This document shows, one piece after another, positions 1 through 64,000 of a DNA stretch of 64,000 bases; the first letter of the stretch is position 1, and each line of letters starts with the position of its first letter. Made by a program: the position numbers and the translations under genes. The notes below the pieces were generated by a model. That model was given only the letters and a program-made list of their open reading frames with translations. It ran no database searches and was not told the origin of the DNA. The DNA comes from an uncultured Chloroflexia bacterium (lineage in GTDB: Bacteria > Chloroflexota > Limnocylindria > Limnocylindrales > CSP1-4). Location of the stretch: the NCBI GenBank assembly GCA_963813535.1, contig CAWEZH010000003.1, forward strand, positions 896,001 through 960,000, read 5' to 3'.

Positions 1-2
1 CG

Positions 3-3000
3 ACCCGCGTCCACGAGCGCTACGGGTTCCCGTTCTTCGCGCTGGGGGCGATCCTCTTCGCGGTGTCGTGGCGGTGGCGGATCGCCTACGTGATCCTGAC
101 CGTCGCGACGTTCGCCAACATGTACGTCGTCCTCACGACGATCTATCCGCCCGCCGACCCGTCGACCAGCCCGATCCGCGACTGGCTTGCGGTGGGTCCA
201 TTGATCCGCTCCCAGATCGGCGTGACCGTCGTGGCGGTGATGCATACGGCAGCGGCGGCATGGGCGTGGACGCAGCTACGACCGGCGGCTCGGGAACGGC
301 TCGAGGAGGAGCTCTACGCGGCTGCCCGCATGGAGCCGCGCGGGGAAGGGACGGACGTGGATCCCGTCCGCGAGGTCGCGCCACGAGCCGGCCTGCTGTC
401 GCTCGCCACCGCGGGCGGGCTCGGGAGCTCGGGAGCATCGTCCGTGGCGGCGTCGCCGACGACCCTGCCGACGTGGTCCGAGCCGGCGCGCTTCGAGGAC
501 GTCGGCGTGACCGGCTGGATCGCCGACCGCTTGCGGGCCACACCGTTCCGTGCGGATCGCAGCCGAACGCTCAGCACGGAGGGCGGCGGCCGCTTCGACC
601 GCCTCGATGCCTGGATCATGGTCGTGCTCATCCTCGCGACCCTGGGGATCCGCACGTTCCGGCTCGCCGAGCCGTACCAGATGCACTTCGACGAGGTCTA
701 TCACGCGCGGACCGCGACCGAGTTCCTGCAGGGCTGGCGATACGACGAGTCACACGACATCTACGAATGGACCCATCCGCACCTCGCCAAGTACGCGATG
801 GCTGGCGGTATCGCGCTGTGGGGCGGCGACCACGTCAGGGCGACTGCCGAGCTTGGCGTCCCGGTCCGCGCGGTCGAGATCGAGCCACGCCGCGACGATG
901 GGGCGGGGCGCGCCGGCGAAAGATTGCACCTCGCGACGGGCACCGAGATCCGAACCGAGGACCTGCGCACGCGTCAGACGGTCGGGACCGTGCCGGCCCC
1001 GGGTGTCGGCGCCCTGGCGCTCGACCCGACGCAGGAACGACTCGTCCTGGGCTCCGACGACGGCGTCATCTCGACCCTGGACCTGACCACCGTCGCGGCC
1101 GACGGCAGCGCGGTGCTCGACGAGCTGGTCACCCTTCCGCACCCCGTCGACCATCTCCTCGTCGCCGACGATGGGACGATCGTCGCGGCGTCCGAGCTGG
1201 ACGTGACGACCCTCGACGGCACGACGGGCGATGTCCTTGGCACCGCCGAGTTCGAGGGCGTGGCCGACCTCGCCCCCGGAGGTTCCGGCCCGGTCCTCCA
1301 GGGCGACCCGGCGGCGATGGAGGATCCGCGGGCGGTCGCCGAAGCCGTCGCGGGGCTGATCGGCGGTGACGCCCTCGACTACGAGTCGCGCATCGAGCTG
1401 GCGTCGCCCGGTGCCAGGGTCCTCTTCGGCAGCCCTGGCAGCGGCGAGACGCGGACCGCCGTCGACGAGGCGATCACCGACGGGCGCCTGCCCGGCGTCG
1501 AGGTCGTCGAGCTGCCGCGCATCGCGGTCGCGACCAGCACCGGGGTCGCGTTCATCGACGGCGCGTCGGGCGACACGACCACCACCCTGCCGATCGATAG
1601 GGGCGCGCATGGCCTCGGGCTCGTCACCGGCGTCGGGGACAGCCAGCTGTACGTCTCGAGCGGGTCGGCCGACGATCCGACCTACCACGTGCTCCAGGTC
1701 GCCGGCAAGGACGCGGAGAACGGGCCGGTCGACCGAGGCAGCCACCCACTGCCCGGGCTGGGGTCGAAGGTCGCGTATGACGCCGCGACCCAGCAGGTCC
1801 ACATCCTCGGGCTGGAACCACCCGCTCGGGCGGCCGCCAGCAGCCAGGACTGGACCGTCTACGTCGTCGAGCCGCACGCGAACGCCGTGTATGCCGACGC
1901 GGCCCTGCCAGAGGGTTTCACGCCCGTCGATTGGGCGATGGACGTCGAGCCCGACTACCAGGCCGACGACCGTCAGGACCTCCTCGTGTTCGACGGCGAG
2001 GGGGCGGTCGCCGCCATCGATGTCGGGTCGCACGCCTTCGCATGGCGCCTGCCGGGGGTCATCGCCGGCGTCCTCATGGCCGTCTGCCTGTATGCGCTGG
2101 CGCGCATCCTCTTCGCGCGTCGCAGCGTCGCCGTCGCCGTCGCCGGGCTCGCCGTGGTCGAGGGGATGTTCTTCGTCCAATCGCGGATCGGCATGAACGA
2201 TGCGTACGTGGGCCTGTTCATCGTGGCCGCCTACACGCTCTTCGCCGCGATCTGGACCGGCTGGTGGCGGAGTCGCCTCGCGTTCTGGGTCGCGATGCCT
2301 GTGATCGGTGTCCTGCTCGGGCTCGCGCTCGCGTCGAAATGGGTCGCCGCCTACGCGATCGGGGCGCTGGTGCTGTTGCTGCTGGTCCGCAGCGCGCTCG
2401 GTCGCGTCGTGGCCATCCTCGGGTTGATCGCGATCACCGGGGCGCTCGGGTATCTCGCGATGGCCGGTGACGGGTTCGGCAACCTGCCGTTCCTCGTGAT
2501 CATGATCGGCCTGACCCTCCTCGCCGTCGTCGTCGCGATCTTCCATCCGATCCGCTGGACGGACGAGGAGATGTGGCTGGCGTTGATCGCGCCGGCTGCC
2601 ATCGGGGCGGCCCTGTTCTTCGGCGCACTCGGTCTCGGACGCCTCGACATGACGATCGCGCTCGGGCCGGTGTCGGTCACGCCGTTGCTCGCCGCGATCG
2701 CGGCGTCCCTGGGCTCGGTGGTCGTCTACGTCGCGTTCCGCGCCGGTGGGGCCATGGGCTACGGACCGCTGGCCCCGCCACCCGCCCGGGGCGATCCCGC
2801 ACGATCGCTCGACCCACCCGGCGATGCCCCGACAGGCTGGCTGCGCCCCGGCTGGGCGTACGGCATCCCCATCGTGTGGACGGCGGTCTCGCTGGTCGCC
2901 ATCCCGCTCGGCGTGTATCTCGTGAGCTACCTGCCGTGGGCCGCGATCGGCAACCATCGCCTGTGGGACGGCTACCCGGCCGGGCACACCGGGCAGACGC

Positions 3001-4229
3001 TCGTCGAGCTCACGCGACAGATGTACGACTACCACAACGGCCTGACGTCACCGCACCCGGCGTCGTCGCCGTGGTGGGCCTTCCCGTTCGACCTCAAACC
3101 CGTGTGGTTCTTCCAGGAGGGGTTCGCCGGCGGGACGAGCGGCGCGATCTACGACTCCGGCAACCTGGTGATCTGGTGGCTCGGTGTCGCCGCGCTCGTG
3201 TTCGTCTCGATCATGGCCTACCGACGGCGGTCACCCGCCCTGACGCTCATCGCCATCGGCTTCGCCGGCCAGTGGGTGCCCTGGGCCCGCATCGACCGCG
3301 CGGCTTTCCAGTACCACTACTACACGGCGCTGCCGTTCGTGATCCTGGCGCTGGCCTATCTCATCGCCGAGCTGTGGCACGGGCCGTCGCGCCGGACATG
3401 GATGTGGGTCCGGATCAGCGCCGCTGTGGCGGTGATCGGTCCGGCCGCGATGTGGCTCCTGTCGCGACCGCTGTGCGCGCTGGTGGGCGTGACGATCGCC
3501 AACCCGGGTTCGCAGGCCTGCCCCGCCGTGATCCCCGACTTCGTGCTGACCATTCGGACGGTGGCCATGCTCGCGGTGCTCCTCGTCGGGGGCATCGCGC
3601 TCTGGCTGTGGCTGAACAGGATGCGCTCGGGATCCGGCGATGACGACGCACGGTCGTCGACCCTGCCGCTGGTAGCGACGGCCGTCGGGCTGGCCGTGGG
3701 TATCGGTGTCGCCTCCTTGCTCCCTGATACGGCGATCCTCACGTGGCGCGGGATCCCGGTCGAGCCGGTCGCACTGCTCGTCCTGCTCCCGCTGCTGTAT
3801 CTGGCGGGTCAGGTGCTGGCGGCGCGCGATGCCCGCCGCTTCGTCGTCGGCATCGGCGCGGCGGTCGCCGTCTGGTTCGTGGTCTGGTATCCGAACCTCT
3901 CCGCGCTCCCGCTGCCGTCGACCGTCGTGAACGCGTACCAGGGCTTCCTGCCGACATACCTGTACGCGTTCCAGTTCCCGGTGAACACGGCCACCCGACC
4001 CGCGGCTCCGCTGCTCAGCCCGATCCCGATCGCGCTGACGTTGGCGCTGGCCGTGACGTGCCTCGTGGTGGCTTACTCCGCGTCGGTCTGGCGGCTGGCG
4101 CTGGCGGGATCGCGGACCGATGCCGGCTCCGGCGGACCCGGAGCGTCGTCGGGACCGGCGGGAGGCGAAACGGGCGCCAAGGCGGACGGCGGGGTCGATG
4201 GTCTGGCCCGGACCGGCGGCGGCGCCTGA
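3..4229 (+). CDS. Large multi-domain GT-C glycosyltransferase: C-terminal part of a HERY-motif GT-C module fused to a protein O-mannosyltransferase (PMT/GT39) with an inserted beta-propeller-like domain; 5' end lies outside the window
   Basis: The frame is open from position 3 (TRVHERYGFPFF). PMT motifs FDEVYH, HPHLAK, WRLPG, LASKW, YHNGL..HPASSPWW and FQYHY are present, with many TM helices. About 400 aa of soluble beta-rich sequence lie between HPHLAK and WRLPG. Confidence 0.85.
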   Translation, partial: TRVHERYGFPFFALGAILFAVSWRWRIAYVILTVATFANMYVVLTTIYPPADPSTSPIRDWLAVGPLIRSQIGVTVVAVMHTAAAAWAWTQLRPAARERLEEELYAAARMEPRGEGTDVDPVREVAPRAGLLSLATAGGLGSSGASSVAASPTTLPTWSEPARFEDVGVTGWIADRLRATPFRADRSRTLSTEGGGRFDRLDAWIMVVLILATLGIRTFRLAEPYQMHFDEVYHARTATEFLQGWRYDESHDIYEWTHPHLAKYAMAGGIALWGGDHVRATAELGVPVRAVEIEPRRDDGAGRAGERLHLATGTEIRTEDLRTRQTVGTVPAPGVGALALDPTQERLVLGSDDGVISTLDLTTVAADGSAVLDELVTLPHPVDHLLVADDGTIVAASELDVTTLDGTTGDVLGTAEFEGVADLAPGGSGPVLQGDPAAMEDPRAVAEAVAGLIGGDALDYESRIELASPGARVLFGSPGSGETRTAVDEAITDGRLPGVEVVELPRIAVATSTGVAFIDGASGDTTTTLPIDRGAHGLGLVTGVGDSQLYVSSGSADDPTYHVLQVAGKDAENGPVDRGSHPLPGLGSKVAYDAATQQVHILGLEPPARAAASSQDWTVYVVEPHANAVYADAALPEGFTPVDWAMDVEPDYQADDRQDLLVFDGEGAVAAIDVGSHAFAWRLPGVIAGVLMAVCLYALARILFARRSVAVAVAGLAVVEGMFFVQSRIGMNDAYVGLFIVAAYTLFAAIWTGWWRSRLAFWVAMPVIGVLLGLALASKWVAAYAIGALVLLLLVRSALGRVVAILGLIAITGALGYLAMAGDGFGNLPFLVIMIGLTLLAVVVAIFHPIRWTDEEMWLALIAPAAIGAALFFGALGLGRLDMTIALGPVSVTPLLAAIAASLGSVVVYVAFRAGGAMGYGPLAPPPARGDPARSLDPPGDAPTGWLRPGWAYGIPIVWTAVSLVAIPLGVYLVSYLPWAAIGNHRLWDGYPAGHTGQTLVELTRQMYDYHNGLTSPHPASSPWWAFPFDLKPVWFFQEGFAGGTSGAIYDSGNLVIWWLGVAALVFVSIMAYRRRSPALTLIAIGFAGQWVPWARIDRAAFQYHYYTALPFVILALAYLIAELWHGPSRRTWMWVRISAAVAVIGPAAMWLLSRPLCALVGVTIANPGSQACPAVIPDFVLTIRTVAMLAVLLVGGIALWLWLNRMRSGSGDDDARSSTLPLVATAVGLAVGIGVASLLPDTAILTWRGIPVEPVALLVLLPLLYLAGQVLAARDARRFVVGIGAAVAVWFVVWYPNLSALPLPSTVVNAYQGFLPTYLYAFQFPVNTATRPAAPLLSPIPIALTLALAVTCLVVAYSASVWRLALAGSRTDAGSGGPGASSGPAGGETGAKADGGVDGLARTGGGA

Positions 4230-5380
4230 GGGATCGCGGCGCGGAACCCTTCCGGCAGCGAGCCGGACGCCGCAAGCCGGCGGATGACGAAGCCGTAGTA
4301 GTCCTCTACCTTGGCCGTCACGCGTGGCCAGGAGAACTCCTCGGCCCGGGCCCGGCCGGCGGCGCCCATCTGCTCGCGTAGCGCCGGGTCGCTCAGCAGC
4401 GTGTCGAGCGCGATGGCGAGCTCGCGTGGCTGGCGCGGTGGCACCAGCAGTCCCTCACGCCCGCGCCGGACGACGCCCTTGTAGCCGTGGATGTCCGAGG
4501 CCACGATCGGGGTGCCGGCGGCCATCGCCTCGAGCAGGACGATGCCGAAGGACTCGCCGCCCGTCGCGGGTGAGGCGTAGACGTCGGCGGTCCTGTACAG
4601 CTGCGCCTTCTCGTCGTCCGAAACGCGGCCGAGGAACTCCACGCCGTTGAGCCCGCGCGTCGCGACGTAGCGCCTGGCCTCACGCTCCTGCGGGCCGGAC
4701 CCCACGATCAGCAGCCGCGATTCGCTCCCGGTCCGGCGCAGGATCCGATGCGCCTTGAGGAGGTCGAGCAGCCCCTTGCGCGGCTCGTGTCGGCCGACGA
4801 AGAGCACGTTCGGTGTGCCGTCCTGCCAGCGCGCGATGGGGACGGCGCCGGCGAACCTGCCGACGTCGACCCCGTTGGGGATGACCTTGTAGTCGCCCGG
4901 GAAGAACCGGTCGATGAAATGGCGCGCCGCGGCACTGACCGCGATCCGGCCGTGGAGCCGTTGCGCATGGCCACGCAGCGCACGGCTGCCGAACTCATAG
5001 GAGGGCGAGAAGCCGGCATACGCATGGAACGTGGCGACGTTGACGCTGGTCGATTCACGCAGCAGGAACAGCGACAGGAACGGCACGAACGGCTCGTGGA
5101 GATGGAGCACGTCGAACCGCTCGCGCTCGAGCATCGCGCCGATCTGACCGAGGTAGCGGGGCGAGAACGTGAGCGTGCCGACGGAGGCGTTGATCGGCAC
5201 CGAGAACCCGACCCCGAGCCGGATGATGTCGCCCTCCGACGAGCGCTGCGGTCCATGGCTCGCCGTCAGGATGCGGACGTCGTGGCCGCGTTGTCGCAGG
5301 TTCTGGTAGAGGTACTGGACGTGCTGGGCGACGCCGCCGCTGGCCGGGTAGATGTACGGGCAGACGAGGCCGATCTTCAC
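4073..5380 (-). CDS. pimA: GT4 family glycosyltransferase, phosphatidyl-myo-inositol alpha-mannosyltransferase PimA-like
   Basis: N-terminus VKIGLVCPY..GGV; HLHEP, EPRKG and GGESFGIVLLEAMAAG motifs; the GTG start overlaps the upstream stop (GTGA); lies in an ino1/pgsA/patA context. Confidence 0.8.
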   Translation of the reverse strand: MKIGLVCPYIYPASGGVAQHVQYLYQNLRQRGHDVRILTASHGPQRSSEGDIIRLGVGFSVPINASVGTLTFSPRYLGQIGAMLERERFDVLHLHEPFVPFLSLFLLRESTSVNVATFHAYAGFSPSYEFGSRALRGHAQRLHGRIAVSAAARHFIDRFFPGDYKVIPNGVDVGRFAGAVPIARWQDGTPNVLFVGRHEPRKGLLDLLKAHRILRRTGSESRLLIVGSGPQEREARRYVATRGLNGVEFLGRVSDDEKAQLYRTADVYASPATGGESFGIVLLEAMAAGTPIVASDIHGYKGVVRRGREGLLVPPRQPRELAIALDTLLSDPALREQMGAAGRARAEEFSWPRVTAKVEDYYGFVIRRLAASGSLPEGFRAAIPQAPPPVRARPSTPPSALAPVSPPAGPDDAPGPPEPASVRDPASASRQTDAE

Positions 5381-6180
5381 GACGCTGCCGGCGGTTCGTA
5401 GCGTGGTGGGCGCGCCCGGCCGCCCGGATAGCCATGATCCCGCCCCGTTCCCGAGCGGCGGACGCGCCCGGCCACCTCGTCCCGCGCGTCGACGGCACGC
5501 TTGCGGAGCTGTCGGCCGAAGACCCCGACCTGGCCCGCGGCGCCATGGAACGAGCCGCCATGGTCGGTCTGATGGGCGAGGATCGCGGCCCGGAGCTCGT
5601 CGGCGGTCGAGCCCGGGAAGGATGTCCATCCGGCCCCGACCGCCTCGAGCGCGTGCGCGTCACTGTTGCCGATGCGGGCGAGTCCGTGGTCGTCGGCGAA
5701 ACGCACGACACGATCGTGCCATGGCCGTCCCAGCGCCGTCGGGTTGAACGTCTCCAGCGCATCGGGCCGGACGGCCACATCGGGGTCGTCAAGGAGCCGT
5801 CGCAGGACGAAGCCCTGGGCACACAGCGGGTAGGGCACGAGCGGGTGCGCGGGGATCGCCAGGCCACCTGCCTCGTGGACGTCGGCGATCGTCCGCCCGA
5901 GCGTCCGGTACGGCGCGATCCGCCGCTCGATGAACAGCGCGAGGAGGTGCCCGCCAAGGGTCGTCACCTCCTCGCCGACGACGACCTCGACCGGCAGCCC
6001 CCGGTCCCGCGCCATCGCCCGACCCGCGACAGCGGCGTCGATGCGCTCGTGGTCGGTGATGGCGATGACGTCGAGCTCGCCACGGGCGGCGACGTGCTCG
6101 ATGATCGACATGACGTCGGCGATGCCGTCCGACGCGACGGTGTGGATGTGCAGGTCGGCGCGCCCGGCTCGCTCGCTCAC
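5377..6180 (-). CDS. PHP domain metal-dependent phosphoesterase
   Basis: DLHIHT..SDG, AITDH, GEE, PAHP and NSDAH motifs; GTGA coupling to the upstream acyltransferase. Confidence 0.85.
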   Translation of the reverse strand: MSERAGRADLHIHTVASDGIADVMSIIEHVAARGELDVIAITDHERIDAAVAGRAMARDRGLPVEVVVGEEVTTLGGHLLALFIERRIAPYRTLGRTIADVHEAGGLAIPAHPLVPYPLCAQGFVLRRLLDDPDVAVRPDALETFNPTALGRPWHDRVVRFADDHGLARIGNSDAHALEAVGAGWTSFPGSTADELRAAILAHQTDHGGSFHGAAGQVGVFGRQLRKRAVDARDEVAGRVRRSGTGRDHGYPGGRARPPRYEPPAAS

Positions 6181-7142
6181 GGGGCCGCCGTCGTCGGACC
6201 GTGCTCGTGGGTGTCGCCCGCGAGATCGGGCCAGATCGGGAAGAAGACCGCCCACCATTGTTCGGGCGCATCCTCGATGACCCGCTCGAATGCGCGGGCG
6301 ATCGACGCCGTCGCGGCGGTCGCACGCTCCCGGCGCGAACCGTCGGCCGGTACATCGATCCGCTCAAGCCGTCCGATGTAGCGCCCCGGTGTGGTGCGCC
6401 GGACGGCCGTGACGTAGGCGGGTGCCCCGGTCTCGATCGCGAGCAGGGCCGGGCCCAGCGGCAGCCGGGCCGGCGCCCCGAACAGCTCGGTGAGCGTGCC
6501 ACCGCCCGTCAGGTCCCGGTCCCCGACCAGGCCGACGTACGTCCCCGCACGCAGCGCCGCCGTCAGCTCGCGACGCGCCTCGCGGAGTCCGACGATGCGC
6601 ACCCCGGCCGCCCCGCGGGTGCGCACGAACCACTCCTGCAGCTCCGGGTCGTCGAGCGTCTCCATCGGCCCGACCGCCTGACCGACGCGCGACGCCATGA
6701 ACAGCGCAGGCAGTTCGATCGCGCCGAAGTGGAGCCCGATGAACATCGCCGGACGGCCGGGCGTGAACGCCTCCTCGACCGTCTCCGGCGTCTCGACGGC
6801 CATCAGCTCGAGGATCTCGGAACCGGTGATGGCCGGCGTCCGCGCGACCTCGAGGTAATAGCGGGCCGCGTGGCGGTACGCGAGACGGACGAGGCGCTCG
6901 AGAGCGCGGGGATCGCGCGCGGCTGCTCGGGCAAGCGGGGTGCCGCGGTCGTTGGCGGCCAGCCAGGCCACGACCCGAGCCAGGTTCCGGCGCGCCTGTG
7001 CCGCGCGCTTGGGGGTCACCCGGTACCACACGTCGCCGGCGAACTCGGCGAGCGCGATCAGCGGCCGTTCTGGCAGGTGGCAGGCCAGCCACGACGCACC
7101 TCGGAGCGCGCGACCGCGAAGCCGGCGGCCGAGCTTGCGCAT
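6177..7142 (-). CDS. Lysophospholipid/PIM acyltransferase (PatA / lipid A lauroyltransferase family), copy 2
   Basis: HFGAIE (HxxxxE/D), GLVGDRDL, LFG..ARLP.GPA.LA and PEQWW motifs. Confidence 0.8.
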   Translation of the reverse strand: MRKLGRRLRGRALRGASWLACHLPERPLIALAEFAGDVWYRVTPKRAAQARRNLARVVAWLAANDRGTPLARAAARDPRALERLVRLAYRHAARYYLEVARTPAITGSEILELMAVETPETVEEAFTPGRPAMFIGLHFGAIELPALFMASRVGQAVGPMETLDDPELQEWFVRTRGAAGVRIVGLREARRELTAALRAGTYVGLVGDRDLTGGGTLTELFGAPARLPLGPALLAIETGAPAYVTAVRRTTPGRYIGRLERIDVPADGSRRERATAATASIARAFERVIEDAPEQWWAVFFPIWPDLAGDTHEHGPTTAAP

Positions 7143-7144
7143 GG

Positions 7145-8200
7145 TCAGGCGAACTCCGGTGCCGGACCCGGGTCGGCGACGCCCGCCTGCATCAGGCCGG
7201 CGCGCCGCTCGAGGTCGGCCGCCTCCTCTGGCGACGAGGGCCAGATCGGCTTGAAGCTGTACCACTGGTCCGGTGCCGCGGCGATCGTCGCTGCCAGGGC
7301 GTCGGCCATGGCCTGTGTCGCCCGCTGGAGCTCTGCGGGATCGGACGACGAGACATCGATCGGCTCGGGCCACGAGACGAGGAACGTGTCGTCGGGCTGG
7401 CGTCGGATGGTGATCGGCAGGATGCGCGAGCCGGTCTTGGCAGCGAGCGTCGCCGGGCCCGCCGGCAGGGCCGTCCACTCCCCGAAGAGTCGCACGGGGA
7501 TCCCGTCCGCCCGGTAGCCCCAGTCGACCAGCAGGCCGAGCATCTCGCGCCGGCGCAGCACCCCGAAGATCTCGCGCAGGTTGCGCCAGGCGATGATCTT
7601 CACGCCCCAGTTCTCGCGCTGACGACGGAGGATGTCGAAGATCTCCGGGAACGACGAATCGTCGGCGACCACGCTGATCGGCATCCCGTGGTGGGCGATC
7701 GCCGCGGCCACGGCCTCGTTGTTGCCCACGTGGCCCACGGCGAAGATCAGCCCGCCGCCGGGCGCCCCACGCCAGATCCGGCGGACGCCCTCGGCATCGA
7801 GATGGGGTACGAGCCGGACGACCTGATCGGTCGGCAGGGTCGGCAGCCGCATGAGCTCGACGAGATAGCGGCCGTAGCCCATGTAGGCACGCATCGCCTC
7901 GTCGCGCACCCGTGGGTGATCGGGCGGCAGGCCGAGCACGTGGCCGAAGTTCCGGTTCGACCAGCGCCGCTTCGTAGGCCAGGCGAGGTACGAGACCTGG
8001 GACAGCCGGCCGATGACGGTCGCGGCCGGGCCGGGCGGGAGCGAGGCGATCAGCCACGCTGTCGCCCGGTAGCCGAGGACCGCCAGCCGCTCGACCACGC
8101 GCGGGCTTGCCCCGCCGCGTCGGTGGGGCGCCTCGAGTCGCCGGTCGATGCCGGCCGGCTTGGCCGCCGGCTGGGGCGGTGGGCCGTCGCCCGCGGTCAT
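7145..8200 (-). CDS. Lysophospholipid/PIM acyltransferase (PatA family), copy 1
   Basis: [19 protein letters not shown] and PDQWY motifs; ATGA overlap with the ino1 stop. Confidence 0.8.
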
Positions 8201-9444
8201 CGACCCGCTGTTGACGCGACCTTCGCCGAGCGACCGGCCAGGCGACGAAGCGTGCGTGCCTGCGGCTTCTCCGTGCCGACAAGCGTCTCGGAGTCGTCGC
8301 CGCGGATGAAGGCCTCGACCCGCTCCCGCCCGACATCGTCCGGGATCTGGTGGGGCGGGCTCTTCATGAAGTACGCCGACGGCGCGACGAGCGTGCCCTT
8401 GAGCCCGCGGTCGAGCCCCAGCTTGAGGCAGCGGATCGCATCCGTGATGACGCCGGCCGAGTTGGGCGAGTCCCACACCTCGAGCTTCAGCTCGGCGTTG
8501 AGCGGCACATCACCGTAGGTCGTGCCCTCCATCCGGATGTAGCACCACTTGCGGTCCTGCAGCCAGGGCACGTGGTCTGATGGCCCGACGTGGATGTCGT
8601 CGGGATCGAGCTCGTAGTCGAGCATGCTCGTGACGGCGTTCGTCTTCGAGATCTTCTTGGACTCGAGCCGCTCGCGCTCGAGCATGTTCAGGAAGTCGGT
8701 GTTGCCGCCGAAGTTGAGCTGGTAGGTCCGGTCGAGGCGGACGCCACGGTCCATGAACAGACGGGTCAGCACGCGGTGGCTGATCGTGGCGCCGACCTGG
8801 CTCTTGATGTCGTCGCCGATGACCGGCAGGCCTTCCGCGGCGAACCGGCGCTGCCAGTACGGCTCGCGACCGATGAATACCGGGATCGCGTTGATGAAGC
8901 CGACGCCTGCTCGCAATGCCTGCTCGGCGTACCACTTCGTGGCTTCCTCGCTGCCGACCGGGAGGTACGACACCATGACGTCGACTTCGCGCTCCTTGAG
9001 GACGCCGACGATGTCGGCCGTCTCGCCGGGGGCCTTCTCGATGATCTGGCTGAGGTACTTGCCGAGACCGTCGTGGACCATCCCGCGCTCGACGGTCACG
9101 CCGAGCTTGCCGACCTGCTGGAACACGATGGTGTTGTTCGGCTTGACGTAGATCGCCTCGCCGAGGTCCTTGCCGACCTTGTTCTTGTCGATATCGAATG
9201 CAGCGACGAAGTCGATGTCGCTGATGCGGTAGCCGCCCAGGTTCACGTGCATGAGCCCCGGGACGAAGTCGTCGTCGTCGGCGTTCTCGTAGTAGTAGCG
9301 ACCCTGGACGAGACTGCTCGCGCAATTGCCGACACCGACGATCGCGACGCGGATCCGGCCGTCACCGCGGCGGCCGGCGCCTGCCCACGTGTTGGTGGGC
9401 GTCGCGCCACCCGTCCCGTTGCCGTTGGTTCCGTTCTTGGCCAC
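8197..9444 (-). CDS. ino1: Myo-inositol-1-phosphate synthase
   Basis: [47 protein letters not shown] and WDSPNSAG motifs; GGAG RBS before the GTG. Confidence 0.95.
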
Positions 9445-9455
9445 TGTTTTCTCCG

Positions 9456-10094
9456 CTACGTGATCTGGGGGTCGACTGGTGGGTGCTTGGCTTGGGCGCG
9501 GACATGGAGGATCCGCTGGATGACCGTGAGGGTCCCGCCGACGGCGATGATGCCAAGAGCGAGCTCGAGGGCCTTGATTCCCGGGGCGTCGGTCAGGATC
9601 AGCCCGATCGACAGGATCACCAGCCGGATCTCGCGCGGCATGAGGCCGACCGCCGCCATGCCCGTCCCCGGCGTGAAGCCGAGGCCCTCGGACTTGGCGC
9701 GCGCATAGCTGACCATGAAGGCGGCCCCCATCGCCGCGGCGGCGAGGATCGGCACCCGCTGGTGGCCGCCGAGCACGGCGCCCGCGACGATGCCGAGATA
9801 GACGATCGCCTCGCCCCAGCGGTCGAAGACGGAGTCCATGAACGCCCCGAGCTTGCTGACCTTGCCGGTGGCCCGGGCGAGCGTGCCGTCGAACATGTCG
9901 AAGGCACCCCCGATGAACACCACGATCCCGCCGATCGTCCAATACTGGAGGCCGACGAGGATCGCCCCGGCCGCGGTGATCGCGAATCCGATGAGCGTGA
10001 GCGCGTCCGGCGTCAGGCCGGCTCGTCCCATGGCCAGGGCGATGGGCTCGAAGATCGCCTTGATGCGGGACCTGGACTCATTGGAGATGCTCAA
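9456..10094 (-). CDS. pgsA: CDP-alcohol phosphatidyltransferase (phosphatidylinositol-phosphate synthase)
   Basis: [20 protein letters not shown] signature and VSYARAKSE; adjacent to ino1. Confidence 0.88.
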
Positions 10095-10423
10095 CTCGCG
10101 ATCCCCAGGATCTCGCGCTCGCGCGCGGCGACCTCGCCGAAGGCCTCTGGGCGAAGCGTGCAGATCGTCTCGCGGCCGACGCGCCGGGATACGACAAGCC
10201 CGGCCGTCCGGAGTCGCTTGAGGTGATGGCTGACGAGGGGCTGTGACAGGCCGACATGGGCGATGAGCTCGGCGACGCTTGCTTCACCCTCGGCGAGACG
10301 ACGAACGATGCGCAGTCGGTTCACGTCGGCCAGCGCCTTGTGGAACGCGCGCAGCTCCCGCAGGTCCTCGGGCTGGAGGACGATCGAGGCGAGGGTCGAA
10401 CGGAACCGGGCGGGGGTCGGCAC
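10091..10423 (-). CDS. ArsR/SmtB family transcriptional regulator
   Basis: KALAD.NRLRI..L and SQPLVSHHLKRLR..GLV winged HTH. Confidence 0.9.
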   Translation of the reverse strand: MPTPARFRSTLASIVLQPEDLRELRAFHKALADVNRLRIVRRLAEGEASVAELIAHVGLSQPLVSHHLKRLRTAGLVVSRRVGRETICTLRPEAFGEVAAREREILGIAS

Positions 10424-10474
10424 GGGCGGGGGATGTCTCCGACGATGGACGCGACGGTCGCGACGCAGGAGGTC

Positions 10475-10510
10475 GCATCAACGACCGTTGATATCAACGG
10501 ATGTTGATGC
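10475..10510. promoter_or_regulatory. Tandem ArsR-type operator, 2 x ATCAA-N6-TTGAT, forming a 36-bp near-palindrome
   Basis: GCATCAACGACCGTTGATATCAACGGATGTTGATGC overlaps the -10 and the start region of the arsR operon promoter. Confidence 0.8.
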
Positions 10511-10535
10511 TATGAGCCCGCCCCGAGCCTGTCAA
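10507..10535 (-). promoter_or_regulatory. Sigma70-type promoter of the arsR-pgsA-ino1 operon
   Basis: TTGACA-17 bp-TAGCAT on the minus strand. Confidence 0.75.
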
Positions 10536-10591
10536 GGTCGGCTCGGGGCCCTCGGGCGTGCCGGATGATCGACCCGACTACACTCGCCGCG

Positions 10592-12235
10592 ATGCATCGC
10601 GGGACCCGGCTCACGCTCCTCGCCGTCTTCGGCGTTGGCGTGTTCCTGGCCGGCCTCGAGCTGATGATCACGGCCGTCGCGCTGCCCTCGATCCTGGCCG
10701 ATCTCGTCACCCCGAACGGCACGTCGGCGTGGATCGAGCTCAGGAAAGCCAGTTGGATCATCAACGGCTACCTGCTCGTGTACATCCTGATGATGCCCCT
10801 TGCCGGCCGTCTCGCGGACCTGTGGGGTGCACGACGGCTGTCCATGGGGGCGCTCGTGGTGTTCACCGTCGGCTCGATCCTCGCGGGCATGGCGCAGGAC
10901 CTGGATCAACTGATCGCCGCTCGGGTCGTCCAGGCGGTCGGTGGCGGCGTGCTCGTCCCGGTCGGTACCGCCGCCGCAGCGCATCTGTACGAGGCCCACG
11001 GGCGGCCGCGAGCGTTGGGCGTCATCGGCGCATTGACATTCCTCGGGATGGCCGCAGGGCCGTTCCTCGGCGCGGCTGTCCTGTCGACGATCCACCCGGA
11101 GACGGCGCTGGCGGCCATGGGCCTCGATGACGGCGCGCTCGGCGCAGTGCTGGCCCCTGCCTGGCGCTGGATCTTCTACATCAACGTGCCGATCGCGCTC
11201 GCCGCACTCGTCCTCGCCTGGGCCGCGGCGCCCGGCTGGGAGACGCCTCGCCGTTCAGGCCGAGTGGACGTTGTGGGCGCCGCGATCTTCGGTCTCGCTC
11301 TGGCCGCCGGTCTGGTCGCGCTTACGCTGGTCGGCGCGACCGGCGACCCATCCGCCCCGATCTCGCCCGAGCAGCTCTCGATCGCCCTGGCGTCGATCGC
11401 GGTCGTCGCAACGGTCGCGACCATCGCGCGGGGCGCACGGAGCCGCGACCCGTTCCTCGATGTCCGTCTGTTCCGGAACGTCGGGTTCAGTGCCGCGGCA
11501 CTCGTCTCCGTGCTCACCGGATACGCGTTCGCGACGGCGATCATCGGTGGCGCCGTGTTCGTCGATCGCGTGCTGTACGGCGGCCCCGATGAGCAGCGGT
11601 TGGCGCTTGGCGCCCTCGCCGGAGCGACGGCCCTCGGGGCGCTGCTGTCCGGCTTCGCGGTGCGTGTCGCGAGCTACCGCGTCGTGACATTGGTCGGCCT
11701 GGCCGCCTCGGTCGTCGGCCTTGTCGCGATGTCGCGCTGGACGCCGGCGACGACGGTCGGCGAGGCGGCCGCATCGCTGGGGTTGTTCGGCCTCGGCTTC
11801 GGGCTGTCGGTCACGCCCCGCTCGAGCGCGGCGGTCGAGGCGGCCGGCCAGGCAGCGTTCGGCGCCGCATCCTCGGTCGTGACCGTCGCACGCATGATCG
11901 GGATGGCGGTCGGCCTTGCCGTCCTCACCGCCTACGGCTCGACGACCATCGACCGTCTGTCCGCCCAGATCTACGCGACGCCCGACGCCTACCTCGCGTA
12001 CATCCCCGAGAACCTCCAGGACCGCCCCCTGAGGGATCCACTTGTCGTCGAGGCGCTCGAATCGTGGGCGTCACGTGAGGCCGCCTCGATCATGGTCGGT
12101 CTGTACCTCGTCGCGGCACTCGTGACGGTCGCAGCCGTGCCGCCCGCCCTCGCGCTCGGCGGGACTACTCGACGCCGCTCCGCCGCGCGTATGCTGGCCA
12201 CCGATGGCGCCCAGGACCCCGGCCTCATCCTCTGA
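10592..12235 (+). CDS. MFS transporter (DHA2/EmrB-like, 14 TMS)
   Basis: GRLADLWGARR motif A, ARVVQAVGGG and WRWIFYINVP. The start was placed at the ATG 7 nt after TACACT; the ORF track starts at 10565. Confidence 0.85.
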   Translation: MHRGTRLTLLAVFGVGVFLAGLELMITAVALPSILADLVTPNGTSAWIELRKASWIINGYLLVYILMMPLAGRLADLWGARRLSMGALVVFTVGSILAGMAQDLDQLIAARVVQAVGGGVLVPVGTAAAAHLYEAHGRPRALGVIGALTFLGMAAGPFLGAAVLSTIHPETALAAMGLDDGALGAVLAPAWRWIFYINVPIALAALVLAWAAAPGWETPRRSGRVDVVGAAIFGLALAAGLVALTLVGATGDPSAPISPEQLSIALASIAVVATVATIARGARSRDPFLDVRLFRNVGFSAAALVSVLTGYAFATAIIGGAVFVDRVLYGGPDEQRLALGALAGATALGALLSGFAVRVASYRVVTLVGLAASVVGLVAMSRWTPATTVGEAAASLGLFGLGFGLSVTPRSSAAVEAAGQAAFGAASSVVTVARMIGMAVGLAVLTAYGSTTIDRLSAQIYATPDAYLAYIPENLQDRPLRDPLVVEALESWASREAASIMVGLYLVAALVTVAAVPPALALGGTTRRRSAARMLATDGAQDPGLIL

Positions 12236-13271
12236 CCCGACGACGGGGCGTGCCGGCGAGCCGGTCGCTCGTCGTCGTATGCCCACCTCGTCCGGTGGCC
12301 CGGGCCGGATCCGCGTCGCCGCCATGGTCGACGGAGTCCTGCGGGAGCTGGAGGGCGACACCGCGCTCGACGCCTTGCCGGGCCTGCTCGGTCGCCCCGA
12401 CGCGTCGGTCTGGGTCGATCTGGCGGCACCGTCAGCGGAGCAGGTACAGGCCGTCGGGCCGATCCTCGGGCTCCACCCGCTGATCATCGAGGACGTCCTC
12501 GAGGGCAATCAGCGCGCCAAGATCGAAACGACCGACGGGGTCGTCCACATCGTGCTGTTCGCGCTCACTCGGGCTGCGACCGTCGTGGTCAACGAGGTCG
12601 ATCTCGTGCTCGGCCTCGGGTACCTGCTCAGTGTCCACGATGCGAGCTGGGAACCGCGCGAGTCGCATCACCTGCGGAACGGCGTCGGCCCGATCCTCGC
12701 CGACGGTCCGGATCACCTGCTGTGGGCCATCGGCGACGACATCGTCGATGGGTACTTCCCGTACGCGGACCAACTCGGTGACGCGATCGACGAGGTCCAG
12801 GACGCCGTGATCCGACAGGCCAAGCCGGAGACGCTGGAGAAGCTGTTCGCGCTCAAGCGGGAGCTCATCGAGGTGCGCCGTGCCGCGAGCCCGACCCGCG
12901 AGGTATTCAATCAATTGACGAACCGCGAGATGACCCTCGTCGATCCCGAGGAGATCATCTATTTCCGGGATATCTACGACCACGTCATCCGATTGACCGA
13001 CGAGATGGACAACTACCGCGAGCTCGCCTCGTCCACGCTCGACGTGTACCTGACCCAGGTCAACAACAACCTGTCCGTGATCATGAAACGGTTGACCGGT
13101 GTGACGGTGATCCTCGCCGGCATCGGCGCCGTGGCCGGCATCTTCGGGATGAGCGAGGCCGGCAGCGCGATCGGAGGCCGCGAGCAGGCGGGCTTCTGGG
13201 CGATCACGGCTCTGACTGTGGCGATCGCCGGTGGAGCAGCCTTCGTCCTCCGTCGCATCGGCTGGATATAG
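12204..13271 (+). CDS. corA: CorA family divalent cation (Mg2+/Co2+) transporter
   Basis: LHPLIIED, YFRDIYDH, MKRLT and GIFGMS (a GMN variant), with two C-terminal TMs. The start could instead be 12279. Confidence 0.88.
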   Translation: MAPRTPASSSDPTTGRAGEPVARRRMPTSSGGPGRIRVAAMVDGVLRELEGDTALDALPGLLGRPDASVWVDLAAPSAEQVQAVGPILGLHPLIIEDVLEGNQRAKIETTDGVVHIVLFALTRAATVVVNEVDLVLGLGYLLSVHDASWEPRESHHLRNGVGPILADGPDHLLWAIGDDIVDGYFPYADQLGDAIDEVQDAVIRQAKPETLEKLFALKRELIEVRRAASPTREVFNQLTNREMTLVDPEEIIYFRDIYDHVIRLTDEMDNYRELASSTLDVYLTQVNNNLSVIMKRLTGVTVILAGIGAVAGIFGMSEAGSAIGGREQAGFWAITALTVAIAGGAAFVLRRIGWI

Positions 13272-13282
13272 GGCACGTCCAG

Positions 13283-13380
13283 GGGCGGCCGATGGCGGCG
13301 TTGCCGGCTGCGCCGCTGCGCTCACGTAGGTTCGACTACGCTCGCTTGCGGCTCGCTCGGCGCCTTGCCCTCGACCGCCC
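13283..13380. repeat. ~100-bp structured intergenic repeat (REP-like), copy 1
   Basis: Its reverse complement aligns with 27943-28043 and 47711-47807 (CAAGGCGCCG...GCGAGCG...CGTGA...GCGCAGCCGGCAACGC). Confidence 0.8.
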
Positions 13381-13405
13381 AGCGAACGCGCTGAGGAGCC
13401 CGTGC

Positions 13406-14149
13406 CTAGCCGCAGTCGACCGGTTTGGCGGTCGGGTGTGACGAGTCGTGGCTGGCCGGACGAGCGTCGATCGGCTTCGCGATGACCTGCGTGTAGCCGA
13501 ACTGGCGGCCGGGCCCCTGCGATGTCTGAAGCCAGAGCTGCTCGCTCTTCGCAGCCGCCGGATCGTTCAGACCGGTCGTGTAGGGCTGATCGCGTCTGAC
13601 CCGCGTGATCTCGTACTTGTAGAGCCAGTCATCGCTGGTCCAGACCTCGACCGTCATGCCGCGCTGGTCGAAGCCGCGGGTCTCCAGGAGCGGCAGGAAC
13701 ATGCCGTCGCGGGCGTGGGCATAGAGGTACGTCGCCTTGCCGAAGCCCGGCTGTGAGAGCTGGGGCAGGTACATCGCGACGTTGCAGTAGGGATAGCCGT
13801 TGTTGCCGCGGACCACCGCGAGATCGATGTCGAGGTCCCGGATCCGGACCCGGGTCGCGACGCGGTCGGCGGGCGGTGGCGTCGGCGTGGGTGCCGCGCT
13901 CGGTACCACGGAGGGCTTCGGCGTCGCGGTGCCGATCGGCGGCAGGGTGATGAGCGGGCTCGGCGTCGGGACGACGGCCTCCGATGGCTCGGGTGAGCTC
14001 GACGGCGAGGCCGCTGCCGATCCGGCGGGGACCGGCACCGTGTACGTCAGCAGGCCGGCGGACAGGATGGTCACCCCGAACGCCGTCAGCAGCGCCGGGA
14101 GCACGCGTGTTCGGATCTCTTCGGTCGGTCCAGCCATCGGAACCGGCAT
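13406..14149 (-). CDS. Sortase-like protein (class F/D-like fold) with Ser in place of the catalytic Cys
   Basis: N-terminal TM and Pro-rich linker, then RVRIRDLDIDL, YLYAHAR (His), YKYEIT and LWLQTS (TLxTC-like). Confidence 0.7.
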   Translation of the reverse strand: MPVPMAGPTEEIRTRVLPALLTAFGVTILSAGLLTYTVPVPAGSAAASPSSSPEPSEAVVPTPSPLITLPPIGTATPKPSVVPSAAPTPTPPPADRVATRVRIRDLDIDLAVVRGNNGYPYCNVAMYLPQLSQPGFGKATYLYAHARDGMFLPLLETRGFDQRGMTVEVWTSDDWLYKYEITRVRRDQPYTTGLNDPAAAKSEQLWLQTSQGPGRQFGYTQVIAKPIDARPASHDSSHPTAKPVDCG

Positions 14150-14209
14150 CGTAGCGTGGGGCGACCGGACGCGCCGCCGGGCGTCGGTACTGGTACCCTC
14201 CGCGCCAGC

Positions 14210-14884
14210 ATGTGGCCCCGACTCTCGATCGTCGCCGGTCTGCTGACCGGTGTCGTGGCCGCTGCGCTGGTCATCGGGGGACTCCTCCTGCTCGCCCCGG
14301 TGCCCGGTGCCGCGCCGACGCCCGCCCCGCAGCCGTCCGCCTCGCTCGGGCTGTTGCCGTCCCCGGCGCCGAACGCGCCGGCGTCGGCCGCGATCTCGCC
14401 ATCCCCGTCGGGCAGCGGTACATCCTCGGACGGACCGGCCGCGGCGTTCCACATCGGCGAGCCCGCCCCGGCGCTCGTCGTGCCGCAGGTCGGCGGCGGG
14501 ACCATCGACCTGACGAACCTGAAGGGCAGCCCGGTCTGGGTGAACTTCATGGGCACGTACTGCCCGCCGTGTGTCGACGAATTCCCCTTGATGAACCGCT
14601 TCTCGGCACGCCACGCGGACGACGGCCTGGTCGTCATCGCGGTCGACGTCAAGGAGGACGAGGGAGCGGTCGCCGCATTCGCCGAACAGCTCGCCGCCAC
14701 GTTCCCGCTTGGTCTCGATAGCGACGGCACGGCCGCCGCCCGATGGGACGCCGTGGCCCTGCCGGTGCATTTCTGGATCGACAAGGACGGGGTCATCCGC
14801 GACGGCGCCCTGGGCGGCATCGGCCCCGACATCATGGCCCGCGGCCTGCGCACGATCATGCCGGGGGTCGACGTCCAGCCGTGA
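14210..14884 (+). CDS. TlpA/ResA family membrane-anchored thiol-disulfide oxidoreductase
   Basis: VWVNFMGTYCPPCVDE and ALPVHFWIDKDGVIR, with an N-terminal TM. Confidence 0.88.
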   Translation: MWPRLSIVAGLLTGVVAAALVIGGLLLLAPVPGAAPTPAPQPSASLGLLPSPAPNAPASAAISPSPSGSGTSSDGPAAAFHIGEPAPALVVPQVGGGTIDLTNLKGSPVWVNFMGTYCPPCVDEFPLMNRFSARHADDGLVVIAVDVKEDEGAVAAFAEQLAATFPLGLDSDGTAAARWDAVALPVHFWIDKDGVIRDGALGGIGPDIMARGLRTIMPGVDVQP

Positions 14885-15807
14885 CGCCGGCCGGCGGACC
14901 GACGCCGGACAGCTCGGTCTCGACGCCCGCCGAGATCGATGCCGCCCTCGACGCACTCGTCGGGGCTCGACCGCCCCTGCTCCTCGTCATCGATTTCGAT
15001 GGCACGCTGGCGGTCGGGTCGCGCGACCCCGCGGTCGCGCGGATCGAGCCACTCGCCCAGCGGGCGCTTCGCCGGCTGGGCGGCCGAGCGACCGGCCATC
15101 AGAACAGGCTCCACGTCGCCGTGCTGACCGGACGGGTCGTCGCCGACGTCGCGGCACGGGTGCGGGTCGGCGGGGTCGAGTACCTCGGCGACCACGGTCT
15201 CGAACACGGCCGGCTTGCGCGTGGCGCGCGGGCGGAGCGGCTGGTCGTCACGACCGACCCGGCGTTCGACGTCCATCGCGATCCGGCGGAGACCCTGGCC
15301 GACGGCGTCGCCGGGGAGCTCGGCTCGCCGGCCTGGCTGTTCGTGGAGCGCAAAGGGCCGTCCGTCGCCTTCCACGTCCGCCAGGCCGACGACGTCCAGG
15401 CCGCGCGGAGTGCGGTCGTCGCGGCGATCGACGCCGTGGAGCGCCGGATGGGGCTCGTCCACGGGCTGGCGCACTACCGCGGTCGATCCGTCGTCGACCT
15501 TCGACCGCGCGAGGCGGGCGGGAAGCGCGAGGCCGTCGATCGGCTGGTCGACCGCCACCGCCCCGGCGCGATCGCCGTCCTCGGCGACGAGATGAGCGAC
15601 ATCGATGCGTTCGAGGCGGTCGTGGCTGCCCGCACGGCGTCGACGGGTGGGGATCCGGTCGTGGGCGTCACGATCGCGGTCCACGGCGCCACGCGGCCGG
15701 CACCGTCCGAGCTGCTGGCCGTTGCCGACCTGCGGCTGTCTGGCGCCCACTTGGTCGGACGCTGGCTGGCCGCACTCGCGCGCCGATTGGACGCGGACGA
15801 CCGCTAG
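14881..15807 (+). CDS. otsB: Trehalose-6-phosphate phosphatase (HAD)
   Basis: IDFDGTL, LTGR, YLGDHGLE, ERK..VAFHVR and GDEMSDIDAF motifs; GTGA overlap. Confidence 0.82.
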   Translation: MTPAGGPTPDSSVSTPAEIDAALDALVGARPPLLLVIDFDGTLAVGSRDPAVARIEPLAQRALRRLGGRATGHQNRLHVAVLTGRVVADVAARVRVGGVEYLGDHGLEHGRLARGARAERLVVTTDPAFDVHRDPAETLADGVAGELGSPAWLFVERKGPSVAFHVRQADDVQAARSAVVAAIDAVERRMGLVHGLAHYRGRSVVDLRPREAGGKREAVDRLVDRHRPGAIAVLGDEMSDIDAFEAVVAARTASTGGDPVVGVTIAVHGATRPAPSELLAVADLRLSGAHLVGRWLAALARRLDADDR

Positions 15808-15810
15808 CGG

Positions 15811-17307
15811 CTATCCGGGGAGGGTGGAGATCGCGGCCGCGGCGCCCTTCACGATGTCGAGCAGTGGCGTGGGGACGAGACCGAAAAGGATCGTGAGCGC
15901 GGTCGCCGCCGCGAGCCCGCCCCACAGCAGCGCGCCATGACTGGGGGCCGGAGCGTCGCTCTCCGGGTCGCGCATGTACATGTACACCGCCACGCGGAGG
16001 TAGTAGAAGGCGGCGGCCGCCGCATTCAGCACGACCAGGACGGCGAGCGCGGTGAGCCAGCCGCCCGCCTGCACGGCAGCCAGGATCACGTAGGCCTTCG
16101 CCCAGAACCCGGCCAGCGGCGGGATCCCGGTGAGCGACAGCAGGAAGAGCAGCATCAGCGCGCCGAGCAGCGGCTCGCGGCGCCCGAGCCCGGAGAACGT
16201 CGCGAGCCCGGACGTGACACCGGTCCGCTTCTGGAGCGCAGCCACCACGGCGAACGCGCCGAGGTTCATGAACGTGTACGCCGCGCCATAGAACAGCAGC
16301 CCCTGCAGCCCGAGCACCTGGCCACCGGCATAGGCGGCCAGCCCGACCAGCATGTAGCCGGTGTGGGCGATCGAGCTGTACGCCAGCATCCGCTTCACGT
16401 TGTCCTGGGTCAGTGCCACGAGGTTGCCGACGGTCATCGTGAGGGCGGCCAGCACCATGATCACGGGCAGCCACCAATCGGACAGCGGTCCGAGCGCCTC
16501 GACGAACAGTCGCAGGATCAACGCGAACGCGCCGACCTTGGGGCCGACCGACAGGTAGCCGGTGATCGGCGTCGGCGAGCCCTGGTACGCGTCGGGTGTC
16601 CAGTAGTGGAACGGGACTGCCGCGATCTTGAAGGCGACGCCGGTCGTCAGGAACGCGAGGCCGATCGCCAGCCCCGGCTGGAGCGGTGCGGCACCGGCGA
16701 CGATGGCCTGCAGCCACTGCGCGATGCCCGGACTCGCCGGGTCGTTGCTGTTGATCAGCGTGGTGCCGGTCAGGCCCCACACGAAGGCGAGGCCGAAGAG
16801 GAAGATGGCCGAGCTGAACGAGCCGAGCAGGAAGTACTTGATGGCGCCCTCGGTCGAGTAGGCGTCGGTCTTGTGGTAGCCGGCGAGCAGGTAGCCGGGC
16901 AACACCATGAGCTCGAGTCCGAGGAACATCAGCAGCAGGTCGGCCGCGCCGGCGATCAGCATCGCGCCGGTCATCGCGAAGACGAGCACGATGGCGAACT
17001 CGGCGATCGGCAGATTGCGTGGTAGCAGGTAGTCCGGTGCGAATACGATCGTCATCGCCACGATCGAGATGAACAGCACGTCGAGGAACGTCGTCAGCGC
17101 ATCGACCTTGTACGAGCCGCCGAACGCGGTGGCCGTCTCCGCCCCGACCGAGATCGTGACCAGGGTCGTGATGGCGAGCCCGATCAGCGCGGTCGCGATG
17201 GCCGGCCCGTCGCGTCCCGGCCATACGAGGTCGACGATCAGGATCGCTGCCGCGGTCAGCACCGCGGCGATGAGCGGCGAGATCGTGACGAGATCGGCGA
17301 AGTTCAA
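15811..17307 (-). CDS. nuoN: NADH-quinone oxidoreductase subunit N
   Basis: EGAIKYF, FKIAAVPFHYWTPDAYQGSPTP, KRMLAYSSIAH and SLTGIPPLAGF motifs. Confidence 0.95.
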   Translation of the reverse strand: MNFADLVTISPLIAAVLTAAAILIVDLVWPGRDGPAIATALIGLAITTLVTISVGAETATAFGGSYKVDALTTFLDVLFISIVAMTIVFAPDYLLPRNLPIAEFAIVLVFAMTGAMLIAGAADLLLMFLGLELMVLPGYLLAGYHKTDAYSTEGAIKYFLLGSFSSAIFLFGLAFVWGLTGTTLINSNDPASPGIAQWLQAIVAGAAPLQPGLAIGLAFLTTGVAFKIAAVPFHYWTPDAYQGSPTPITGYLSVGPKVGAFALILRLFVEALGPLSDWWLPVIMVLAALTMTVGNLVALTQDNVKRMLAYSSIAHTGYMLVGLAAYAGGQVLGLQGLLFYGAAYTFMNLGAFAVVAALQKRTGVTSGLATFSGLGRREPLLGALMLLFLLSLTGIPPLAGFWAKAYVILAAVQAGGWLTALAVLVVLNAAAAAFYYLRVAVYMYMRDPESDAPAPSHGALLWGGLAAATALTILFGLVPTPLLDIVKGAAAAISTLPG

Positions 17308-18959
17308 TGCGCGCCTCCGCCCTCGACGACGGCAACGCCGGATTCGCGGCGACGGGCCGTCGCGACCACGATGGTCCTCCCCAGCACCAGCAGGATGACG
17401 AGACCGAGAGCGCCGACGACGACCTCCGGCCCGACCGCGATGGCCTGGCCGCCCCGAGCCGCCGCCAGCACCTCGATGACCGAGCCCTGGACAAGCGTCA
17501 ACAGCAGTCCGGGCTGGACGCCGAACACGACGATGAGGGTCGCGAGCGGCACCAGCGTGAGCAACTCGATCGGCGTGATGTCGGTCAGGCGACCGCCCAG
17601 ATCGGCCAGGAACTCGGACAGCTCACCGAAGACCACCCGCTGGTACATGAACAGCAGATAGCCAGCCGCGAGGATCATGCAGAACGTGGCGATCGCCGCC
17701 GCCGCGGGGCTCACGAGGAACGTCCCGACGAGACTCAGGAACTCGCCCACGAACCCCGACAGGCCGGGCAGGCCCGCCGACGCGAACACGAAGAAGCCCA
17801 TCACCGCGGCCCACACCGGGGTTCGCGCCGCAAGCCCACCCATCTTGGCGATCGTCCGGTCGTGGGTGCGCTCGTAGATGACCCCGACCAGCAGGAAGAG
17901 CCCGCCCGTGATGAGGCCGTGGTTGATCATCTGGAGGATGGCGCCCTGGACGCCCTGCTCGGTGAACACGAAGATGCCGAGCGTCACGAAGCCCATGTGG
18001 CTGACCGACGAGTACGCGACGAGTCGCTTCAGGTCGGGCTGGACGAGCGCCACGATCGCGCCGTAGATGATCGCGATCAGCGAGAGCACGATGATCGTCG
18101 GCGCGAACGTCACCGCCGCGTCCGGGAACAGCGGGAGCGCGAAGCGCAGGAACCCGTACGCCCCGAGCTTGAGCAGGATGCCGGCCAGGATGACCGAGCC
18201 CGCCGTCGGCGCGTCGGTGTGCGCGTCGGGCAACCAGGTATGGAACGGGAACATCGGGACCTTGATCGCGAATGCGAGGAAGAACGCCAGGAATGCCCCG
18301 ACCTGGAGCGCCGGCGCGAACCCGGCCCCCGCGGCGAAATCGCGGAGCGCCACGAAGTCGAAGGCGTTCGTCCAGGTCCCGGTCGTGGACTGGTAGGCGA
18401 ACGCCGTGGCCAGGATCGCCACCAGCATCAGCAACGACCCGACGAGCGTGTACAGCACGAACTTGATCGTCGAGTAGATGCGGTTCGCGCCACCCCAGAT
18501 CCCGATGATCAGGTACATCGGGACAAGCACGATCTCCCAGAAGATGTAGAAGAGGAACAGATCCAGGGCGAGGAAGACGCCGATCATCCCGACCTCGAGG
18601 ACGAGGAACGAGATCATGTATTCCTTGATGCGGGTCTGGATCGGGACCCACGACGCGAGGATGCAGATCCATGTCAGCGTCGTGGTCAGCACGACCAGCG
18701 CCGCCGACAGGCCGTCGGCGCCCAGCTTGTACTGGATGCCGAACACGGGGATCCAGTCGTAGGCCTCGACGAACTGGAACTGGCTGCCCGCGCGGCCCGG
18801 CAGGTAGTCGACCAGCATGACCAGCGACACGACCCAGGCCGCCAGCGCGAACCCGAGCGCCACCGGTCTCGTCCAGCGACTGGGCAGGATCGCCACGACG
18901 AGCGCGCCGATCAGCGGCAGGAAGGTGATGAGCGTCAGGATCCCGAACGGCAGGGTCAT
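17304..18959 (-). CDS. nuoM: NADH-quinone oxidoreductase subunit M
   Basis: FYIFWE, KVPMFPFHTWLPDAH, LKLGAYG and DLKRLVAYSSVSHMG motifs. Confidence 0.95.
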   Translation of the reverse strand: MTLPFGILTLITFLPLIGALVVAILPSRWTRPVALGFALAAWVVSLVMLVDYLPGRAGSQFQFVEAYDWIPVFGIQYKLGADGLSAALVVLTTTLTWICILASWVPIQTRIKEYMISFLVLEVGMIGVFLALDLFLFYIFWEIVLVPMYLIIGIWGGANRIYSTIKFVLYTLVGSLLMLVAILATAFAYQSTTGTWTNAFDFVALRDFAAGAGFAPALQVGAFLAFFLAFAIKVPMFPFHTWLPDAHTDAPTAGSVILAGILLKLGAYGFLRFALPLFPDAAVTFAPTIIVLSLIAIIYGAIVALVQPDLKRLVAYSSVSHMGFVTLGIFVFTEQGVQGAILQMINHGLITGGLFLLVGVIYERTHDRTIAKMGGLAARTPVWAAVMGFFVFASAGLPGLSGFVGEFLSLVGTFLVSPAAAAIATFCMILAAGYLLFMYQRVVFGELSEFLADLGGRLTDITPIELLTLVPLATLIVVFGVQPGLLLTLVQGSVIEVLAAARGGQAIAVGPEVVVGALGLVILLVLGRTIVVATARRRESGVAVVEGGGAH

Positions 18960-20947
18960 CCGCGGTTCCCGGCGAGCAGCAGGTAGGAGCCGGCCATGAC
19001 CAGCAGACCGATGGCGATGCCAAGCGCGTAGTTCTGGACATGGCCCGTCTGGACGCGTCGGATACCGCGGCCCGCGCCGACCGTCGAGCTGCCGATGGCG
19101 TTGACGGTGCCATCGACGACCTCACGGTCGAACCACCAGATCGCCTGGGCGAGCCGTCCGCCGATGACGATGAACAGCAGGTGGTAGAGCTCGTCGAACC
19201 ACCACTTGTTGAGGGACGCGCGGTACAGGAACGCCAGACCCGGCCGCGCGCTGACTTCGCGCACGACCTCGGGCCGCGCGGGCAGGTGGATCCCGCCGAT
19301 GTCGAGGCCGAACAGCCGCCATGCGAGGACGAGGCCGATGACCGCGACGGTCACGCTGGCCAGGATCAGCCCACCGTCGACGCCGAACAGCTGGTACTCC
19401 TCGTGGGGCAGGTGGAGCAGCTCGGTCGCCTCATGGAAGACCGGCTCGAGCCACTCGTGCAGCCGGCTGTCGCCCAGCGGGGTGCCGAGCAGCAGCCCCA
19501 GGAGCACCGACGGGATAGCCAGCAGGATCAGCGGCACGGTCATGACCGCCGGCGACTCGTGGATGCGATCCCAGATCTCCTTGGGGCCGCGGAAGACGCC
19601 CCAGAACGTCAGGCCCATGAGCCGGAACATGTAGAACGCGGTCAGCAGGGCGACGAACAGGCCGATCCCCCAGACCCAGTAGAAGCCGAACTTGAACGCC
19701 TCGCCGAGGATCTCGTCCTTCGAGAAGAAGCCTGCCAGGGGCGGGATGCCCGAGATGGCGATCGAGCCGATCAGCATCGTCACGTAGGTGATCGCGATCT
19801 TCGGCGCCAGTCCACCCATCCGGCGCATGTCCTGCTCCTCGTGGACCGCGTGGATGACCGAGCCGGAACCGAGGAACAGCAGGCCCTTGAAGAAGCCGTG
19901 GGTCATGAGGTGGAAGATCGCGGCCGTGAATGCTCCGACCCCAAGGGCCGCGAACATGTACCCGAGCTGTGACAGCGTCGAGTAGGCGAGGACCCGCTTG
20001 ATGTCGGTCTGGGTCATCGCGATCGAGGCGGCCAGGATGGCCGTGAATATCCCGATCGCCGCGACCACGACCATCGCCGACGGCGCGGCCGCGAACAGCG
20101 GATTGGCGCGGGCGACCAGGTACACGCCGGCGTTGACCATCGTCGCGGCGTGGATCAGCGCCGACACCGGCGTCGGGCCTTCCATCGCATCGGGCAGCCA
20201 CACGTGGAGTGGGAACTGGGCGCTCTTGCCCATCGCCCCGGCGAACACGAGCAGGGCGACGATCGGCACGGGGATCGGGAAGGCGACGAGCGTCGGGTCG
20301 AGCATGATCTCGATCGAGTGGCGCACGTCCAGGGTCCCGGTGTTCAGGAAGATGGCCATGATGCCGAGCGCGAAGCCGACGTCACCGACGCGGTTGACGA
20401 TGAACGCCTTCTTGGCGGCAAGCGCCGCGGATCGCTTCCGGTACCAGAAGCCGATGAGCAGGTAGCTCGACAGTCCGACCAGCTCCCAGGCGACGAACAC
20501 GACCAGCCAGTTGTCGGCCAGGACGAGCAGCAGCATCGAGAACATGAACAGGTTCAGGTACGCGAAGAACCGCCAGTAGCCCGGGTCGTGGGCCATGTAC
20601 CCGATCGAATAGACGTGAACGAGCAGGCCGATCGTCGTCACGACGATCAGGAGGCAGGCCGTGAGCGGGTCGACGAACAGGCCGAGGGTCACCTGGAAGC
20701 CACCGGCCGGGATCCACGTCCACGGCCCGACGGCGTAACCGTGGAGATCCTCGGTGCCCTCGATCAGCGGGGCCGTACCGGTCAGGACGTTGACCACGGC
20801 GACCATCGCGATGATCCAGGCGATGAAGATGACGCCGACGGGGACCCAGTGGGCCTGCTTCCCGAGCCGCCGCCCGACGAGCGCGGTGAACAGGAAACCC
20901 GCCATCGGCAAGACGAGCAGCAGCGGCAGCAGCCCTTCGATCGTCAC
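18956..20947 (-). CDS. nuoL: NADH-quinone oxidoreductase subunit L
   Basis: GKSAQFPLHVWLPDAMEGPTPVSALIHAATMV, HGFFKGLLFL and QTG.VQNY motifs. Confidence 0.97.
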   Translation of the reverse strand: MTIEGLLPLLLVLPMAGFLFTALVGRRLGKQAHWVPVGVIFIAWIIAMVAVVNVLTGTAPLIEGTEDLHGYAVGPWTWIPAGGFQVTLGLFVDPLTACLLIVVTTIGLLVHVYSIGYMAHDPGYWRFFAYLNLFMFSMLLLVLADNWLVVFVAWELVGLSSYLLIGFWYRKRSAALAAKKAFIVNRVGDVGFALGIMAIFLNTGTLDVRHSIEIMLDPTLVAFPIPVPIVALLVFAGAMGKSAQFPLHVWLPDAMEGPTPVSALIHAATMVNAGVYLVARANPLFAAAPSAMVVVAAIGIFTAILAASIAMTQTDIKRVLAYSTLSQLGYMFAALGVGAFTAAIFHLMTHGFFKGLLFLGSGSVIHAVHEEQDMRRMGGLAPKIAITYVTMLIGSIAISGIPPLAGFFSKDEILGEAFKFGFYWVWGIGLFVALLTAFYMFRLMGLTFWGVFRGPKEIWDRIHESPAVMTVPLILLAIPSVLLGLLLGTPLGDSRLHEWLEPVFHEATELLHLPHEEYQLFGVDGGLILASVTVAVIGLVLAWRLFGLDIGGIHLPARPEVVREVSARPGLAFLYRASLNKWWFDELYHLLFIVIGGRLAQAIWWFDREVVDGTVNAIGSSTVGAGRGIRRVQTGHVQNYALGIAIGLLVMAGSYLLLAGNRG

Positions 20948-21035
20948 GCCGAACGACCCTGCACGCCGCCCGAACTACCCTGCGTGCTGGCGGACGGCCG
21001 TTCGGCGGCACGCCTTTCTGACCACAGCGGCTCGT

Positions 21036-21353
21036 TCACTGGCGCATCGAGTCGTATTCGTCGACTAGCGGGGTCTTCTTGTTGCGATAGATCGCGATGA
21101 CGATCGCCAGGCCGACGGTCGCCTCGGCGGCTGCGACGGCCATGACCATCAGCGCGAAGACCGCGCCCTGGGCTGTCGCGTCGGCGCGTGGCCCGAACAA
21201 TCCGAACGCCACGATGCTCAGGTTGACCGCGTTCAGCATCAGCTCGATCGACATGAGCATGCTGATGGCGTTGCGCCGCGCCAGGAACCCGAACGAGCCG
21301 ATGGCGAACAGGATCCCGGACAGGATCAGGTAGGTGTCGAGACTGTCGCTCAC
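21036..21353 (-). CDS. nuoK: NADH-quinone oxidoreductase subunit K
   Basis: [14 protein letters not shown] and [11 protein letters not shown] motifs. Confidence 0.95.
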
Positions 21354-21943
21354 GACGGCCCGCCAGGCTCGCGCTTCGCCAGGAAGATGCCGCCGATCAC
21401 CGCGGCGAGTAGCAGCACGCTCACGATCTCGAACGGGAACACGAACTGCTGGAACAGGACGCGCGACATGATCGACGTGCCGAGTCGAGCGTGGCGCGCG
21501 GCCTCACCCCAATCGGTCGCGCTGACCGCCAGGGCGATGACCACGGCGATGACGATCGCCGCGATCGATGCGGGCCCGGCCTGGGTCTGGAACACCAGCC
21601 GGCTCGGGGCGTCCTTCGTCTGCGTGAGCATGATCGCGAACAGGATCAGGACACTGATCGCGCCGATATAGATGATGACCTGGGCCGCGCCGAGGAGCGC
21701 GACGCCCATCAGGACGTAGATCCCGGCCAGGGCCATGAAGCAGACGATCATCGCCAGACCGCAGCGGATGATGTCGCGCATCGTCACGACCAGCAGACCG
21801 CTGAAGATCATCACCGCCGCCAGGATCCAGAGCAGGACGTCCTCCCAGTCCTGGTGTAGGGCGATGAGCATCAAGGCGGCGACCCCGAAGACCGCGCCCA
21901 TGAGCAGGAGCGCGAGGATGATCTGGGGGAGCTTCGCGAGCAC
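21350..21943 (-). CDS. nuoJ: NADH-quinone oxidoreductase subunit J
   Basis: [19 protein letters not shown] and [15 protein letters not shown], plus an extra N-terminal hydrophobic helix. Confidence 0.9.
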
Positions 21944-21945
21944 GG

Positions 21946-24594
21946 CTACTCGTGATGGCCGGGCCCGAGCGCGGCGACCGCGCCGTGCCCGTCATGGCCG
22001 TGTCCGTCGTGGCCATTGCCGTTCGGGCGGCCCGGCGGGAGCCCAGTTATCGTCGGTGGGAGGACCGGCAAAAGGCGAGCCGGGTCGTATACCCGGCCCT
22101 CGGCCTGCGCCCTGCTCAGCCAGTCGCGTTCGCGGCGGATATAGGTGACCTCGGTCTCCTTGTCGATCTCGGCGAGGGCTATCAGGTCGATGATCGGCTC
22201 GGACCGGCCGGTGTGGGCGAGCTCGAAGTCGGCGCCGTCGCGCAGGGCGTCGTACGGGCACGCATCCACGCAGATCCCGCAGAGGATGCAGCGGCTCTCA
22301 TCGACCTCGTACTTCTCGAGGATGCGCGGCTTCGGCATCAGCGCGCCGGTCGGACACGTCTCCGCGCAACGCCCGCACGACACGCACGGTGTGTCGTTGA
22401 GGCTCATGTCGAGCGGGGTCGTGACCAGCGTGTCGAAGCCGATCCGCATGAAGTCGTAGCACGCGGCGCCGACGACCTCTGCGCACACGTTGGCGCAGCG
22501 CCCGCAGTCGATGCAGCGCGACGGCTCGCGCAGGATGAAGGCGTGGGAGTCGTCGCGGATGTAGTCGTGGTTGATGCCGGTGAACCGGTTCTCGGTGACC
22601 GAGCGGTAGCCGGCCCCCTGGTGGTGCTGCGGCTCGAGCGTGGCAAGCGTCGTCGAGTACTCGATGCCAAGGCGTCGGAGGTCGCAGAAGCCGATGGCCT
22701 CGCAGGTGCACTGCAGGCAGCGGGTCGACTCGGCCATCGCGGCTTCGCGGGTGTACGGGAGCTCGTATTCGATGTAGCTGTGATTGCGCTCCTCGGCCGG
22801 TAGTGGCGTCAGCCGATAGCGGGGTTCCTTGATCTCCGCGGTGAACGGCACGATCGACAGGAACTCGGGCTGCGGCTCGGCGAGCGTCTGGCGGGTCCTG
22901 ATCGCGTCCAGGTCCATGCCCTTGAGGTAGGCGTCGACGGCGTACGCCGCGCGGCGGCCCTCGGCCACGGCCTCGACCACGGTCGCGGCGCCGATGCGGA
23001 CGTCGCCCGTACCGAAGACGCCGGGCCGACCGGTCGAGAACGTGACGGCGTCGGCCTTGAGCCGACAATTCTTGGTCGGCTCGACACCCTCGTTACCCGG
23101 CGCGCCGACCCAGTCGAGCTCCGGGCCCTGGCCGATGGCAAGCAGCACGCGATCGCAGGGGATCGTGAACTCGGTGCCCGACGCAGGCTCGGGTCGCCGC
23201 CGGCCGGACGCGTCCGGTTCGCCGAGCTGCATCCGGATGAACTCGACACCCGTGACCTTGCCCGTCTTCTCGTCGACCAGGACCCTCGTGGGACCGGCCT
23301 GGAAGATCGCCGTCACGCCCTCCTCGATCGCCTCGTGCACCTCGTCGGCCGCCGGCATGTCCTTCATGTCGCGCCGATAGACGAGGGTCACCTCGCTGGC
23401 GCCCTGGCGGACCGACGTCCGCGAGCAGTCCATCGAGGTGAACCCGCCGCCGATGACCACGACGCGCTTCCCGGCGTGGCCCGGATAGGGCAAGCCGAGC
23501 GTGGCCGTGCGCAGGTACTCGAGACCGTCGATGACGCCGTCGGCGTCCTCGTTCGGGATGCCGAGCTCATTGGTGTCGTAGCAGCCGATCGCGATGACGA
23601 CCGAATCGAAGCCCTGGTTGGTCAGGTCGTCGAGCGTGAAATCGCGACCCAGACCGGCGTCACACACCATCTTCGCGCCGAGCCGGACGACCGACTCGTA
23701 TTCCGCCTCGAGCACCTCGACCTTCGGCAGCCGGTACTGGGGGATGCCGTAGCGGAGCATGCCGCCCGGCGCCGGGTCACGCTCGAAGACGGTGACCTCG
23801 TGGCCGGCGATGAGCAGGTAGTAGGCGGCGGCCATGCCGGCCGGTCCGGAACCGATGACCGCGGCCCGCCGGCCGGAGCCGACCTGCTGCTCGAACGGGA
23901 CCGGCGGATCGACGCCGTCGTCGAGCATCGACTTGAGGACCTGGTCGCCGGCATAGCGGTGCGTGTCGCGGATGGCGATCGCCTCGTCGACCTCGTCGCG
24001 CCGGCAGTGCTCCTCGCACGGCGCCGGGCAGACCCGCCCGAGGACCGACGGGAACGGGATCGTCCGCTTGAAGATCCGTGTGCTCTCGCGCCAGTTCCCC
24101 TCGGCGTTGGCCTTGAGGAAGCCCGGGATATCGATGTGACTCGGGCACTTGTTCTGGCACGGCGGGAGGCAGTACGCGTTGTGGTCCGAGAAGATCAGCT
24201 CGAGGTTGGTGCGCCGCAGCCGACGGACCTCCTCGGTCTGGGTCTGGACCTTCATCCCGTCCTCGCAGGAGCGCGAGCACGAGATCGGCGGGTGCTCCTC
24301 GCCCTCGACCTCGACGACGCACATCCGGCACGCGCCGAAGCCCGGCAGCTTCGGCTCGTAACACAGGGTCGGGATCTCGATGCCGTTGTCGCGGCAGACC
24401 TCGAGGATCGTCTGACCCTCGAAGCCCTCGACGACGCGGCCATCGACCTCGATCCGGATGCGCGGCGTCGACTGTGGTCGCTGCGGCGACTGCGTGTCGA
24501 GCAGGCGTTCCGCGAGCGATGCGCGGGTCGTCGCCGGTGTCGATGCCTCGATCTCGGCGGGTCGGCCCTCGGGGCGGGCGAGGGTATCGGTCAT
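21946..24594 (-). CDS. NuoG-N/GltD-like (StnC/SfrB-like) FAD-FeS NAD(P)H oxidoreductase carrying the C-terminal half of NuoI; in-frame with the upstream NuoF-like region in this assembly
   Basis: IPTLC..GACRMCVVE..SC ([2Fe-2S]); H..YCLPPC...CP, GRVCPAPCE..C, GSGPAG, GGMLRYGIP, GGGFTSMD, VYRR, RCLQCTC, CIDCGRC and CVSCGRC..CP; then YEVDESRCILCGICVDACP..FE. A likely internal ATG at 24594 has GAGG upstream. Confidence 0.85.
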   Translation of the reverse strand: MTDTLARPEGRPAEIEASTPATTRASLAERLLDTQSPQRPQSTPRIRIEVDGRVVEGFEGQTILEVCRDNGIEIPTLCYEPKLPGFGACRMCVVEVEGEEHPPISCSRSCEDGMKVQTQTEEVRRLRRTNLELIFSDHNAYCLPPCQNKCPSHIDIPGFLKANAEGNWRESTRIFKRTIPFPSVLGRVCPAPCEEHCRRDEVDEAIAIRDTHRYAGDQVLKSMLDDGVDPPVPFEQQVGSGRRAAVIGSGPAGMAAAYYLLIAGHEVTVFERDPAPGGMLRYGIPQYRLPKVEVLEAEYESVVRLGAKMVCDAGLGRDFTLDDLTNQGFDSVVIAIGCYDTNELGIPNEDADGVIDGLEYLRTATLGLPYPGHAGKRVVVIGGGFTSMDCSRTSVRQGASEVTLVYRRDMKDMPAADEVHEAIEEGVTAIFQAGPTRVLVDEKTGKVTGVEFIRMQLGEPDASGRRRPEPASGTEFTIPCDRVLLAIGQGPELDWVGAPGNEGVEPTKNCRLKADAVTFSTGRPGVFGTGDVRIGAATVVEAVAEGRRAAYAVDAYLKGMDLDAIRTRQTLAEPQPEFLSIVPFTAEIKEPRYRLTPLPAEERNHSYIEYELPYTREAAMAESTRCLQCTCEAIGFCDLRRLGIEYSTTLATLEPQHHQGAGYRSVTENRFTGINHDYIRDDSHAFILREPSRCIDCGRCANVCAEVVGAACYDFMRIGFDTLVTTPLDMSLNDTPCVSCGRCAETCPTGALMPKPRILEKYEVDESRCILCGICVDACPYDALRDGADFELAHTGRSEPIIDLIALAEIDKETEVTYIRRERDWLSRAQAEGRVYDPARLLPVLPPTITGLPPGRPNGNGHDGHGHDGHGAVAALGPGHHE

Positions 24595-25887
24595 CGAGGC
24601 GGCCTCGGGGGCGACCGGTGTGGGTCGGCTGGCAGGGTCGAAGGCGGACTCGAAGTATCGCATCCCACTCGTGAGCGGGAGCGTCGCCAGCCGCTCGTGG
24701 TCGCATAGCGCCGACGCGACGATGTCGTGGCTGAGGTCCGCGGCGAGCTGGCCGTCGGCCGGCCGGAGCAGACCGGCTTCGCGCCGATCGACGATCTCGG
24801 CGAGTCGCTTGGTCCCGATCCGACACGGGATCGACTTGCCGCACGCCTCGTTCGCGCAGAACCGGGTCAGCACCCCGACGAGCTCGAGGAGGTCTGTGCG
24901 GTCGTCGACGACCACGAGCGACCCGGATCCGAGATGGGCACCGGCCGAGCGCAGGCTGTCGAACTCATACGGCGTGTCGAGGGCATCGGGTGGCAACAGC
25001 CCGCCCGATGGCCCGCCGATGAGCACCGCCTGCATCGAGCGCCCGTCCGGCAGCTTCCCGCCGAGCTTGAGCACCTCGCGCAGCGGCGTGCCGAGCGGGA
25101 CCTCGGCCACGCCGTCCTTGCCCGGCGTGCGGATCTGGACCAGCACCGTGCCGGGCGCGTGGGTCGAGCCGGTGGCGCGGAACGCGTCGGGTCCCTGCCG
25201 CAGGATCCACGGCACGGCGGCGAGGGTCTGGACGTTGTTGACGACGGTCGGTCGATCGAACAGGCCGACCTCGGCCGGGTGCGGCGGTCGCTGCTCGGGC
25301 TGGCCCCGCTTGCCCTCGAGCGCCTTCAGGAGGACCGTCTCCTCGCCGAGCATGTAGGCGCCCTGCACGGGGCGGACCGAGAGCCACAGCTCTCGGCCGG
25401 AGGCGAGGATGTCATCGCCGAGGAACCCGGCGTCGGTGGCGTGGCCGATGGCGGTCGAGAGGGCGGCGATGACCTCGGCATCCTCACCGCGGACGGCGAT
25501 GAAGGCTTCTGTCGCGCCGATCGCGGTGGCGGCGATGGCCGTGCCCTCGATGACGGCGTACGGGTCCCGGAGCATCAGGGCACGGTCCGTGTGCGAGGCG
25601 GGATCGGCGCCGTAGCCGTTGGCGACGACGTAGCGCCTGTCCGCCTCGGTCGAGGCGGCCGTCCGCCACTTGTCGCCGGTCGGATAGCCGGCACCACCGC
25701 GACCGCGAAGTCCGGACGCGCTGATGACCGCGATGGTCCCTGCGCCGCCGAGGTCCCGCACGGCCCGTTGGAGCCCCTCGAAGGCGCCATCGGCGACGGC
25801 GGCATCGAGATCCGTGGGGTCCCTGACGTCGGCCCTCGCCAGCAGGATGCGCGGCCAGGCGGCCGGCGTCCGCAGGATCGTCACCAT
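24595..25887 (-). CDS. nuoF: Degenerate NuoF-like (51 kDa FMN-binding) subunit; runs without a stop into the downstream GltD-like region
   Basis: SGLRGRGGAGYPTG.KW, GAYMLGEET.L..LEGKRG.P, PTVVNNVQTL, GGPSGG and EACGKSIPCRIG motifs. Confidence 0.8.
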
Positions 25888-25888
25888 G

Positions 25889-26566
25889 TCAGGCGCGGGC
25901 CGGCGCGCCCGGGCGACCGCCTCCCTCGAGCGCGGCGCCGAGCGCCTCCACGTAACTCGATTCCGATGGCCGGTGCCGCTCGACCGCGGCGGCCTGGTCG
26001 GTGGCCGTCGGCGGCTCGAAGCGCAAGTGCGCGTAGTAGGTCGCCGTCCCGTAGATCATCGCGTACCACGCACCCGTGGCGTGACTGATGCGCTTGAGCG
26101 CCGCGACCGGCAGGTAGCCGTACGCCGTCTGGGTCGCCTCGAGGATCTCCAGCATGCGCGCGGGGTCGTGGTCGAAGTCCACGAGGATCCGGTCCACCTC
26201 GGCCATGTCGATCGGGTGGTACGGGCTGAATGCCGGGTCGGGTACCGGTCGGCCCGATCGGCGCAGGGCCAATTCCTCGCGCCGCTCGCCATACGTCTCG
26301 GGGGCGCCCCAGTGGACGTGGTAGCGGCCGCGGGTATCGATGCCGCCCATGTCGATGCACTCGATCGGGCAGGCCTGGGCGCACTGGAAACACGTCTCGC
26401 ATTTGAGCGTGCCCCATTCGTCGTAGAGCAGCTGGAGCCGCCCGCGGAACTTGCTCGCGACCTCGGCGGGCACCTCCGGGTACATCACGGTGGCCTTGGG
26501 CTCGAAGAAGCGCCGAAGCGTCAGCGCCATGCCCTTGGCGATGCCGAGACCGGGGATGAAGGTCAT
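25889..26566 (-). CDS. Fusion of the NuoI N-terminal half (single CxxCxxCxxxCP) with the NuoE N-terminal helical domain (no 2Fe-2S domain)
   Basis: GMALTLR..T.MYPE..FRG..KCETCFQCAQACP.ECI, followed by LEILEATQTAYGYLP..AL..I....IYGTATYY. Confidence 0.85.
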   Translation of the reverse strand: MTFIPGLGIAKGMALTLRRFFEPKATVMYPEVPAEVASKFRGRLQLLYDEWGTLKCETCFQCAQACPIECIDMGGIDTRGRYHVHWGAPETYGERREELALRRSGRPVPDPAFSPYHPIDMAEVDRILVDFDHDPARMLEILEATQTAYGYLPVAALKRISHATGAWYAMIYGTATYYAHLRFEPPTATDQAAAVERHRPSESSYVEALGAALEGGGRPGAPARA

Positions 26567-26569
26567 CGC

Positions 26570-27917
26570 CTACCGACCGATCACGACGATCGCCGCCGCC
26601 GTCACGAACAGGTTGAGCAGCGATGCCGGCAGCAGCCACTTCCAGGCGAAGCTCATCAGCTGGTCGATGCGGACTCGCGGCAAGCGTGCCGCGCATCCAG
26701 ACGAACGTGAACACGAGGGCGTACGTCTTGAGCATGAACCAGAGGATACCGGCGACCCACGGCAGCCCGATGAACGCCCACGCGCCGACCAGCGCGACGA
26801 TGAACAGGTTGGCCAGCACGAACCCGGCGAGCAGCGCCTGCCACCACTTGATGCTCGAGCGCAGCAGCCAGAACGGGGCCCCGAACAGGAGCGTCAACAC
26901 GACTGGCGCGATGCCCACGATGAACAGCAGCCCGATGTTGAACGACGCCGGGTCGAGGCTCAGCTGGACCTGCCATGCCTCGGGCAACGCGAACGGCGCA
27001 TTCCATCCGCCGAGGAACAACGTCACGAAGAGCGCCGACACGATGAACACGTTCACGTACTCGGCGAAGAAGAAGAACCCGAAACGCATGCCCGAGTACT
27101 CGGTCGCGAAGCCGGCGACGATCTCGGAGTCGGCCTCGGTCAGGTCGAATGGGGTCCGGTTCGCCTCCGCGGTCGCCGCGATGAAGAAGATGAGTGCGCC
27201 CAGTGGTTGCTGGAAGATGTACCAGTCGGTGAACCAGCCTTGCTGGTTCTCGACCAGCGTGTTCAAGCTCATCGTCCCGGCCAGCAGCAGCAGTCCCACG
27301 ACCGACAACGCGAGCGGGATCTCGTAGCTCACAACCTGCGCCGCGGCTCGCAGGCCGCCCAGCAGCGAGTACTTGTTGTAGCTCGACCAGCCGGCCATCA
27401 ACAGGCCGACGACGGACAGGCCGCCGATCGCGAAGAAGTACAGCAGTGCGAGGTTGAGGTCGTAGCCGAACAGGCCCGGCGCGAACGGGATGACCAGCAG
27501 CGTCAGGACGCTGGCCAGGTACACGACCACCGGCGCCCAGGTGAAGACGACCGAATCGGCGCCGGTCGGGGTGAAGTCCTCCTTCATCAGGACCTTCAGC
27601 CCGTGCACCACCGAGAGCAGCGAACCGTACGGTCCGACCCGGTCGGGCCCGATCCGAAGATTCATCAGCGCGATGATCTTCATCTCCATATAGATGATCA
27701 GGAACGCGGTCGGGATGGTCATCAGCAGGATCACCGTCACCGCGACGACGAACCGGACGATCGGCAGATTGGCCACCAGGACGTCGATCACTGCCTGGCC
27801 GAACAGCTGGATCACCAGGATCAGCCCGACCGTGAGCAGGATGAGCAGCGGGACGGCGATGAAGACGACCTTGCCCGGCAGCGTCAGCCGACTCCACCCG
27901 CGACCGATGACCGTCAT
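26570..27917 (-). CDS. nuoH: NADH-quinone oxidoreductase subunit H (1-bp frameshift near 26682, probably an assembly error)
   Basis: RIGPDRVGP, KEDF, NKYSLLGGLR..AQ..SYE and NRTPFDLTEADSE. The C-terminus PRVRIDQLMSFAWKWLLP continues in another frame to a TAG at 26570. Confidence 0.92.
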
Positions 27918-27942
27918 GCGTCCGAACTACCTTGCGCGTCGC

Positions 27943-28043
27943 GGGGCGAGTCGAGGCCAAGGCGCCGGCGAGCAGGGGAGCGAGCGTAGCCCGAGCTACG
28001 TGAGCGACCCAGCGCAGCCGGCAACGCCGGCATCGGCCGTCCC
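27943..28043. repeat. ~100-bp structured intergenic repeat (REP-like), copy 2
   Basis: Lies between nuoD and nuoH; homologous to 13283-13380 and 47711-47807. Confidence 0.8.
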
Positions 28044-28062
28044 GTGGCGCGCCGGGCGACCG

Positions 28063-29315
28063 TCACTTATCCACTCCGCCCATGATCGGGTCGAGGACGC
28101 CATGACCGCCATCGTGTCCGCGACCAAGTGCCCGGGCATGAGGACGCCGACCGACTGAAGGTGCAGGAACGACGGGTCGTGGATGCGCATCCGGAACGGC
28201 TGGTCGGTCCCGTCGCTGATGGCGTATGTCCCGTACTGGCCGCGCGGCGCCTCGATGCCGACGTACGCGCGTCCCGGACGCGGCCGGAGGAGCCGCGGCA
28301 GCTTGGCCATGATCGGACCGTCCGGCATCTGGTGGAGACACTGGTCGATGATCCGCAGGCTCTGCTTGATCTCGTCCATCCGCAGTAGATAGCGGGCCAG
28401 GCAGTCGCCCTCCGTCCGCGTCGGGATGTCGAAGTCCAGCTCCGGATAGATCGAATACGGGTGCGCGCGGCGCATGTCGAACGGCACGCCCGTCGCCCGC
28501 AGGTTCGGCCCACTCATGGTCATCCGGAGCGCCGTCTTCGAGTCGATCGTGCCCAGGCCCCGCATCCGGCGGACGAAGATCTCGTTCTCGTTGAGCAGCG
28601 CGTTACCGGCCTCGATCTGCTCGGTCGCGTGACCCATCCAGTCGCCGAGCCGGCTCATGAACTCGTGGTTCAGGTCGCCGTTGACGCCGCCGATGCGGAA
28701 GTAGTTGAAGAGCATCCGCTGACCGGTCAGCGAGGCGAGCATCTCGACGATCTCGTCGCGTTCGATGAACGACCACAGGATCGGTGTGAGTCCGCCGAGG
28801 TCGAGTGCCATCCAGCCCAGGAACAGGGCGTGGCTGGCGACCCGGTTCAGCTCGCCAGACAGCACGCGGATGTACTCCGCGCGCCGGGGCACCTCGACGT
28901 CGAGCAGCTTCTCGAACGCCATGACGCCGGGCCATTCGCAGAAGAGGGAGCTGACGTATTCGAGGGGGTCGAGGTAGCAGATCGCCTGGTGGTAATCGGC
29001 GTTCTCGCACAGCTTCTCGACGCCGCGATGGAGGTAGCCGAGGACCGGATCGAGGTCGACGACCTTCTCGCCGTCGAGCTTGAGCACGACGCGCAGCACG
29101 CCGTGGGTCGAGGGATGCTGCGGTCCCATGTTGAGGAACATCTCGCCATCGCGGAGCGTGTAGAACTCGGCCTCGCGCTCGGTCCGCGGCGGGTACGGCG
29201 GGATGGGCTCGAAGACACCCGCGTCCTGGTCGAGCTTGATGCGCGGGTCGTCCGGCGAGCCGGCGAAGAACTCGTCGTGCTGCTGGGCACCGGGCCGGGG
29301 CGTGGTCGTGGTCAT
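28063..29315 (-). CDS. nuoD: NADH-quinone oxidoreductase subunit D (frameshift near 28095, probably an assembly error)
   Basis: NMGPQHPSTHGVLR, GYLHRGVEK and EAPRG. The expected end LDPIMGGVDK* is in the alternative frame ending at 28063. Confidence 0.93.
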
Positions 29316-29334
29316 CGCAGGTCCTTCATACCCG

Positions 29335-29883
29335 TCACGCGCCGATGCGCCGGACGGTTCCGGCCTTCGGGGTCACGCGTGGCTGTTGGGTGCGCTCCAT
29401 GGGCCGGACGCCGGCACCGGGCGATCGGGCGGCGTCGTCGGCGAGGTAGAAGTCCTTCCGAAGCGGGAAGCTCTGGTAGTCGGGTGGCATGTAGATGCGG
29501 CGCAGGTCGCGGTTGCCCTCGAACGTGATACCGAACATGTCGTACGCCTCGCGCTCCATCCACTCGGCGCCCTTCCACATGAAGGTCACCGATGGGACTC
29601 GCGGATCCTCGCGCGACAGGCCGTCGGCGATGACCCGCAGCCAGTCGGGCGTCGTCGGGCTCCAGAGGTGGTAGACGACCTGCATGACCTCGCCGGTGTC
29701 GACGCCGCACAGGTCGGCGAGGAACTCGAACGCGAATTCGGGTTCGTCGTGCAGCGACGTGATCACGGGCACGACGTCGCCGGCGCCGATCCTGATCTCG
29801 GTCTCGTCATGTCGCTGTCGGACCGGCCCCGTCAGCTGCTCACCGAAGCGCCGCTCGAGGCGTGCCTTGAATGCGCGATCCAT
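29335..29883 (-). CDS. nuoC: NADH-quinone oxidoreductase subunit C
   Basis: DLCGVD and W.GAEWMEREAYDMFGI.F.G..DLRRI..P....FPLRKDF motifs. Confidence 0.93.
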   Translation of the reverse strand: MDRAFKARLERRFGEQLTGPVRQRHDETEIRIGAGDVVPVITSLHDEPEFAFEFLADLCGVDTGEVMQVVYHLWSPTTPDWLRVIADGLSREDPRVPSVTFMWKGAEWMEREAYDMFGITFEGNRDLRRIYMPPDYQSFPLRKDFYLADDAARSPGAGVRPMERTQQPRVTPKAGTVRRIGA

Positions 29884-29885
29884 GA

Positions 29886-30644
29886 TCAGACTTCGGCGGG
29901 GACGGTCGGCCCGATCGGCCGCTCGGGCCAGTGGCCGCGCCGATCCTTGATGAGTTGCTGCAGCTTCATCATCCCGAAGATGAGCCCCTCGGGCCGCGGC
30001 GGGCAGCCGGGCACGTAGACATCGACGGGCATGACCCGGTCGATTCCCTCGACTGTCGAGTAGCTCCGCTTGTAGCGGCCCCCCGAGCACGTACAGTCGC
30101 CCATCGCGACGCACCACTTCGGCTCGGGCATCTGCTCCCAGAGACGGACCAGCGGGCCGGCCATCTTGGTGGTGAGCGTGCCGGCGACGATGAGCACGTC
30201 CGCCTGCCGGGGACTCGCCCGGAACGGGAACATGCCCCAGCGGTCCATGTCGTTCTTCGACGTCGCCGCGGACATCATCTCGATCGCGCAGCAGGCCAGA
30301 CCGGACAGCAGGGGCCACAGGCTGTTCATCCGGATCAGGTCCAGGACATAGTCAGCCTTGGTCGGGATGACCTCGAGCGGCCCGCTCCACCGGGCATTGT
30401 CCCGACGGGACTCAGCGCTCGCCTCGAGCTCGGCGAGGTGGGTGATGTCGGTCGGCCGGCCACCGTCATAGGCAGCCGGGTCGGCAGCCTGCCACAGCAT
30501 GTTGGGCACGACGATCGGCGAGATGACGTCGTCGGCCGGCCGCTTTGCGGGCACCGGCGGCTGCGACGGGACGTCCGAGGAGATCTGGGTCGCGTCGGAC
30601 GATCCAGCACCGAGCCCGTCGCGGTTGGCCCTTCTCACCGCCAC
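29886..30644 (-). CDS. nuoB: NADH-quinone oxidoreductase subunit B
   Basis: [28 protein letters not shown] and VPGCPPRPE motifs. There is a long N-terminal extension and the start is uncertain. Confidence 0.93.
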
Positions 30645-31000
30645 GTCAGGGCTCCCTTCCGCCAGGCATACGCGAGGCCAAGCAGGAGGATCACGACGAA
30701 CACGACCATGCTGATGAACAGCCCGGCCGGGTTGAGGCTCGGGTCCTTGAACACGATGGCCCAGAGGTAGATGAAGATCACCTCGATGTCGAACGCGACG
30801 AACAGCAGCGCGTAGATGTAGAACGACAGCCCGAACCGTCCGTGGGTATCGCCGTACGTGTCGATGCCCGACTCGTACGGGAGGCCCTTGTGCACGTCGC
30901 CTTTGTTCCGATGGGAGACGAGCCACGCCGCGGCGATCGTCCCGAACACGAACGTCACGCCGGCGAAGGCGAAGCCCACGACGTACCAGAGCTGTTCCAA
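30635..31000 (-). CDS. nuoA: NADH-quinone oxidoreductase subunit A
   Basis: [17 protein letters not shown] and [10 protein letters not shown] motifs. Confidence 0.95.
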
Positions 31001-31071
31001 TCGAACTCCCTTCGGGGACCGTTCAAGAGGCGGCGGGCAGGGTCGGCTCTGCGGAGCCTCCTCGCACGCTC

Positions 31072-31080
31072 ATTCTATCA
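31072..31080 (-). promoter_or_regulatory. Putative extended -10 promoter of the nuo operon
   Basis: TGaTAGAAT about 70 nt upstream of nuoA. Confidence 0.5.
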
Positions 31081-31364
31081 GCGGGCACGGTCTGACCGGG
31101 CTCGTGACGGGTCCCGGCGGAACGGCGCACGGCGACCGCGCGACCGCGGCCGGGCGTGCACGGATCGACAGAGGAGGGAGTCGATCCGGATCGGTCGCGC
31201 GGGAGGGCGGTACCGGCGTCCGGCACCGCGAGCACCGCTGCGGGGAGCGCGACGCGCCGAGCGCGCGTGCAGGTTCACGTCGCGCTCCCCGTCGCGATGC
31301 GGTCGTGCGACGACCATGGTCAGCGTGACGGTCCGCCGTGTCCGGGAGCAATACGGCATTCGCC

Positions 31365-32564
31365 CTAGTCGGCAGCGCCTCGCGTGCCTCGCGGGAGACG
31401 ATACGCGAGGACCCTGAGCGGGGCATCGGGCGGCCACGCGCGACCGAACACCATGACCCGGAACCGACCCATCGCGGCAGGGTCGAGCAGACGCATGAGG
31501 GCCGATCGAAGAAGGGTGTAGTCCTCCAACGTCGTGGCCGGGTCCGCCTGGATCTCGCGCAGCCGATCCTCGACGCCGAGACCCATCAGCGCCTCGGCCT
31601 GGGTCGTGATCCCGAGGGTGGTCAGGCCGGCTGCCTCGGCCGCCCGCCGGACCGCGGTCACGTCCACGTGCGCAGTGAGGTCCTGCCGACCGACGAGCCG
31701 GTACGGGTCGTCGCTGACCTGGTGGCGGACATACGCGCGCAGCGTGCCATCCCGGCGACGAAGCGGGTCGTACAACTCCTGGGCGATGGCGCCGTAGTCG
31801 ATCAGGAGCGCGAGTCCGCGGCGCAGTGGCGCGACCGCCGATGCCACCCAGTCGTCGATCGCGAGGCAGATCTCCGCCGTCTGGCCGGTCGCGAGCTCGA
31901 TGCCCTCCGCGTCCAGCCGTGCCGCGAGGTCCGGCGTCGTCGGTTCGACCTCGACCTCGACGAATGCACCGTCCGCCGCGACATCGACGGCGAGCTCGCG
32001 CAGCCCACCCTCCCCGAAGCGGACGCGATGGACCGGCAGCGCGTCGAGCACCTCGTTGGCGATGACTACGCCGTCGAACGGGGCATCGGGCAGGTGGTCG
32101 TCGAGCCGATCGGCCAGCCCGGCTGCCTCGAGTCTCGCGCGCAGCCTCGCCAGGCGTCGGGCGTCGACCTCGATCGGTGCATATCGGATGGCCGGCGGCA
32201 GCGCCCGCAGCAACGGGACGGCCAGTGACCCCTCGCCTGCGCCGTGCTCGACGACGACGAACCGGGCGGGCTCGCCCAAGGCACGCCACGTGTCCTCGAC
32301 CGCCCGCCCGAGCAGCTCGCCGACCATCGGGTGCAGCTCCGGGGCGGTCAGGAAGTCGCCGCCGCGGCCGGGCCGGGCTTCGGCCGAGCGGTAGTAGCCG
32401 CCGTCCGGGTCGTATAGCGCACGCTCCATGAACCGCGCGAACGGCATGGGTCCATCCCGCCGGATCTCGTCCCGGATGCGGTCGGCGAGCACGGCGTTCT
32501 CACGCAGATCCGACAGGTCGATCGGCGCCTCGCGGCGGAGCCCGGGTTCGAGTGGCCTCACCAT
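31365..32564 (-). CDS. SAM-dependent methyltransferase, MidA/NDUFAF7 family
   Basis: GPMPFARFMERALY....GYY, GDFLTAPE, EHGAGEG, IANEVLDALP, IDYG and GRQDLTAHVD motifs. Confidence 0.9.
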   Translation of the reverse strand: MVRPLEPGLRREAPIDLSDLRENAVLADRIRDEIRRDGPMPFARFMERALYDPDGGYYRSAEARPGRGGDFLTAPELHPMVGELLGRAVEDTWRALGEPARFVVVEHGAGEGSLAVPLLRALPPAIRYAPIEVDARRLARLRARLEAAGLADRLDDHLPDAPFDGVVIANEVLDALPVHRVRFGEGGLRELAVDVAADGAFVEVEVEPTTPDLAARLDAEGIELATGQTAEICLAIDDWVASAVAPLRRGLALLIDYGAIAQELYDPLRRRDGTLRAYVRHQVSDDPYRLVGRQDLTAHVDVTAVRRAAEAAGLTTLGITTQAEALMGLGVEDRLREIQADPATTLEDYTLLRSALMRLLDPAAMGRFRVMVFGRAWPPDAPLRVLAYRLPRGTRGAAD

Positions 32565-32570
32565 CGGATG

Positions 32571-33617
32571 CTAGCGGTGCCCATCGAGCGCCAGCTGCAG
32601 GCCCGGTCCGACCAGCGTGTGACCACCGAGCATGATCGGGATCGGCGCCTCGGCGGCCGAGATGGTCAGGGCGCGTAGCCACGGGTCAGCGATCCGGGAC
32701 CCGAGCAGGAGGTCCGAAGCGAAGCGGTCCTCCGGAACGGGCCAGCCTGTCTCGTCGGCCCCGACGTGGTGCGCCAGCAGGACCCGACTGTCGATGATCG
32801 CGGCATCCGCCAGCTGCGCGACGTGCCCAGCGAACGACGCTGGCCCATCCCGCTCCAGGAGCGCACCGAGCACCGAGGCCGCGGGCCGCTGACCGGGCCG
32901 CCGCGTGCGGAGCCCGCGCTCCTCGATGAGGGCTCGTGTCCGCGACGCGGTGCGGGCTTCCAGCCAGCCGAGGTTCGCGGCCGACACCCGCCCGGCGATC
33001 AGGAGCTCGGCGTTCGGGTCATCGACCACGGCCCGGACGCCGTCCATCGCTCGACGCGTCGCCTCGGTATCGGACGCGTCGAGCTGCGATGCCCATCGAC
33101 CGCCGAGGAGCACGAGGTCGAGCGGGCCGTCGATGTCGATGCCGAGACGCCGTCGGCCGCGCCGGTCGTCGACGGGCACGCCGGCGACCTCGTCGAGCCA
33201 GCGTGGTAGCGCGTTGTCGGTGGCCAGGTCGGGGAGGTCGGCGAGGGCCGTGCGGGCGCAGGCGACGGCGACGACATCGGCCGAATACCGATTGTTGGCC
33301 AGCGCTTGCGGCTGGGGCGCCGCGGCGGCCGCAACCAGCTCCCGGAGGTCGGCCGCGGTCGCGAGCGGGACCGCGCCCGAACCGAGGACCACGAGCCCGC
33401 CATCGCCGATCTCGGCGACGAGCTCGCGAAGCCGCGCACCGAACGGTCGCCCAGCCGCCCGGTCCGTGTGGAGCCGGACCCGCGTCGCACCGGCGGCGAG
33501 GAAGGCACGTCGGTGCCGATCGGCGAGACGCAGTCGGGCGGCCGCGGTCGCGACGCTCAGCGGGCCGGCATCCGGATCCGGCGCAGCATGCAGGATCGCG
33601 ACATCGACCTCGGTCAC
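32571..33617 (-). CDS. CofC-like / GT-A-fold nucleotidyltransferase-like protein
   Basis: FGARL..L, GSGAVPL, NNRYSAD, TDNAL and DIDGPLDL (CofC-like DxDxxxDL). Confidence 0.5.
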   Translation of the reverse strand: MTEVDVAILHAAPDPDAGPLSVATAAARLRLADRHRRAFLAAGATRVRLHTDRAAGRPFGARLRELVAEIGDGGLVVLGSGAVPLATAADLRELVAAAAAPQPQALANNRYSADVVAVACARTALADLPDLATDNALPRWLDEVAGVPVDDRRGRRRLGIDIDGPLDLVLLGGRWASQLDASDTEATRRAMDGVRAVVDDPNAELLIAGRVSAANLGWLEARTASRTRALIEERGLRTRRPGQRPAASVLGALLERDGPASFAGHVAQLADAAIIDSRVLLAHHVGADETGWPVPEDRFASDLLLGSRIADPWLRALTISAAEAPIPIMLGGHTLVGPGLQLALDGHR

Positions 33618-33708
33618 GGGACGCCGAGGACCTGCGCAGGCAAGGCGGTCTCGACACGGCCCGTCGAGCTGGGATCCGGGGTCATCGCCGGATAGTAAGG
33701 TGCCCTCG

Positions 33709-34344
33709 ATGAGCCGCCGTCGGACCGTTCGCGCGTACGTCGGCCTCGGCGCGAACCTCGGCGATGCCGCACGATCGCTGGCGGCCGCCGTCACATCCCT
33801 CGAGGCGCTGCCGGGAGTCTCGGTCCGCGGGGTCTCGCGCCTCTATGCGACGGCGCCGTGGGGCGTCACGGACCAGCCCGAGTTCCGCAACGCCGCCGCC
33901 CGCCTCGACGTCTCCGCGGCGACCGGCGTTCCAGAGAGGGCCGCGCTCGACCTGCTCGGGCAGCTCAAGACGATCGAGCGTGGCGCGGGTCGCCAGCCTC
34001 GAGACCGCTGGGGACCGCGTGAGCTCGACCTGGACCTCCTGATCTTCGGCCGCCATCGGATCGACGTCGAGCGGTCGCCGCCCGCCCGCTCCGTCGACGC
34101 CGAGACCGATCCGGCGAAGGCCGCCAAGCGGCTGCAGGTCCCGCATCGGGACCTCGGGGAGCGGCTGTTCGTCCTGGCGCCGCTCGCCGACCTCGCCCCC
34201 CGGCTCGTGCCGCCCGGTTGGTCCGAGACGGTCGAGAGACGCCGCCGAAAGGTCGCTGCATCCGAGCCTCCGGGGAGTGTCAGGATCGTCGGGGAATGGC
34301 AGCCGGATCTGGGTGCGTGGCGTGCGCCGAGGCCGGGCGCATGA
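33709..34344 (+). CDS. folK: 2-amino-4-hydroxy-6-hydroxymethyldihydropteridine pyrophosphokinase
   Basis: AYVGLGANLGD, QPEFRNA, GR....WGPRELDLDLL and VPH..L.ER.FVL.PL motifs. Confidence 0.93.
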   Translation: MSRRRTVRAYVGLGANLGDAARSLAAAVTSLEALPGVSVRGVSRLYATAPWGVTDQPEFRNAAARLDVSAATGVPERAALDLLGQLKTIERGAGRQPRDRWGPRELDLDLLIFGRHRIDVERSPPARSVDAETDPAKAAKRLQVPHRDLGERLFVLAPLADLAPRLVPPGWSETVERRRRKVAASEPPGSVRIVGEWQPDLGAWRAPRPGA

Positions 34345-34358
34345 CGGGGCAGCTCGGG

Positions 34359-35630
34359 TCAGGCCGTCTGACGAAGCGCGTCGACGGCGCGGACCACGTC
34401 CTCGAACGAGCTGTACAACGGCACCGGTGCCAGCCGGATGAGGTCCGGCTCGCGGACGTCCGCGACCACGTCGTACGCCTCGAGGGCAGTCGCCCGGCCG
34501 TGCGCATCGGCCACGCGCAGCGTCAACTGCGCACCACGCTGGGCCGGGTCGCGCGGCGTCACGATCGTGGCATCGGGCACGAGCACGTCCACCAGTCGCT
34601 CGAGCTCGCCGGTCAACGTGAGGGACCGCTCCCGCAGCGCCGGCATCCCGACTTCATCGAACATCGCCAGTGAGACCGCGATCGGCGCGAGCGACAGGAT
34701 GGGCGGGGTGGAGATCCGGAAACCGTCTGCGCCGGGGCCCGGCTCGAATGTCTCCGCCATCCGGAAGCGGGTCGACGGCTCGTTGCCCCACCACCCGGCG
34801 AGCCGCGGCGTCTGCGCGTCGGTCGCGTGGCGTTCGTGGATGAACACCTGTGCGAGCGCTCCCGGCCCGCTGTTCAGGTACTTGTAGGTGCACCACGCGG
34901 CCGCGTCGACGTCGTCGTCGTGGAGCCGCAGCGGGATGTTGCCGGCCGCGTGCGCCAGGTCCCAGATCGCGATCGCGCCAGCAGCGCGCGCCGCGGCCGT
35001 GTGACGACGGATGTCGAACGCCTGGCCCGTCGCGTAGTTCACGCCGGCCAGCAGCACGACGGCCAGCTCGTCGCGGTGCCGATCGATCGTCTCGTCGAGG
35101 TCGTCCGGTCGCACGACATCCTCACCCGGGCGCGGTCGGACGACGATCAGGTCGGCCGCCGGATCGAGCCCGTGATGGCGGAGCTGCGACTCGACGACAT
35201 AGCGATCTGACGGGAACGTGGGGGCATCGATGAGGATCCGTCGGCGGGTCCCGCCAGGCCGGAAGAGCGACGAGAGCAGCAGGTGCAGGTCGATGCTGAG
35301 CGTGTTGGCCGTGGTGACCTCGGATGGCGCCGCCCCGACGAGACGTCCGGTGGCCGGGGCGAGCTCTCGCTCGACGTCGATCCAGGGTCGCTCCGGGTAG
35401 AACCAGGCGTCGACGCCGAGACGCGCCCAGGCCTCGAGGCGCTCCTCGACGGCCGCCCGCGCGGCGACGGGCTGGGCGCCCAGACTCTGTCCTGCGAGGT
35501 AGGCCTTCGGACGGCCGTCCCGGCCGATCGGCAGCTGGAAGCGCTCGCGCAGCGAGCGCGTCGGATCGGCGCGGTCGCGTCGGATGGCCTCGGCGCGCTC
35601 GGCCTCGATCGCCGTCGGCGTCGAGGTCAC
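34359..35630 (-). CDS. kynU: Kynureninase
   Basis: YLAGQSLG, FPSDRY, WDLAHAAGN, WCTYKYLNSGPG, GWWG and RLAPVPLY motifs. Confidence 0.92.
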   Translation of the reverse strand: MTSTPTAIEAERAEAIRRDRADPTRSLRERFQLPIGRDGRPKAYLAGQSLGAQPVAARAAVEERLEAWARLGVDAWFYPERPWIDVERELAPATGRLVGAAPSEVTTANTLSIDLHLLLSSLFRPGGTRRRILIDAPTFPSDRYVVESQLRHHGLDPAADLIVVRPRPGEDVVRPDDLDETIDRHRDELAVVLLAGVNYATGQAFDIRRHTAAARAAGAIAIWDLAHAAGNIPLRLHDDDVDAAAWCTYKYLNSGPGALAQVFIHERHATDAQTPRLAGWWGNEPSTRFRMAETFEPGPGADGFRISTPPILSLAPIAVSLAMFDEVGMPALRERSLTLTGELERLVDVLVPDATIVTPRDPAQRGAQLTLRVADAHGRATALEAYDVVADVREPDLIRLAPVPLYSSFEDVVRAVDALRQTA

Positions 35631-37051
35631 GCCTGGGAAACCTCCCCGGCCGCCAGGCGAGCGGCGACATCAGGGATCCCGCCACGCTCCACGACACGGA
35701 CCGGGTGGCCCTGCGCTTCGACCAGGCCGGCGGCGATCAGCGCGCGACTGCCGGACCGGCAGGCGATCGTCACCGGGGCGCCCGCCGGTAGCGCGGTGGC
35801 GTCGCCCGCGATGAGCCGCGGGAGCGACAGCTCGACGGCGTCCTCGATCCGGCCCTCGTCGCGGAGCTCGGCGGGGTCGCGCACGTCGAGGACGATCGGG
35901 GGTCGATCCGAGCGCAGCTCGTCGGCGAGGGCTCCGGCCGTGATCGTCGGCATCTCGACGATCGGGCGCCCCGAGGCAGCCCAGGCATCGACCCCGCCCT
36001 CGAGCACACCCAGCAGCCGGTCGAATCCGATCCGCACGAGCTGGTCGACCGCCTCGTCGGCGGCCCCCGCCCGCTCCGATAGCACGAGGACGAGTGGCGT
36101 TCCGACCGGCAGGATCCAGCCGACGTACGACGCGAACGTGTCGCCGAGCTCGATCGTCAGCGAGCCCGGGATGTGGCCGGCCGTCACCGCGCGGCGGGGG
36201 CGTCCGTCGACGAGGCGGGCACCGCCACCGAGCGCGGCGCTGACCGCATCCGGGTCCAGCCGCGCCAGATCGGGGCGCCGGCCCAGGACCGCCGGTCCGG
36301 TCCGGTTCATCGGACCCATCTCGGCGTAGTAGGCCGGATAGGGTGCGAACCCCGCGACGAGCCGAGCGCGGAACGTCGCGGCGTCGCCGATGGCGAACAG
36401 GGGGTTCGAACGCCGCTCGTCGCCGATGGTCGACGTCGGCTCCTCGTGCATCGGCCCGGCGGCGCAGAAGCTGCCGGATCCGTGGGTCGGCCATACGGCG
36501 ACATCGTCCGGGAGACGCGCGAGTGCCCGGAGCGAGTCGAACTGCTGGAGCGTGAGCGCGTCGGTCGAATCGTCCCCGAGCAGGTCGGTCCGCCCGACGC
36601 TGCCGATGAGCAGGGATCCGCCGGTCAGGACCGCGATGGGAACCCCGTTCGACGCGGACTCCTCGAGGTCGTGGACCTCCCAGGCGAGGTGCTCCGGCGT
36701 ATGGCCGGGGGTCGCCCGTGCCCGCAGCCGGACGCCACCGAGCTCGATCTGGTCGTCCGCGTCGACCGGCTGGTGGTCGAACGCATAGCGACCGCGCGCG
36801 GGCGCGTAGATCGATGCCCGATCGGCCGCGGCGAGCTCGAGCGCTCCCGACAGGTAGTCGTTGTGGACATGGGTCTCGACGACCGTCCGCAGCCGCCAGC
36901 CCCGGCGGTCGACGACCTCGCGGACCCGCCACGCGTCCCGTGGTGGATCGACGACCAGCGCCTCCCCGTCGGAGGCGAGGACGTAGGTCGAATTGCCCAA
37001 GCCCCGAGTGCGCAGGATCTCGACATCCATTCGGCGCTCATCATCGGACAT
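35627..37051 (-). CDS. MBL-fold hydrolase with two rhodanese domains (persulfide dioxygenase/sulfurtransferase type)
   Basis: ETHVHNDYLSG, TPGHTPEH, GRTDL and HGSGSFC motifs; CRSGSR active-site loop. Confidence 0.88.
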   Translation of the reverse strand: MSDDERRMDVEILRTRGLGNSTYVLASDGEALVVDPPRDAWRVREVVDRRGWRLRTVVETHVHNDYLSGALELAAADRASIYAPARGRYAFDHQPVDADDQIELGGVRLRARATPGHTPEHLAWEVHDLEESASNGVPIAVLTGGSLLIGSVGRTDLLGDDSTDALTLQQFDSLRALARLPDDVAVWPTHGSGSFCAAGPMHEEPTSTIGDERRSNPLFAIGDAATFRARLVAGFAPYPAYYAEMGPMNRTGPAVLGRRPDLARLDPDAVSAALGGGARLVDGRPRRAVTAGHIPGSLTIELGDTFASYVGWILPVGTPLVLVLSERAGAADEAVDQLVRIGFDRLLGVLEGGVDAWAASGRPIVEMPTITAGALADELRSDRPPIVLDVRDPAELRDEGRIEDAVELSLPRLIAGDATALPAGAPVTIACRSGSRALIAAGLVEAQGHPVRVVERGGIPDVAARLAAGEVSQA

Positions 37052-37143
37052 GGCGTCCAGCGTGCGCGGGCCGTTGGGCGATACTTGCACCTTCACGGCT
37101 GCAGTGCCGTCCCGGAACGCTCGCAAGGAGACGCCCGAATCGG

Positions 37144-38143
37144 ATGACGACGATCGGCTACGCCGCGATGATGGAGCAGTTCCATCCGAACGACCTCGTC
37201 GACTGGTGCGCCCAGGCGGAGGCGGCCGGTTTCGAGGCCGGCTTCATGGTCTCGGAGCACTTCCACCCCTGGACACCCGAGCAGGGCCAGAGCGGCTTCG
37301 CGTGGGCCTTCATGGGCGCGCTCGGCCAGCGCACGTCGCTGCGCTTCGGGACGGCCGTCACGTGCCCGGGCTTCCGCTACCACCCCGCGGTCATCGCCCA
37401 TGCCGCGGCGACGCTTGGGGCGATGTATCCCGGCCGCTTCTATCTCGGGCTCGGTGCAGGGCGAGGCCCTCAACGAGCACGTCGTCGCCCCGGTCTGGCC
37501 GGAAGTTCCGATCCGCAGCGCGATGATGTTCGAGGCTGTCGAGGTCATCTCGAAGCTGTTCAGCGGTGACGTGGTGCGTCACGACGGCAAGTACTTCACC
37601 CTCGAGCGGGCCAAGCTGTACACCCGTCCCCCGGACGACCAGCGCGTGCCGATCTACGTCGCCACGGCCGGCCCGGTCAACGCCAAGAAGACCGGCAAGT
37701 TCGCGGACGGGATCATCACGGTCGGTGCCGCCGACGAGAAGATGGAGATGATCTGGGGCAAGTTCGAGGAGGGTCGAGCCGAGGCCGGCAAGGATCCCAA
37801 GACGGGTCCCAAGATGCTCCAGATCCACATCTCGTGGGCACCCACCGAGGAGGCGGCCATGGAGAACGCCATGGTCGAGTGGCCCAACGGCGGTATGGCC
37901 TTCTTCCCGAAGCAGGACATCAAGAACCCGGAGGACTTCGCCGGGATCGCCAAGCTCGTCCGCCCGGAGGACTTCAAGAACCGGGTCATGATCAGCAGCG
38001 ATCTCGAGGCCCATACGCGCCATATCCAGCATTACGTGGACATGGGCTACGACGAGGTCCACCTCCATAACGTCGGGCGGAACCAGGCCGAGTTCATCGA
38101 GGTCTTCGGCAAGGAGGTCCTGCCCAACCTGCGCCTCGGCTAG
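37144..38143 (+). CDS. LLM class F420-dependent oxidoreductase (G6PDH/TIGR03557-like); frameshift near 37459
   Basis: EQF.P, SEHFHPW and GTAVTCP..RYHPA; LGLGAG|EALNEH is split across two frames. Confidence 0.85.
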
Positions 38144-38168
38144 CCGAGGCGCGTGGTCCGATCCCGCT

Positions 38169-39182
38169 TCAGCCCGACACGCCGCCGCTTGGTGGTGGGC
38201 TGCCCGTGAGCAGGACGGCGACGGCCAGGGCGAGCAGCCCGATAGCGACCCACATCGACGCGCCCAGGAGGACCGGGCGGCCGCCGATCCCCGCCAGCGA
38301 CCGGAGGTCGGTCGCCATGCCGACGCCGGCCAGGGCGACCAGGATCAGGAGCGACGCAAGGGTCGAACACAGGTCCGCGAGGGTGCCGCCCGTCGGGAGC
38401 GGGACGTCCAGCAGGCCCGCCGAACGGAGCGCGGCGACGGCGATGAACCCGACGACGAACCACGGGACGGCGCGGCCGACCATCGCGAGGCGGGACGTCC
38501 GTGCGGCATCCGGATCCGGGGCCGTCGACCGCGCGACCAGCCACGTCGCGCCGAGGAGGACCGGCAGGATCGCCAGGTTCCGGGTCAGCTTGACGACCGT
38601 CGCGACGTCGCCCGCTTCGGGCGAGTAGGCGTAGCCGGTCGCCACGACCTGGGCCGTGTCGTTGACGGCCAGCCCGGCCCACGTGCCGAAGACGGTGTCG
38701 TCCAGACCGAGCACCCGCCCGAGTACCGGCAGCAACAGCACCCCGATCAGACCGAAGATCGTGATGGTCGACACCGCGTACGCCGTGTCGCGGTGCTTGG
38801 CGCCGATGATCGGCGACAGGGCGAGGATCGCCGAGTTGCCGCAGATCGCCATGCCGACCGTGATGAGCGCCGACAGCGGCGGCACGAGTCCGAGCCGACG
38901 GGCGAGCCAGGTGCCGAGCACCAGCGCCGTCACGACCACGATGACGATGGCGACGATGCTGCCGGCCCCGGTGCTCAGGAGTTGGCCGAGCGTGAGCCGC
39001 GCACCGAGCAGGGTGATGCCGAGGCGCAGCGCGTACCGTGCCGCGAGCGTCGCGCCGGGCAGCACCGCTGCGCGAACGCTCGTCGCGGCCCCGACCGCCA
39101 GTCCGAGCGCCAGCGCGACCGCCGTCTCGAGACCGAGCTGGAGCACCGAGCCGGTCCATCGCGCCACCGCGGCCACGACCAC
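38169..39182 (-). CDS. YeiH / putative sulfate exporter family membrane protein
   Basis: LRLGITLLG, GMAICGNSAI, NDTAQVVA and VKLTRN motifs. The start may extend to about 39242. Confidence 0.85.
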   Translation of the reverse strand: MVVAAVARWTGSVLQLGLETAVALALGLAVGAATSVRAAVLPGATLAARYALRLGITLLGARLTLGQLLSTGAGSIVAIVIVVVTALVLGTWLARRLGLVPPLSALITVGMAICGNSAILALSPIIGAKHRDTAYAVSTITIFGLIGVLLLPVLGRVLGLDDTVFGTWAGLAVNDTAQVVATGYAYSPEAGDVATVVKLTRNLAILPVLLGATWLVARSTAPDPDAARTSRLAMVGRAVPWFVVGFIAVAALRSAGLLDVPLPTGGTLADLCSTLASLLILVALAGVGMATDLRSLAGIGGRPVLLGASMWVAIGLLALAVAVLLTGSPPPSGGVSG

Positions 39183-39238
39183 GCACGCGGCGAGTCCCAG
39201 GGCGAGGCCGACTTCCGAGCGCGGGGGAGCCGCAGCGG

Positions 39239-40222
39239 TCAGAGTCGGACCCGGGGCGGGCTGTCTCGGTCGAACATGTGGACCGTGTCGACGAACCGGA
39301 CCTGCTTGGCCTGGTAGGCCATCACGAGCGAGTGGGTCCGAGCGCCACCGCCGAAGAACCGCACGCCCTGGAGCAGGTCGCCGGTCGTGACACCGGTGGC
39401 GGCGAAGACGAGGTTCTCGCCGGGGGCGAGGTCCTCGGTCGTATAGACGCGCTCCTCATCGCCATGCCCCATGCGCGTCCCACGCTCTCGCTCCTCAGGG
39501 CTGCGGTACCGGAACCGCGCCTGGATCTCGCCACCGAGGCAACGCAGCGCGCCGGCAGTGATGACGCCTTCGGGAGCACCGCCGATGCCCATGACCGCGT
39601 GGACACCGGTCCCGGACACGGCGCAGGAGATCGCCGCGGACAGGTCGCCATCGCCGATGAGCTTGATCCTCGCGCCGGCTTGGCGGACCTCGGCGATGAG
39701 CGCCTCGTGACGGGGTCGCTCGAGGATGACGACGGTGATATCCGAGATCTTCCGGCCGAGTGCGTCGGCGATCCGCCGGAGGTTCTCGGTCGGGCTGACA
39801 CGGATGTCCACCTTGCCTGCGGCGATCGGGCCGACGCAGAGCTTCTCCATGTACGTGTCGGGTGCATTGGTCAGGCCGCCGGCCTCGCTCGCACAAAGCA
39901 CGGTGATCGCGCCCGCCTGCCCGTGGGCGACAAGGTTCGTGCCCTCCAACGGGTCGACGGCGATGTCGATGGCGGGCACCTCGGCGCGCTCCGCGCCCGT
40001 CTTGCCGACCCGCTCGCCGATGTACAGCATGGGCGCCTCATCGCGCTCGCCCTCGCCGATGACGATGCGGCCCGCGAACTCGATCTCGTCCATCGTCTTG
40101 CGCATCGCGCTCGTTGCCGCGGCGTCCGCTTCGTCCTTGGCACCCCGCCCCATGAACCGCGCCGACTCGATAGCGGCCGCCTCGGTCACCCGGACCATCT
40201 CGAGCGCCAGCAGTTGTTCCAT
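39239..40222 (-). CDS. glpX: Class II fructose-1,6-bisphosphatase
   Basis: [30 protein letters not shown] and GGAPEGV motifs. Confidence 0.95.
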
Positions 40223-40275
40223 CTACGAACCGTCAGGGGCCGCTAGGCGGTGCGGGGAACTGACAGGGCCGCCGC

Positions 40276-41823
40276 TCAATGTCGAAAGTGCCTTCTACCG
40301 GTGAATACCATGGCCATGTGGTGTCGGTCGGCGACTTCGATCGCCATCTCGTCGCGGATCGAGCCGCCCGGCTGGATGATCGCGGTGACGCCCGCGAACG
40401 CCGCCGCTTGGATGCCGTCGGGGAAGGGGAAATACGCGTCCGACGCCATGACCGCCGTCTTGGCCCGATCGCCGGCGCGCCGCAATGCGATCTCGACCGA
40501 CACCTGGCGTGACGCCTGGCCCGCGCCGATCCCGACGGTCGCCGCGTTCCGCGCCAGGACGATGGCGTTCGAGCGGACGTGGCGGACGGCGCGCCACGCG
40601 AACAGGAGGTCCGTCAACTCCTCGAGCGTCGGACGGCGGCGGGTCACGACCTGGAGCTGGCCGCGGTCGAGGCCAAGGTCGTCGAGATCCTCGACGAGCA
40701 GGCCGCCGGCGACGCGCTTGAAGTCGAGGTTGGCGATCCCGTAGTCGCGCATGCCATCGGTCGGGTCGGGCGGGACGGCGAGCAGTTCCAGGCCCGCCTT
40801 CGACTTGAGGATGCCGATCGCGGCTTGGCTGAAGCCCGGGGCGACGACCGCCTCGTATGAATTCGCCGCGATCTCGCGTGCCGTCGCGCCATCGAGCTCC
40901 CGATTGACACCGACGATCCCGCCGAAGGACGCCACGGGATCCGTTTCGAGCGCGTGCCGATACGCCTCGACGAGTTCGTCATGGGAGGCAAGGCCGACCG
41001 GGTCGGTGTGCTTGGCGATCGTCACTGTCGGGGCCGTGTAGTCGCGGGCGATCTGGTACGCCGCGTCGAGGTCGAGCAGGTTGTTGAACGAGGGCCGGTC
41101 GCCCTGCAGCTGGGTCGCGTCGGCGAGCGTCGCGCTCCGGTGCGTCGTCTCGCGATAGAACGCCGCGCGCTGGTGCGGGTTCTCGCCATAGCGGAGGTCG
41201 TCGACCTTCTCCAGCACAAGCGCCAGCCGCCGCGGGAAGACATTGCCGGAGATCTGGTTGAGATAGGCCGCGATCTCGGCGTGGTAGGCGGCGACCGTGC
41301 TGAACGCCTCGGCGGCGAGCCGTGCGCGCGTCTCGGCGCTCACCTGGCCGAGCTCCTTGAGCTCGCCGAGGATCGCGTCGTAGTGCGACGGGTCGGATGC
41401 GGCCGCGACGCCCGCCGAGTTGCGGGCGGCAGCGCCGAGCAGCGCCGCGCCGCCGACATCGATCATCTCGATCGCCTCGTCGATGCCGACCAGCTTGGCG
41501 CCGACGGTCGGGGCGAACGGCTTCACGTTGACGATGACGATGTCGATCGGGATGATCCCCTGCGCCTTCAGGTCGGCCATCTGATGGGGGACGTCGCGCC
41601 GCGCGAGGATGCCGGCGTACACGGCGTGATGGAATGTCTTGACCTGGCCGCCGATGGTCGGCTCGCCGTCGGTCAACTCATTGACCGACCCGACATCGAT
41701 CCCCTCACCGGCGAGGTATTCGCGGGTGCCGTCGGTGGCGAACATCTCCACGTCGAGGGCATGGAGTACCCGGGCGAGCGCCGCGATTCCCTCCCGGTTC
41801 GCGACTGACAGCAGGGCTCGCAC
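40276..41823 (-). CDS. purH: Bifunctional AICAR transformylase/IMP cyclohydrolase
   Basis: [49 protein letters not shown] and RHFRH motifs; GGAGG RBS before the GTG. Confidence 0.93.
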
Positions 41824-41939
41824 CCGGGGCGTTCCTCCTCCCACCGCGCGGCCGTCGGGAGCGGACCGCTCCGGCCGAGTATAGCGTCCGACATGGCATA
41901 CTCCGGCGCACCGATCGACCCACCCATCGCGAGGCAGCG

Positions 41940-42380
41940 ATGACGCTTGCGCCCTGGGACTACCTCTTCACGTCGTTCAACAGCCACAACTTCCCGGACC
42001 TGTTCCACCCGACATGGATCGCGTCCGCGGTGCTGCTGGCCGCCCTGATCGTCCTCTACCAGATCCGGACGCGGGCCCTCCACCGCCACCAGCCCTTCGT
42101 CGATCTCTGGGAGTGGCTGTGGTGGACCGGGCTGATCACGTTCAGCCTGCTCATCATCGAAGCCCTGTTCGTGTTCGACTTCATCCTGGTGCTCGCTACG
42201 GCGATCATCGGCCTCGGCACGCTGGTCTGGATCCGCTTCGTGCGCTTCCCGCCGATCCTCCGCGCCCACGAGCAGCGACTGGCGCGGCAGCGCTACTTCA
42301 CCAAGCAGAAGTTCGCCGACCCCGAGGCGACGATCCGACGGCGCAGCGGTCCACGGCGGCAGCGCCGGCGGCGGCGCTAG
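41940..42380 (+). CDS. Small membrane protein (3 TM, basic C-terminal tail)
   Basis: Hydrophobic segments, GC3-biased codons and a GAGG RBS. Confidence 0.7.
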   Translation: MTLAPWDYLFTSFNSHNFPDLFHPTWIASAVLLAALIVLYQIRTRALHRHQPFVDLWEWLWWTGLITFSLLIIEALFVFDFILVLATAIIGLGTLVWIRFVRFPPILRAHEQRLARQRYFTKQKFADPEATIRRRSGPRRQRRRRR

Positions 42381-42387
42381 TCGCGCG

Positions 42388-42861
42388 ATGCCCATCGAGA
42401 TCCGCAGGTTCGGCGTCGGGTACCGTCGGCCCGACGGGCCGCCGGGCACGAGTGGGGTGACCGGTCAGCCGATCCACTCCGACGCTCGCGGGGCGATCAG
42501 CGAGATGGCGTTCGCGCGCGGGGCGGCGATCGAGCCGCATGCCAACCCCAACAGCTCCTGGTTCATCGTGATCGAAGGCGGCGGCTGGGTCGGGGTCGGC
42601 GAAGAGCGGACACGAGTCGCGGCGGGGGAGGCCGTCCTGTGGCCGGCCGACGTCCCGCACGCCGCGTGGACCGAGCACTCTGAGATGCGGGCGTTCGTCG
42701 TCGAGTTCGCGGGAGCGGACGACAGCGCTCTCGCGAATGTGATCGAGGGCCGGGCGATCGATGCCGGCGCCCTGGGCGTCCCGGTCGAGCGGGGTGTGGG
42801 GCACCTCGTGTCCGAGGGCACCCGGATACGCCACGACCCGGAGGCCGGCGAACCGGCCTGA
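42388..42861 (+). CDS. Cupin domain protein
   Basis: PH....WFIVIEG.G and GE....PADVPH cupin motifs. Confidence 0.8.
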   Translation: MPIEIRRFGVGYRRPDGPPGTSGVTGQPIHSDARGAISEMAFARGAAIEPHANPNSSWFIVIEGGGWVGVGEERTRVAAGEAVLWPADVPHAAWTEHSEMRAFVVEFAGADDSALANVIEGRAIDAGALGVPVERGVGHLVSEGTRIRHDPEAGEPA

Positions 42862-42878
42862 CCGGGCCGTGACGGCGG

Positions 42879-43091
42879 GTCGGGACCTCCTCCTGTCCCT
42901 GCCCGCAGATGGATTCGGATGCCGCTACTCGTCCATACGGGCGAGACGGTCGAGTAGATCCAGGAAGCCGTGGACCTCGTCGGTCGGTGGCTGGCCGGAG
43001 GCCTCGCGGAACGCAACCTCCCGTCCGGGTGCCATTGGGGTCGGCACCCGGGCACTTGGGCGATCCACCGATGTGGCTCGCAGGTCCCGAC
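42879..43091. ncRNA. Candidate structured non-coding RNA (unassigned)
   Basis: Perfect 10-bp terminal stem GTCGGGACCT/AGGTCCCGAC enclosing hairpins (CCGGGTGCC/GGCACCCGG, TACTCG/CGAGTA, GGAGG/CCTCC), in an otherwise unexplained ~300-bp gap. Confidence 0.35.
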
Positions 43092-43156
43092 ATGACGCCA
43101 CCAGTGCGCCTTCGGGCCGTCGCCTCGACGGAAGAAGGGGGCGTTCGGTTCCCGGG

Positions 43157-43825
43157 TCAGGCCGGCGAGCGTTCCGGGGGTGTCTCGGTGCCGGCGATGA
43201 CGGCGCCGAGCTGGCTCAGGACGCGCGCCGTCGCGCCCCACACCGACAACCCATCGACTTCGTAGTGGCTGTAGCGGATCGGCCATTCGCGGATCGTCCG
43301 CTCGACGACGCCTATGGGAGCGTCCGGCAGGAACGTCGCGATCGGGGGCTCGATGATGCGGACGACCTCGGCCGCGGCCGCGACGAGCTCAGGACGTCGC
43401 GAGGCGAGCGCGACGACGGGCGTCACGGCAAAGTCGCTGACGGGGATCCAGAGGCGGTCGAGCAACCCGACGACGCGAACCTCCGCCGCGACGGCATCGA
43501 GCCCGATCTCCTCCTCCGCTTCGCGGAGGGCGGTGGCGACGGCGTCGACGTCCTCGGCCTCGGCCTTGCCGCCGGGAAAGCTCACCTCGCCCGAGTGGTG
43601 TCGGCCATCGACGGTCGGCCGCTCGATCAGCACCACGCGTGCCTCGCCCGCATCGTCGGGGTAGAGCAGCACCAGGACCGCGGCCGGGCGCCCGCCCGGG
43701 ATCGCCGCCCCTGCGGGCGCCGGCCAGCCGACACCATCGAGCCGGACCGGCAGCAGGGCCTCGAGCGGCGGAGGGAGCGGGTCGGGCAGCGGTTCCAGGC
43801 GGGCGGCGACAGCCTCGAACCGCAT
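43157..43825 (-). CDS. Nudix hydrolase, CoA pyrophosphatase family
   Basis: AAVL, HSGEVSFPGG.......ALREAEEEIG and VWGATA motifs. Confidence 0.9.
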   Translation of the reverse strand: MRFEAVAARLEPLPDPLPPPLEALLPVRLDGVGWPAPAGAAIPGGRPAAVLVLLYPDDAGEARVVLIERPTVDGRHHSGEVSFPGGKAEAEDVDAVATALREAEEEIGLDAVAAEVRVVGLLDRLWIPVSDFAVTPVVALASRRPELVAAAAEVVRIIEPPIATFLPDAPIGVVERTIREWPIRYSHYEVDGLSVWGATARVLSQLGAVIAGTETPPERSPA

Positions 43826-43844
43826 CCCCGGCCGCGCCCCCGCG

Positions 43845-46598
<2,754 letters not shown>

Positions 46599-46602
46599 CG
46601 TC

Positions 46603-47682
46603 CTAGCTCTCTCGTGCTCGGGGATCGGGTTGGTCGGCGAGGGTCAGGAATCGCTCGGCGGCGGCCCGCGCGTCCTCTGACAGGTCTGTCGGGAGGATCA
46701 CCTTCGCCTTGACATAGAGGTCGCCGTGGCCGTCGGCCTTGAAGCGCGGCATGCCCTGGCCGGTGAGCCGGAATGTCCGACCGGGTTGCGTGCCGGCCGG
46801 GACCGTGAGGAGCACGCGGCCCTTGAGCGTGCGGACGTGGACATCGGCACCCAGCAACGCCTCCTTGAGCGTGAGCGGCAGCTCGCGCTCGAGGTCGGCG
46901 CCACGCCGGGTGAACGTCCGATGCTTCGTCTGGCGGATGGCGACGTACAGGTCCCCGCCACCGGGTGCCTTGCCGGTCAGCCGGATGCGCGTGCCCGTAT
47001 CGGCGCCCTTCGGGATCGTGACCTCGAGTCGCTTGCCGTCGACCTCGACCAGCCGGCTCGTGCCGTGGTACGCCTCGTCGAGGGTGATCTCGGCGACCGC
47101 CTCGGCCGACGGCCGCGGTGGGGTCGCCGTGCGGCTGCCGGCCGTGCGCCCGCCAGGCACACGTGTCGTTCCGTCGGCGTCGAGTCCCATGCCGGCGAGG
47201 ATGTCCTCGAAGGTCGGGCCGCCGGTCGGGCGAGTCCCGCGCCCGGGGCCGGTGTCGCGATTCGGCTGGGACGCGCCGGCGAAGAACGCCTGGAAGAAAT
47301 CGCTGAACTCGCCGGCGTCGCCTGTCGAATGGAATTCGTAGCGGACGCCACCACCGGGACCACCGAAACCCGAGAACCCGGCGTACGGGTTGCCCGTCGG
47401 GGCGCCGGGGCGTGCGCCGCCCGCCGCGGACCCGGCGGTCGCCCCCGCTCGGGCGTACGCCTCCCAGTCCTTGCCCAGGCGGTCATAGAGGGCGCGCTTG
47501 TCCGGATCCGACAACACGGCGTTCGCCTCGTTGACGGCCTTGAACTTCCGCTCGGCCTCGGCATCGCCCGTGTTCGTGTCGGGGTGATGCTTCCGGGCGG
47601 CCTTGCGGAACGCCTTCTTGATGTCCGATTGGGACGCGGCCCTCGGTACCCCGAGGACCGCGTAGTAGTCCTGGTATTCCAT
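46603..47682 (-). CDS. dnaJ: DnaJ class II / CbpA-like co-chaperone
   Basis: [12 protein letters not shown]-domain, G/F-rich region and C-terminal domain; no Zn finger. Confidence 0.9.
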
Positions 47683-47710
47683 GGCCGGACTACTGCCTTG
47701 GCGCCGCTCC

Positions 47711-47807
47711 GGCGAGTCCGAGGCAAGGCGCCGGGGAGCACGCGAGCGAGCGCACCTCAAGGTGCGTGAACGAGCGCGCGCAGCCGGCAACGCGGCATCG
47801 GGCCGCC
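47711..47807. repeat. ~100-bp structured intergenic repeat (REP-like), copy 3
   Basis: Lies between lon and dnaJ; homologous to the other two copies, with compensatory stem changes. Confidence 0.75.
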
Positions 47808-47823
47808 GTAGCGGTGCCCATGG

Positions 47824-50319
47824 TCAGTGCCTCTCGACTACGACCGGGGGCTGGTCGGTCGGCGGGAAGTTGGTCCTTCGGACCGTGGTCTCGGGCTCCG
47901 GCTCGATCGGATCGCCACTCTTGACGACCTTCGGCGGCTCGGCGTCGAGGGCCTTCGGCTTGCGCCGAAGGGCTGCCTCGAGCACCTGCTCCATCGTGTC
48001 GACGAGGATGAGCTTCATCGACTTGCGGATCTCGTCGGGGATATCGCGCAGGTCCTTCTCGTTCTTCCTCGGGATGATCACGGTCTTCGCGCCCGAGAGG
48101 TGGGCCGCGAGGATCTTGCTCTTGAGCCCGCCGATCGGGAGGACCCGACCGCGCAGGGTGATCTCGCCCGTCATCGCCACGTCCTTGCGGACCGGGATGC
48201 CGGTCAGCGCGCTCACGATGGCGGTCGCCATCGTGATCCCGGCCGACGGCCCGTCCTTCGGGATGGCTCCCGCCGGGACGTGGATGTGGAGCGTGTTCTT
48301 CTCGAAGACCGCGCGCTCGATGCCGAGCTCAGAGGCGTGTGCCCGCGTCCACGACAGGCCTGCCCGCGCGCTCTCACGCATGACCTCGCCCAGCTGGCCG
48401 GTGAGGATGAAGTCCTCCTTGCCCTCCATGCGGGTCACCTCGATGGCGACGACATCGCCACCGACCTCGGTCACCACGAGGCCCGTGGCCGAACCGATCT
48501 GGTCCTCGGCCTCGAGCTCGCCGTACTCGAAGCGCTGCGGTCCGAGGAACTCGGCCAGCTTCTTCGCGTCGACGACGGTCTTGCGCTTGCGGCCCTCGGC
48601 GACCTGCCGGGCGACCTTGCGCATGACGTTGGCGATCTCACGCTCGAGGTTCCGGACGCCGGCCTCGTGCGTATAGGAGCGCACCAGCTCGGTCATCGCC
48701 TCGTCGGTGATCTGGATCGTCTTCGGGGTCAGACCGTGGTTCGTCATCTGCTTGGGGATGAGGAACCGCTTGCCGATCTCGATCTTCTCCTGCTCGGTAT
48801 AGCCGGGCAGGTGGACGATCTCCATGCGATCGCGCAACGGCGGCGGGATCGGATCGAGCAGGTTGGCCGTCGCGATGAAGAGCGTCTTGCTCAGGTCGAA
48901 CGGCACCTCCAGGTAGTTGTCCTGGAAGGTGTTGTTCTGCTCGGGATCGAGGACCTCGAGCAGCGCGGACGACGGGTCGCCCCGGAAGTCCATGCCGATC
49001 TTGTCGACCTCGTCGAGCATGAACACCGGGTTGTTCGACCCGGCGGTCTTGATGCTCTGGATGATGCGACCGGGCAGCGCGCCGATGTACGTGCGCCGGT
49101 GACCGCGGATCTCCGCCTCGTCGTGGATGCCGCCGAGGCTCATGCGGACGAACTTGCGGCCCATGGCCTTGGCGATGCTCTTGCCGAGGCTGGTCTTGCC
49201 GACGCCGGGCGGTCCGACGAAGGCCAGGATCGGGCTGCGGATCTCGTCCGCCAGGGTGCGCACCGCGAGGTACTCGAGGATGCGTTCCTTGATCTTCTCC
49301 AGGCCGTAGTGGTCCTCTTCGAGGATCCGGGCGGCCTCCTTGATGTCGAGCTGGTCGTCGGTCGACACGTTCCACGGCAGGCCGATCAGCCAGTCGACGT
49401 ACGTGCGGATGACTCCGACCTCGGGCGACGCCGAGGGGATGCGGCTCATGCGGTCGATCTCCTTGATCGCCCGCGCCTTGATCTCCTCCGGCATGCCGGC
49501 GGCATCGACCTTCTCGCGCAGCTCGTTGATCTCGGCCTGCTGCGGGTCGTCCTCGCCCAGCTCGCGCTGGATCGCCTTGAGCTGCTCGCGGAGGATGTAC
49601 TCCCGCTGGGTCTTGTCCATCTCCGACTTGACTTCGGACTGGATCCGACCCTTGAGCTCGAGGATCTCGACCTGGTTGGCGAGGAAGTTCGAGACGAGCT
49701 TGAGGCGCTCGGTGACGTCGATCGTCTCCAGCAGCTCCTGGCGCTGCTCGGTCGACATGTCCGGGCTGTACGCGACCATGTCGGCCAGCAGGCCCGGCTC
49801 GGTGATGTTGCGTGCGGCGACGGCGGCCTCCGGCGGCACCGGAGCCCCGTTGGCCACGTACTGCTCGATCTGCGCCTGGACCGTGCGCATCAGCGCCTGG
49901 ACCTCGAGGCCGTCGGGGGACTCGTCAGGGAGCTCCTCGATGGATGCCCGGAGGTACGGCTCGGTCTGTGTGAAGCCGCGCAGGCGCAGCCGCGATTGGC
50001 CCTGGACGATCGCCCGGACGGTGCCGTCCTGCAGCTGGACGACCTGGGCGATCTTGGCCAGCGTGCCGATGGCGTACAGCTCGGAGGGGTCGTTGATGTC
50101 CTCCTGCTCGGCCTGGCGCTGGGTGACGAGGGCGATGGGTCCGCCTTCGGTGACCGCGGCGTTGAGCGCGTTGACGCTCTTCTCGCGGCCGACCTGCAGC
50201 GGGACGATCATCTCGGGGAAGATGACCGTCTCCCGGAGTGCGACGAGGGGCAGGTCTCGTGGACCGTTGTCGGTCCCTTCCTGGATCTCCTCGACCGGGT
50301 CTGACGGTCGCTTGGCCAT
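47824..50319 (-). CDS. lon: Lon protease (endopeptidase La)
   Basis: [26 protein letters not shown] and AMTGEI..GGLKSK motifs; AGGAG RBS before ATG 50319. Confidence 0.97.
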
Positions 50320-50396
50320 CGTTGGGTTCTCCTGATGCTCGGGTTCGATGTCGCTGCGGCGGCGCCGCTTCGACTGTTGGATCGGTGGTCGGTCGG

Positions 50397-50792
50397 TCAA
50401 CGGTCGGCCGTCGATCGATCGCGTTCGGGTTCGGGGTCCGGTTCGGGGTCCGGCGTCGGGCGACTATGGATCCGAGCCGGCGAGGCATCGCCCATGCCCT
50501 CGGCGTACAAGGCTTCGAGGATGCGGGCGCCGAGGCGCTCCTCGAGTTCGAACAGGATGCGGATGCCCGCGAGGTTGACCCCTCGTTCGCGGGTCAGGTG
50601 CCGGATCCACAGGATCCGGCGGATGTCGTTCTCGCTGTACAGGCGGATGTTCGTCGGCGTCCGCGCCGGGCAGAGCAGGCCCTCGTCCTCGTAGATCCGC
50701 AGGGTCCGCGGATGCACGCTGACGATGCTTGCCGCCACGCTGATCACGTAGACGGGTCGCTCGGGATCGCGTTCCGGTCGGGGCGATGCCAT
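50397..50792 (-). CDS. hspR: MerR family heat-shock repressor HspR
   Basis: PVYVISVAA....HP.TLR.YE..GL..P.R....RLYS..D and GVNLAGI; first gene of the lon-dnaJ-clpB operon. Confidence 0.88.
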   Translation of the reverse strand: MASPRPERDPERPVYVISVAASIVSVHPRTLRIYEDEGLLCPARTPTNIRLYSENDIRRILWIRHLTRERGVNLAGIRILFELEERLGARILEALYAEGMGDASPARIHSRPTPDPEPDPEPERDRSTADR

Positions 50793-50856
50793 GGCGTCAG
50801 CCCGGCGTCTGGAGGTGGTTGCCGGCCTGACGACCGACTGTCGTGAACATGCTCGG

Positions 50857-50887
50857 ATGCTAGAACCCTGACAATAATGTTGTCAAG
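50857..50887 (-). promoter_or_regulatory. hspR operon promoter with an overlapping HAIR-like operator
   Basis: TTGACA-18 bp-TAGCAT, with inverted repeat CTTGACA-N7-TGTCAGG at 50867-50887. Confidence 0.7.
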
Positions 50888-50960
50888 ACTCCTACGCGAT
50901 TCGGCTAATGAAGTTTTGGCAATCCCCGGCACGCGACCCACGACTGCCGTCGGTGGACGC

Positions 50961-51641
50961 TCAGCGGGCGGCTGTCGCCTCCGGGTCGCCGATGAGCTGG
51001 CCGTGGAGCAGCTCCTCGCACTCCTGCTTGCCGATGGCGATGACTTTGTCGCCTTCGCGGAGCAGCGTGTCGGGCCGCAGCGGCGACGCCACGCCGTCGC
51101 GGATGACCGCGAACAGCGAACAGCCCTCGGGGATCTCGAGGTCGCGGGGCGCCCGCCCGATGGCGGGTGAGCCGGTCTGGAGGTGGGCTTCGATCAGCTC
51201 GAGCTCGCCTTCGCCGAGCGTCGCGAGATGCAGCAGCTCGTGGACCGGGATGTCCTGCTCGATCGAGCCGAGGATCATGCGCGTCGGGCTGATGAGCTCG
51301 TCCACGCCCAGATGCCGGAATAGTGACTCGTTCTTCGGGTTGTTGACGCGGGCGATGGTCCGCGGCACGTCGAAGTGGTGCTTGGCCATCTGGCAGATGA
51401 CGAGGTTGTCCTCGTCGTCACCGGTCACCGCGGCCACGACGTCCGCCCGGTTCGATCCCGCTTCGCCCAGGTATTTGCCCTCGCAGCCGTCGTGCGGGAT
51501 CACGATCGATCCGATCTCGTCGGCGATCTGCCGCGCCCGGTCTGCATCCTTCTCCATCAGAGCCACTTCGTGGCCCGAGTCCAGCAGCTCCTTGGCCAGG
51601 TAGTACCCGACCTTGCCACCACCAACGACCAGGACGAACAC
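50961..51641 (-). CDS. trkA: TrkA/KtrA family potassium uptake regulatory subunit (RCK_N + RCK_C)
   Basis: GGGKVG, AVTGDDEDNL, ARVNNP and IR.G..P..DT.L..GD motifs. Confidence 0.9.
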   Translation of the reverse strand: MFVLVVGGGKVGYYLAKELLDSGHEVALMEKDADRARQIADEIGSIVIPHDGCEGKYLGEAGSNRADVVAAVTGDDEDNLVICQMAKHHFDVPRTIARVNNPKNESLFRHLGVDELISPTRMILGSIEQDIPVHELLHLATLGEGELELIEAHLQTGSPAIGRAPRDLEIPEGCSLFAVIRDGVASPLRPDTLLREGDKVIAIGKQECEELLHGQLIGDPEATAAR

Positions 51642-51644
51642 GAT

Positions 51645-52187
51645 CTAGGCCTCCATCGACGCGCTCGGCGCGGCCGGCACGGTGCCGGTCGCCGAAGGCG
51701 TCTCGCTGTCGTCGGATTTGGGCAGCGGATGATGATCGCCGCCCGGATGATGACCGCTCGGTTCGAGCATGCCGGCCAGGCCGGATGGCGGGAACCCGAG
51801 GTACCCGTTCACCGCGTCGACCATCAGGCCCGTCCGACACAGGGTGGCGATGCCGAGCTCGGCGTACGCGGCCGCGCGCACCGGGTCGTTGATCTTCGCG
51901 ATGACGCGCGCCACCTCGAATGCCTCGACGGCGAGCTGTGCCGCCATGACGTTCCGGTTGTCGCCCTCGGTCAGGGCGAGGAAGACATCGGCACCCTCCA
52001 TGCCGGCGCGGCGCAGGACGTCCTCGTCCGTGCCGTCGCCGCGGACGGCGGTCCCGCCGAAGGTCGATGGCAGGCGCTCGAACGCGCGCGTCGAGATGTC
52101 CAGCACGATGACCTCGTGTCCGGCCGCGTCCCACAGCTCGGCGGCGGATGCACCGACTCGCCCGCAGCCCACGATGACGATCTTCAT
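51645..52187 (-). CDS. TrkA-N (RCK_N only) protein
   Basis: MKIVIVGCGRVG, GDGTD, GDNRN and KINDP motifs. Confidence 0.88.
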   Translation of the reverse strand: MKIVIVGCGRVGASAAELWDAAGHEVIVLDISTRAFERLPSTFGGTAVRGDGTDEDVLRRAGMEGADVFLALTEGDNRNVMAAQLAVEAFEVARVIAKINDPVRAAAYAELGIATLCRTGLMVDAVNGYLGFPPSGLAGMLEPSGHHPGGDHHPLPKSDDSETPSATGTVPAAPSASMEA

Positions 52188-52642
52188 AGGGTTTCCTCGT
52201 TCATCGGCTCGCGCACCACCCATACGGTGCAGGGCGCGTTCTGGAGGATGTAGGGGATCGTCCGGCCGATGGCGAACTCCCCGCCGAAACGCTTTCGATA
52301 TGGCAGACCGGTGACCAGCAGGTCGGCACCTCGCTCGGTCGCCTCGTCGACGATCGCCGCGGCGACATCGCGAGCCTGCAACAGCACCGGTTCCAGCGAC
52401 ACCTTGGAGCCTTCGGCGATCTCCTCGGCCGCATCGAGCACGCGCTGGACGTCCTCGGATCGACCGGCGATGTCGGCATCGAGCGGGAGCGTCCAGTCGA
52501 TCTCGACGACGTGCACGGCGATCAACTCAGCCTTGGTCTTTGCGGCCAGGCTGGCCGCCAGCCGGACGATCCTGGCGTCGCTGGGTCCGCCATTGAGGGC
52601 GAGGACCGCCCGGCGGAAATGTGCGGTCTCGTTGTCCGGCAT
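52184..52642 (-). CDS. Universal stress protein
   Basis: AIVDEA....ADL.V.G......G....IL.NAPC.V motif. Confidence 0.88.
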   Translation of the reverse strand: MPDNETAHFRRAVLALNGGPSDARIVRLAASLAAKTKAELIAVHVVEIDWTLPLDADIAGRSEDVQRVLDAAEEIAEGSKVSLEPVLLQARDVAAAIVDEATERGADLLVTGLPYRKRFGGEFAIGRTIPYILQNAPCTVWVVREPMNEETL

Positions 52643-52739
52643 GGACGGCCACGATACCACCGTGTGGCCCCGGGGCTGGTGCCCGCGGGCACTGGGTCAA
52701 CGCCCCGCGCGAGCCTGCCCGGCCGTCATCGGCGACCCG

Positions 52740-54773
52740 TCACTCCCGCCGGTACGGCACGTCCGCGATGACCGTGTGCTCGCGCCCGAGGATGGCCTGC
52801 TTGAGCCGCTTCGCCGTCTGGTTGTAGAGCAGCCGCTCCCACCAGTGCCGCGCGACGTACTCGGGCAGCACGACGATCGTGATCGGTGCCTCCTTGTCGG
52901 GCGGCCACGCCTGGTCGAGCACGTCGAGGTAGGCAAGCACGGGCGAGATCACCGCGCGATAGGGCGACTCGACGATGACCAGGGGCACGCCGGGCACCTG
53001 GCGTTCCCAGCGCTCTCGGACGGCGTCGCCCTCCACGGGGTCGACGGTGACGTAGACCGCTCGGACATCGGGGCTGAGCGTCCGTCCGAAGTTGACCGCC
53101 TGGATCACCGCCCGGTTGATGCCGTTCACGGGGATGACGACGCGCTGCTCGCGATGGGGTCCTTCGACGACGAGGTCCTCGCGGACGCGCAGCTCACGCT
53201 CCTGGGCGTCGTACTCGCGGCGGATGAACAGCATCATGCTGACGAGGATCGGGATCAGCAGCACCACGAACCACGCCCCGTCGAGGAACTTCACGCCGGT
53301 GACGACGACGGCCACGACCGCCGTCGCGGCACAGCCGATCGCGTTGACGACGAGCCGGTAGCGCCAGCCGCGATCCCGCGTGCGCAGCCAGTGCCGGATC
53401 ATGCCCGCCTGGCTGATCGTGAAGTCGATGAACACGCCCACGGCATAGAGCGGGATGAGCGCATGGGTGCGGCCACCCGCGATGACGACGAGCGACGCGG
53501 CGATCAGGCCGAGCAGCAGGATCCCCATCGAGAACGCCAGCCGGTCGCCGCGGAGGGCGAACTGGCGCGGGAAGAAGCCGTCCTCGCCGAGGACCGCGGC
53601 AAGCCGAGGGAACGCGGCGAAGCTCGTGTTCGCGGCGAGGAAGAGCAGCAGCGCCGTGAAGATCTGGAACAGGTAGAACTGGAGCGTGGACGACCCGAAG
53701 ACCGTCTCCGCGACCTGGGCGATGACGGTCTTGTGCTCCACGTCCGTACCGAACAGCTCCGGCACCGTCGGATAGATGGCGAAGTTCGAGGCCAGGAACG
53801 TGATGCCGATGAAGAGAGTGGCCAGCACGGCCGCCATCACCAACAGGGTGGCCGCCGCGTTCTTCGCCTCGGGCGGCTTGAAGGCCGGCACGCCCGTCGC
53901 GATGGCCTCGGTCCCTGTCAGCGCCACGGCACCCGAGGCGAACGCCCGGAGCAACAGGAAGATCGAGATGGCGCCGGCCGTGTTCGCCGTCGCGGCGACG
54001 ACCTCGGGTGGCGGCGCGTGATGCTCGCCCAGCACGATGATCCGGTAGGCGCCCATGGCGATCATCGCGAAGGCGCTGAACATGAACAGGTAGGTCGGGA
54101 CGGCGAAGATGTTGCCGGCCTCGCGCACGCCGCGCAGGTTGGCCAGGGTGATCAGGCCCAATGCCCCCACGCCGATGAGGACGCGGACGTCGCCCAGGGC
54201 GGGGAAGGCCGAGACGATCTGCTCGACCGCCGACGACGTCGACACGGCTGCCGTCAGGTTGTAGTCGATGAGCAGGGCCGACGCCGCCACGAGTGACGCG
54301 TTCCGGCCGAAATTCGCCTTCGACACCGAGTACGACCCGCCGCCGGTCGGGTAGGCGATGCAGACCTGCCGATAGCTGAAGGCGACGACCGCGAGAAGGC
54401 CGGCGATGGCGATGGCGACCGGCAATGCGAATTGGAGCGCCGCCAGCGCTGCGCCACCGAGGATGAAGGCGAGGATGATCTCCTCGGTCGCGTACGCGGA
54501 CGAGCTGATGGCGTCGGAGCTGAAGATGGCCAGGGCCTTGGTCTTCGACAGGCGCTCGCCGATCTCCTCGTCCTGGTGGAGCGGCCGGCCGAGGACGACG
54601 GCGCGGACCTTCGCGACCAGACGGGCGCCGGGCGTGGTCGGGATGCTGGCCGCCTCTTTGGCGGTCAGCTGGCCCTTGCCGCTGTAGCGGAAATAGGGTG
54701 CGTGGGGGCGCTCCACGCGAACTCGCTTGTCGCCGGGCTTGCGGCCCTGCAGCGGCCGCCGACCGCCGATCAC
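52740..54773 (-). CDS. kimA: KimA-like APC/KUP family potassium transporter
   Basis: SSDAISSSAYATEE, YPTGGGSY, ALTGTEAI..GVPAF, LIPLYAVGVF and WWE.LL.NQ motifs. Confidence 0.88.
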   Translation of the reverse strand: MIGGRRPLQGRKPGDKRVRVERPHAPYFRYSGKGQLTAKEAASIPTTPGARLVAKVRAVVLGRPLHQDEEIGERLSKTKALAIFSSDAISSSAYATEEIILAFILGGAALAALQFALPVAIAIAGLLAVVAFSYRQVCIAYPTGGGSYSVSKANFGRNASLVAASALLIDYNLTAAVSTSSAVEQIVSAFPALGDVRVLIGVGALGLITLANLRGVREAGNIFAVPTYLFMFSAFAMIAMGAYRIIVLGEHHAPPPEVVAATANTAGAISIFLLLRAFASGAVALTGTEAIATGVPAFKPPEAKNAAATLLVMAAVLATLFIGITFLASNFAIYPTVPELFGTDVEHKTVIAQVAETVFGSSTLQFYLFQIFTALLLFLAANTSFAAFPRLAAVLGEDGFFPRQFALRGDRLAFSMGILLLGLIAASLVVIAGGRTHALIPLYAVGVFIDFTISQAGMIRHWLRTRDRGWRYRLVVNAIGCAATAVVAVVVTGVKFLDGAWFVVLLIPILVSMMLFIRREYDAQERELRVREDLVVEGPHREQRVVIPVNGINRAVIQAVNFGRTLSPDVRAVYVTVDPVEGDAVRERWERQVPGVPLVIVESPYRAVISPVLAYLDVLDQAWPPDKEAPITIVVLPEYVARHWWERLLYNQTAKRLKQAILGREHTVIADVPYRRE

Positions 54774-54798
54774 TCGCGAGTCTCCCCTGGCTGCCAGG

Positions 54799-55522
54799 TC
54801 ATACGCCGAAGCTCAGTCGTGCGGCCAACCGATCGGGCAGCCCGATGGAACGCATGGCGGCCTGGACGCGGTCGATGTCGTACGCGACGCGGTGCCAGGT
54901 CACCCGGCCGACGTCCCGATCGAGCACGAGGTAGGACGCCCGCGGATCACCGTCACGCGGCTGCCCCACGCTGCCCGGATTGATCAGCGACCGGTAGGCG
55001 CCGAGCTCGATCCCGGTGGTGTCGCGAGCCTGGACCAGCGCCACGCGATCCGGCGTGGCCATCCACGCCACCGGCACGTGGGTGTGGCCGTGCAGCGCGT
55101 GCTGCGTCTCCTGTCCCTCGATGTTCGCGCGTCGCGGTGTCGCGGTCCGTGACGTACTCGCGGAGCGGATCGCGCGGGCTGCCATGGACCAGCAGCACGT
55201 CGTCGACCACGCGCCGCTCGGGCAGCGCCTCCAGCCATCGCCTGGTCTCCACGGCCATGGATTCGCGGGTCCACTCCGCGGCCGCGCGAGCCTCCGGATT
55301 GAACCAATCGATCTCCGGGCCGCCGACGGCCGCGGCATCGTGATTGCCGCGCACACCCGTCGCGTCGCGCTCGCTCAAGCGCGCCACCACGGCGTCGGGC
55401 TCGGGGCCGTAGCCGACCACGTCGCCGAGATGCCAGACGGCATCGACGTCGCCGGCGTGGAGAAGGACCGCATCGAGCGCCACGATATTGCTATGGATGT
55501 CCGACAGCACAGCGACGCGCAT
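54799..55522 (-). CDS. Metallophosphoesterase family protein (frameshift near 55135)
   Basis: SDIHSN, GDVVGYG, GNHD and HGSP in one frame; GHTH.P and NPGSVGQPRDG in the other. Confidence 0.88.
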
Positions 55523-55564
55523 CCGGGTGAGGGTAGCAGTCAGCGCGGGACGGTCGAGGCACGG

Positions 55565-56356
55565 TCACCACGGGGTCCGGCGGCGGACGGCGGGGTCACG
55601 CGGGAATCGATCCGGGACCGCTCCGCGCTCGTCTCTCGTCGCCACGATCAGGCGGTGCGACTCGAGTCCGCGGACCCCGACCTCGACGGCCTCGATGTGC
55701 CCGCCGCCGAGGGCGTCGATCGCCCGCAGCGCGGCCGCCGTCTCGGCCGTCAGGTCACCCCGCTTCCACGCCACGAGTGACCCACCGGGCGCGAGCAGCG
55801 GGAACGCGAGTTCGACGAGGTCGGCGGCTGACGCGACGGCCCGTGCGGTGACGACATCCCGTCGACCTCTCGCCGCCGGATCGCGCGCGAGGTCCTCGGC
55901 TCGCCGCGCGTCGACGCTGACCCTGTCGCCCAGTCCCGTCGCCTCGATCGCGGTGCTGAGGAATCGTGCCTTCTTGGCGGTCGGTTCGAGCAGCGTCACC
56001 TCGATCGACGGGAGCGTCGGGCGCAGGGCCGCGGCCAGCGGCAGACCCGGGAAACCGCCGCCCGACCCGAGGTCGAGCAGCCGCTGGGGTCGGTGCGCGG
56101 CGATCCATGGCAGCGCGGTCAGACTGTCGACGACGTGGCCGGTCGCGATGGCGTCCGCGTCACGGATCGCCGTCAGGTTGATGGAGGGTGTCCACGCGAG
56201 GAGCAGCCGGACATGCCCCTCGATGGCCTGGGCGACCTCCGGTGCCAGGTCGATCCCGAGTGCGTCGAGCCCGCGACGGAGCGCGTCATCGTAGGTGACC
56301 GGCAACCGAGCGGTGTCCTGGACACGCGTCGGGAGCGGCTCGCGCCTGCGATCCAA
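55565..56356 (-). CDS. rsmG: 16S rRNA m7G527 methyltransferase RsmG/GidB
   Basis: W...INLTAI, H..DSL, DLGSGGGFPG, KK..FL, RAE and TARAV motifs; AAGGAGG RBS before the TTG. Confidence 0.92.
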   Translation of the reverse strand: MDRRREPLPTRVQDTARLPVTYDDALRRGLDALGIDLAPEVAQAIEGHVRLLLAWTPSINLTAIRDADAIATGHVVDSLTALPWIAAHRPQRLLDLGSGGGFPGLPLAAALRPTLPSIEVTLLEPTAKKARFLSTAIEATGLGDRVSVDARRAEDLARDPAARGRRDVVTARAVASAADLVELAFPLLAPGGSLVAWKRGDLTAETAAALRAIDALGGGHIEAVEVGVRGLESHRLIVATRDERGAVPDRFPRDPAVRRRTPW

Positions 56357-56419
56357 CGGTACGCCTCCTTGGCCGTGCGTACCACGCGGCGCGCCACCGC
56401 TCCCGACGTCGACTCGTCT

Positions 56420-56525
56420 CGCACCAGCGGCGATGATCGTCCGGTCTTCCGCGATCCATCCGGTTCGTGGCCGGGTCTCCCCGTGCCCCTCGTGGACCGC
56501 GTTACCCTCGCGTCGCCCCAGTGCG
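56420..56525 (-). ncRNA. Candidate structured 5' leader / cis-regulatory RNA upstream of rsmG
   Basis: 13-bp closing stem (CGCACUGGGGCGA / UCGCCGCUGGUGCG) enclosing CGCG-loop-CGCG and CGGG-GAGA-CCCG hairpins; downstream of TTGACG-18-TACGGT. Confidence 0.35.
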
Positions 56526-56567
56526 GGATGGGACCGTAATAGCCGCGGCGGGGGAGCGTCAACACCC

Positions 56568-56608
56568 TTATCCACGAAGTCCCCGGGGCAGGACGGTTTG
56601 GTGGATAA
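56568..56608. promoter_or_regulatory. Pair of inverted DnaA-box-like sites
   Basis: TTATCCACG (56568-56576) and GGTGGATAA (56600-56608), each an 8/9 match to TTATCCACA. Confidence 0.55.
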
Positions 56609-56621
56609 GTCGCCCCGGAAT

Positions 56622-58115
56622 CTAGTCGCGGGTACCAGCCGGGATGACGCTGCGCGGGGCGCGGACATGCGGCGGCCGAGCCGATGTCGGGACGCGCAAG
56701 CCGCTGGCGCGAACCGCCGCGAGCGCCTCCAGCCGGTCCGTCTCGTGCTCGAGGGCCGTGGTCGTCGCGACGGCGATGAGGTCAGGATCGATCGGCGCGC
56801 CGGGACCCGGCAGGACGAGCACGAATGCCGACCCGACGCCCAGCTCGCTCGCGACGTCGAGCTCGCCGCCCATCCGCCGGGCGAGATCCCGGGCGATCGA
56901 CAGACCGAGCCCGGTGCCGGTGACCCGCTCGTGATCGGCCATCCGGTAGAAGCGCTCGAAGACCCGTGCCCGATCCTCCGCGCCGATGCCCGGGCCTTCG
57001 TCCCGGACCGAGACGATGGCGACCGGACCGTCGAACCGTCCGGTGAGCTCGACCTCCAGGCCGCCGGACCCGAACTTGAGCGCGTTCGACGTGAGGTTGG
57101 TCACGATCTGCTCGACCCGTCGCCGGTCGCCGACCGCGGTCCCGATCCGGTTGGGCAGCGTCGTGACGAGGGGCACGCCGCGATCGAGCGCGATCGGCAT
57201 CAGCGCCGAACCGACCGTGTGCAGCACATCGGCCACGGAGAACGGCTCATGCTCGAGGACCAGGGAGCCCGCCTCGAGCTTGGACAGCTCCAGCAGGTCG
57301 CCGATCAGCTCGGTCATCGATCCGGCGATCGAGCGACATCGCTCGAGGAACTCGCGGGCGACCGCCTCGTCGTCGACGTTGCCGTCGAGGATGAGGTCGA
57401 GGTACCCGGACAGGCCCGTGAGCGGTGTTCGCAGTTCGTGCGCGACCGTCGACACGTACGTGGCGCGCTCGGCCTCGCCGGCCCGCCACGTCGCGAGCTC
57501 CCGCTCGGTCGACATGGATTCGGTGACCAGGGCCAGGGCCACTGCCGCGTGTCGCGCCAGCGACGGCGGCAGGCGCTCGGTCAGCGCCTCGGCGTCACGA
57601 GGACGGGCGAACGCGAACCCGAGGGTCACGTCGCCAGCCGAAGGGATCGGGAGCCAGGCATGATGGGGCGTGGTCGACGTGGCGCGGGGACGTTGCAGCC
57701 CCGCATCGACACGCGACGCGACGACGATCTCGGCCGGCGCCGATGCGGCACGGCGCGCGCGACTGCGCGGGGCGGACGCATCGAGCCAGGCCGCCAGCTC
57801 GAGCGCACCGGGTGCGTCCTCGGGTCCCGACGCCGCCACCGCGACACGACGCTGATCGCCGTCAGCGAGGACCGCAGCCCGCTCCGCACCCGCGATCCTG
57901 GCCAGGAGATCGAGCATGCCCGCCAGCCGCGCTTCGGCCGGACGACCAGACGCCAGGATGTCGAGGGCCATCGCGAGGAGACGTCGCTCCTCGTCGGCCA
58001 GCCGATCGGCGGCACGCCGCAGATGCCGTCGCCGCTCGACGAACGGTCGCGGTGGCGAGATCGTCGGGCCGACGGACGGGAGTGAGCCGGGTGCGATGCC
58101 CGATGGCTCCGTCAT
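56622..58115 (-). CDS. Cytoplasmic sensor histidine kinase (GAF-like + HisKA + HATPase)
   Basis: AHELRTPL, NL.SNALKF, D.GPGI, FERFYR and GTGLGL motifs. Confidence 0.92.
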   Translation of the reverse strand: MTEPSGIAPGSLPSVGPTISPPRPFVERRRHLRRAADRLADEERRLLAMALDILASGRPAEARLAGMLDLLARIAGAERAAVLADGDQRRVAVAASGPEDAPGALELAAWLDASAPRSRARRAASAPAEIVVASRVDAGLQRPRATSTTPHHAWLPIPSAGDVTLGFAFARPRDAEALTERLPPSLARHAAVALALVTESMSTERELATWRAGEAERATYVSTVAHELRTPLTGLSGYLDLILDGNVDDEAVAREFLERCRSIAGSMTELIGDLLELSKLEAGSLVLEHEPFSVADVLHTVGSALMPIALDRGVPLVTTLPNRIGTAVGDRRRVEQIVTNLTSNALKFGSGGLEVELTGRFDGPVAIVSVRDEGPGIGAEDRARVFERFYRMADHERVTGTGLGLSIARDLARRMGGELDVASELGVGSAFVLVLPGPGAPIDPDLIAVATTTALEHETDRLEALAAVRASGLRVPTSARPPHVRAPRSVIPAGTRD

Positions 58116-58194
58116 ACCGGACCATCGTCCCGCCCCGGTGCATCCGGGCGACATCCCCCGACGGCGCTCGGCGCGGGCGCCGAAGGTACCGGGG

Positions 58195-58548
58195 CTAGGA
58201 GGCCCGACTTGGGCTCCGGACAGGCCGGCCGAGCGTCCGACGCACGACGTCGATGACCTCGTCCACGTACTGGTCCGCCTCGCCGCGCTCGGCCGCTGTC
58301 CGCACGCAGCCCTGGACGTGATCCTCCAGGACCAGGATCGACAAGGCATCGACCGCTGCCCGCAACGCCGCGGTCTGCTGGAGGATGTCGACGCAGTACT
58401 CTTCGCGCTCGATCATCCGGGCGATCCCGCGGACCTGGCCCTCCATCCGCGACAGCCGCCGCATCAGCTGCGCCGAATCCTTGGCGTAGCTGTGGCGGAA
58501 GTGGCTCGGGTCGGGGGGAGGGACTCGGCGCGACGAACTCGTGGCCAT
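58195..58548 (-). CDS. csoR: CsoR/RcnR family metal-sensing repressor (Cys-His-Cys, Cu(I) type)
   Basis: RL.RMEGQVRGI..M....YC.DIL.Q.......L...L..HV..CV motif. Confidence 0.9.
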   Translation of the reverse strand: MATSSSRRVPPPDPSHFRHSYAKDSAQLMRRLSRMEGQVRGIARMIEREEYCVDILQQTAALRAAVDALSILVLEDHVQGCVRTAAERGEADQYVDEVIDVVRRTLGRPVRSPSRAS

Positions 58549-58558
58549 GGCCGGCATC

Positions 58559-58575
58559 ATACCCCCAGGGGGTAT
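58559..58575. promoter_or_regulatory. CsoR-type operator
   Basis: Perfect palindrome ATACCCCC-A-GGGGGTAT between -35 TTGCGA and -10 TATGAT of csoR. Confidence 0.85.
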
Positions 58576-58654
58576 CGAGTCGCAATGTGCCGGCGGGTCG
58601 GGCCATGTGTCGTCTCGAACCGGTCCCACGGTCCCTCGGGTAGACTGGCGGCCG

Positions 58655-59179
58655 ATGGACTCCCGCACCCCGTTCGCCCATGCCAGCGAAGCGGAGATGG
58701 CTCGCATCCTCGACTTCTATGCGGTCCGGTGGGAGTACGAGCCGCACACCTTCCCGATCCTCTGGAACATGGAGGGTGACGTCGTCGAGAGCTTCTCGCC
58801 GGATTTCTACCTGCCCGATCTCGACCTGTACCTCGAGATGACCACGCTCCGCCAGAAGCTGGTCCGCAAGAAGAACCGCAAGCTCCGGCGCCTCCGGGAG
58901 CTCTACCCGTCGATCAACATCAAGCTGTTCTACGCGCGCGACTTCCGGGCATTGATGCTCAAGTACGGCAAGCTCGCGCTCGTCGCGGGCCTGTCGGGTT
59001 CGTCGGGCCAGGTGGCGTTGCCGCACGCCGTCGAGGTGACGACATTCCCGGACGGACCGCCGGTCCGTCAGCCAGCCGCCGCACCGCTGGCCGCGGCCGT
59101 CATCGGGACCGGCCGCCGCCGTGCCGCCCGGGTGCCCACGGCGAGCGCCGCGACCGAACCTGAGACCGGCGGTCGATGA
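58655..59179 (+). CDS. Hypothetical protein with a PD-(D/E)xK-like motif
   Basis: SE....ILD....WEYEP..F and FSPDFYLP....YLEMTT; ATGA overlap with hpt. Confidence 0.7.
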   Translation: MDSRTPFAHASEAEMARILDFYAVRWEYEPHTFPILWNMEGDVVESFSPDFYLPDLDLYLEMTTLRQKLVRKKNRKLRRLRELYPSINIKLFYARDFRALMLKYGKLALVAGLSGSSGQVALPHAVEVTTFPDGPPVRQPAAAPLAAAVIGTGRRRAARVPTASAATEPETGGR

Positions 59180-59769
59180 CCGGCCGGATCGCCGATCTCC
59201 ACGCCGACATCGCTGACGTCCTCCTCACCGAGGAGCAGATCTCGACCCGCGTCGCCGAACTCGGTGCGCAGATCACGGCCGACTACCAGGGCCGCCCGGT
59301 GACGCTCGTGTCCGTGCTGAAGGGGTCGCTGCCGTTCATGGCCGACCTGATGCGGGCCATCGACCTGCCCCTTCGGATCGACCTCATGGAGGTCAGCTCG
59401 TACGGCGGTGCGACGACCGAGTCGTCGGGGCTGGTCAGGATCCTCAAGGACCTGTCGGCCAGCATCGCCGATGAGGACGTATTGATCGTCGAGGACATCA
59501 TCGACACCGGTCTGACGCTCAACTACCTGATCCGCTACCTGCGCGGCAAGAACCCGAAGTCGTTGCGCATCTGCACGCTGCTGGACAAGCCGGCCCGCCG
59601 TCTCGTCGACATCCCGGTCGAGTACATCGGATTCCAGATCCCCGACCAGTTCGTCATCGGCTACGGCCTCGATTACGGCGAGGTCTACCGCAACCTGCGC
59701 TTCGTCGGCGTGCTCAAGCCCGAGGTGTATGGCGTCATGGGCGAGCCCGAGGAGGCCGTCGAGGCGTGA
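59176..59769 (+). CDS. hpt: Hypoxanthine phosphoribosyltransferase
   Basis: VLKGS..FMADL, SSYG, VEDIIDTGLTL, LLDK and FVIGYGLDY motifs. Confidence 0.95.
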   Translation: MTGRIADLHADIADVLLTEEQISTRVAELGAQITADYQGRPVTLVSVLKGSLPFMADLMRAIDLPLRIDLMEVSSYGGATTESSGLVRILKDLSASIADEDVLIVEDIIDTGLTLNYLIRYLRGKNPKSLRICTLLDKPARRLVDIPVEYIGFQIPDQFVIGYGLDYGEVYRNLRFVGVLKPEVYGVMGEPEEAVEA

Positions 59770-60212
59770 CGATGCACCGGCGGCCCCTCGGCGCGGGCCG
59801 GACGCTGGCCGCCATCGGCGGCGTGGCGATCCTCATCGGCTGTGTCCTGCCGTGGTGGCAGCTCGCCCAGCCCGGCGGTGGCCTGCCGCCGCTGACCGGT
59901 AACGGCCTGGAGGCGAGCGGGATCCTCGCGCTGCTGTCGGGGATCGGCACGCTCTTGCTCGTCGCGTTGCCCTACGCCGTCGGCGACCGTCCGACCCCGA
60001 TCGACCGTTGGGAGGTGTTCGCCGGGCTGGCGATCATCGGATGGATCGGCGTCGGCTGGCGGGTGTTCGAGCTGGTCGGCCTTGGCGCCTTCCGGTTCAC
60101 CGAGCCCGTCCAGATCGTCACGAACGGCCCGGGGCTCTGGATCACGGTGATCGGGCTGGCCGTGCTCTCGCGAGCGGCCTTCGTGATGACCCACGAGCCG
60201 CACTACCGCTGA
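59766..60212 (+). CDS. Small 4-TM membrane protein
   Basis: Hydrophobic helices, LPW and GPGLW motifs, and GTGA coupling to hpt. Confidence 0.7.
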   Translation: MTMHRRPLGAGRTLAAIGGVAILIGCVLPWWQLAQPGGGLPPLTGNGLEASGILALLSGIGTLLLVALPYAVGDRPTPIDRWEVFAGLAIIGWIGVGWRVFELVGLGAFRFTEPVQIVTNGPGLWITVIGLAVLSRAAFVMTHEPHYR

Positions 60213-61754
60213 GCGGCGGGGATCGCCTCGCGGTCTGACACCGCCACGAGATCGAGCCGGTCGCTGGCCGCCTCGATGAGGGCCGGGTCATGGGTCGTCG
60301 CCAATACCGTCACGCGCCCGTCGAGCGCCGACAGCAGTCGGGCGACGGAGCGGGCGCCGGCTCGGTCGAGCGCGGCGGTCGGTTCGTCGAGGATCAGCAG
60401 GTCGGGCTCCGCCGCGAGCGCTCGCGCGAGCGCGACCCGCAGTCGTTCGCCGGCCGACAGCCCGTCGGGGGCACGGTCGAGGTGGTCGCCGAGGCCCACG
60501 GCTTCCAGCGCGGCGACGGCGCGCGGTCGGGCGGCATCCGGCGCGACCCCGCGGATCGCCAGGCCCAGCTCGACATTCTCGCGGGCGCTCAGGAACGGGA
60601 CGAGGTCGCGGACCTGATCGACGATCCCGACCCGCGCCGCGCGCAGATGCGCCAGACCGTCGCGATCCAGACCCGCGAGGTCCGTGCCGAGGGTCACGAC
60701 CCGGCCCTCGGTCGGCCGATCGAGACCGGCCACGATACGCAGGAGCGTCGTCTTGCCGCTCCCCGAGGGGCCGGTGATCACGTGGAAGCGCCCCGCGCGG
60801 AATGCAGCGCTCGTCGGCGGCAGCCCGAGCATCTCGGTGGCCCCTCCGCCATAGCGTCGGGCGACCCGATCGAGCACGACCGCGTCCGTCCCATCGTCGT
60901 GGCGGACCGCAGGCGACAACGGTGTCGACGGTTCCGCCAACGGCGGTGCGAGCCAGCCCTGCGCATCGCGGACCGGCATCCGCGGCGCACCGGGACCGCC
61001 CACGCGTTCGGCCACGGCCCGACCGTCCGCGACGTGGATGACTCGATCCGCCACCCGCTCGACCAGCTCGTCATGGGTGACGACGAGACAGGTGCTCCCC
61101 TCGGCCCGCACGAGGTCGCGGAGGACGCCCAGGATCGTTTCGGCCGTGGTCGCGTCGAGCTCGCCGGTCGGTTCGTCGGCGAGGAGCAGGGCAGGACGCG
61201 TGGCGAGCGCGACCGCGAAGGCGACGCGCTGCTGCTCACCGCCCGACAGCTCGTGCCGGAGCGCTGCCCCACGGTCCGGCAGGCCGATCCGCTCGAGAAG
61301 CTCGGCTACACGTCGTGTCCGCTCGGCGGTGGGGACGCCGCGCAGCGCGAGCGGCAGGGCGATGGCCTCGGCGACGCCGGAGGTATGGCGACAGCGCGCG
61401 ACGATAGTGCTGCTCGACCACGCCCACGCGGGCCCGCCGGTGCTCGTCGAGCTGGCGATCGGTGGCGTCGGTCAGGTCCTGTCCGAAGACCTCCAATCGT
61501 CCGGCTGACGGCCGGTCGAGGCCGGCCACGAGCCGGAGCAGGGTCGACTTCCCGGAGCCCGACGGCCCGATGACCGCGGCGACCTCACCCTCCGCGACCA
61601 TGATGTCGAGGCCGCGCAGGGCTGGCACGGGTCCACCCGGGCTCGGATGGATCCTGATCAGCCCGGAGCCGACGATCGCGTCAGCCATCGGCCCGCTCCG
61701 GGCCGGCCGTCCACGTGCCAGCTCGTCGGTCGGCGCGACCGCCGCGCCGCTCAC
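60203..61754 (-). CDS. ABC transporter ATP-binding protein with two ATPase domains (LolD/FtsE-like); frameshift near 61378
   Basis: GPSGSGKS...[14 protein letters not shown] and GPSGSGKT...[13 protein letters not shown]. Confidence 0.85.
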
Positions 61755-64000
61755 CGAGGGTCGTTCGGCCGTAGGTTCGAGCCGCGAGCAGCGCGACCGT
61801 GCCGAGCACGATCGCCAGCACCCCGCCGACGACGGCCGCGATCTCGAAGGGCGGCAGGACGACGACCAGCGGTGGGATCGGCAGCCGGCCCTCGGCGTCG
61901 ATCGCCAGCGCGCCGGTCACCACGACGGCCAGCGCCAGACCGGCGACAAGGCCGGCGATGCTGCCGCCGATCGCCAGCCAGGCGGTCCGTGCGAGGGCGT
62001 GCCAGCGCAACGACGACGGCGGCACGCCCTGCGCCTCGAGGTCCGCCAGCTCACCGCGTTCGTCGCGAAGGTCGGTCACGGCACCCATCACGAGCGCTCC
62101 GATGGACAGCGTCAGACCGGCCAGTGCCGCCACGACCTGGGCCCAGACGATCGCCTGGCTCAGCGGGTCGGCGGCATGCTCCGCGACCAGGTCGGAGCGG
62201 GCGGCGACCTGGGCGAAGCGGAACGGCGGCTTGGCCAGCGCCGCGCGGACCTCGGCCTGGCGGTTCGGGTCCGACACGCTGAGCCACATCTCGGAGGGCC
62301 GGCCGGAACCCGGGACGGCCGAGGCGACCGACACGATGAACGGGTCGAGCGGGACGATGACGAAGCGTGGCTCGGGGTCGACGATCGAGGGTGCGCGATC
62401 GGCCGTGCCGACGATGCGGATCGGGATGGTGCCGCTGCCCAGGTGGAGGTCGAGGGTCCCGTCGGCCGTGCCTCGGCCGCGAGGTCCGGGCTGACGACCG
62501 CCGGCAGCGCCAGACCGTCGGTGACCTGCGGCGCCCGGACGATCACGGCACTGACCGTGAAGACCTCGAGGCCGATCGGCCGTTCGTCGACGAGGCCGTC
62601 GAGCCCCTCGAACGTCACCGTCGCCTGGAAGACCCCATGTTGGTGGCCGGTGCCCGCGACGATGCGATCGTTGTAGAAGACGAGCGTGGTGAGCAAGCCG
62701 CCGATCGCACTCTTTGGCAACGGCGCCGAGGCGCGGGTCATGCCGTCGCGCACCGTGCCGAGCGGGATCCGGGTCGAAATCACCGTCCTTCGTCCAGACG
62801 ATCGCATCGAGCCGCATGGGTTCGCCTTCGTAGCGGAACCGCAGGTCGAGCTGCGGCGAGCCTGCCGGCAGGGGATGGCCAGACACCGCCCAGCCGCCGG
62901 ATGGCGGATCGACGTGCAACCGGTCGGCCAGCTCTTCCACCGGCACGGTCGAGAAATCACGGCGCCAGCCGGGGAGGCTCGGGAGCTCCGCTGGGTCGAT
63001 CCCCAGGATGTCGACGCGGCTGCCGGGCTGGGTCGTGCTGCCTTCCCGGAACACGGGCACCGCCGTGACGTCCGACCCCAGCGCCGCGTAGCGCTCGACC
63101 GGCACGACCGAGGGCGCGATCGACAGGCCGGTGCCGAGCTCGGTCACCCGCAGGTCCAGTCCGGAGCGATAGGCGGCGGCGTCACCGATGCCCGCGCGCA
63201 GGGTGGCAGACCAGCACGTGGCGAACACGATCGCCCCGAGGCTGAAGGCCAGCAGCACCACGGTGGCCGCGGGTCGGCCGGGATCGCGCGACAGCGACAG
63301 GAGTGACAGCCGGACGGGGAGCGGCGCCCGCGTCGAGCGGCGGCTGATGGCACGGAGGAGTGGTGGCATCGACGTGGCCAGCAGGAGCGCCGCCACGAAC
63401 GCCAGCGCCGGCGGGAGCAGGACCACGATCGGGCTGCTGACCGACCGTGCCAGCGCCGCCGCGTCGAGCGGGCCGGTGCTCGCCAGCTGCCAGGCCAGCA
63501 CGACGATGGCGGTCAGCACCATCGCGACGATCGTCCGCACGCCGCCGCCCCACGACCGTCCCGGCGCTGTCGCGAGCACCGTCGTCACGATCGCGACCAC
63601 GATGACGACGACCGCAACGGCCAGCGGTCTCAGGCCCAGCGTGGCACCGGCGAGGATCGCGCCCACGTCGGCCCCGGCCCAGCCCGCGAGGATGGCCACG
63701 ACCAGGGCACCACCCATCCAGCCAAGGATGCTGCCGAGCACGGCAGGGATGGCCGCCTCGAGGACGAGGAACCGGATCCGGTCTCGCCGCCGGGCACCCA
63801 CCGCCGTCAGCCGCGCGACCTCGGCGGCCACGTCGTCCCGGACGACGAGCGCGAGGAACACCGCGAATGCCAGCAGGATCGCCACGCCGAGGGAGCCGAT
63901 GAGGAGCAGCCGCGCCGAGGCGGCATCGGCTTGCCCGAGCGCGACGGCGATCATCGTCAGCGGGCTCTCGACGCTGTACGCGGCATCAGCGGCGGCCAGG
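61681..64000 (-). CDS. FtsX-like ABC transporter permease (5' end outside the window; probable compensating frameshifts near 62775 and 62470)
   Basis: Repeated FtsX-type segments (E.A.L.A.GA and ERGELA.L.A.G) and multiple TMs; upstream of the ABC ATPase. Confidence 0.8.

Follow-up and report, generated by a model that had tools for sequence, protein, structure and literature searches.

Gene organization of the nuo locus

We analyzed a 64,000-nucleotide window (positions 896,001 to 960,000 of contig CAWEZH010000003.1, assembly GCA_963813535.1) from an uncultured member of the class Limnocylindria (Chloroflexota), whose source genome is 92.9% complete and consists of three contigs. The window carries a complex I operon on the minus strand in the order nuoA-B-C-D-H, three genes, and nuoJ-K-L-M-N, and the ten Pfam families expected for nuoA, B, C, D, H, J, K, L, M, and N follow each other in this order within 15811-31000. 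The features are as follows (window positions).

30635..31000, minus strand, nuoA (PF00507, E 3e-30)
29886..30640, minus strand, nuoB, start approximate (PF01058, E 2.1e-26)
29335..29883, minus strand, nuoC, start at MDRAFK (PF00329, E 1.7e-37)
28063..29315, minus strand, nuoD, frameshifted in this assembly (PF00346, E 1.9e-80)
26570..27917, minus strand, nuoH, frameshifted in this assembly (PF00146 matches in two frames)
25889..26566, minus strand, small fusion protein of 225 aa (NuoI and NuoE model matches)
26342..26533, minus strand, NuoI N-half within the small protein (TIGR01971 positions 1-63)
26009..26194, minus strand, NuoE-like N-terminal domain within the small protein (PF01257 positions 2-63 of 145, E 4.7e-08)
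24595..25887, minus strand, NuoF/NfnB/StnB-like flavoprotein core, 431 aa as read (PF01512 and PF10589)
21946..24594, minus strand, NfnA/StnC-like protein of 882 aa (Pfam and NCBIfam matches)
22186..22326, minus strand, NuoI C-half within the 882-aa protein (TIGR01971 positions 71-117)
21350..21943, minus strand, nuoJ (PF00499, E 1.2e-30)
21036..21353, minus strand, nuoK (PF00420, E 1.5e-26)
18956..20947, minus strand, nuoL (PF00361, PF00662, PF01010)
17304..18959, minus strand, nuoM (PF00361, E 7.5e-78)
15811..17307, minus strand, nuoN (PF00361, E 1.2e-67)

The start of nuoC was inferred from the 183-aa ORFs of relatives, and the nuoB ORF as listed extends to 30926, overlapping nuoA. The NuoB translation contains CCAIEMM, GDCTCSGG, and GCPPRPE, which presumably hold the cysteine ligands of cluster N2, and the NuoD translation contains HPSTHGVLR and GYLHRG, which may hold the histidine and tyrosine of the quinone site.

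A preliminary description of this locus, made from the sequence alone, had called the operon otherwise canonical. This holds for the ten families and their order, but not quite for nuoD and nuoH, which are both frameshifted as assembled. In nuoD, one base is absent near 28094, and three-frame translation places the true C-terminus (...LDPIMGGVDK) in another frame; the gene is intact in the loci of all six relatives, and contigs of runs X1 and X3 insert a base behind 28094. In nuoH, three-frame translation locates one surplus base near 26682-26684; the gene is intact in relatives, and contigs of X1, X2, and X3 omit one base. Were these frameshifts real and not assembly errors, the complex of this strain would be broken.

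A third frame error, an extra base at about 24597, precedes the usual ATGA overlap, removes the stop codon of the NuoF-like gene, and fuses this gene with the next one into a 1313-aa ORF (21946-25887). The single large flavoprotein of the preliminary description is a product of this extra base, as the flavoprotein and the NfnA/StnC-like protein are encoded by two genes in six of six aligned relatives, one of which is about 95% identical across the aligned 241-base junction (97% identical in its small protein). The extra base is missing in one public contig too.

NuoI is encoded as two halves

Profile searches of both proteins bore out the earlier claim that a NuoE/F/G'-like NAD(P)H module interrupts nuoI: the two halves match TIGR01971 positions 1-63 and 71-117, respectively. 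The 225-aa protein starts, as had been described, as a NuoI N-half with only the first ferredoxin motif (residues 9-82 match positions 13-87 of 180 in NF004536, i.e., the N-terminal half only, and residues 12-75 match positions 1-63 of 121 in TIGR01971) and then changes to NuoE, with PF01257 matched at positions 2-63 of 145 only. The NuoE-like N-terminal helical domain is thus present without the 2Fe-2S thioredoxin-like domain. Its NuoI part is 48% identical to a canonical NuoI over 69 residues (BLASTP), and the four cysteines and the proline of its sole CxxCxxCxxxCP motif (26366-26401; C56, C59, C62, C66, P67) are invariant in all 15 aligned sequences, down to 26% identity. AlphaFold2 predicted residues 121-177 at pLDDT 72-95 (means of ten-residue blocks) and residues 35-116 below 50; in this prediction of the small protein alone, the NuoI-N part reached 33-45 and the NuoE-like part 81-95. 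The best Foldseek match was NfnC (9bp5_C; 39% identity over 66 columns, rmsd 1.1). Annotation pipelines label the small protein either “ferredoxin” or “NAD(P)H-dependent oxidoreductase subunit E”.

The 882-aa protein consists of a 2Fe-2S domain (24235-24462), a GltD-type FAD/NADPH domain (22918-24171), a CxxCxCx5C motif (22684-22719), two ferredoxin motifs referred to as A and B (22351-22515), and finally the NuoI C-half (KYEVDESRCILCGICVDACPYDAL...FELA), which contains a third motif, C (C769-P780); the protein ends about 100 residues past this motif. The preliminary description had placed the second half of NuoI at about 22200-22315, in agreement with the TIGR01971 match at 22186-22326. Among NCBIfam families, TIGR01971 ranks first for the C-terminal 165 residues of the large ORF (E 1.7e-16, 59.9 bits). 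The cluster cysteines of the large protein, including those of motifs A, B, and C, are all invariant in 19 of 19 sequences. The AlphaFold2 prediction of residues 573-882 (pLDDT 22-46) was uninformative.

In the whole-genome TIGR01971 search, the N-half and C-half score 48.9 and 44.3 bits (48.0 for the 225-aa protein overall), both below the curated cut-off of 113.05, and the next-best match elsewhere scores 27.2. None of the seven matches reaches the cut-off, i.e., no intact NuoI that could serve this complex was found in the whole genome, which has a single nuoH locus. The remaining NuoE-, NuoF-, and NuoG-like genes of the genome occur only beside a formate-dehydrogenase-like gene, 500 kb away.

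Like NuoI/Nqo9/TYKY, the split protein has an N-terminal helix, YPE and FRG stretches, a pair of CxxCxxCxxxCP motifs with FELA behind the second, and a place between nuoH and nuoJ. Unlike in NuoI/Nqo9/TYKY, the motifs reside on two polypeptides, with about 4 kb between them, and both halves are fused to input-module subunits. Each half stays under the family cut-off. To our knowledge, NuoI is a single chain in every solved form of complex I. The preliminary description also knew of no report of such an architecture; our literature searches likewise found no description of a two-piece NuoI around an inserted module.

The inserted genes resemble a trimmed NfnABC/StnABC enzyme

The three genes had been regarded as an E-F-G'-like cassette. 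A derivation from NuoEFG was rejected: the homologies are instead to a trimmed transhydrogenase of the NfnABC/StnABC (Bfu) type, solved from C. saccharolyticus (9BOV/9BP5), S. ovata (8OH5), and T. sibiricus (9N5U). The canonical models score below their cut-offs (TIGR01959 for NuoF, 338 bits versus 559; TIGR01973 for NuoG, 96 versus 470, with only model positions 1-98 matched; TIGR01958 for NuoE, 18.9 versus 142). The 882-aa protein aligns to residues 4-697 of NfnA (9bov_A, E 2.8e-160) and residues 3-700 of StnC (8oh5_C, E 1.9e-141), and both alignments extend through motif B with motifs A and B complete. The flavoprotein aligns to residues 104-509 of the 584-aa NfnB (9bov_B, E 6.6e-93).

As in NfnABC/StnABC, there are three proteins of the same kinds in the same order (NuoE-like, NuoF-like, and 2Fe-2S+GltD+NuoG-like). 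The cassette differs in that it lies within a nuo operon, its B subunit has neither the N-terminal nor the C-terminal cluster domain, its NuoE-like subunit in this genus has no 2Fe-2S domain, and NuoI-C stands in place of the FdhF-like domain. According to PMC10482914, which gives the solved electron path from FAD-NADPH, StnC passes electrons from FAD via its clusters to the flavoprotein, and its tetramer requires the C-terminal FdhF-like domain (residues 683-1172). NuoI-C begins where this domain begins in StnC.

Two other systems bear some resemblance. In Mbx-like operons of Thermotoga and proteobacteria, a gltD-related flavoprotein is said to replace NuoI and to reduce NAD(P)+ (Degli Esposti, 2015, PMC4758237). 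Going by that description, they share with our locus a GltD-type NAD(P)(H) flavoprotein that occupies the NuoI position on a Q/P module resembling that of complex I, whereas here NuoI is kept but split, the nuoA-N operon is full, and the module adds NuoE/F-like parts and a NuoG-like cluster chain. The 12-subunit archaeal enzyme with FpoF and the 11-subunit enzymes without NuoEFG likewise combine an 11-subunit core with electron entry other than NuoEFG; according to Moparthi and Hagerhall (2011, PMC3144371), however, these enzymes have NuoI as one intact subunit, and their input module is either a protein of its own or unknown.

Distribution of the split and a paralogous cassette

Of 61 genomes of the genus and a sister family, 59 encode the small protein in open frames, and the cassette order into nuoJ is the same in the four relatives' loci that reach through; the other two of the six fetched loci show the same order up to the contig end. 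The split is class-wide in Limnocylindria: among 201 genomes, 200 have partial (half-length) NuoI matches and five an intact NuoI, and the split was seen across 45 genera.

A paralogous cassette with NuoB and without membrane subunits is present in other Chloroflexota. It keeps the split, with a protein carrying motifs B and C and the FEL stretch in 35 of the 36 loci that have at least 4300 bases downstream. In every locus examined, the NuoF-like gene is full-length.

Proposed electron transfer and alternative explanations

We consider it likely that the operon encodes the sole complex I of this organism, with an input arm formed by a trimmed NfnABC/StnABC-type NAD(P)H module that is spliced into NuoI and whose NuoI halves join in trans. 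The first half of NuoI (N-terminal helix and first four-cysteine motif) is joined to a NuoE-like helical domain that, judging from its homologues, holds the NuoF-like flavoprotein, while the second half stands where the soluble enzymes have their FdhF-like domain. In our proposal, both halves would come together as one 2x[4Fe-4S] fold, in which N6a and N6b each take cysteines from both polypeptides. The donors, the direction of electron flow, and proton pumping we infer: NADPH would give electrons at the FAD of the GltD domain and NADH probably at the FMN of the NuoF-like protein, and the electrons would pass through the NuoG-like clusters to the two-chain NuoI, then to N2 in NuoB and to quinone, whose reduction would drive the usual proton pump.

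Assembly of N6a and N6b in trans is suggested by the invariant cysteines together with the motif counts of the small and large proteins (one and three). Because both counts are odd, any pairing of the motifs leaves at least one dicluster fold that draws on both chains. Complex modeling of the two halves scored 0.46 against 0.00 for the best of three controls, within a weak band (up to 0.60) that also holds seven of 80 solved complexes and both mismatched pairs that passed, and it returned no interface; overall, the mark was reached by 58 of the 80 solved complexes and two of 110 mismatched pairs. Contact agreement between the runs is at least 73%, with a partner pLDDT of at least 51. As NuoI is a solved fold, the pass may reflect a structure memorized by the modeling program.

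That motif C lacks a partner within its own chain is argued by homology to the solved StnC and NfnA. Alternatively, B and C may form an internal 2x[4Fe-4S] domain, with the motif of the small protein pairing with A or binding a cluster by itself, helped by a ligand other than cysteine; electrons would then still run through both proteins, but NuoI would not be reconstituted as such. An internal B/C pair is suggested by the 22-residue spacing of these motifs, which fits Fer4_7 along its full length (1168-1214, covering model positions 2-52 of 52, and likewise in one further sequence), and by the BLASTP alignment of a whole canonical NuoI core to B+C (30% identity, E 3e-15). Yet A and B match StnC/NfnA residue for residue, the CPTGA signature follows B, and StnC is solved with six [4Fe-4S] clusters (PMC10482914), a number that by our own assignment needs the A-B pairing. 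None of the 19 sequences departs from the fourth cysteine of motif A (C704), which is what two clusters shared by A and B would predict, and the flanks of motif C (KYEVDxxRC...FELA) are NuoI-specific, with TIGR01971 as the top family there. We consider the internal B/C pairing rather improbable. An artefact or decaying pseudogene deserves hardly any credence: three single-base frame errors do lie within 4 kb in this assembly, but they are missing in relatives and public contigs and none of them makes the split, which recurs in open frames in the survey of relatives described above (many of them short-read assemblies) and across the class. Its recurrence in independent assemblies speaks against the misassembly envisaged in the preliminary description. 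Moreover, a database search with the small protein gave 2937 proteins at E up to 1e-5.

Which cofactors are in use is a separate matter. The NuoF-like protein and the NuoE-like domain may be structural remnants, leaving the GltD FAD as the sole working entry of an NADPH:quinone oxidoreductase. The GltD domain retains GSGPAG, GGGFTSMD, and a YRR stretch, presumably its FAD and NADPH sites, and in this genus the NuoE-like part has lost its 2Fe-2S domain. The N3 motif is CGKSIPC, with the second cysteine replaced by serine, in all four aligned type-1 sequences, and neither cassette type keeps the acidic loop NADEGDPG found in NfnB (NGYGADPASHTDR here versus NADEGDPGAFMDR at the same place in 9bov_B); together these changes imply that NADH oxidation at the FMN may be altered or lost. 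However, the protein retains both its flavin loop, RGRGGAGYP, and the GEET stretch, the paralogous cassette has all four N3 cysteines, and the NuoF-like gene is full-length in all loci examined, and we regard input from NADPH alone as unlikely. Very unlikely in our view is Nfn/Stn-like coupling of NADH, NADPH, and a third partner, with the Q-module in the place of ferredoxin. The nearest solved relatives of all three proteins are electron-bifurcating, but the bifurcation site and low-potential path named in PMC12018979, the [2Fe-2S] cluster C1 of NfnC and clusters B3/B4 of the NfnB C-terminal domain, are absent here, since PF01257 ends at 63 of 145 and the flavoprotein covers only NfnB 104-509. 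Quinone as a high-potential acceptor would also require no bifurcation, and the genome additionally encodes PntB.

Origin and implications

Returning to the proposed trans-joined NuoI, the gene order H-[I-N::E']-F'-[G'::I-C]-J agrees with an insertion. Somewhat short of even confidence, we propose more broadly that Limnocylindria use a proton-pumping complex I fed directly by NADPH as well as by NADH, that in-frame insertion of an Nfn/Stn-type three-gene module cut NuoI so that N6a and N6b each became two-polypeptide clusters, and that the NuoB-[I-N::E']-F'-[G'::I-C] cassette of other Chloroflexota is a free-standing or dockable peripheral arm.

Complex I is among the best-studied enzymes of bioenergetics, and the locus suggests an unreported electron feed into its proton pump, probably from NADPH too. 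If this is true, the N6a/N6b relay can assemble in trans, a core subunit can accept the insertion of an entire input module, and the NuoB-only cassette would be a living example of how input modules join the Q-module. Complete genomes of other Chloroflexota carry this cassette, so there may be a version amenable to biochemistry. The GltD-type FAD domain suggests that NADPH is a respiratory donor, which would alter redox-balance models of Limnocylindria. With no NuoI over the threshold, subunit-based surveys could score complex I as incomplete in this class.

Both database labels and metagenome runs from soil and permafrost indicate that the lineage is found in soils.

A nuo operon with NuoI divided between two genes

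The window has a G+C content of about 70%, gave no matches in tRNA and Rfam scans, and carries on its minus strand a nuo operon in which two open reading frames (ORFs) lie between nuoH and nuoJ. In the 1313-aa ORF, a NuoF-like part (Complex1_51K, NADH_4Fe-4S) comes first, followed by 2Fe-2S, GltD-type FAD/NAD(P)H and NuoG-type ferredoxin-like domains; a Fer4 motif comes last.

Genes of the operon and the two NuoI segments (window coordinates)
26570-31000, minus: nuoA, B, C, D, H (Pfam)
25889-26566, minus: 225-aa ORF between nuoH and nuoJ (ORF listing); small fusion protein gene (corrected model)
21946-25887, minus: 1313-aa ORF between nuoH and nuoJ (ORF listing)
24595-25887, minus: NuoF-like protein gene (corrected model)
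21946-24594, minus: 882-aa protein gene (corrected model)
15811-21943, minus: nuoJ, K, L, M, N (Pfam)
26342-26533: NuoI N-half (TIGR01971 model 1-63, 48.9 bits)
22186-22326: NuoI C-half (TIGR01971 model 71-117, 44.3 bits)

The 225-aa protein matches only the first half of each NuoI model (residues 9-82 to positions 13-87 of 180 in NF004536; residues 12-75 to positions 1-63 of 121 in TIGR01971) and has a single CxxCxxCxxxCP motif; downstream of its NuoI part, it matches the NuoE thioredoxin-like ferredoxin family over model positions 2-63 of 145 only. When the last 165 residues of the large ORF were scanned alone, the top family was TIGR01971 (E 1.7e-16, model 71-117). By BLASTP, a canonical NuoI (P0265) aligns with the small protein over its residues 3-71 (48% identity, E 3e-18) and with the C-terminal stretch of the large ORF over its residues 36-156 (30% identity, E 3e-15). 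The preliminary description had proposed, subject to NuoI and NuoE HMM scans, that nuoI is split around inserted genes, and this is borne out by the complementary TIGR01971 model halves in the flanking genes.

It had also raised the question of a separate intact nuoI. The genome (3.28 Mb, 3 contigs, 92.9% complete) was searched with TIGR01971 at a cut-off of 113 bits, and none of the seven matches reached it; the top two were the two NuoI halves, and the next-best match elsewhere scored 27.2 bits. The genome has one nuoH locus, and its other NuoE-, NuoF- and NuoG-like matches lie only at contig 3, 418619-424333, adjoining a formate-dehydrogenase-like match. At that site, outside the window, NuoE-, NuoF- and NuoG-N-like genes stand beside a NuoG/formate-dehydrogenase-like match with one in-frame TGA, which could be selenocysteine or another assembly error.

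Frame breaks and the corrected gene model

In three-frame translation, nuoD and nuoH shift frame near their 3' ends in the window; both are whole in the loci of six relatives, ending in ...LDPIMGGVDK and ...LLNLFVTAAA..., respectively. The same six loci have two distinct genes here, one NuoF-like (about 430-450 aa) and one downstream of it (about 850-885 aa), with an ATGA overlap between the stop of the first and the start of the second. In an alignment of this junction (241 bases), the window has one base more than each of the six relatives, of which one is about 95% identical to it over the aligned stretch. The single large flavoprotein of the preliminary description is therefore to be replaced by two genes, which the extra base joins in the window.

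Contigs of four public metagenome runs (X1-X4) were compared with the window over 21900-29400; none of these runs contains more than 0.30 of the words sampled from the stretch, so that the runs represent near relatives or strains rather than source reads and cannot prove the indels to be errors of the source assembly. One base is missing at 24597 in one contig (run X4), the only contig bridging the site, and at 26682 or 26684 in contigs of X1, X2 and X3, while one base is added behind 28094 in contigs of X1 and X3. Three single-base frame errors (28094 in nuoD; 26682-26684 in nuoH; 24597 at the NuoF-like/NfnA-like junction) thus fall within 4 kb of a 3-contig assembly. They are most likely consensus errors of long-read assembly, and the real unit would then be three genes; similar indels may affect genes elsewhere in the genome. 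Because the frames of the relatives are continuous at all three sites, programmed frameshifting was rejected.

None of the three frame errors causes the nuoI split. Misassembly or a pseudogene was likewise rejected as its origin, as the same split is found in the genomes of close relatives and across the class.

Conservation of the split

A survey of relatives, suggested in the preliminary description, recovered the split widely. The small protein is encoded in 59 of 61 close-relative genomes, comprising 34 of the 36 other genomes of the genus, the window's own, and all 24 of the sister family (genome size about 1.1 Mb). In the class survey (201 genomes at least 80% complete from 45 genera, including seven flagged unpublished), TIGR01971 matches were over the cut-off in five genomes and partial, of half length, in 200; an N-half match accompanies the intact NuoI in at least one of those five (G129). 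A profile of the small protein was used to search 301 genomes of the phylum, counting full-span matches, and all sampled Limnocylindria families were positive (16/16, 2/2 and 15/15), as were other families with 4-7-Mb genomes (22/22, 6/6 and 5/5). At E <=1e-5, 2937 database proteins match the small protein, with source names such as 'ferredoxin', 'NAD(P)H-dependent oxidoreductase subunit E' and 'Candidatus Limnocylindrales bacterium'; one match is labelled Patescibacteria, probably a binning error. The split-nuoI architecture is real, ancient and widespread.

From remote homologues of the small protein (about 30% identity), a search with a three-sequence alignment located 80 loci, most of which carry the label Limnocylindria or Chloroflexota. 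Here the fusions occur in a paralogous cassette, which in Limnocylindria MAGs (L030, L051, L070 and L093) has the order NuoB-like, NuoD-like, small fusion protein, NuoF-like protein and NfnA-like protein fused to the NuoI C-half, with no membrane subunits nearby. Three genomes from other Chloroflexota families have only NuoB-like, small fusion protein, NuoF-like protein and NfnA-like fusion genes, in that order, and the complete genomes G344 and G392 carry this four-gene cassette; loci of the paralogous operon in other Chloroflexota are L112, L113, L114, L067 and L074, and membrane subunits are not nearby. Among the paralogous loci, 36 extend 4300 bases or more downstream of the small gene, and 35 of these encode a B-C-FEL protein (B and C being motifs of the large protein discussed below); the remaining one, which extends for 4492 bases, may be cut. 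The TIGR01971, NuoE/F/G-like and nuoH searches found no paralogous cassette in the window's own genome. In one complete genome, an isocitrate/isopropylmalate dehydrogenase gene (PF00180, E 3.6e-135; L112:6927-8129, minus) lies divergently just upstream of the four-gene cassette; a link to NAD(P)H supply would be a guess.

Across both cassette types, all cluster cysteines of the large protein are invariant in 19 of 19 sequences (45-91% identity), as are the four Cys and the Pro of the small protein's motif in 15 of 15 (26-88% identity). The Gly/His-rich C-terminal tail of the 882-aa protein (GNGHDGHGHDGHG...GPGHHE; 21949-22032, minus) is kept in the genus and absent from the sister family and the paralogous cassette.

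Pairing of the cluster motifs

Each cluster of a 2x[4Fe-4S] fold is ligated by three Cys of one motif and by a fourth Cys that the other motif supplies. Because the small protein contributes a single such motif and the large protein contributes three (A and B, of ferredoxin type, and C in its NuoI C-half), one dicluster fold must be built from both chains, whatever the pairing. By homology, A would pair with B, as in StnC/NfnA/HydA, whose CPTGA signature is present, and the small protein's motif would pair with C, as in NuoI. Pairing of B with C inside the large protein, a rival suggested by their spacing of 22 residues and a Fer4_7 match spanning both, appears improbable to us.

The preliminary description had envisaged a NuoI fold rebuilt from both proteins, assembled in trans. 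Complex prediction with residues 1-120 of the small protein, residues 660-850 of the large protein and four clusters, with no interface given, scored 0.46 (runs 0.41, 0.47 and 0.46) vs. 0.00 for the best of three controls; contacts agree to at least 73%, and partner pLDDT is at least 51. Of 80 solved complexes, 58 reach the mark used, as do 2 of 110 mismatches; at scores of 0.60 or less, only 7 of the 80 reach it, along with both passing mismatches. The prediction thus weakly supports pairing of the two halves, and memory may contribute to the score because NuoI is a solved fold. Single-chain AF2 models are uninformative for the cluster region: in the 882-aa protein (19-sequence alignment), residues 573-882, with motifs A, B and C, have pLDDT 22-46, A/B and B/C pairing being indistinguishable, and the model of the small protein is confident in its NuoE-like domain only.

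In Thermus complex I, the first NuoI motif mainly holds N6b, beside N2, and the second holds N6a, beside NuoG. If the same arrangement applies here, each NuoI half would be fused to the neighbor with which it exchanges electrons.

Relationship to Nfn, Stn and other complex I variants

Among solved structures, the NuoF-like protein is nearest to the B subunits of electron-bifurcating Bfu enzymes (9bov_B, E 6.6e-93; HydB; 8oh5_B), with complex I NuoF further away, and it spans only residues 104-509 of the 584-aa 9bov_B. The 882-aa protein aligns with 9bov_A residues 4-697 (E 2.8e-160) and StnC 8oh5_C residues 3-700 (E 1.9e-141), the aligned part taking in its 2Fe-2S and GltD domains, a cluster motif of the form CxxCxCx5C, and ferredoxin motifs A and B. 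By Foldseek naming, 9bov/9bp5 is NfnABC of Caldicellulosiruptor saccharolyticus, and its C subunit is the best Foldseek match of the small protein's NuoE-like domain (39% identity over 66 columns, rmsd 1.1), the only confident part of that AF2 model and hence all that this search bears on.

In the part of the StnC report consulted (PMC10482914), StnC comprises 2Fe-2S (1-101), GltD (102-565), NuoG-like cluster and inactive FdhF-like (683-1172) domains; electrons pass from FAD-NADPH through C7, C6, C5, C4 and C3 to the flavoprotein, and a side branch, C2 and C1, has no known role. In our alignment, the FdhF-like domain begins where the NuoI second half of the window protein begins, so the branch idle in Stn is where the window protein continues into NuoI.

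In the part of the Bfu report consulted (PMC12018979), the bifurcation site consists of FMN, cluster B1 and the [2Fe-2S] C1 of the NuoE-like subunit, and the low-potential path of C1 and the B3/B4 clusters in the C-terminal domain of the B subunit. Unlike the Bfu enzymes, the window's module lacks the 2Fe-2S domain in its NuoE-like part and both terminal domains of the flavoprotein, and it is therefore read, from its sequence, as a putative non-bifurcating NAD(P)H dehydrogenase arm. In the sister family (L023, L024, P0125; genomes of about 1.1 Mb), the small protein is 279 aa long and retains a thioredoxin-like domain, in which Ser stands for the fourth of the usual 2Fe-2S cysteines and the other three are present; this domain is deleted in the window's genus.

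The NuoF-like protein retains the RGRGGAGYP loop and GEET, and has NGYGADPASHTDR where NfnB has NADEGDPGAFMDR. Its N3 motif (24820-24850 region; also in L021, L022 and L025) is CGKSIPC, with Ser for the second Cys, in all four aligned nuo-embedded sequences, and CGxCxPC or CAxCxPC in all eight sequences of the paralogous cassette. NADH oxidation by this protein may have been kept or lost. Compensation by the module for a missing transhydrogenase was rejected because PntB is present in the genome. The architecture is suggestive as to mechanism, with assembly of the clusters in trans and use of NADPH as putative properties.

The split, with each NuoI half on an input-module subunit, sets the window apart from the four known relatives compared. 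Canonical NuoI is not divided into halves fused to input-module subunits, and Nfn/Stn enzymes, related in idea, lack a split NuoI so fused. The same holds for complex I with other input (FpoF or none), within the part of PMC3144371 consulted, and for mbx-like operons, in which, in the part of PMC4758237 consulted, a gltD-related flavoprotein is said to replace NuoI. A full-text literature search, its scope mostly outside subscription journals and supplements (including fig. S2 of PMC4758237, on nuo variants), found no description of this architecture, which is not proof of absence.

A PF02636 (Methyltransf_28) methyltransferase gene lies directly upstream of nuoA (31365-32564, minus; E 2.3e-51), and a second is found downstream of a paralogous NuoB-NuoD cassette (L093:13067-14212, E 1.1e-52). 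We take PF02636 to be the family of MidA and NDUFAF7, whose target in mitochondria is an arginine of the NuoD homologue, which it methylates.

Follow-up and report, generated by a model that had tools for sequence, protein, structure and literature searches.

A transhydrogenase-like module within the complex I operon

The sole respiratory complex I operon of this soil Chloroflexota genome (class Limnocylindria) contains, between nuoH and nuoJ, three genes homologous to those of the three soluble NfnABC/Stn transhydrogenase subunits, and its NuoI is divided between the two Cys motifs, with the halves on separate genes two genes apart. The three genes probably encode a non-bifurcating, Nfn/Stn-derived input module of the organism's only complex I, with an NADH site (FMN) and an NADPH site (FAD). 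Because genes for both NADH- and NADPH-binding flavoproteins lie between the NuoI halves, the pump may take NADPH as well as NADH. If so, it would be a naturally occurring NAD(P)H:menaquinone oxidoreductase that pumps protons, has two flavin sites and is internally wired for transhydrogenation.

The window, i.e., the whole stretch of 64,000 nucleotides that was analysed, carries the operon in the order nuoA-B-C-D-H-[NuoI(N)-NuoE']-[NuoF']-[StnC'-NuoI(C)]-J-K-L-M-N, assigned with Pfam and NCBIfam:

30635..31000, minus strand: nuoA (Pfam Oxidored_q4, E 3e-30)
29886..30554, minus strand: nuoB, 20-kDa subunit, cluster N2 (Pfam Oxidored_q6, E 2.1e-26)
29335..29883, minus strand: nuoC, 30-kDa subunit (Pfam Complex1_30kDa, E 1.7e-37)
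27996..29315, minus strand: nuoD, 49-kDa subunit (Pfam Complex1_49kDa, E 1.9e-80)
26570..27917, minus strand: nuoH (Pfam NADHdh, E 4.6e-90)
25889..26566, minus strand: nuoI(N)-nuoE' (ORF-225), 225 aa (NCBIfam NuoI and NuoE/FdsG profiles; PDB matches)
24595..25887, minus strand: nuoF', NuoF/BfuB-core FMN-NADH subunit (Pfam Complex1_51K, NADH_4Fe-4S)
21946..24594, minus strand: stnC'-nuoI(C), 882 aa, the gene singled out in a preliminary description of this DNA (translation, Pfam, NCBIfam, match to StnC 8oh5_C)
21350..21943, minus strand: nuoJ (Pfam Oxidored_q3, E 1.2e-30)
21036..21353, minus strand: nuoK (Pfam Oxidored_q2, E 1.5e-26)
18956..20947, minus strand: nuoL (Pfam Proton_antipo_M/N/C)
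17304..18959, minus strand: nuoM (Pfam Proton_antipo_M, E 7.5e-78)
15811..17307, minus strand: nuoN (Pfam Proton_antipo_M, E 1.2e-67)

The 11-subunit core set is thus complete in the operon, with Pfam matches for A, B, C, D, H and J-N, and with NuoI as two halves only. The nuoB translation shows the CC..C..CP pattern, and its candidate starts are 30500, 30509 or 30554. A profile search of the genome (92.9% complete) found neither NuoI nor NuoG intact above the family cut-offs, and the only other NuoE/F set of this genome adjoins a molybdopterin protein. For each of the three module genes, the best solved-structure match was a subunit of one and the same enzyme, Csac NfnABC (PDB 9BOV; PMC11829005), i.e., NfnA (E 6.6e-160), NfnB (E 2.3e-97, tied with HydB 8a6t_B) and NfnC (E 1.1e-9), with Sporomusa StnC, StnB and StnA ranking after them.

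The StnC' protein

Residue numbers of StnC' are those of a 1313-aa ORF (21946..25887), in which it is fused to NuoF' in this assembly. The gene lies on the minus strand, which corrects the preliminary description, and the motif strings quoted there are all present in the minus-strand translation (SDHNAYC 567-573, GGGFTSMD 813-820, VYRR 836-839 and RCLQCTC 1056-1062). Pfam located Fer2_4 at 476-551, Fer4_20 at 573-652, Pyr_redox_2 at 675-977 and Fer4 motifs at 1161-1216 of the fused ORF, and detected no molybdopterin domain in it. A [2Fe-2S] domain opens the protein and is followed by the GltD-like FAD/NADPH insert, by Fe-S motifs, by the C-terminal half of NuoI and by a His-rich tail:

24235..24462, minus strand: NuoG/HydA-type [2Fe-2S] domain, residues 476-551 (Pfam Fer2_4, E 9.5e-21)
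22957..24171, minus strand: GltD/NfnB-like insert with a two-[4Fe-4S] region (Fer4_20), FAD site VIGSGPAG and NADPH site GGGFTSMD...VYRR (Pfam; TIGR01318 at 575-988)
22684..22722, minus strand: post-insert Cys motif RCLQCTCEAIGFC (translation; Cys conservation)
22351..22515, minus strand: ferredoxin-like 2x[4Fe-4S] domain with motifs A (CIDCGRCANVC) and B (CVSCGRCAETCP), as in HydA/StnC (Pfam Fer4_Nqo3 at 1118-1183)
22186..22326, minus strand: NuoI C-terminal half, with motif C (CILCGICVDACP) and FELAHT.. tail (TIGR01971 profile positions 71-117 of 121)

This bears out the NuoG-type [2Fe-2S] domain, the GltD-like insertion, the NADPH-type motif and the missing NuoG C-domain that were first proposed; the "two 4Fe-4S motifs" after the insertion are actually three CxxCxxCxxxC(P) motifs, at 1125-1135, 1168-1179 and 1200-1211.

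In GltD/NfnB folds, the Arg pair of a YRR motif following the second Rossmann GxGxxG usually binds the 2'-phosphate of NADP. The ..VTLVYRRD.KDMPA.. motif of StnC' aligns with that of the NADPH-oxidising Csac NfnA and was retained in four of the class's families, and by this homology StnC' is predicted to be specific for NADPH. In an alignment of 12 sequences from four families, all 12 kept the Cys pattern of the [2Fe-2S] domain, and the Cys of RCLQC[TV]C were likewise kept across 12 aligned sequences; C1062 and C1068 (A2 positions C2 and C8) and the eight Cys of motifs A and B, which align to the same eight of Csac NfnA, were invariant in 11. At the first GltD cluster, a His, itself only a putative ligand, replaces the Lys ligand (NfnA alignment; PMC11829005), which is a point against our reading of the module. 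H569 together with RCLQCTCEAIGFC is proposed, from the StnC/NfnA homology described in PMC10482914, to form a His/Cys3 (N5-like) cluster.

The suggested likeness to StnC proved strong, with residues 476-1211 aligning end to end with StnC 8oh5_C residues 3-700 (E 2.6e-141); the matches to NfnA 9bov_A (residues 4-699) and Nfn 9n5u_A had E values of 6.6e-160 and 5e-140. Residues 477-1137 also matched NCBIfam NF009454 (PRK12814, 'putative NADPH-dependent glutamate synthase small subunit', a 657-position equivalog profile) with E 4.2e-166 over profile positions 4-630, where the score of 554.1 bits lies below the 916-bit cut-off; StnC' thus shares the architecture class of this family without being an equivalog. 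Against NuoG (TIGR01973), only profile positions 1-98 matched, with 95.7 bits versus a cut-off of 470. StnC' shares 36-46% identity with its database relatives, and all but one of the 120 best homologues listed (119) measure 852-929 aa, the exception being 1075 aa long. In the phylogenetic tree, all the NuoI(C)-bearing proteins fall into one clade within the NfnA/StnC radiation. The idea that a GltD-like flavoprotein replaces NuoG holds insofar as the protein is encoded inside a nuoA-N operon and no NuoG was found in operon or genome; its gene nevertheless stands where nuoI would be expected, between nuoH and nuoJ, and also encodes half of NuoI, and the protein is more than a NuoG substitute.

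A NuoI in two halves

The N-terminal half of NuoI, with the first CxxCxxCxxxCP motif, occupies residues 9-82 of ORF-225 (NuoI profile positions 13-87 of 180 and 1-63 of 121), which in the PDB matches Nqo9 residues 6-68, NfnC 9bov_C residues 20-87 and StnA residues 14-84. Neither the division of NuoI nor the NuoE remnant figured in the preliminary description. The C-terminal half, residues 1188-1230 of the fused ORF, matches Nqo9 2fug_9 residues 86-128 (E 2.9e-9), and its Cys did not vary among 11 sequences. Placed on TIGR01971 (1-63 versus 71-117) or on Nqo9 (6-68 versus 86-128), the two halves complement each other without overlap. Since homology to NfnA/StnC already makes motifs A and B a pair, motif C has no partner in its own protein, and the two halves are predicted to reassemble. 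Neither half passes for NuoI as one polypeptide, since they score 48.0 (N-half) and 62.1 bits (C-half) against the TIGR01971 cut-off of 113.05, which counts against our reading of the module. Among the 81 class genomes searched, an intact NuoI occurred in four (0/23 in family f1, 0/4 in f2, 3/26 in f3, 1/26 in f4, 0/1 in f5 and none in the genome of the window).

Proposed electron path and its direction

Judging from sequence and from the electron paths of the homologues (PMC10482914, PMC11829005), the module would serve complex I as its input, including NADPH oxidation, quinone reduction and proton pumping. The FMN of NuoF' would oxidise NADH and the FAD of the GltD-like insert would oxidise NADPH, and both paths would join in the NuoG-like cluster chain of StnC'. 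The NuoI halves would rejoin as the N6a/N6b ferredoxin fold beside NuoB and NuoD, from which electrons would pass to N2 and on to menaquinone, a flow that would power the proton pumps NuoH and NuoJ-N. In StnC/NfnA, the branch towards the FdhF-like domain is a dead end; here NuoI(C) would take its place and make it the exit. With the FMN-FAD pair wired together, NADPH/NAD+ transhydrogenation would also be possible as a side reaction. The genome also contains a PntB gene, so that an NADPH-oxidising complex I would not be needed for pool balancing, which is a point against this path.

Conversely, the FAD site could be the exit of an enzyme that acts mainly as a membrane-anchored NADP+ reductase or transhydrogenase, in which NADH (via FMN), or menaquinol with reverse, pmf-driven flow, reduces NADP+ at the GltD domain; this would mean an NADPH supply for aerobes living on trace gases or poor substrates. 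Every nucleotide motif is retained, FMN and FAD are wired together in the Nfn/Stn structures, the homologous Nfn/Stn enzymes are described as reversible and physiologically NADPH-making (PMC10482914, PMC11829005), and complex I can run backwards in lithotrophs (PMC4453560). However, the C1, B3 and B4 clusters are missing, so that no ferredoxin-coupled driving force is available, PntB already offers pmf-driven NADP+ reduction, and the direction would be set by pool potentials, of which the sequence bears no sign. We consider such an exit rather unlikely and favour the FAD as an entry site.

NuoF' and NuoE' as partners

The nuoF' gene lies directly upstream of stnC'-nuoI(C), between the genes carrying the NuoI halves, and its FMN and GEET motifs are intact. 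Of the two versions offered by the preliminary description, in which electrons enter from NADPH rather than, or in addition to, NADH, this favours the second and not the first. NuoF' (431 aa) contains Complex1_51K (55-226) and NADH_4Fe-4S (340-417), and Pfam found no other domain. It matches StnB 8oh5_B over residues 102-513 of 584 and HydB over residues 150-560 of 630, without the N-terminal domain and the C-terminal 2x[4Fe-4S] ferredoxin domain (added sites B2-B5) that mark a BfuB. The E value was 2.3e-97 for both HydB 8a6t_B and NfnB 9bov_B, versus 8.4e-80 or weaker for complex I NuoF; on the NuoF profile TIGR01959 it reached 338.2 bits over positions 4-407 of 410, below the cut-off of 558.65.

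Two cluster sites differ from the expected. The N3/B1 motif of NuoF' lacks its second Cys, reading CGK[S/T]xPC in 71 of 71 loci showing the motif, with Ala in f4; the position is thus Ser, Thr or Ala in f1, f2 and f4, and f3 has all four Cys. ORF-225 joins NuoI(N) to the N-terminal helical domain of NuoE (NuoE/FdsG profiles over residues 119-187) and lacks the [2Fe-2S] domain (PF01257 positions 2-63 of 145 only). The thioredoxin-like domain of cluster C1 of BfuC/NuoE is gone in f1, and only the first CxxxxC pair is left in f2 and f4. In the bifurcating enzymes, the C1 [2Fe-2S] cluster is part of the B1-FMN-C1 flavobicluster (PMC11829005), and N1a has been called strictly conserved (PMC5562879). 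With the second Cys of N3/B1 lost and N1a/C1 gone, the electron exit from FMN may be altered or impaired. A CxxXxxC...C arrangement of three Cys typically marks a [3Fe-4S] site, and NuoF' may hold a cluster with its three remaining Cys.

Taken to the extreme, these losses would make NADPH the sole real donor and NuoF' a structural relic with an FMN site no longer feeding the chain: the second Cys of N3 is gone in f1, f2 and f4, and the N1a domain is deleted in f1, with half its Cys lost in f2 and f4. We think this improbable, because GLRGRGG(A/S/G)G and GE(E/Q)(T/S) are conserved in 12 aligned NuoF' sequences, a regular-expression scan of 80 loci, many of them cut by contig ends, found them in 70 and 72, respectively, the gene stays intact throughout class and phylum (34-78% identity over tblastn segments), the [3Fe-4S]-like pattern means that a cluster may remain, and f3 keeps all four N3 Cys. 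Returning to the two-donor module, it is quite possible, as a tentative suggestion, that the N-module of Limnocylindria complex I was invented independently by insertion of a soluble Nfn/Stn-type enzyme into a split NuoI, giving two flavin sites and a transhydrogenase wire, without N1a and probably with a three-Cys cluster for N3.

Frameshifts in this assembly

The 1313-aa NuoF'-StnC' fusion is an assembly-private 1-nt indel, artefactual or private to this genome, and is no part of the design. The absence of a stop between nuoF' and stnC' results from one extra base at ~24595-24597, which is missing from the nearest relative (L034), from 70 of 70 other loci examined and from two near-identical short-read contigs of two studies; nuoF' was a separate gene in 70 of 70 loci. 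The start at 24594 given in the preliminary description is consequently the conserved one. Another extra base at ~26683, an indel relative to L034 and absent from near-identical contigs, breaks nuoH, whose true C-terminus (..LPRVRIDQLMSFAWKWLLP..) runs on in another frame to 26570, and one missing base at ~28095 shifts the C-terminal end of nuoD, where contigs of two runs have the extra G.

Compared with the nearest relative, a 3.5-kb section of the operon contains three single-base indels, all of which alter reading frames. Such a pattern could mean that the operon is decaying in the genome of the window, that the nuoF'/stnC' junction, nuoD and nuoH are pseudogenic, and that the 1313-aa ORF is a by-product. 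This is very unlikely, since near-identical short-read contigs from four independent soil/permafrost studies are unshifted at each of the three sites (two runs per site, with one contig from each), the assembly consists of 3 contigs and is among long-read MAGs, four of 77 loci in relatives also have nuoH matches in more than one frame, as assembly errors would give, and the other 9 kb of the operon are intact.

Distribution in the class and phylum

The split-NuoI/StnC' arrangement is class-wide. The chimera was present in 192 of 201 class genomes, the module was preceded by nuoH in 77 of 77 loci and followed by nuoJ in 61 of 61, and the FMN, GEET, FAD, NADPH and Fe-S Cys motifs were kept across four families, apart from the second N3 Cys of NuoF'. 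Limnocylindria are abundant soil and freshwater Chloroflexota. Family f4 has the same operon; in f3 the module follows nuoB-nuoD, and nuoH-J-K-L-M-N lie elsewhere without nuoI. Elsewhere in Chloroflexota, the module comes after nuoB in three further families, stand-alone module clusters in other Chloroflexota always included nuoB, and the one such genome examined (G259) has a separate nuoA-(C)-D-H cluster without nuoB. Our search of the literature found no description of a split-NuoI/StnC' complex I.

It is scarcely credible that the three genes code for an independent, soluble Nfn-like oxidoreductase merely located in the nuo operon, with generic ferredoxin motifs posing as NuoI pieces: although both halves score below the cut-off, the top PDB matches of the C-terminal piece are polyferredoxins (via repeated motif matches) and a four-gene cluster away from membrane genes exists in other Chloroflexota, the complex I of most class genomes would then lack NuoI altogether (77 of 81 have no intact one), the matches reach beyond the Cys motifs (N-terminal NuoI segment residues 9-50, FEL..T tail), the nuoH and nuoJ flanks are constant, and the stand-alone clusters carry the very nuoB that is missing from the G259 partner cluster.

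Comparison with known systems

The module resembles StnABC/NfnABC, Nfn-type members of the electron-bifurcating BfuABC family (PDB 8OH5, 9BOV/9BP5, 9N5U), in having three homologous genes with the same functional roles. In StnC' as in StnC/NfnA, a GltD FAD/NADPH insert follows the [2Fe-2S] domain and precedes the HydA-like clusters (Pfam); NuoF' corresponds to the BfuB core, NuoE' to the N-domain of BfuC, and the NADPH motif is that of Csac NfnA. In contrast, the match stops at StnC residue 700 of 1172 and a NuoI half replaces the FdhF-like (molybdopterin-fold) domain, which, with its clusters C1 and C2, is described as required for Stn tetramer assembly (PMC10482914). Furthermore, the module here is fused at both ends to NuoI halves and encoded inside a nuo operon, NuoF' lacks the N- and C-terminal Fe-S/Zn domains of BfuB, and the C1 [2Fe-2S] domain is absent; the module thus has neither a flavobicluster nor a ferredoxin site.

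Mbx-like operons of Thermotoga and proteobacteria (PMC4758237, Degli Esposti 2015) likewise encode a relative of complex I with a GltD-type NAD(P) flavoprotein where NuoI would stand. They belong, however, to Mbx/hydrogenase-type complexes thought to reduce NAD(P)+ with ferredoxin, and the account in PMC4758237 does not describe NuoF- or NuoE-like partners, StnC-type [2Fe-2S]/HydA clusters or NuoI halves. The Nuo-Bfu and Mbh-Bfu complexes, predicted to be membrane-bound Bfu enzymes (PMC9304861, Schut et al. 2022) and reported in Deferribacteres, Proteobacteria, Planctomycetes, Nitrospirae and Dehalococcoides, have a Bfu-related module in place of, or beside, NuoEFG in a proton-translocating complex. 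As described there, they differ in keeping the full bifurcating BfuBC core, with predicted use of ferredoxin and NADH, in lacking a split NuoI and, in the case of Nuo-Bfu, in lacking a GltD/NADPH domain.

With canonical NuoEFG and NuoI, the system shares an FMN/NADH subunit, a NuoG-type [2Fe-2S] domain, the His/Cys and ferredoxin-like clusters, the NuoI Cys motifs and nuoA-D, H and J-N. It differs in that the module lies within nuoI, after nuoH, that NuoI is on two polypeptides, that N1a and the NuoG C-domain are absent, that the N3 motif is one Cys short, that a FAD/NADPH domain is added, and that NuoF' is nearer to BfuB than to NuoF. The 11-subunit ABCDHIJKLMN core takes different donor modules, as in cyanobacterial NDH-1 and in Fpo with FpoF, and E. 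coli complex I has been engineered for NADPH through NuoF E183 variants; NADPH-driven proton pumping by complex I is chemically feasible. Compared with these, the Limnocylindria operon encodes a natural, Nfn/Stn-derived donor module covalently continuous with NuoI, in which NADPH would be used at a separate FAD site and not at the FMN.

Gene structure of the locus

In the assembly, a single open frame on the minus strand runs from 25887 to 21946 and encodes 1313 aa, preceded by a 225-aa gene (ORF-225).

Segments of the 1313-aa open frame and the gene preceding it
ORF residues 55-226: NuoF-type FMN domain (Pfam)
ORF residues 340-417: NuoF Fe-S region (Pfam)
ORF residues 476-551: NuoG/HydA-type [2Fe-2S] domain (Pfam)
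ORF residues 573-652: GltD/DPD two-cluster region (Pfam)
ORF residues 675-977: pyridine-nucleotide-disulfide oxidoreductase fold (Pfam)
ORF residues 1125-1135: CxxCxxCxxxC(P) motif A (translation)
ORF residues 1161-1216: 4Fe-4S motifs (Pfam)
ORF residues 1168-1179: CxxCxxCxxxC(P) motif B (translation)
ORF residues 1200-1211: CxxCxxCxxxC(P) motif C (translation)
25889-26566, minus strand: ORF-225, two genes upstream of StnC' (the 882-aa gene product) and directly after nuoH; begins as NuoI

Pfam identified no molybdopterin domain in the 1313-aa frame. The strings quoted in the preliminary description all occur in the translation (SDHNAYC at 567-573, GGGFTSMD at 813-820, VYRR at 836-839 and RCLQCTC at 1056-1062), but three CxxCxxCxxxC(P) motifs follow the flavin domain rather than the two 4Fe-4S motifs claimed there. 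The span it assigned, 21946-24594, is the true gene: the 120 best homologues listed, with lengths of 852-1075 aa, align to just 63-67% of the 1313-aa frame, corresponding to the 882-aa part, and in the nine relatives whose junction was read, the upstream NuoF-like frame (NuoF') reaches its stop codon ahead of the ATG of this gene or in overlap with it. Alignment to L034, the nearest relative at 93% nucleotide identity, shows one additional base in the window just before the ATG (~24595), another in nuoH (~26683) and one base fewer close to the end of nuoD (~28095), giving three frame-shifting single-base indels within 3.5 kb. Logan contigs from four soil and permafrost sequencing runs of four studies were aligned to the stretch; the extra base at 24597 was missing from near-identical contigs of runs X1 and X3 (one each), that at 26682/26684 was missing from those of X2 and X5 (one each), and an extra G behind 28094 was present in those of X3 and X5 (one each). 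The runs listed as sharing the stretch all do so with shares <=0.26, and no RNA run is among them. Since the relatives are unfused and the near-identical contigs unshifted, the frameshifts are taken as assembly errors or private lesions, probably long-read assembly errors. The L034 comparison, these contigs and the lack of any nuoF'/stnC' fusion at 70 examinable junctions (80 species-representative loci) together rule out the 1313-aa fusion as real biology.

Matches to nuoH fall in more than one frame at 4 of 77 related loci. Occasional read-through or fused versions exist in other assemblies (P0069, 1075 aa; G203, G185, G160 and others; 1/73 loci), joining StnC' with NuoJ or the ORF-225 gene with NuoF', and in-frame TGA codons occur inside matches. 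The gene boundaries of this operon are often miscalled or mis-assembled.

Homology to NfnA and StnC

ORF residues 476-1211 aligned over the whole stretch with NfnA of Caldicellulosiruptor (9bov_A, residues 4-699; E 6.6e-160) and Sporomusa StnC (8oh5_C, residues 3-700; E 2.6e-141), and also matched the Nfn entry 9n5u_A (E 5e-140). 9BOV is the Csac NfnABC enzyme (PMC11829005). StnC is divided into a HydA-like [2Fe-2S] part (1-101), a GltD-like NADPH/FAD part (102-565), additional [4Fe-4S] clusters and an FdhF-like domain that is inactive (683-1172) (PMC10482914). The window protein matches every part ahead of the FdhF-like domain, after which the two differ; therefore, the StnC-like insertion pattern suggested previously is borne out by the sequence. 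Its NADPH-type segment (VVVIGGGFTSMDCSRTS..GASEVTLVYRRDMKDMPA) aligns with the equivalent segment of the NADPH-oxidising NfnA and is kept in four families of the class Limnocylindria. Among solved structures, the NuoF-like gene is closest to HydB and NfnB (E 2.3e-97 each) and to StnB (residues 102-513 of 584); complex I NuoF ranks behind them (E 8.4e-80 or weaker).

In a FastTree phylogeny of 64 sequences (local supports only, midpoint root, every third long sequence sampled), the eight proteins bearing a C-terminal NuoI half, NuoI(C), formed one group (support 93; 99 once an 816-aa metagenome protein with this architecture is included), nested among proteins of 650-900 aa inside the NfnA/StnC radiation.

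Two terminal extensions were also seen. Many relatives (L010, L011, L018, L019, L020 (f1), L021, L023 (f4), L022 (f3); f1-f5 being the families of the class) carry an extra Cys/His segment, ..H..L..S.CP.G.C(H/R)P.., after the NuoF core, which is missing from the window's own sublineage and f2 and could be left over from a Bfu-type Zn/Fe-S site. In the 882-aa protein, the NuoI(C) half is followed by a C-terminal tail rich in His and Gly (..GNGHDGHGHDGHG..; window 21949-22026, minus strand); in the sequences aligned, this tail was found only in close relatives within f1, and not in f2, f3, f4 or outside the class, and may reflect metal binding or low-complexity drift.

A NuoI subunit split between two genes

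The C-terminal 184 aa of StnC' match positions 71-117 of 121 of the NuoI profile TIGR01971, and ORF residues 1188-1230 align with residues 86-128 of Thermus Nqo9; in this search polyferredoxins score higher through repeated motif matches, and the single-stretch matches reaching past the Cys motif are NuoI/TYKY. The complementary part lies in ORF-225, of which residues 9-82 correspond to NuoI profile positions 13-87 of 180, residues 12-75 to TIGR01971 positions 1-63 of 121, and residues 9-71 to Nqo9 residues 6-68, a stretch holding the first CxxCxxCxxxCP. This N-terminal half, I(N), is followed by the N-terminal helical domain of NuoE/NfnC/StnA, the remnant E' (residues 118-185 matching 9bov_C residues 20-87; PF01257 positions 2-63 of 145), and Pfam, NCBIfam and PDB comparison found no [2Fe-2S] domain in ORF-225. 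The NuoF-like gene sits between ORF-225 and StnC', and the gene identities thus give the operon order nuoA-B-C-D-H-[I(N)-E']-[F']-[StnC'-I(C)]-J-K-L-M-N.

In the alignment with NfnA, motifs A and B take up the eight Cys positions of its HydA-like two-cluster domain, which rules out a NuoI fold made from motifs B and C. Motif C is without a partner in its own chain, and from the sequences its only free partner would be the ORF-225 motif. A three-sequence MAFFT alignment of canonical Chloroflexota NuoI and the two halves stacked both halves on the second motif and is informative only in the N-terminal segment and the FEL tail. Complex prediction with ORF-225 residues 1-110 and residues 55-200 of a C-terminal piece of StnC' scored 0.25 and 0.29 against a mark of 0.32 without controls, which speaks neither for nor against their pairing. 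AlphaFold2 modelled only the NuoE-like helices of ORF-225 confidently (10-residue block means 86-96 for 121-160 and 69-75 for 161-190), with the NuoI half (23-109) below 50 on a 9-row alignment too shallow to interpret; its model of the C-terminal 253 aa of StnC' (mean pLDDT 30) is unusable.

In the window's own genome (92.9% complete; 3.28 Mb in 3 contigs), no NuoI scored above the family cut-off, the two halves themselves being the two best matches, and NuoG was not found either. Its only other NuoE/NuoF pair adjoins a molybdopterin protein. Together with a [2Fe-2S]/4Fe-4S protein, this pair lies on contig C3 at ~418.6-424.3 kb, outside the window (loci L001, L024, L026-L029); the match of the molybdopterin-type gene has one in-frame TGA, and the locus looks like an NAD-linked formate dehydrogenase, possibly with selenocysteine.

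Two neighbouring genes were noted. A Pfam Methyltransf_28 protein is encoded just upstream of nuoA (31365-32564, minus strand), and in f3 (L022, 6362-7717) one adjoins the stand-alone module cluster; the family presumably takes in the complex I assembly arginine methyltransferase NDUFAF7/MidA, and if the neighbour were that enzyme, its linkage with NuoD would be conserved. Downstream of nuoN, a tentatively called ORF of 516 aa (13406-14956, minus strand) shows a weak sortase domain (E 1.9e-6) and overlaps another of 554 aa without family match.

Distribution in the class and beyond

Intact NuoI was found in only 4 of 81 class genomes sampled, including one unpublished genome (G093): 0/23 in f1, 0/4 in f2, 3/26 in f3, 1/26 in f4 and 0/1 in f5, with none in the window's own genome. 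The I(N)-E' chimera was present in 192 of 201 class genomes (f1 59/60, f2 7/7, f3 59/66, f4 65/66, f5 1/1) and in 125 of the 127 high-quality ones, the tally including eight unpublished genomes (G093, G113, G117, G122, G136, G147, G173, G180). Across 80 loci, nuoH lies upstream of the module in 77/77 and nuoJ downstream in 61/61 cases. The operon of f4 is identical in order, and in f3 the module follows nuoB-nuoD, with nuoH-J-K-L-M-N elsewhere and without nuoI. Outside the class, a 301-genome sample gave full-length matches in 10 genomes from three other Chloroflexota families. The three of these that were retrieved (G259, G331, G275; loci L031-L033, L115, L116) contain a nuoB-I(N)E'-F'-StnC'I(C) cluster and additionally a canonical nuo operon with intact NuoI, pointing to cells with two isoforms of complex I that differ in input module; G259, the only one examined for it, has a nuoA-(C)-D-H cluster without nuoB. 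In the ESM Atlas, the chimera has 'hypothetical' clusters as neighbours, most commonly from Chloroflexota. A class-wide complex I with NuoI split around an Nfn/Stn-derived module with predicted NADH and NADPH sites is well supported as an architecture. The preliminary description was right in part in what it observed and is supported in part in its interpretation, and the real feature is larger than it noted.

Cofactor sites and proposed electron path

The following sites are conserved between families: GLRGRGG.G (FMN) and GEET, the Cys of the [2Fe-2S] domain, SDH(N/D)AYC.PPC..CP and GRVCPAPCE.HC, the FAD GxGxxG, the NADPH motif with YRR, RCLQC.C, the NuoI(N) motif and every Cys of motifs A, B and C. 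No NuoE [2Fe-2S] domain is left in f1, and a single CxxxxC pair remains in f2 and f4. In the N3/B1 motif, which was seen at 71 of the 80 loci, the second Cys is replaced by Thr (41) or Ser (30) at these loci and by Ala in f4, and is retained only in f3. In both the alignment to NfnA and the family alignment, His in ..AIRD(T/S)HRY.. occupies the position of Lys K170, a ligand of the first GltD cluster in NfnA/StnC according to PMC11829005 and PMC10482914. As read in translation, NuoB carries a CC..C..CP-type Cys pattern, which we take to be that of the N2 cluster, and NuoD carries HPS.HG and ..EY.., presumably quinone-site residues.

The electron path of NfnABC runs FAD-A7-A6-A3-A2-A1-B1-FMN, with the Fdh-like branch as a dead end (PMC11829005), and the Stn path is described likewise (PMC10482914). 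Here NuoI(C) replaces the dead-end domain, and the module is therefore read as a Y-shaped input, whose function we infer as follows. NADH would enter at FMN and NADPH at FAD, both branches would feed the NuoG-like chain, electrons would pass through the reassembled N6a/N6b clusters to N2 in NuoB and on to menaquinone, and protons would be pumped by the unchanged membrane arm.

Electron direction and nucleotide specificity are not readable from DNA, and the module might instead work in an NADP+-reducing or transhydrogenase mode; PntB is present in this genome, so that pool balancing is independent of this enzyme. An NADPH-only enzyme is less likely, the FMN and GEET motifs being conserved, and so is an unrelated soluble enzyme, as the three genes stand between nuoH and nuoJ wherever these flanks were read in the 80 loci. 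Local decay of the operon in this genome, with the three frameshifts as its trace, is likewise less likely, the near-identical contigs being unshifted. Bfu-type bifurcation to ferredoxin is ruled out, because its defining features according to PMC9304861 and PMC11829005, namely C1, the B3/B4 ferredoxin domain and the B2/B5 sites, are all missing from the module.

Comparison with known systems

Complex I is thought to receive NADH via one conserved NuoEFG module, and the known exceptions use ferredoxin, F420 or flavodoxin. If true, a naturally occurring complex I that carries an additional flavin site, of the NADPH type, would link the anabolic pool of pyridine nucleotides to the proton motive force directly and in a new way, and a core Fe-S subunit, NuoI, made from two different polypeptides would illustrate modular evolution strikingly. 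With N1a and one N3 ligand lost, the module also provides a natural experiment on the purpose of both clusters. The database names of these proteins are generic ('FAD-dependent oxidoreductase', 'formate dehydrogenase major subunit', 'hypothetical protein'), so that metabolic reconstructions of this widespread class likely score complex I as incomplete.

We found no description of the architecture in the papers searched, although Schut 2022 Table S1 and Kumar 2023 Fig. S6 may list such proteins. The closest published observations are three. The split-NuoI module bears on an old remark that NuoG alone is missing from many Chloroflexi genomes (PMC4453560). Mbx-like operons have a gltD-like flavoprotein in place of NuoI (PMC4758237), and Nuo-Bfu and Mbh-Bfu complexes have been predicted (PMC9304861); in the module described here, the dead-end branch of Stn/Nfn would become an exit towards quinone.
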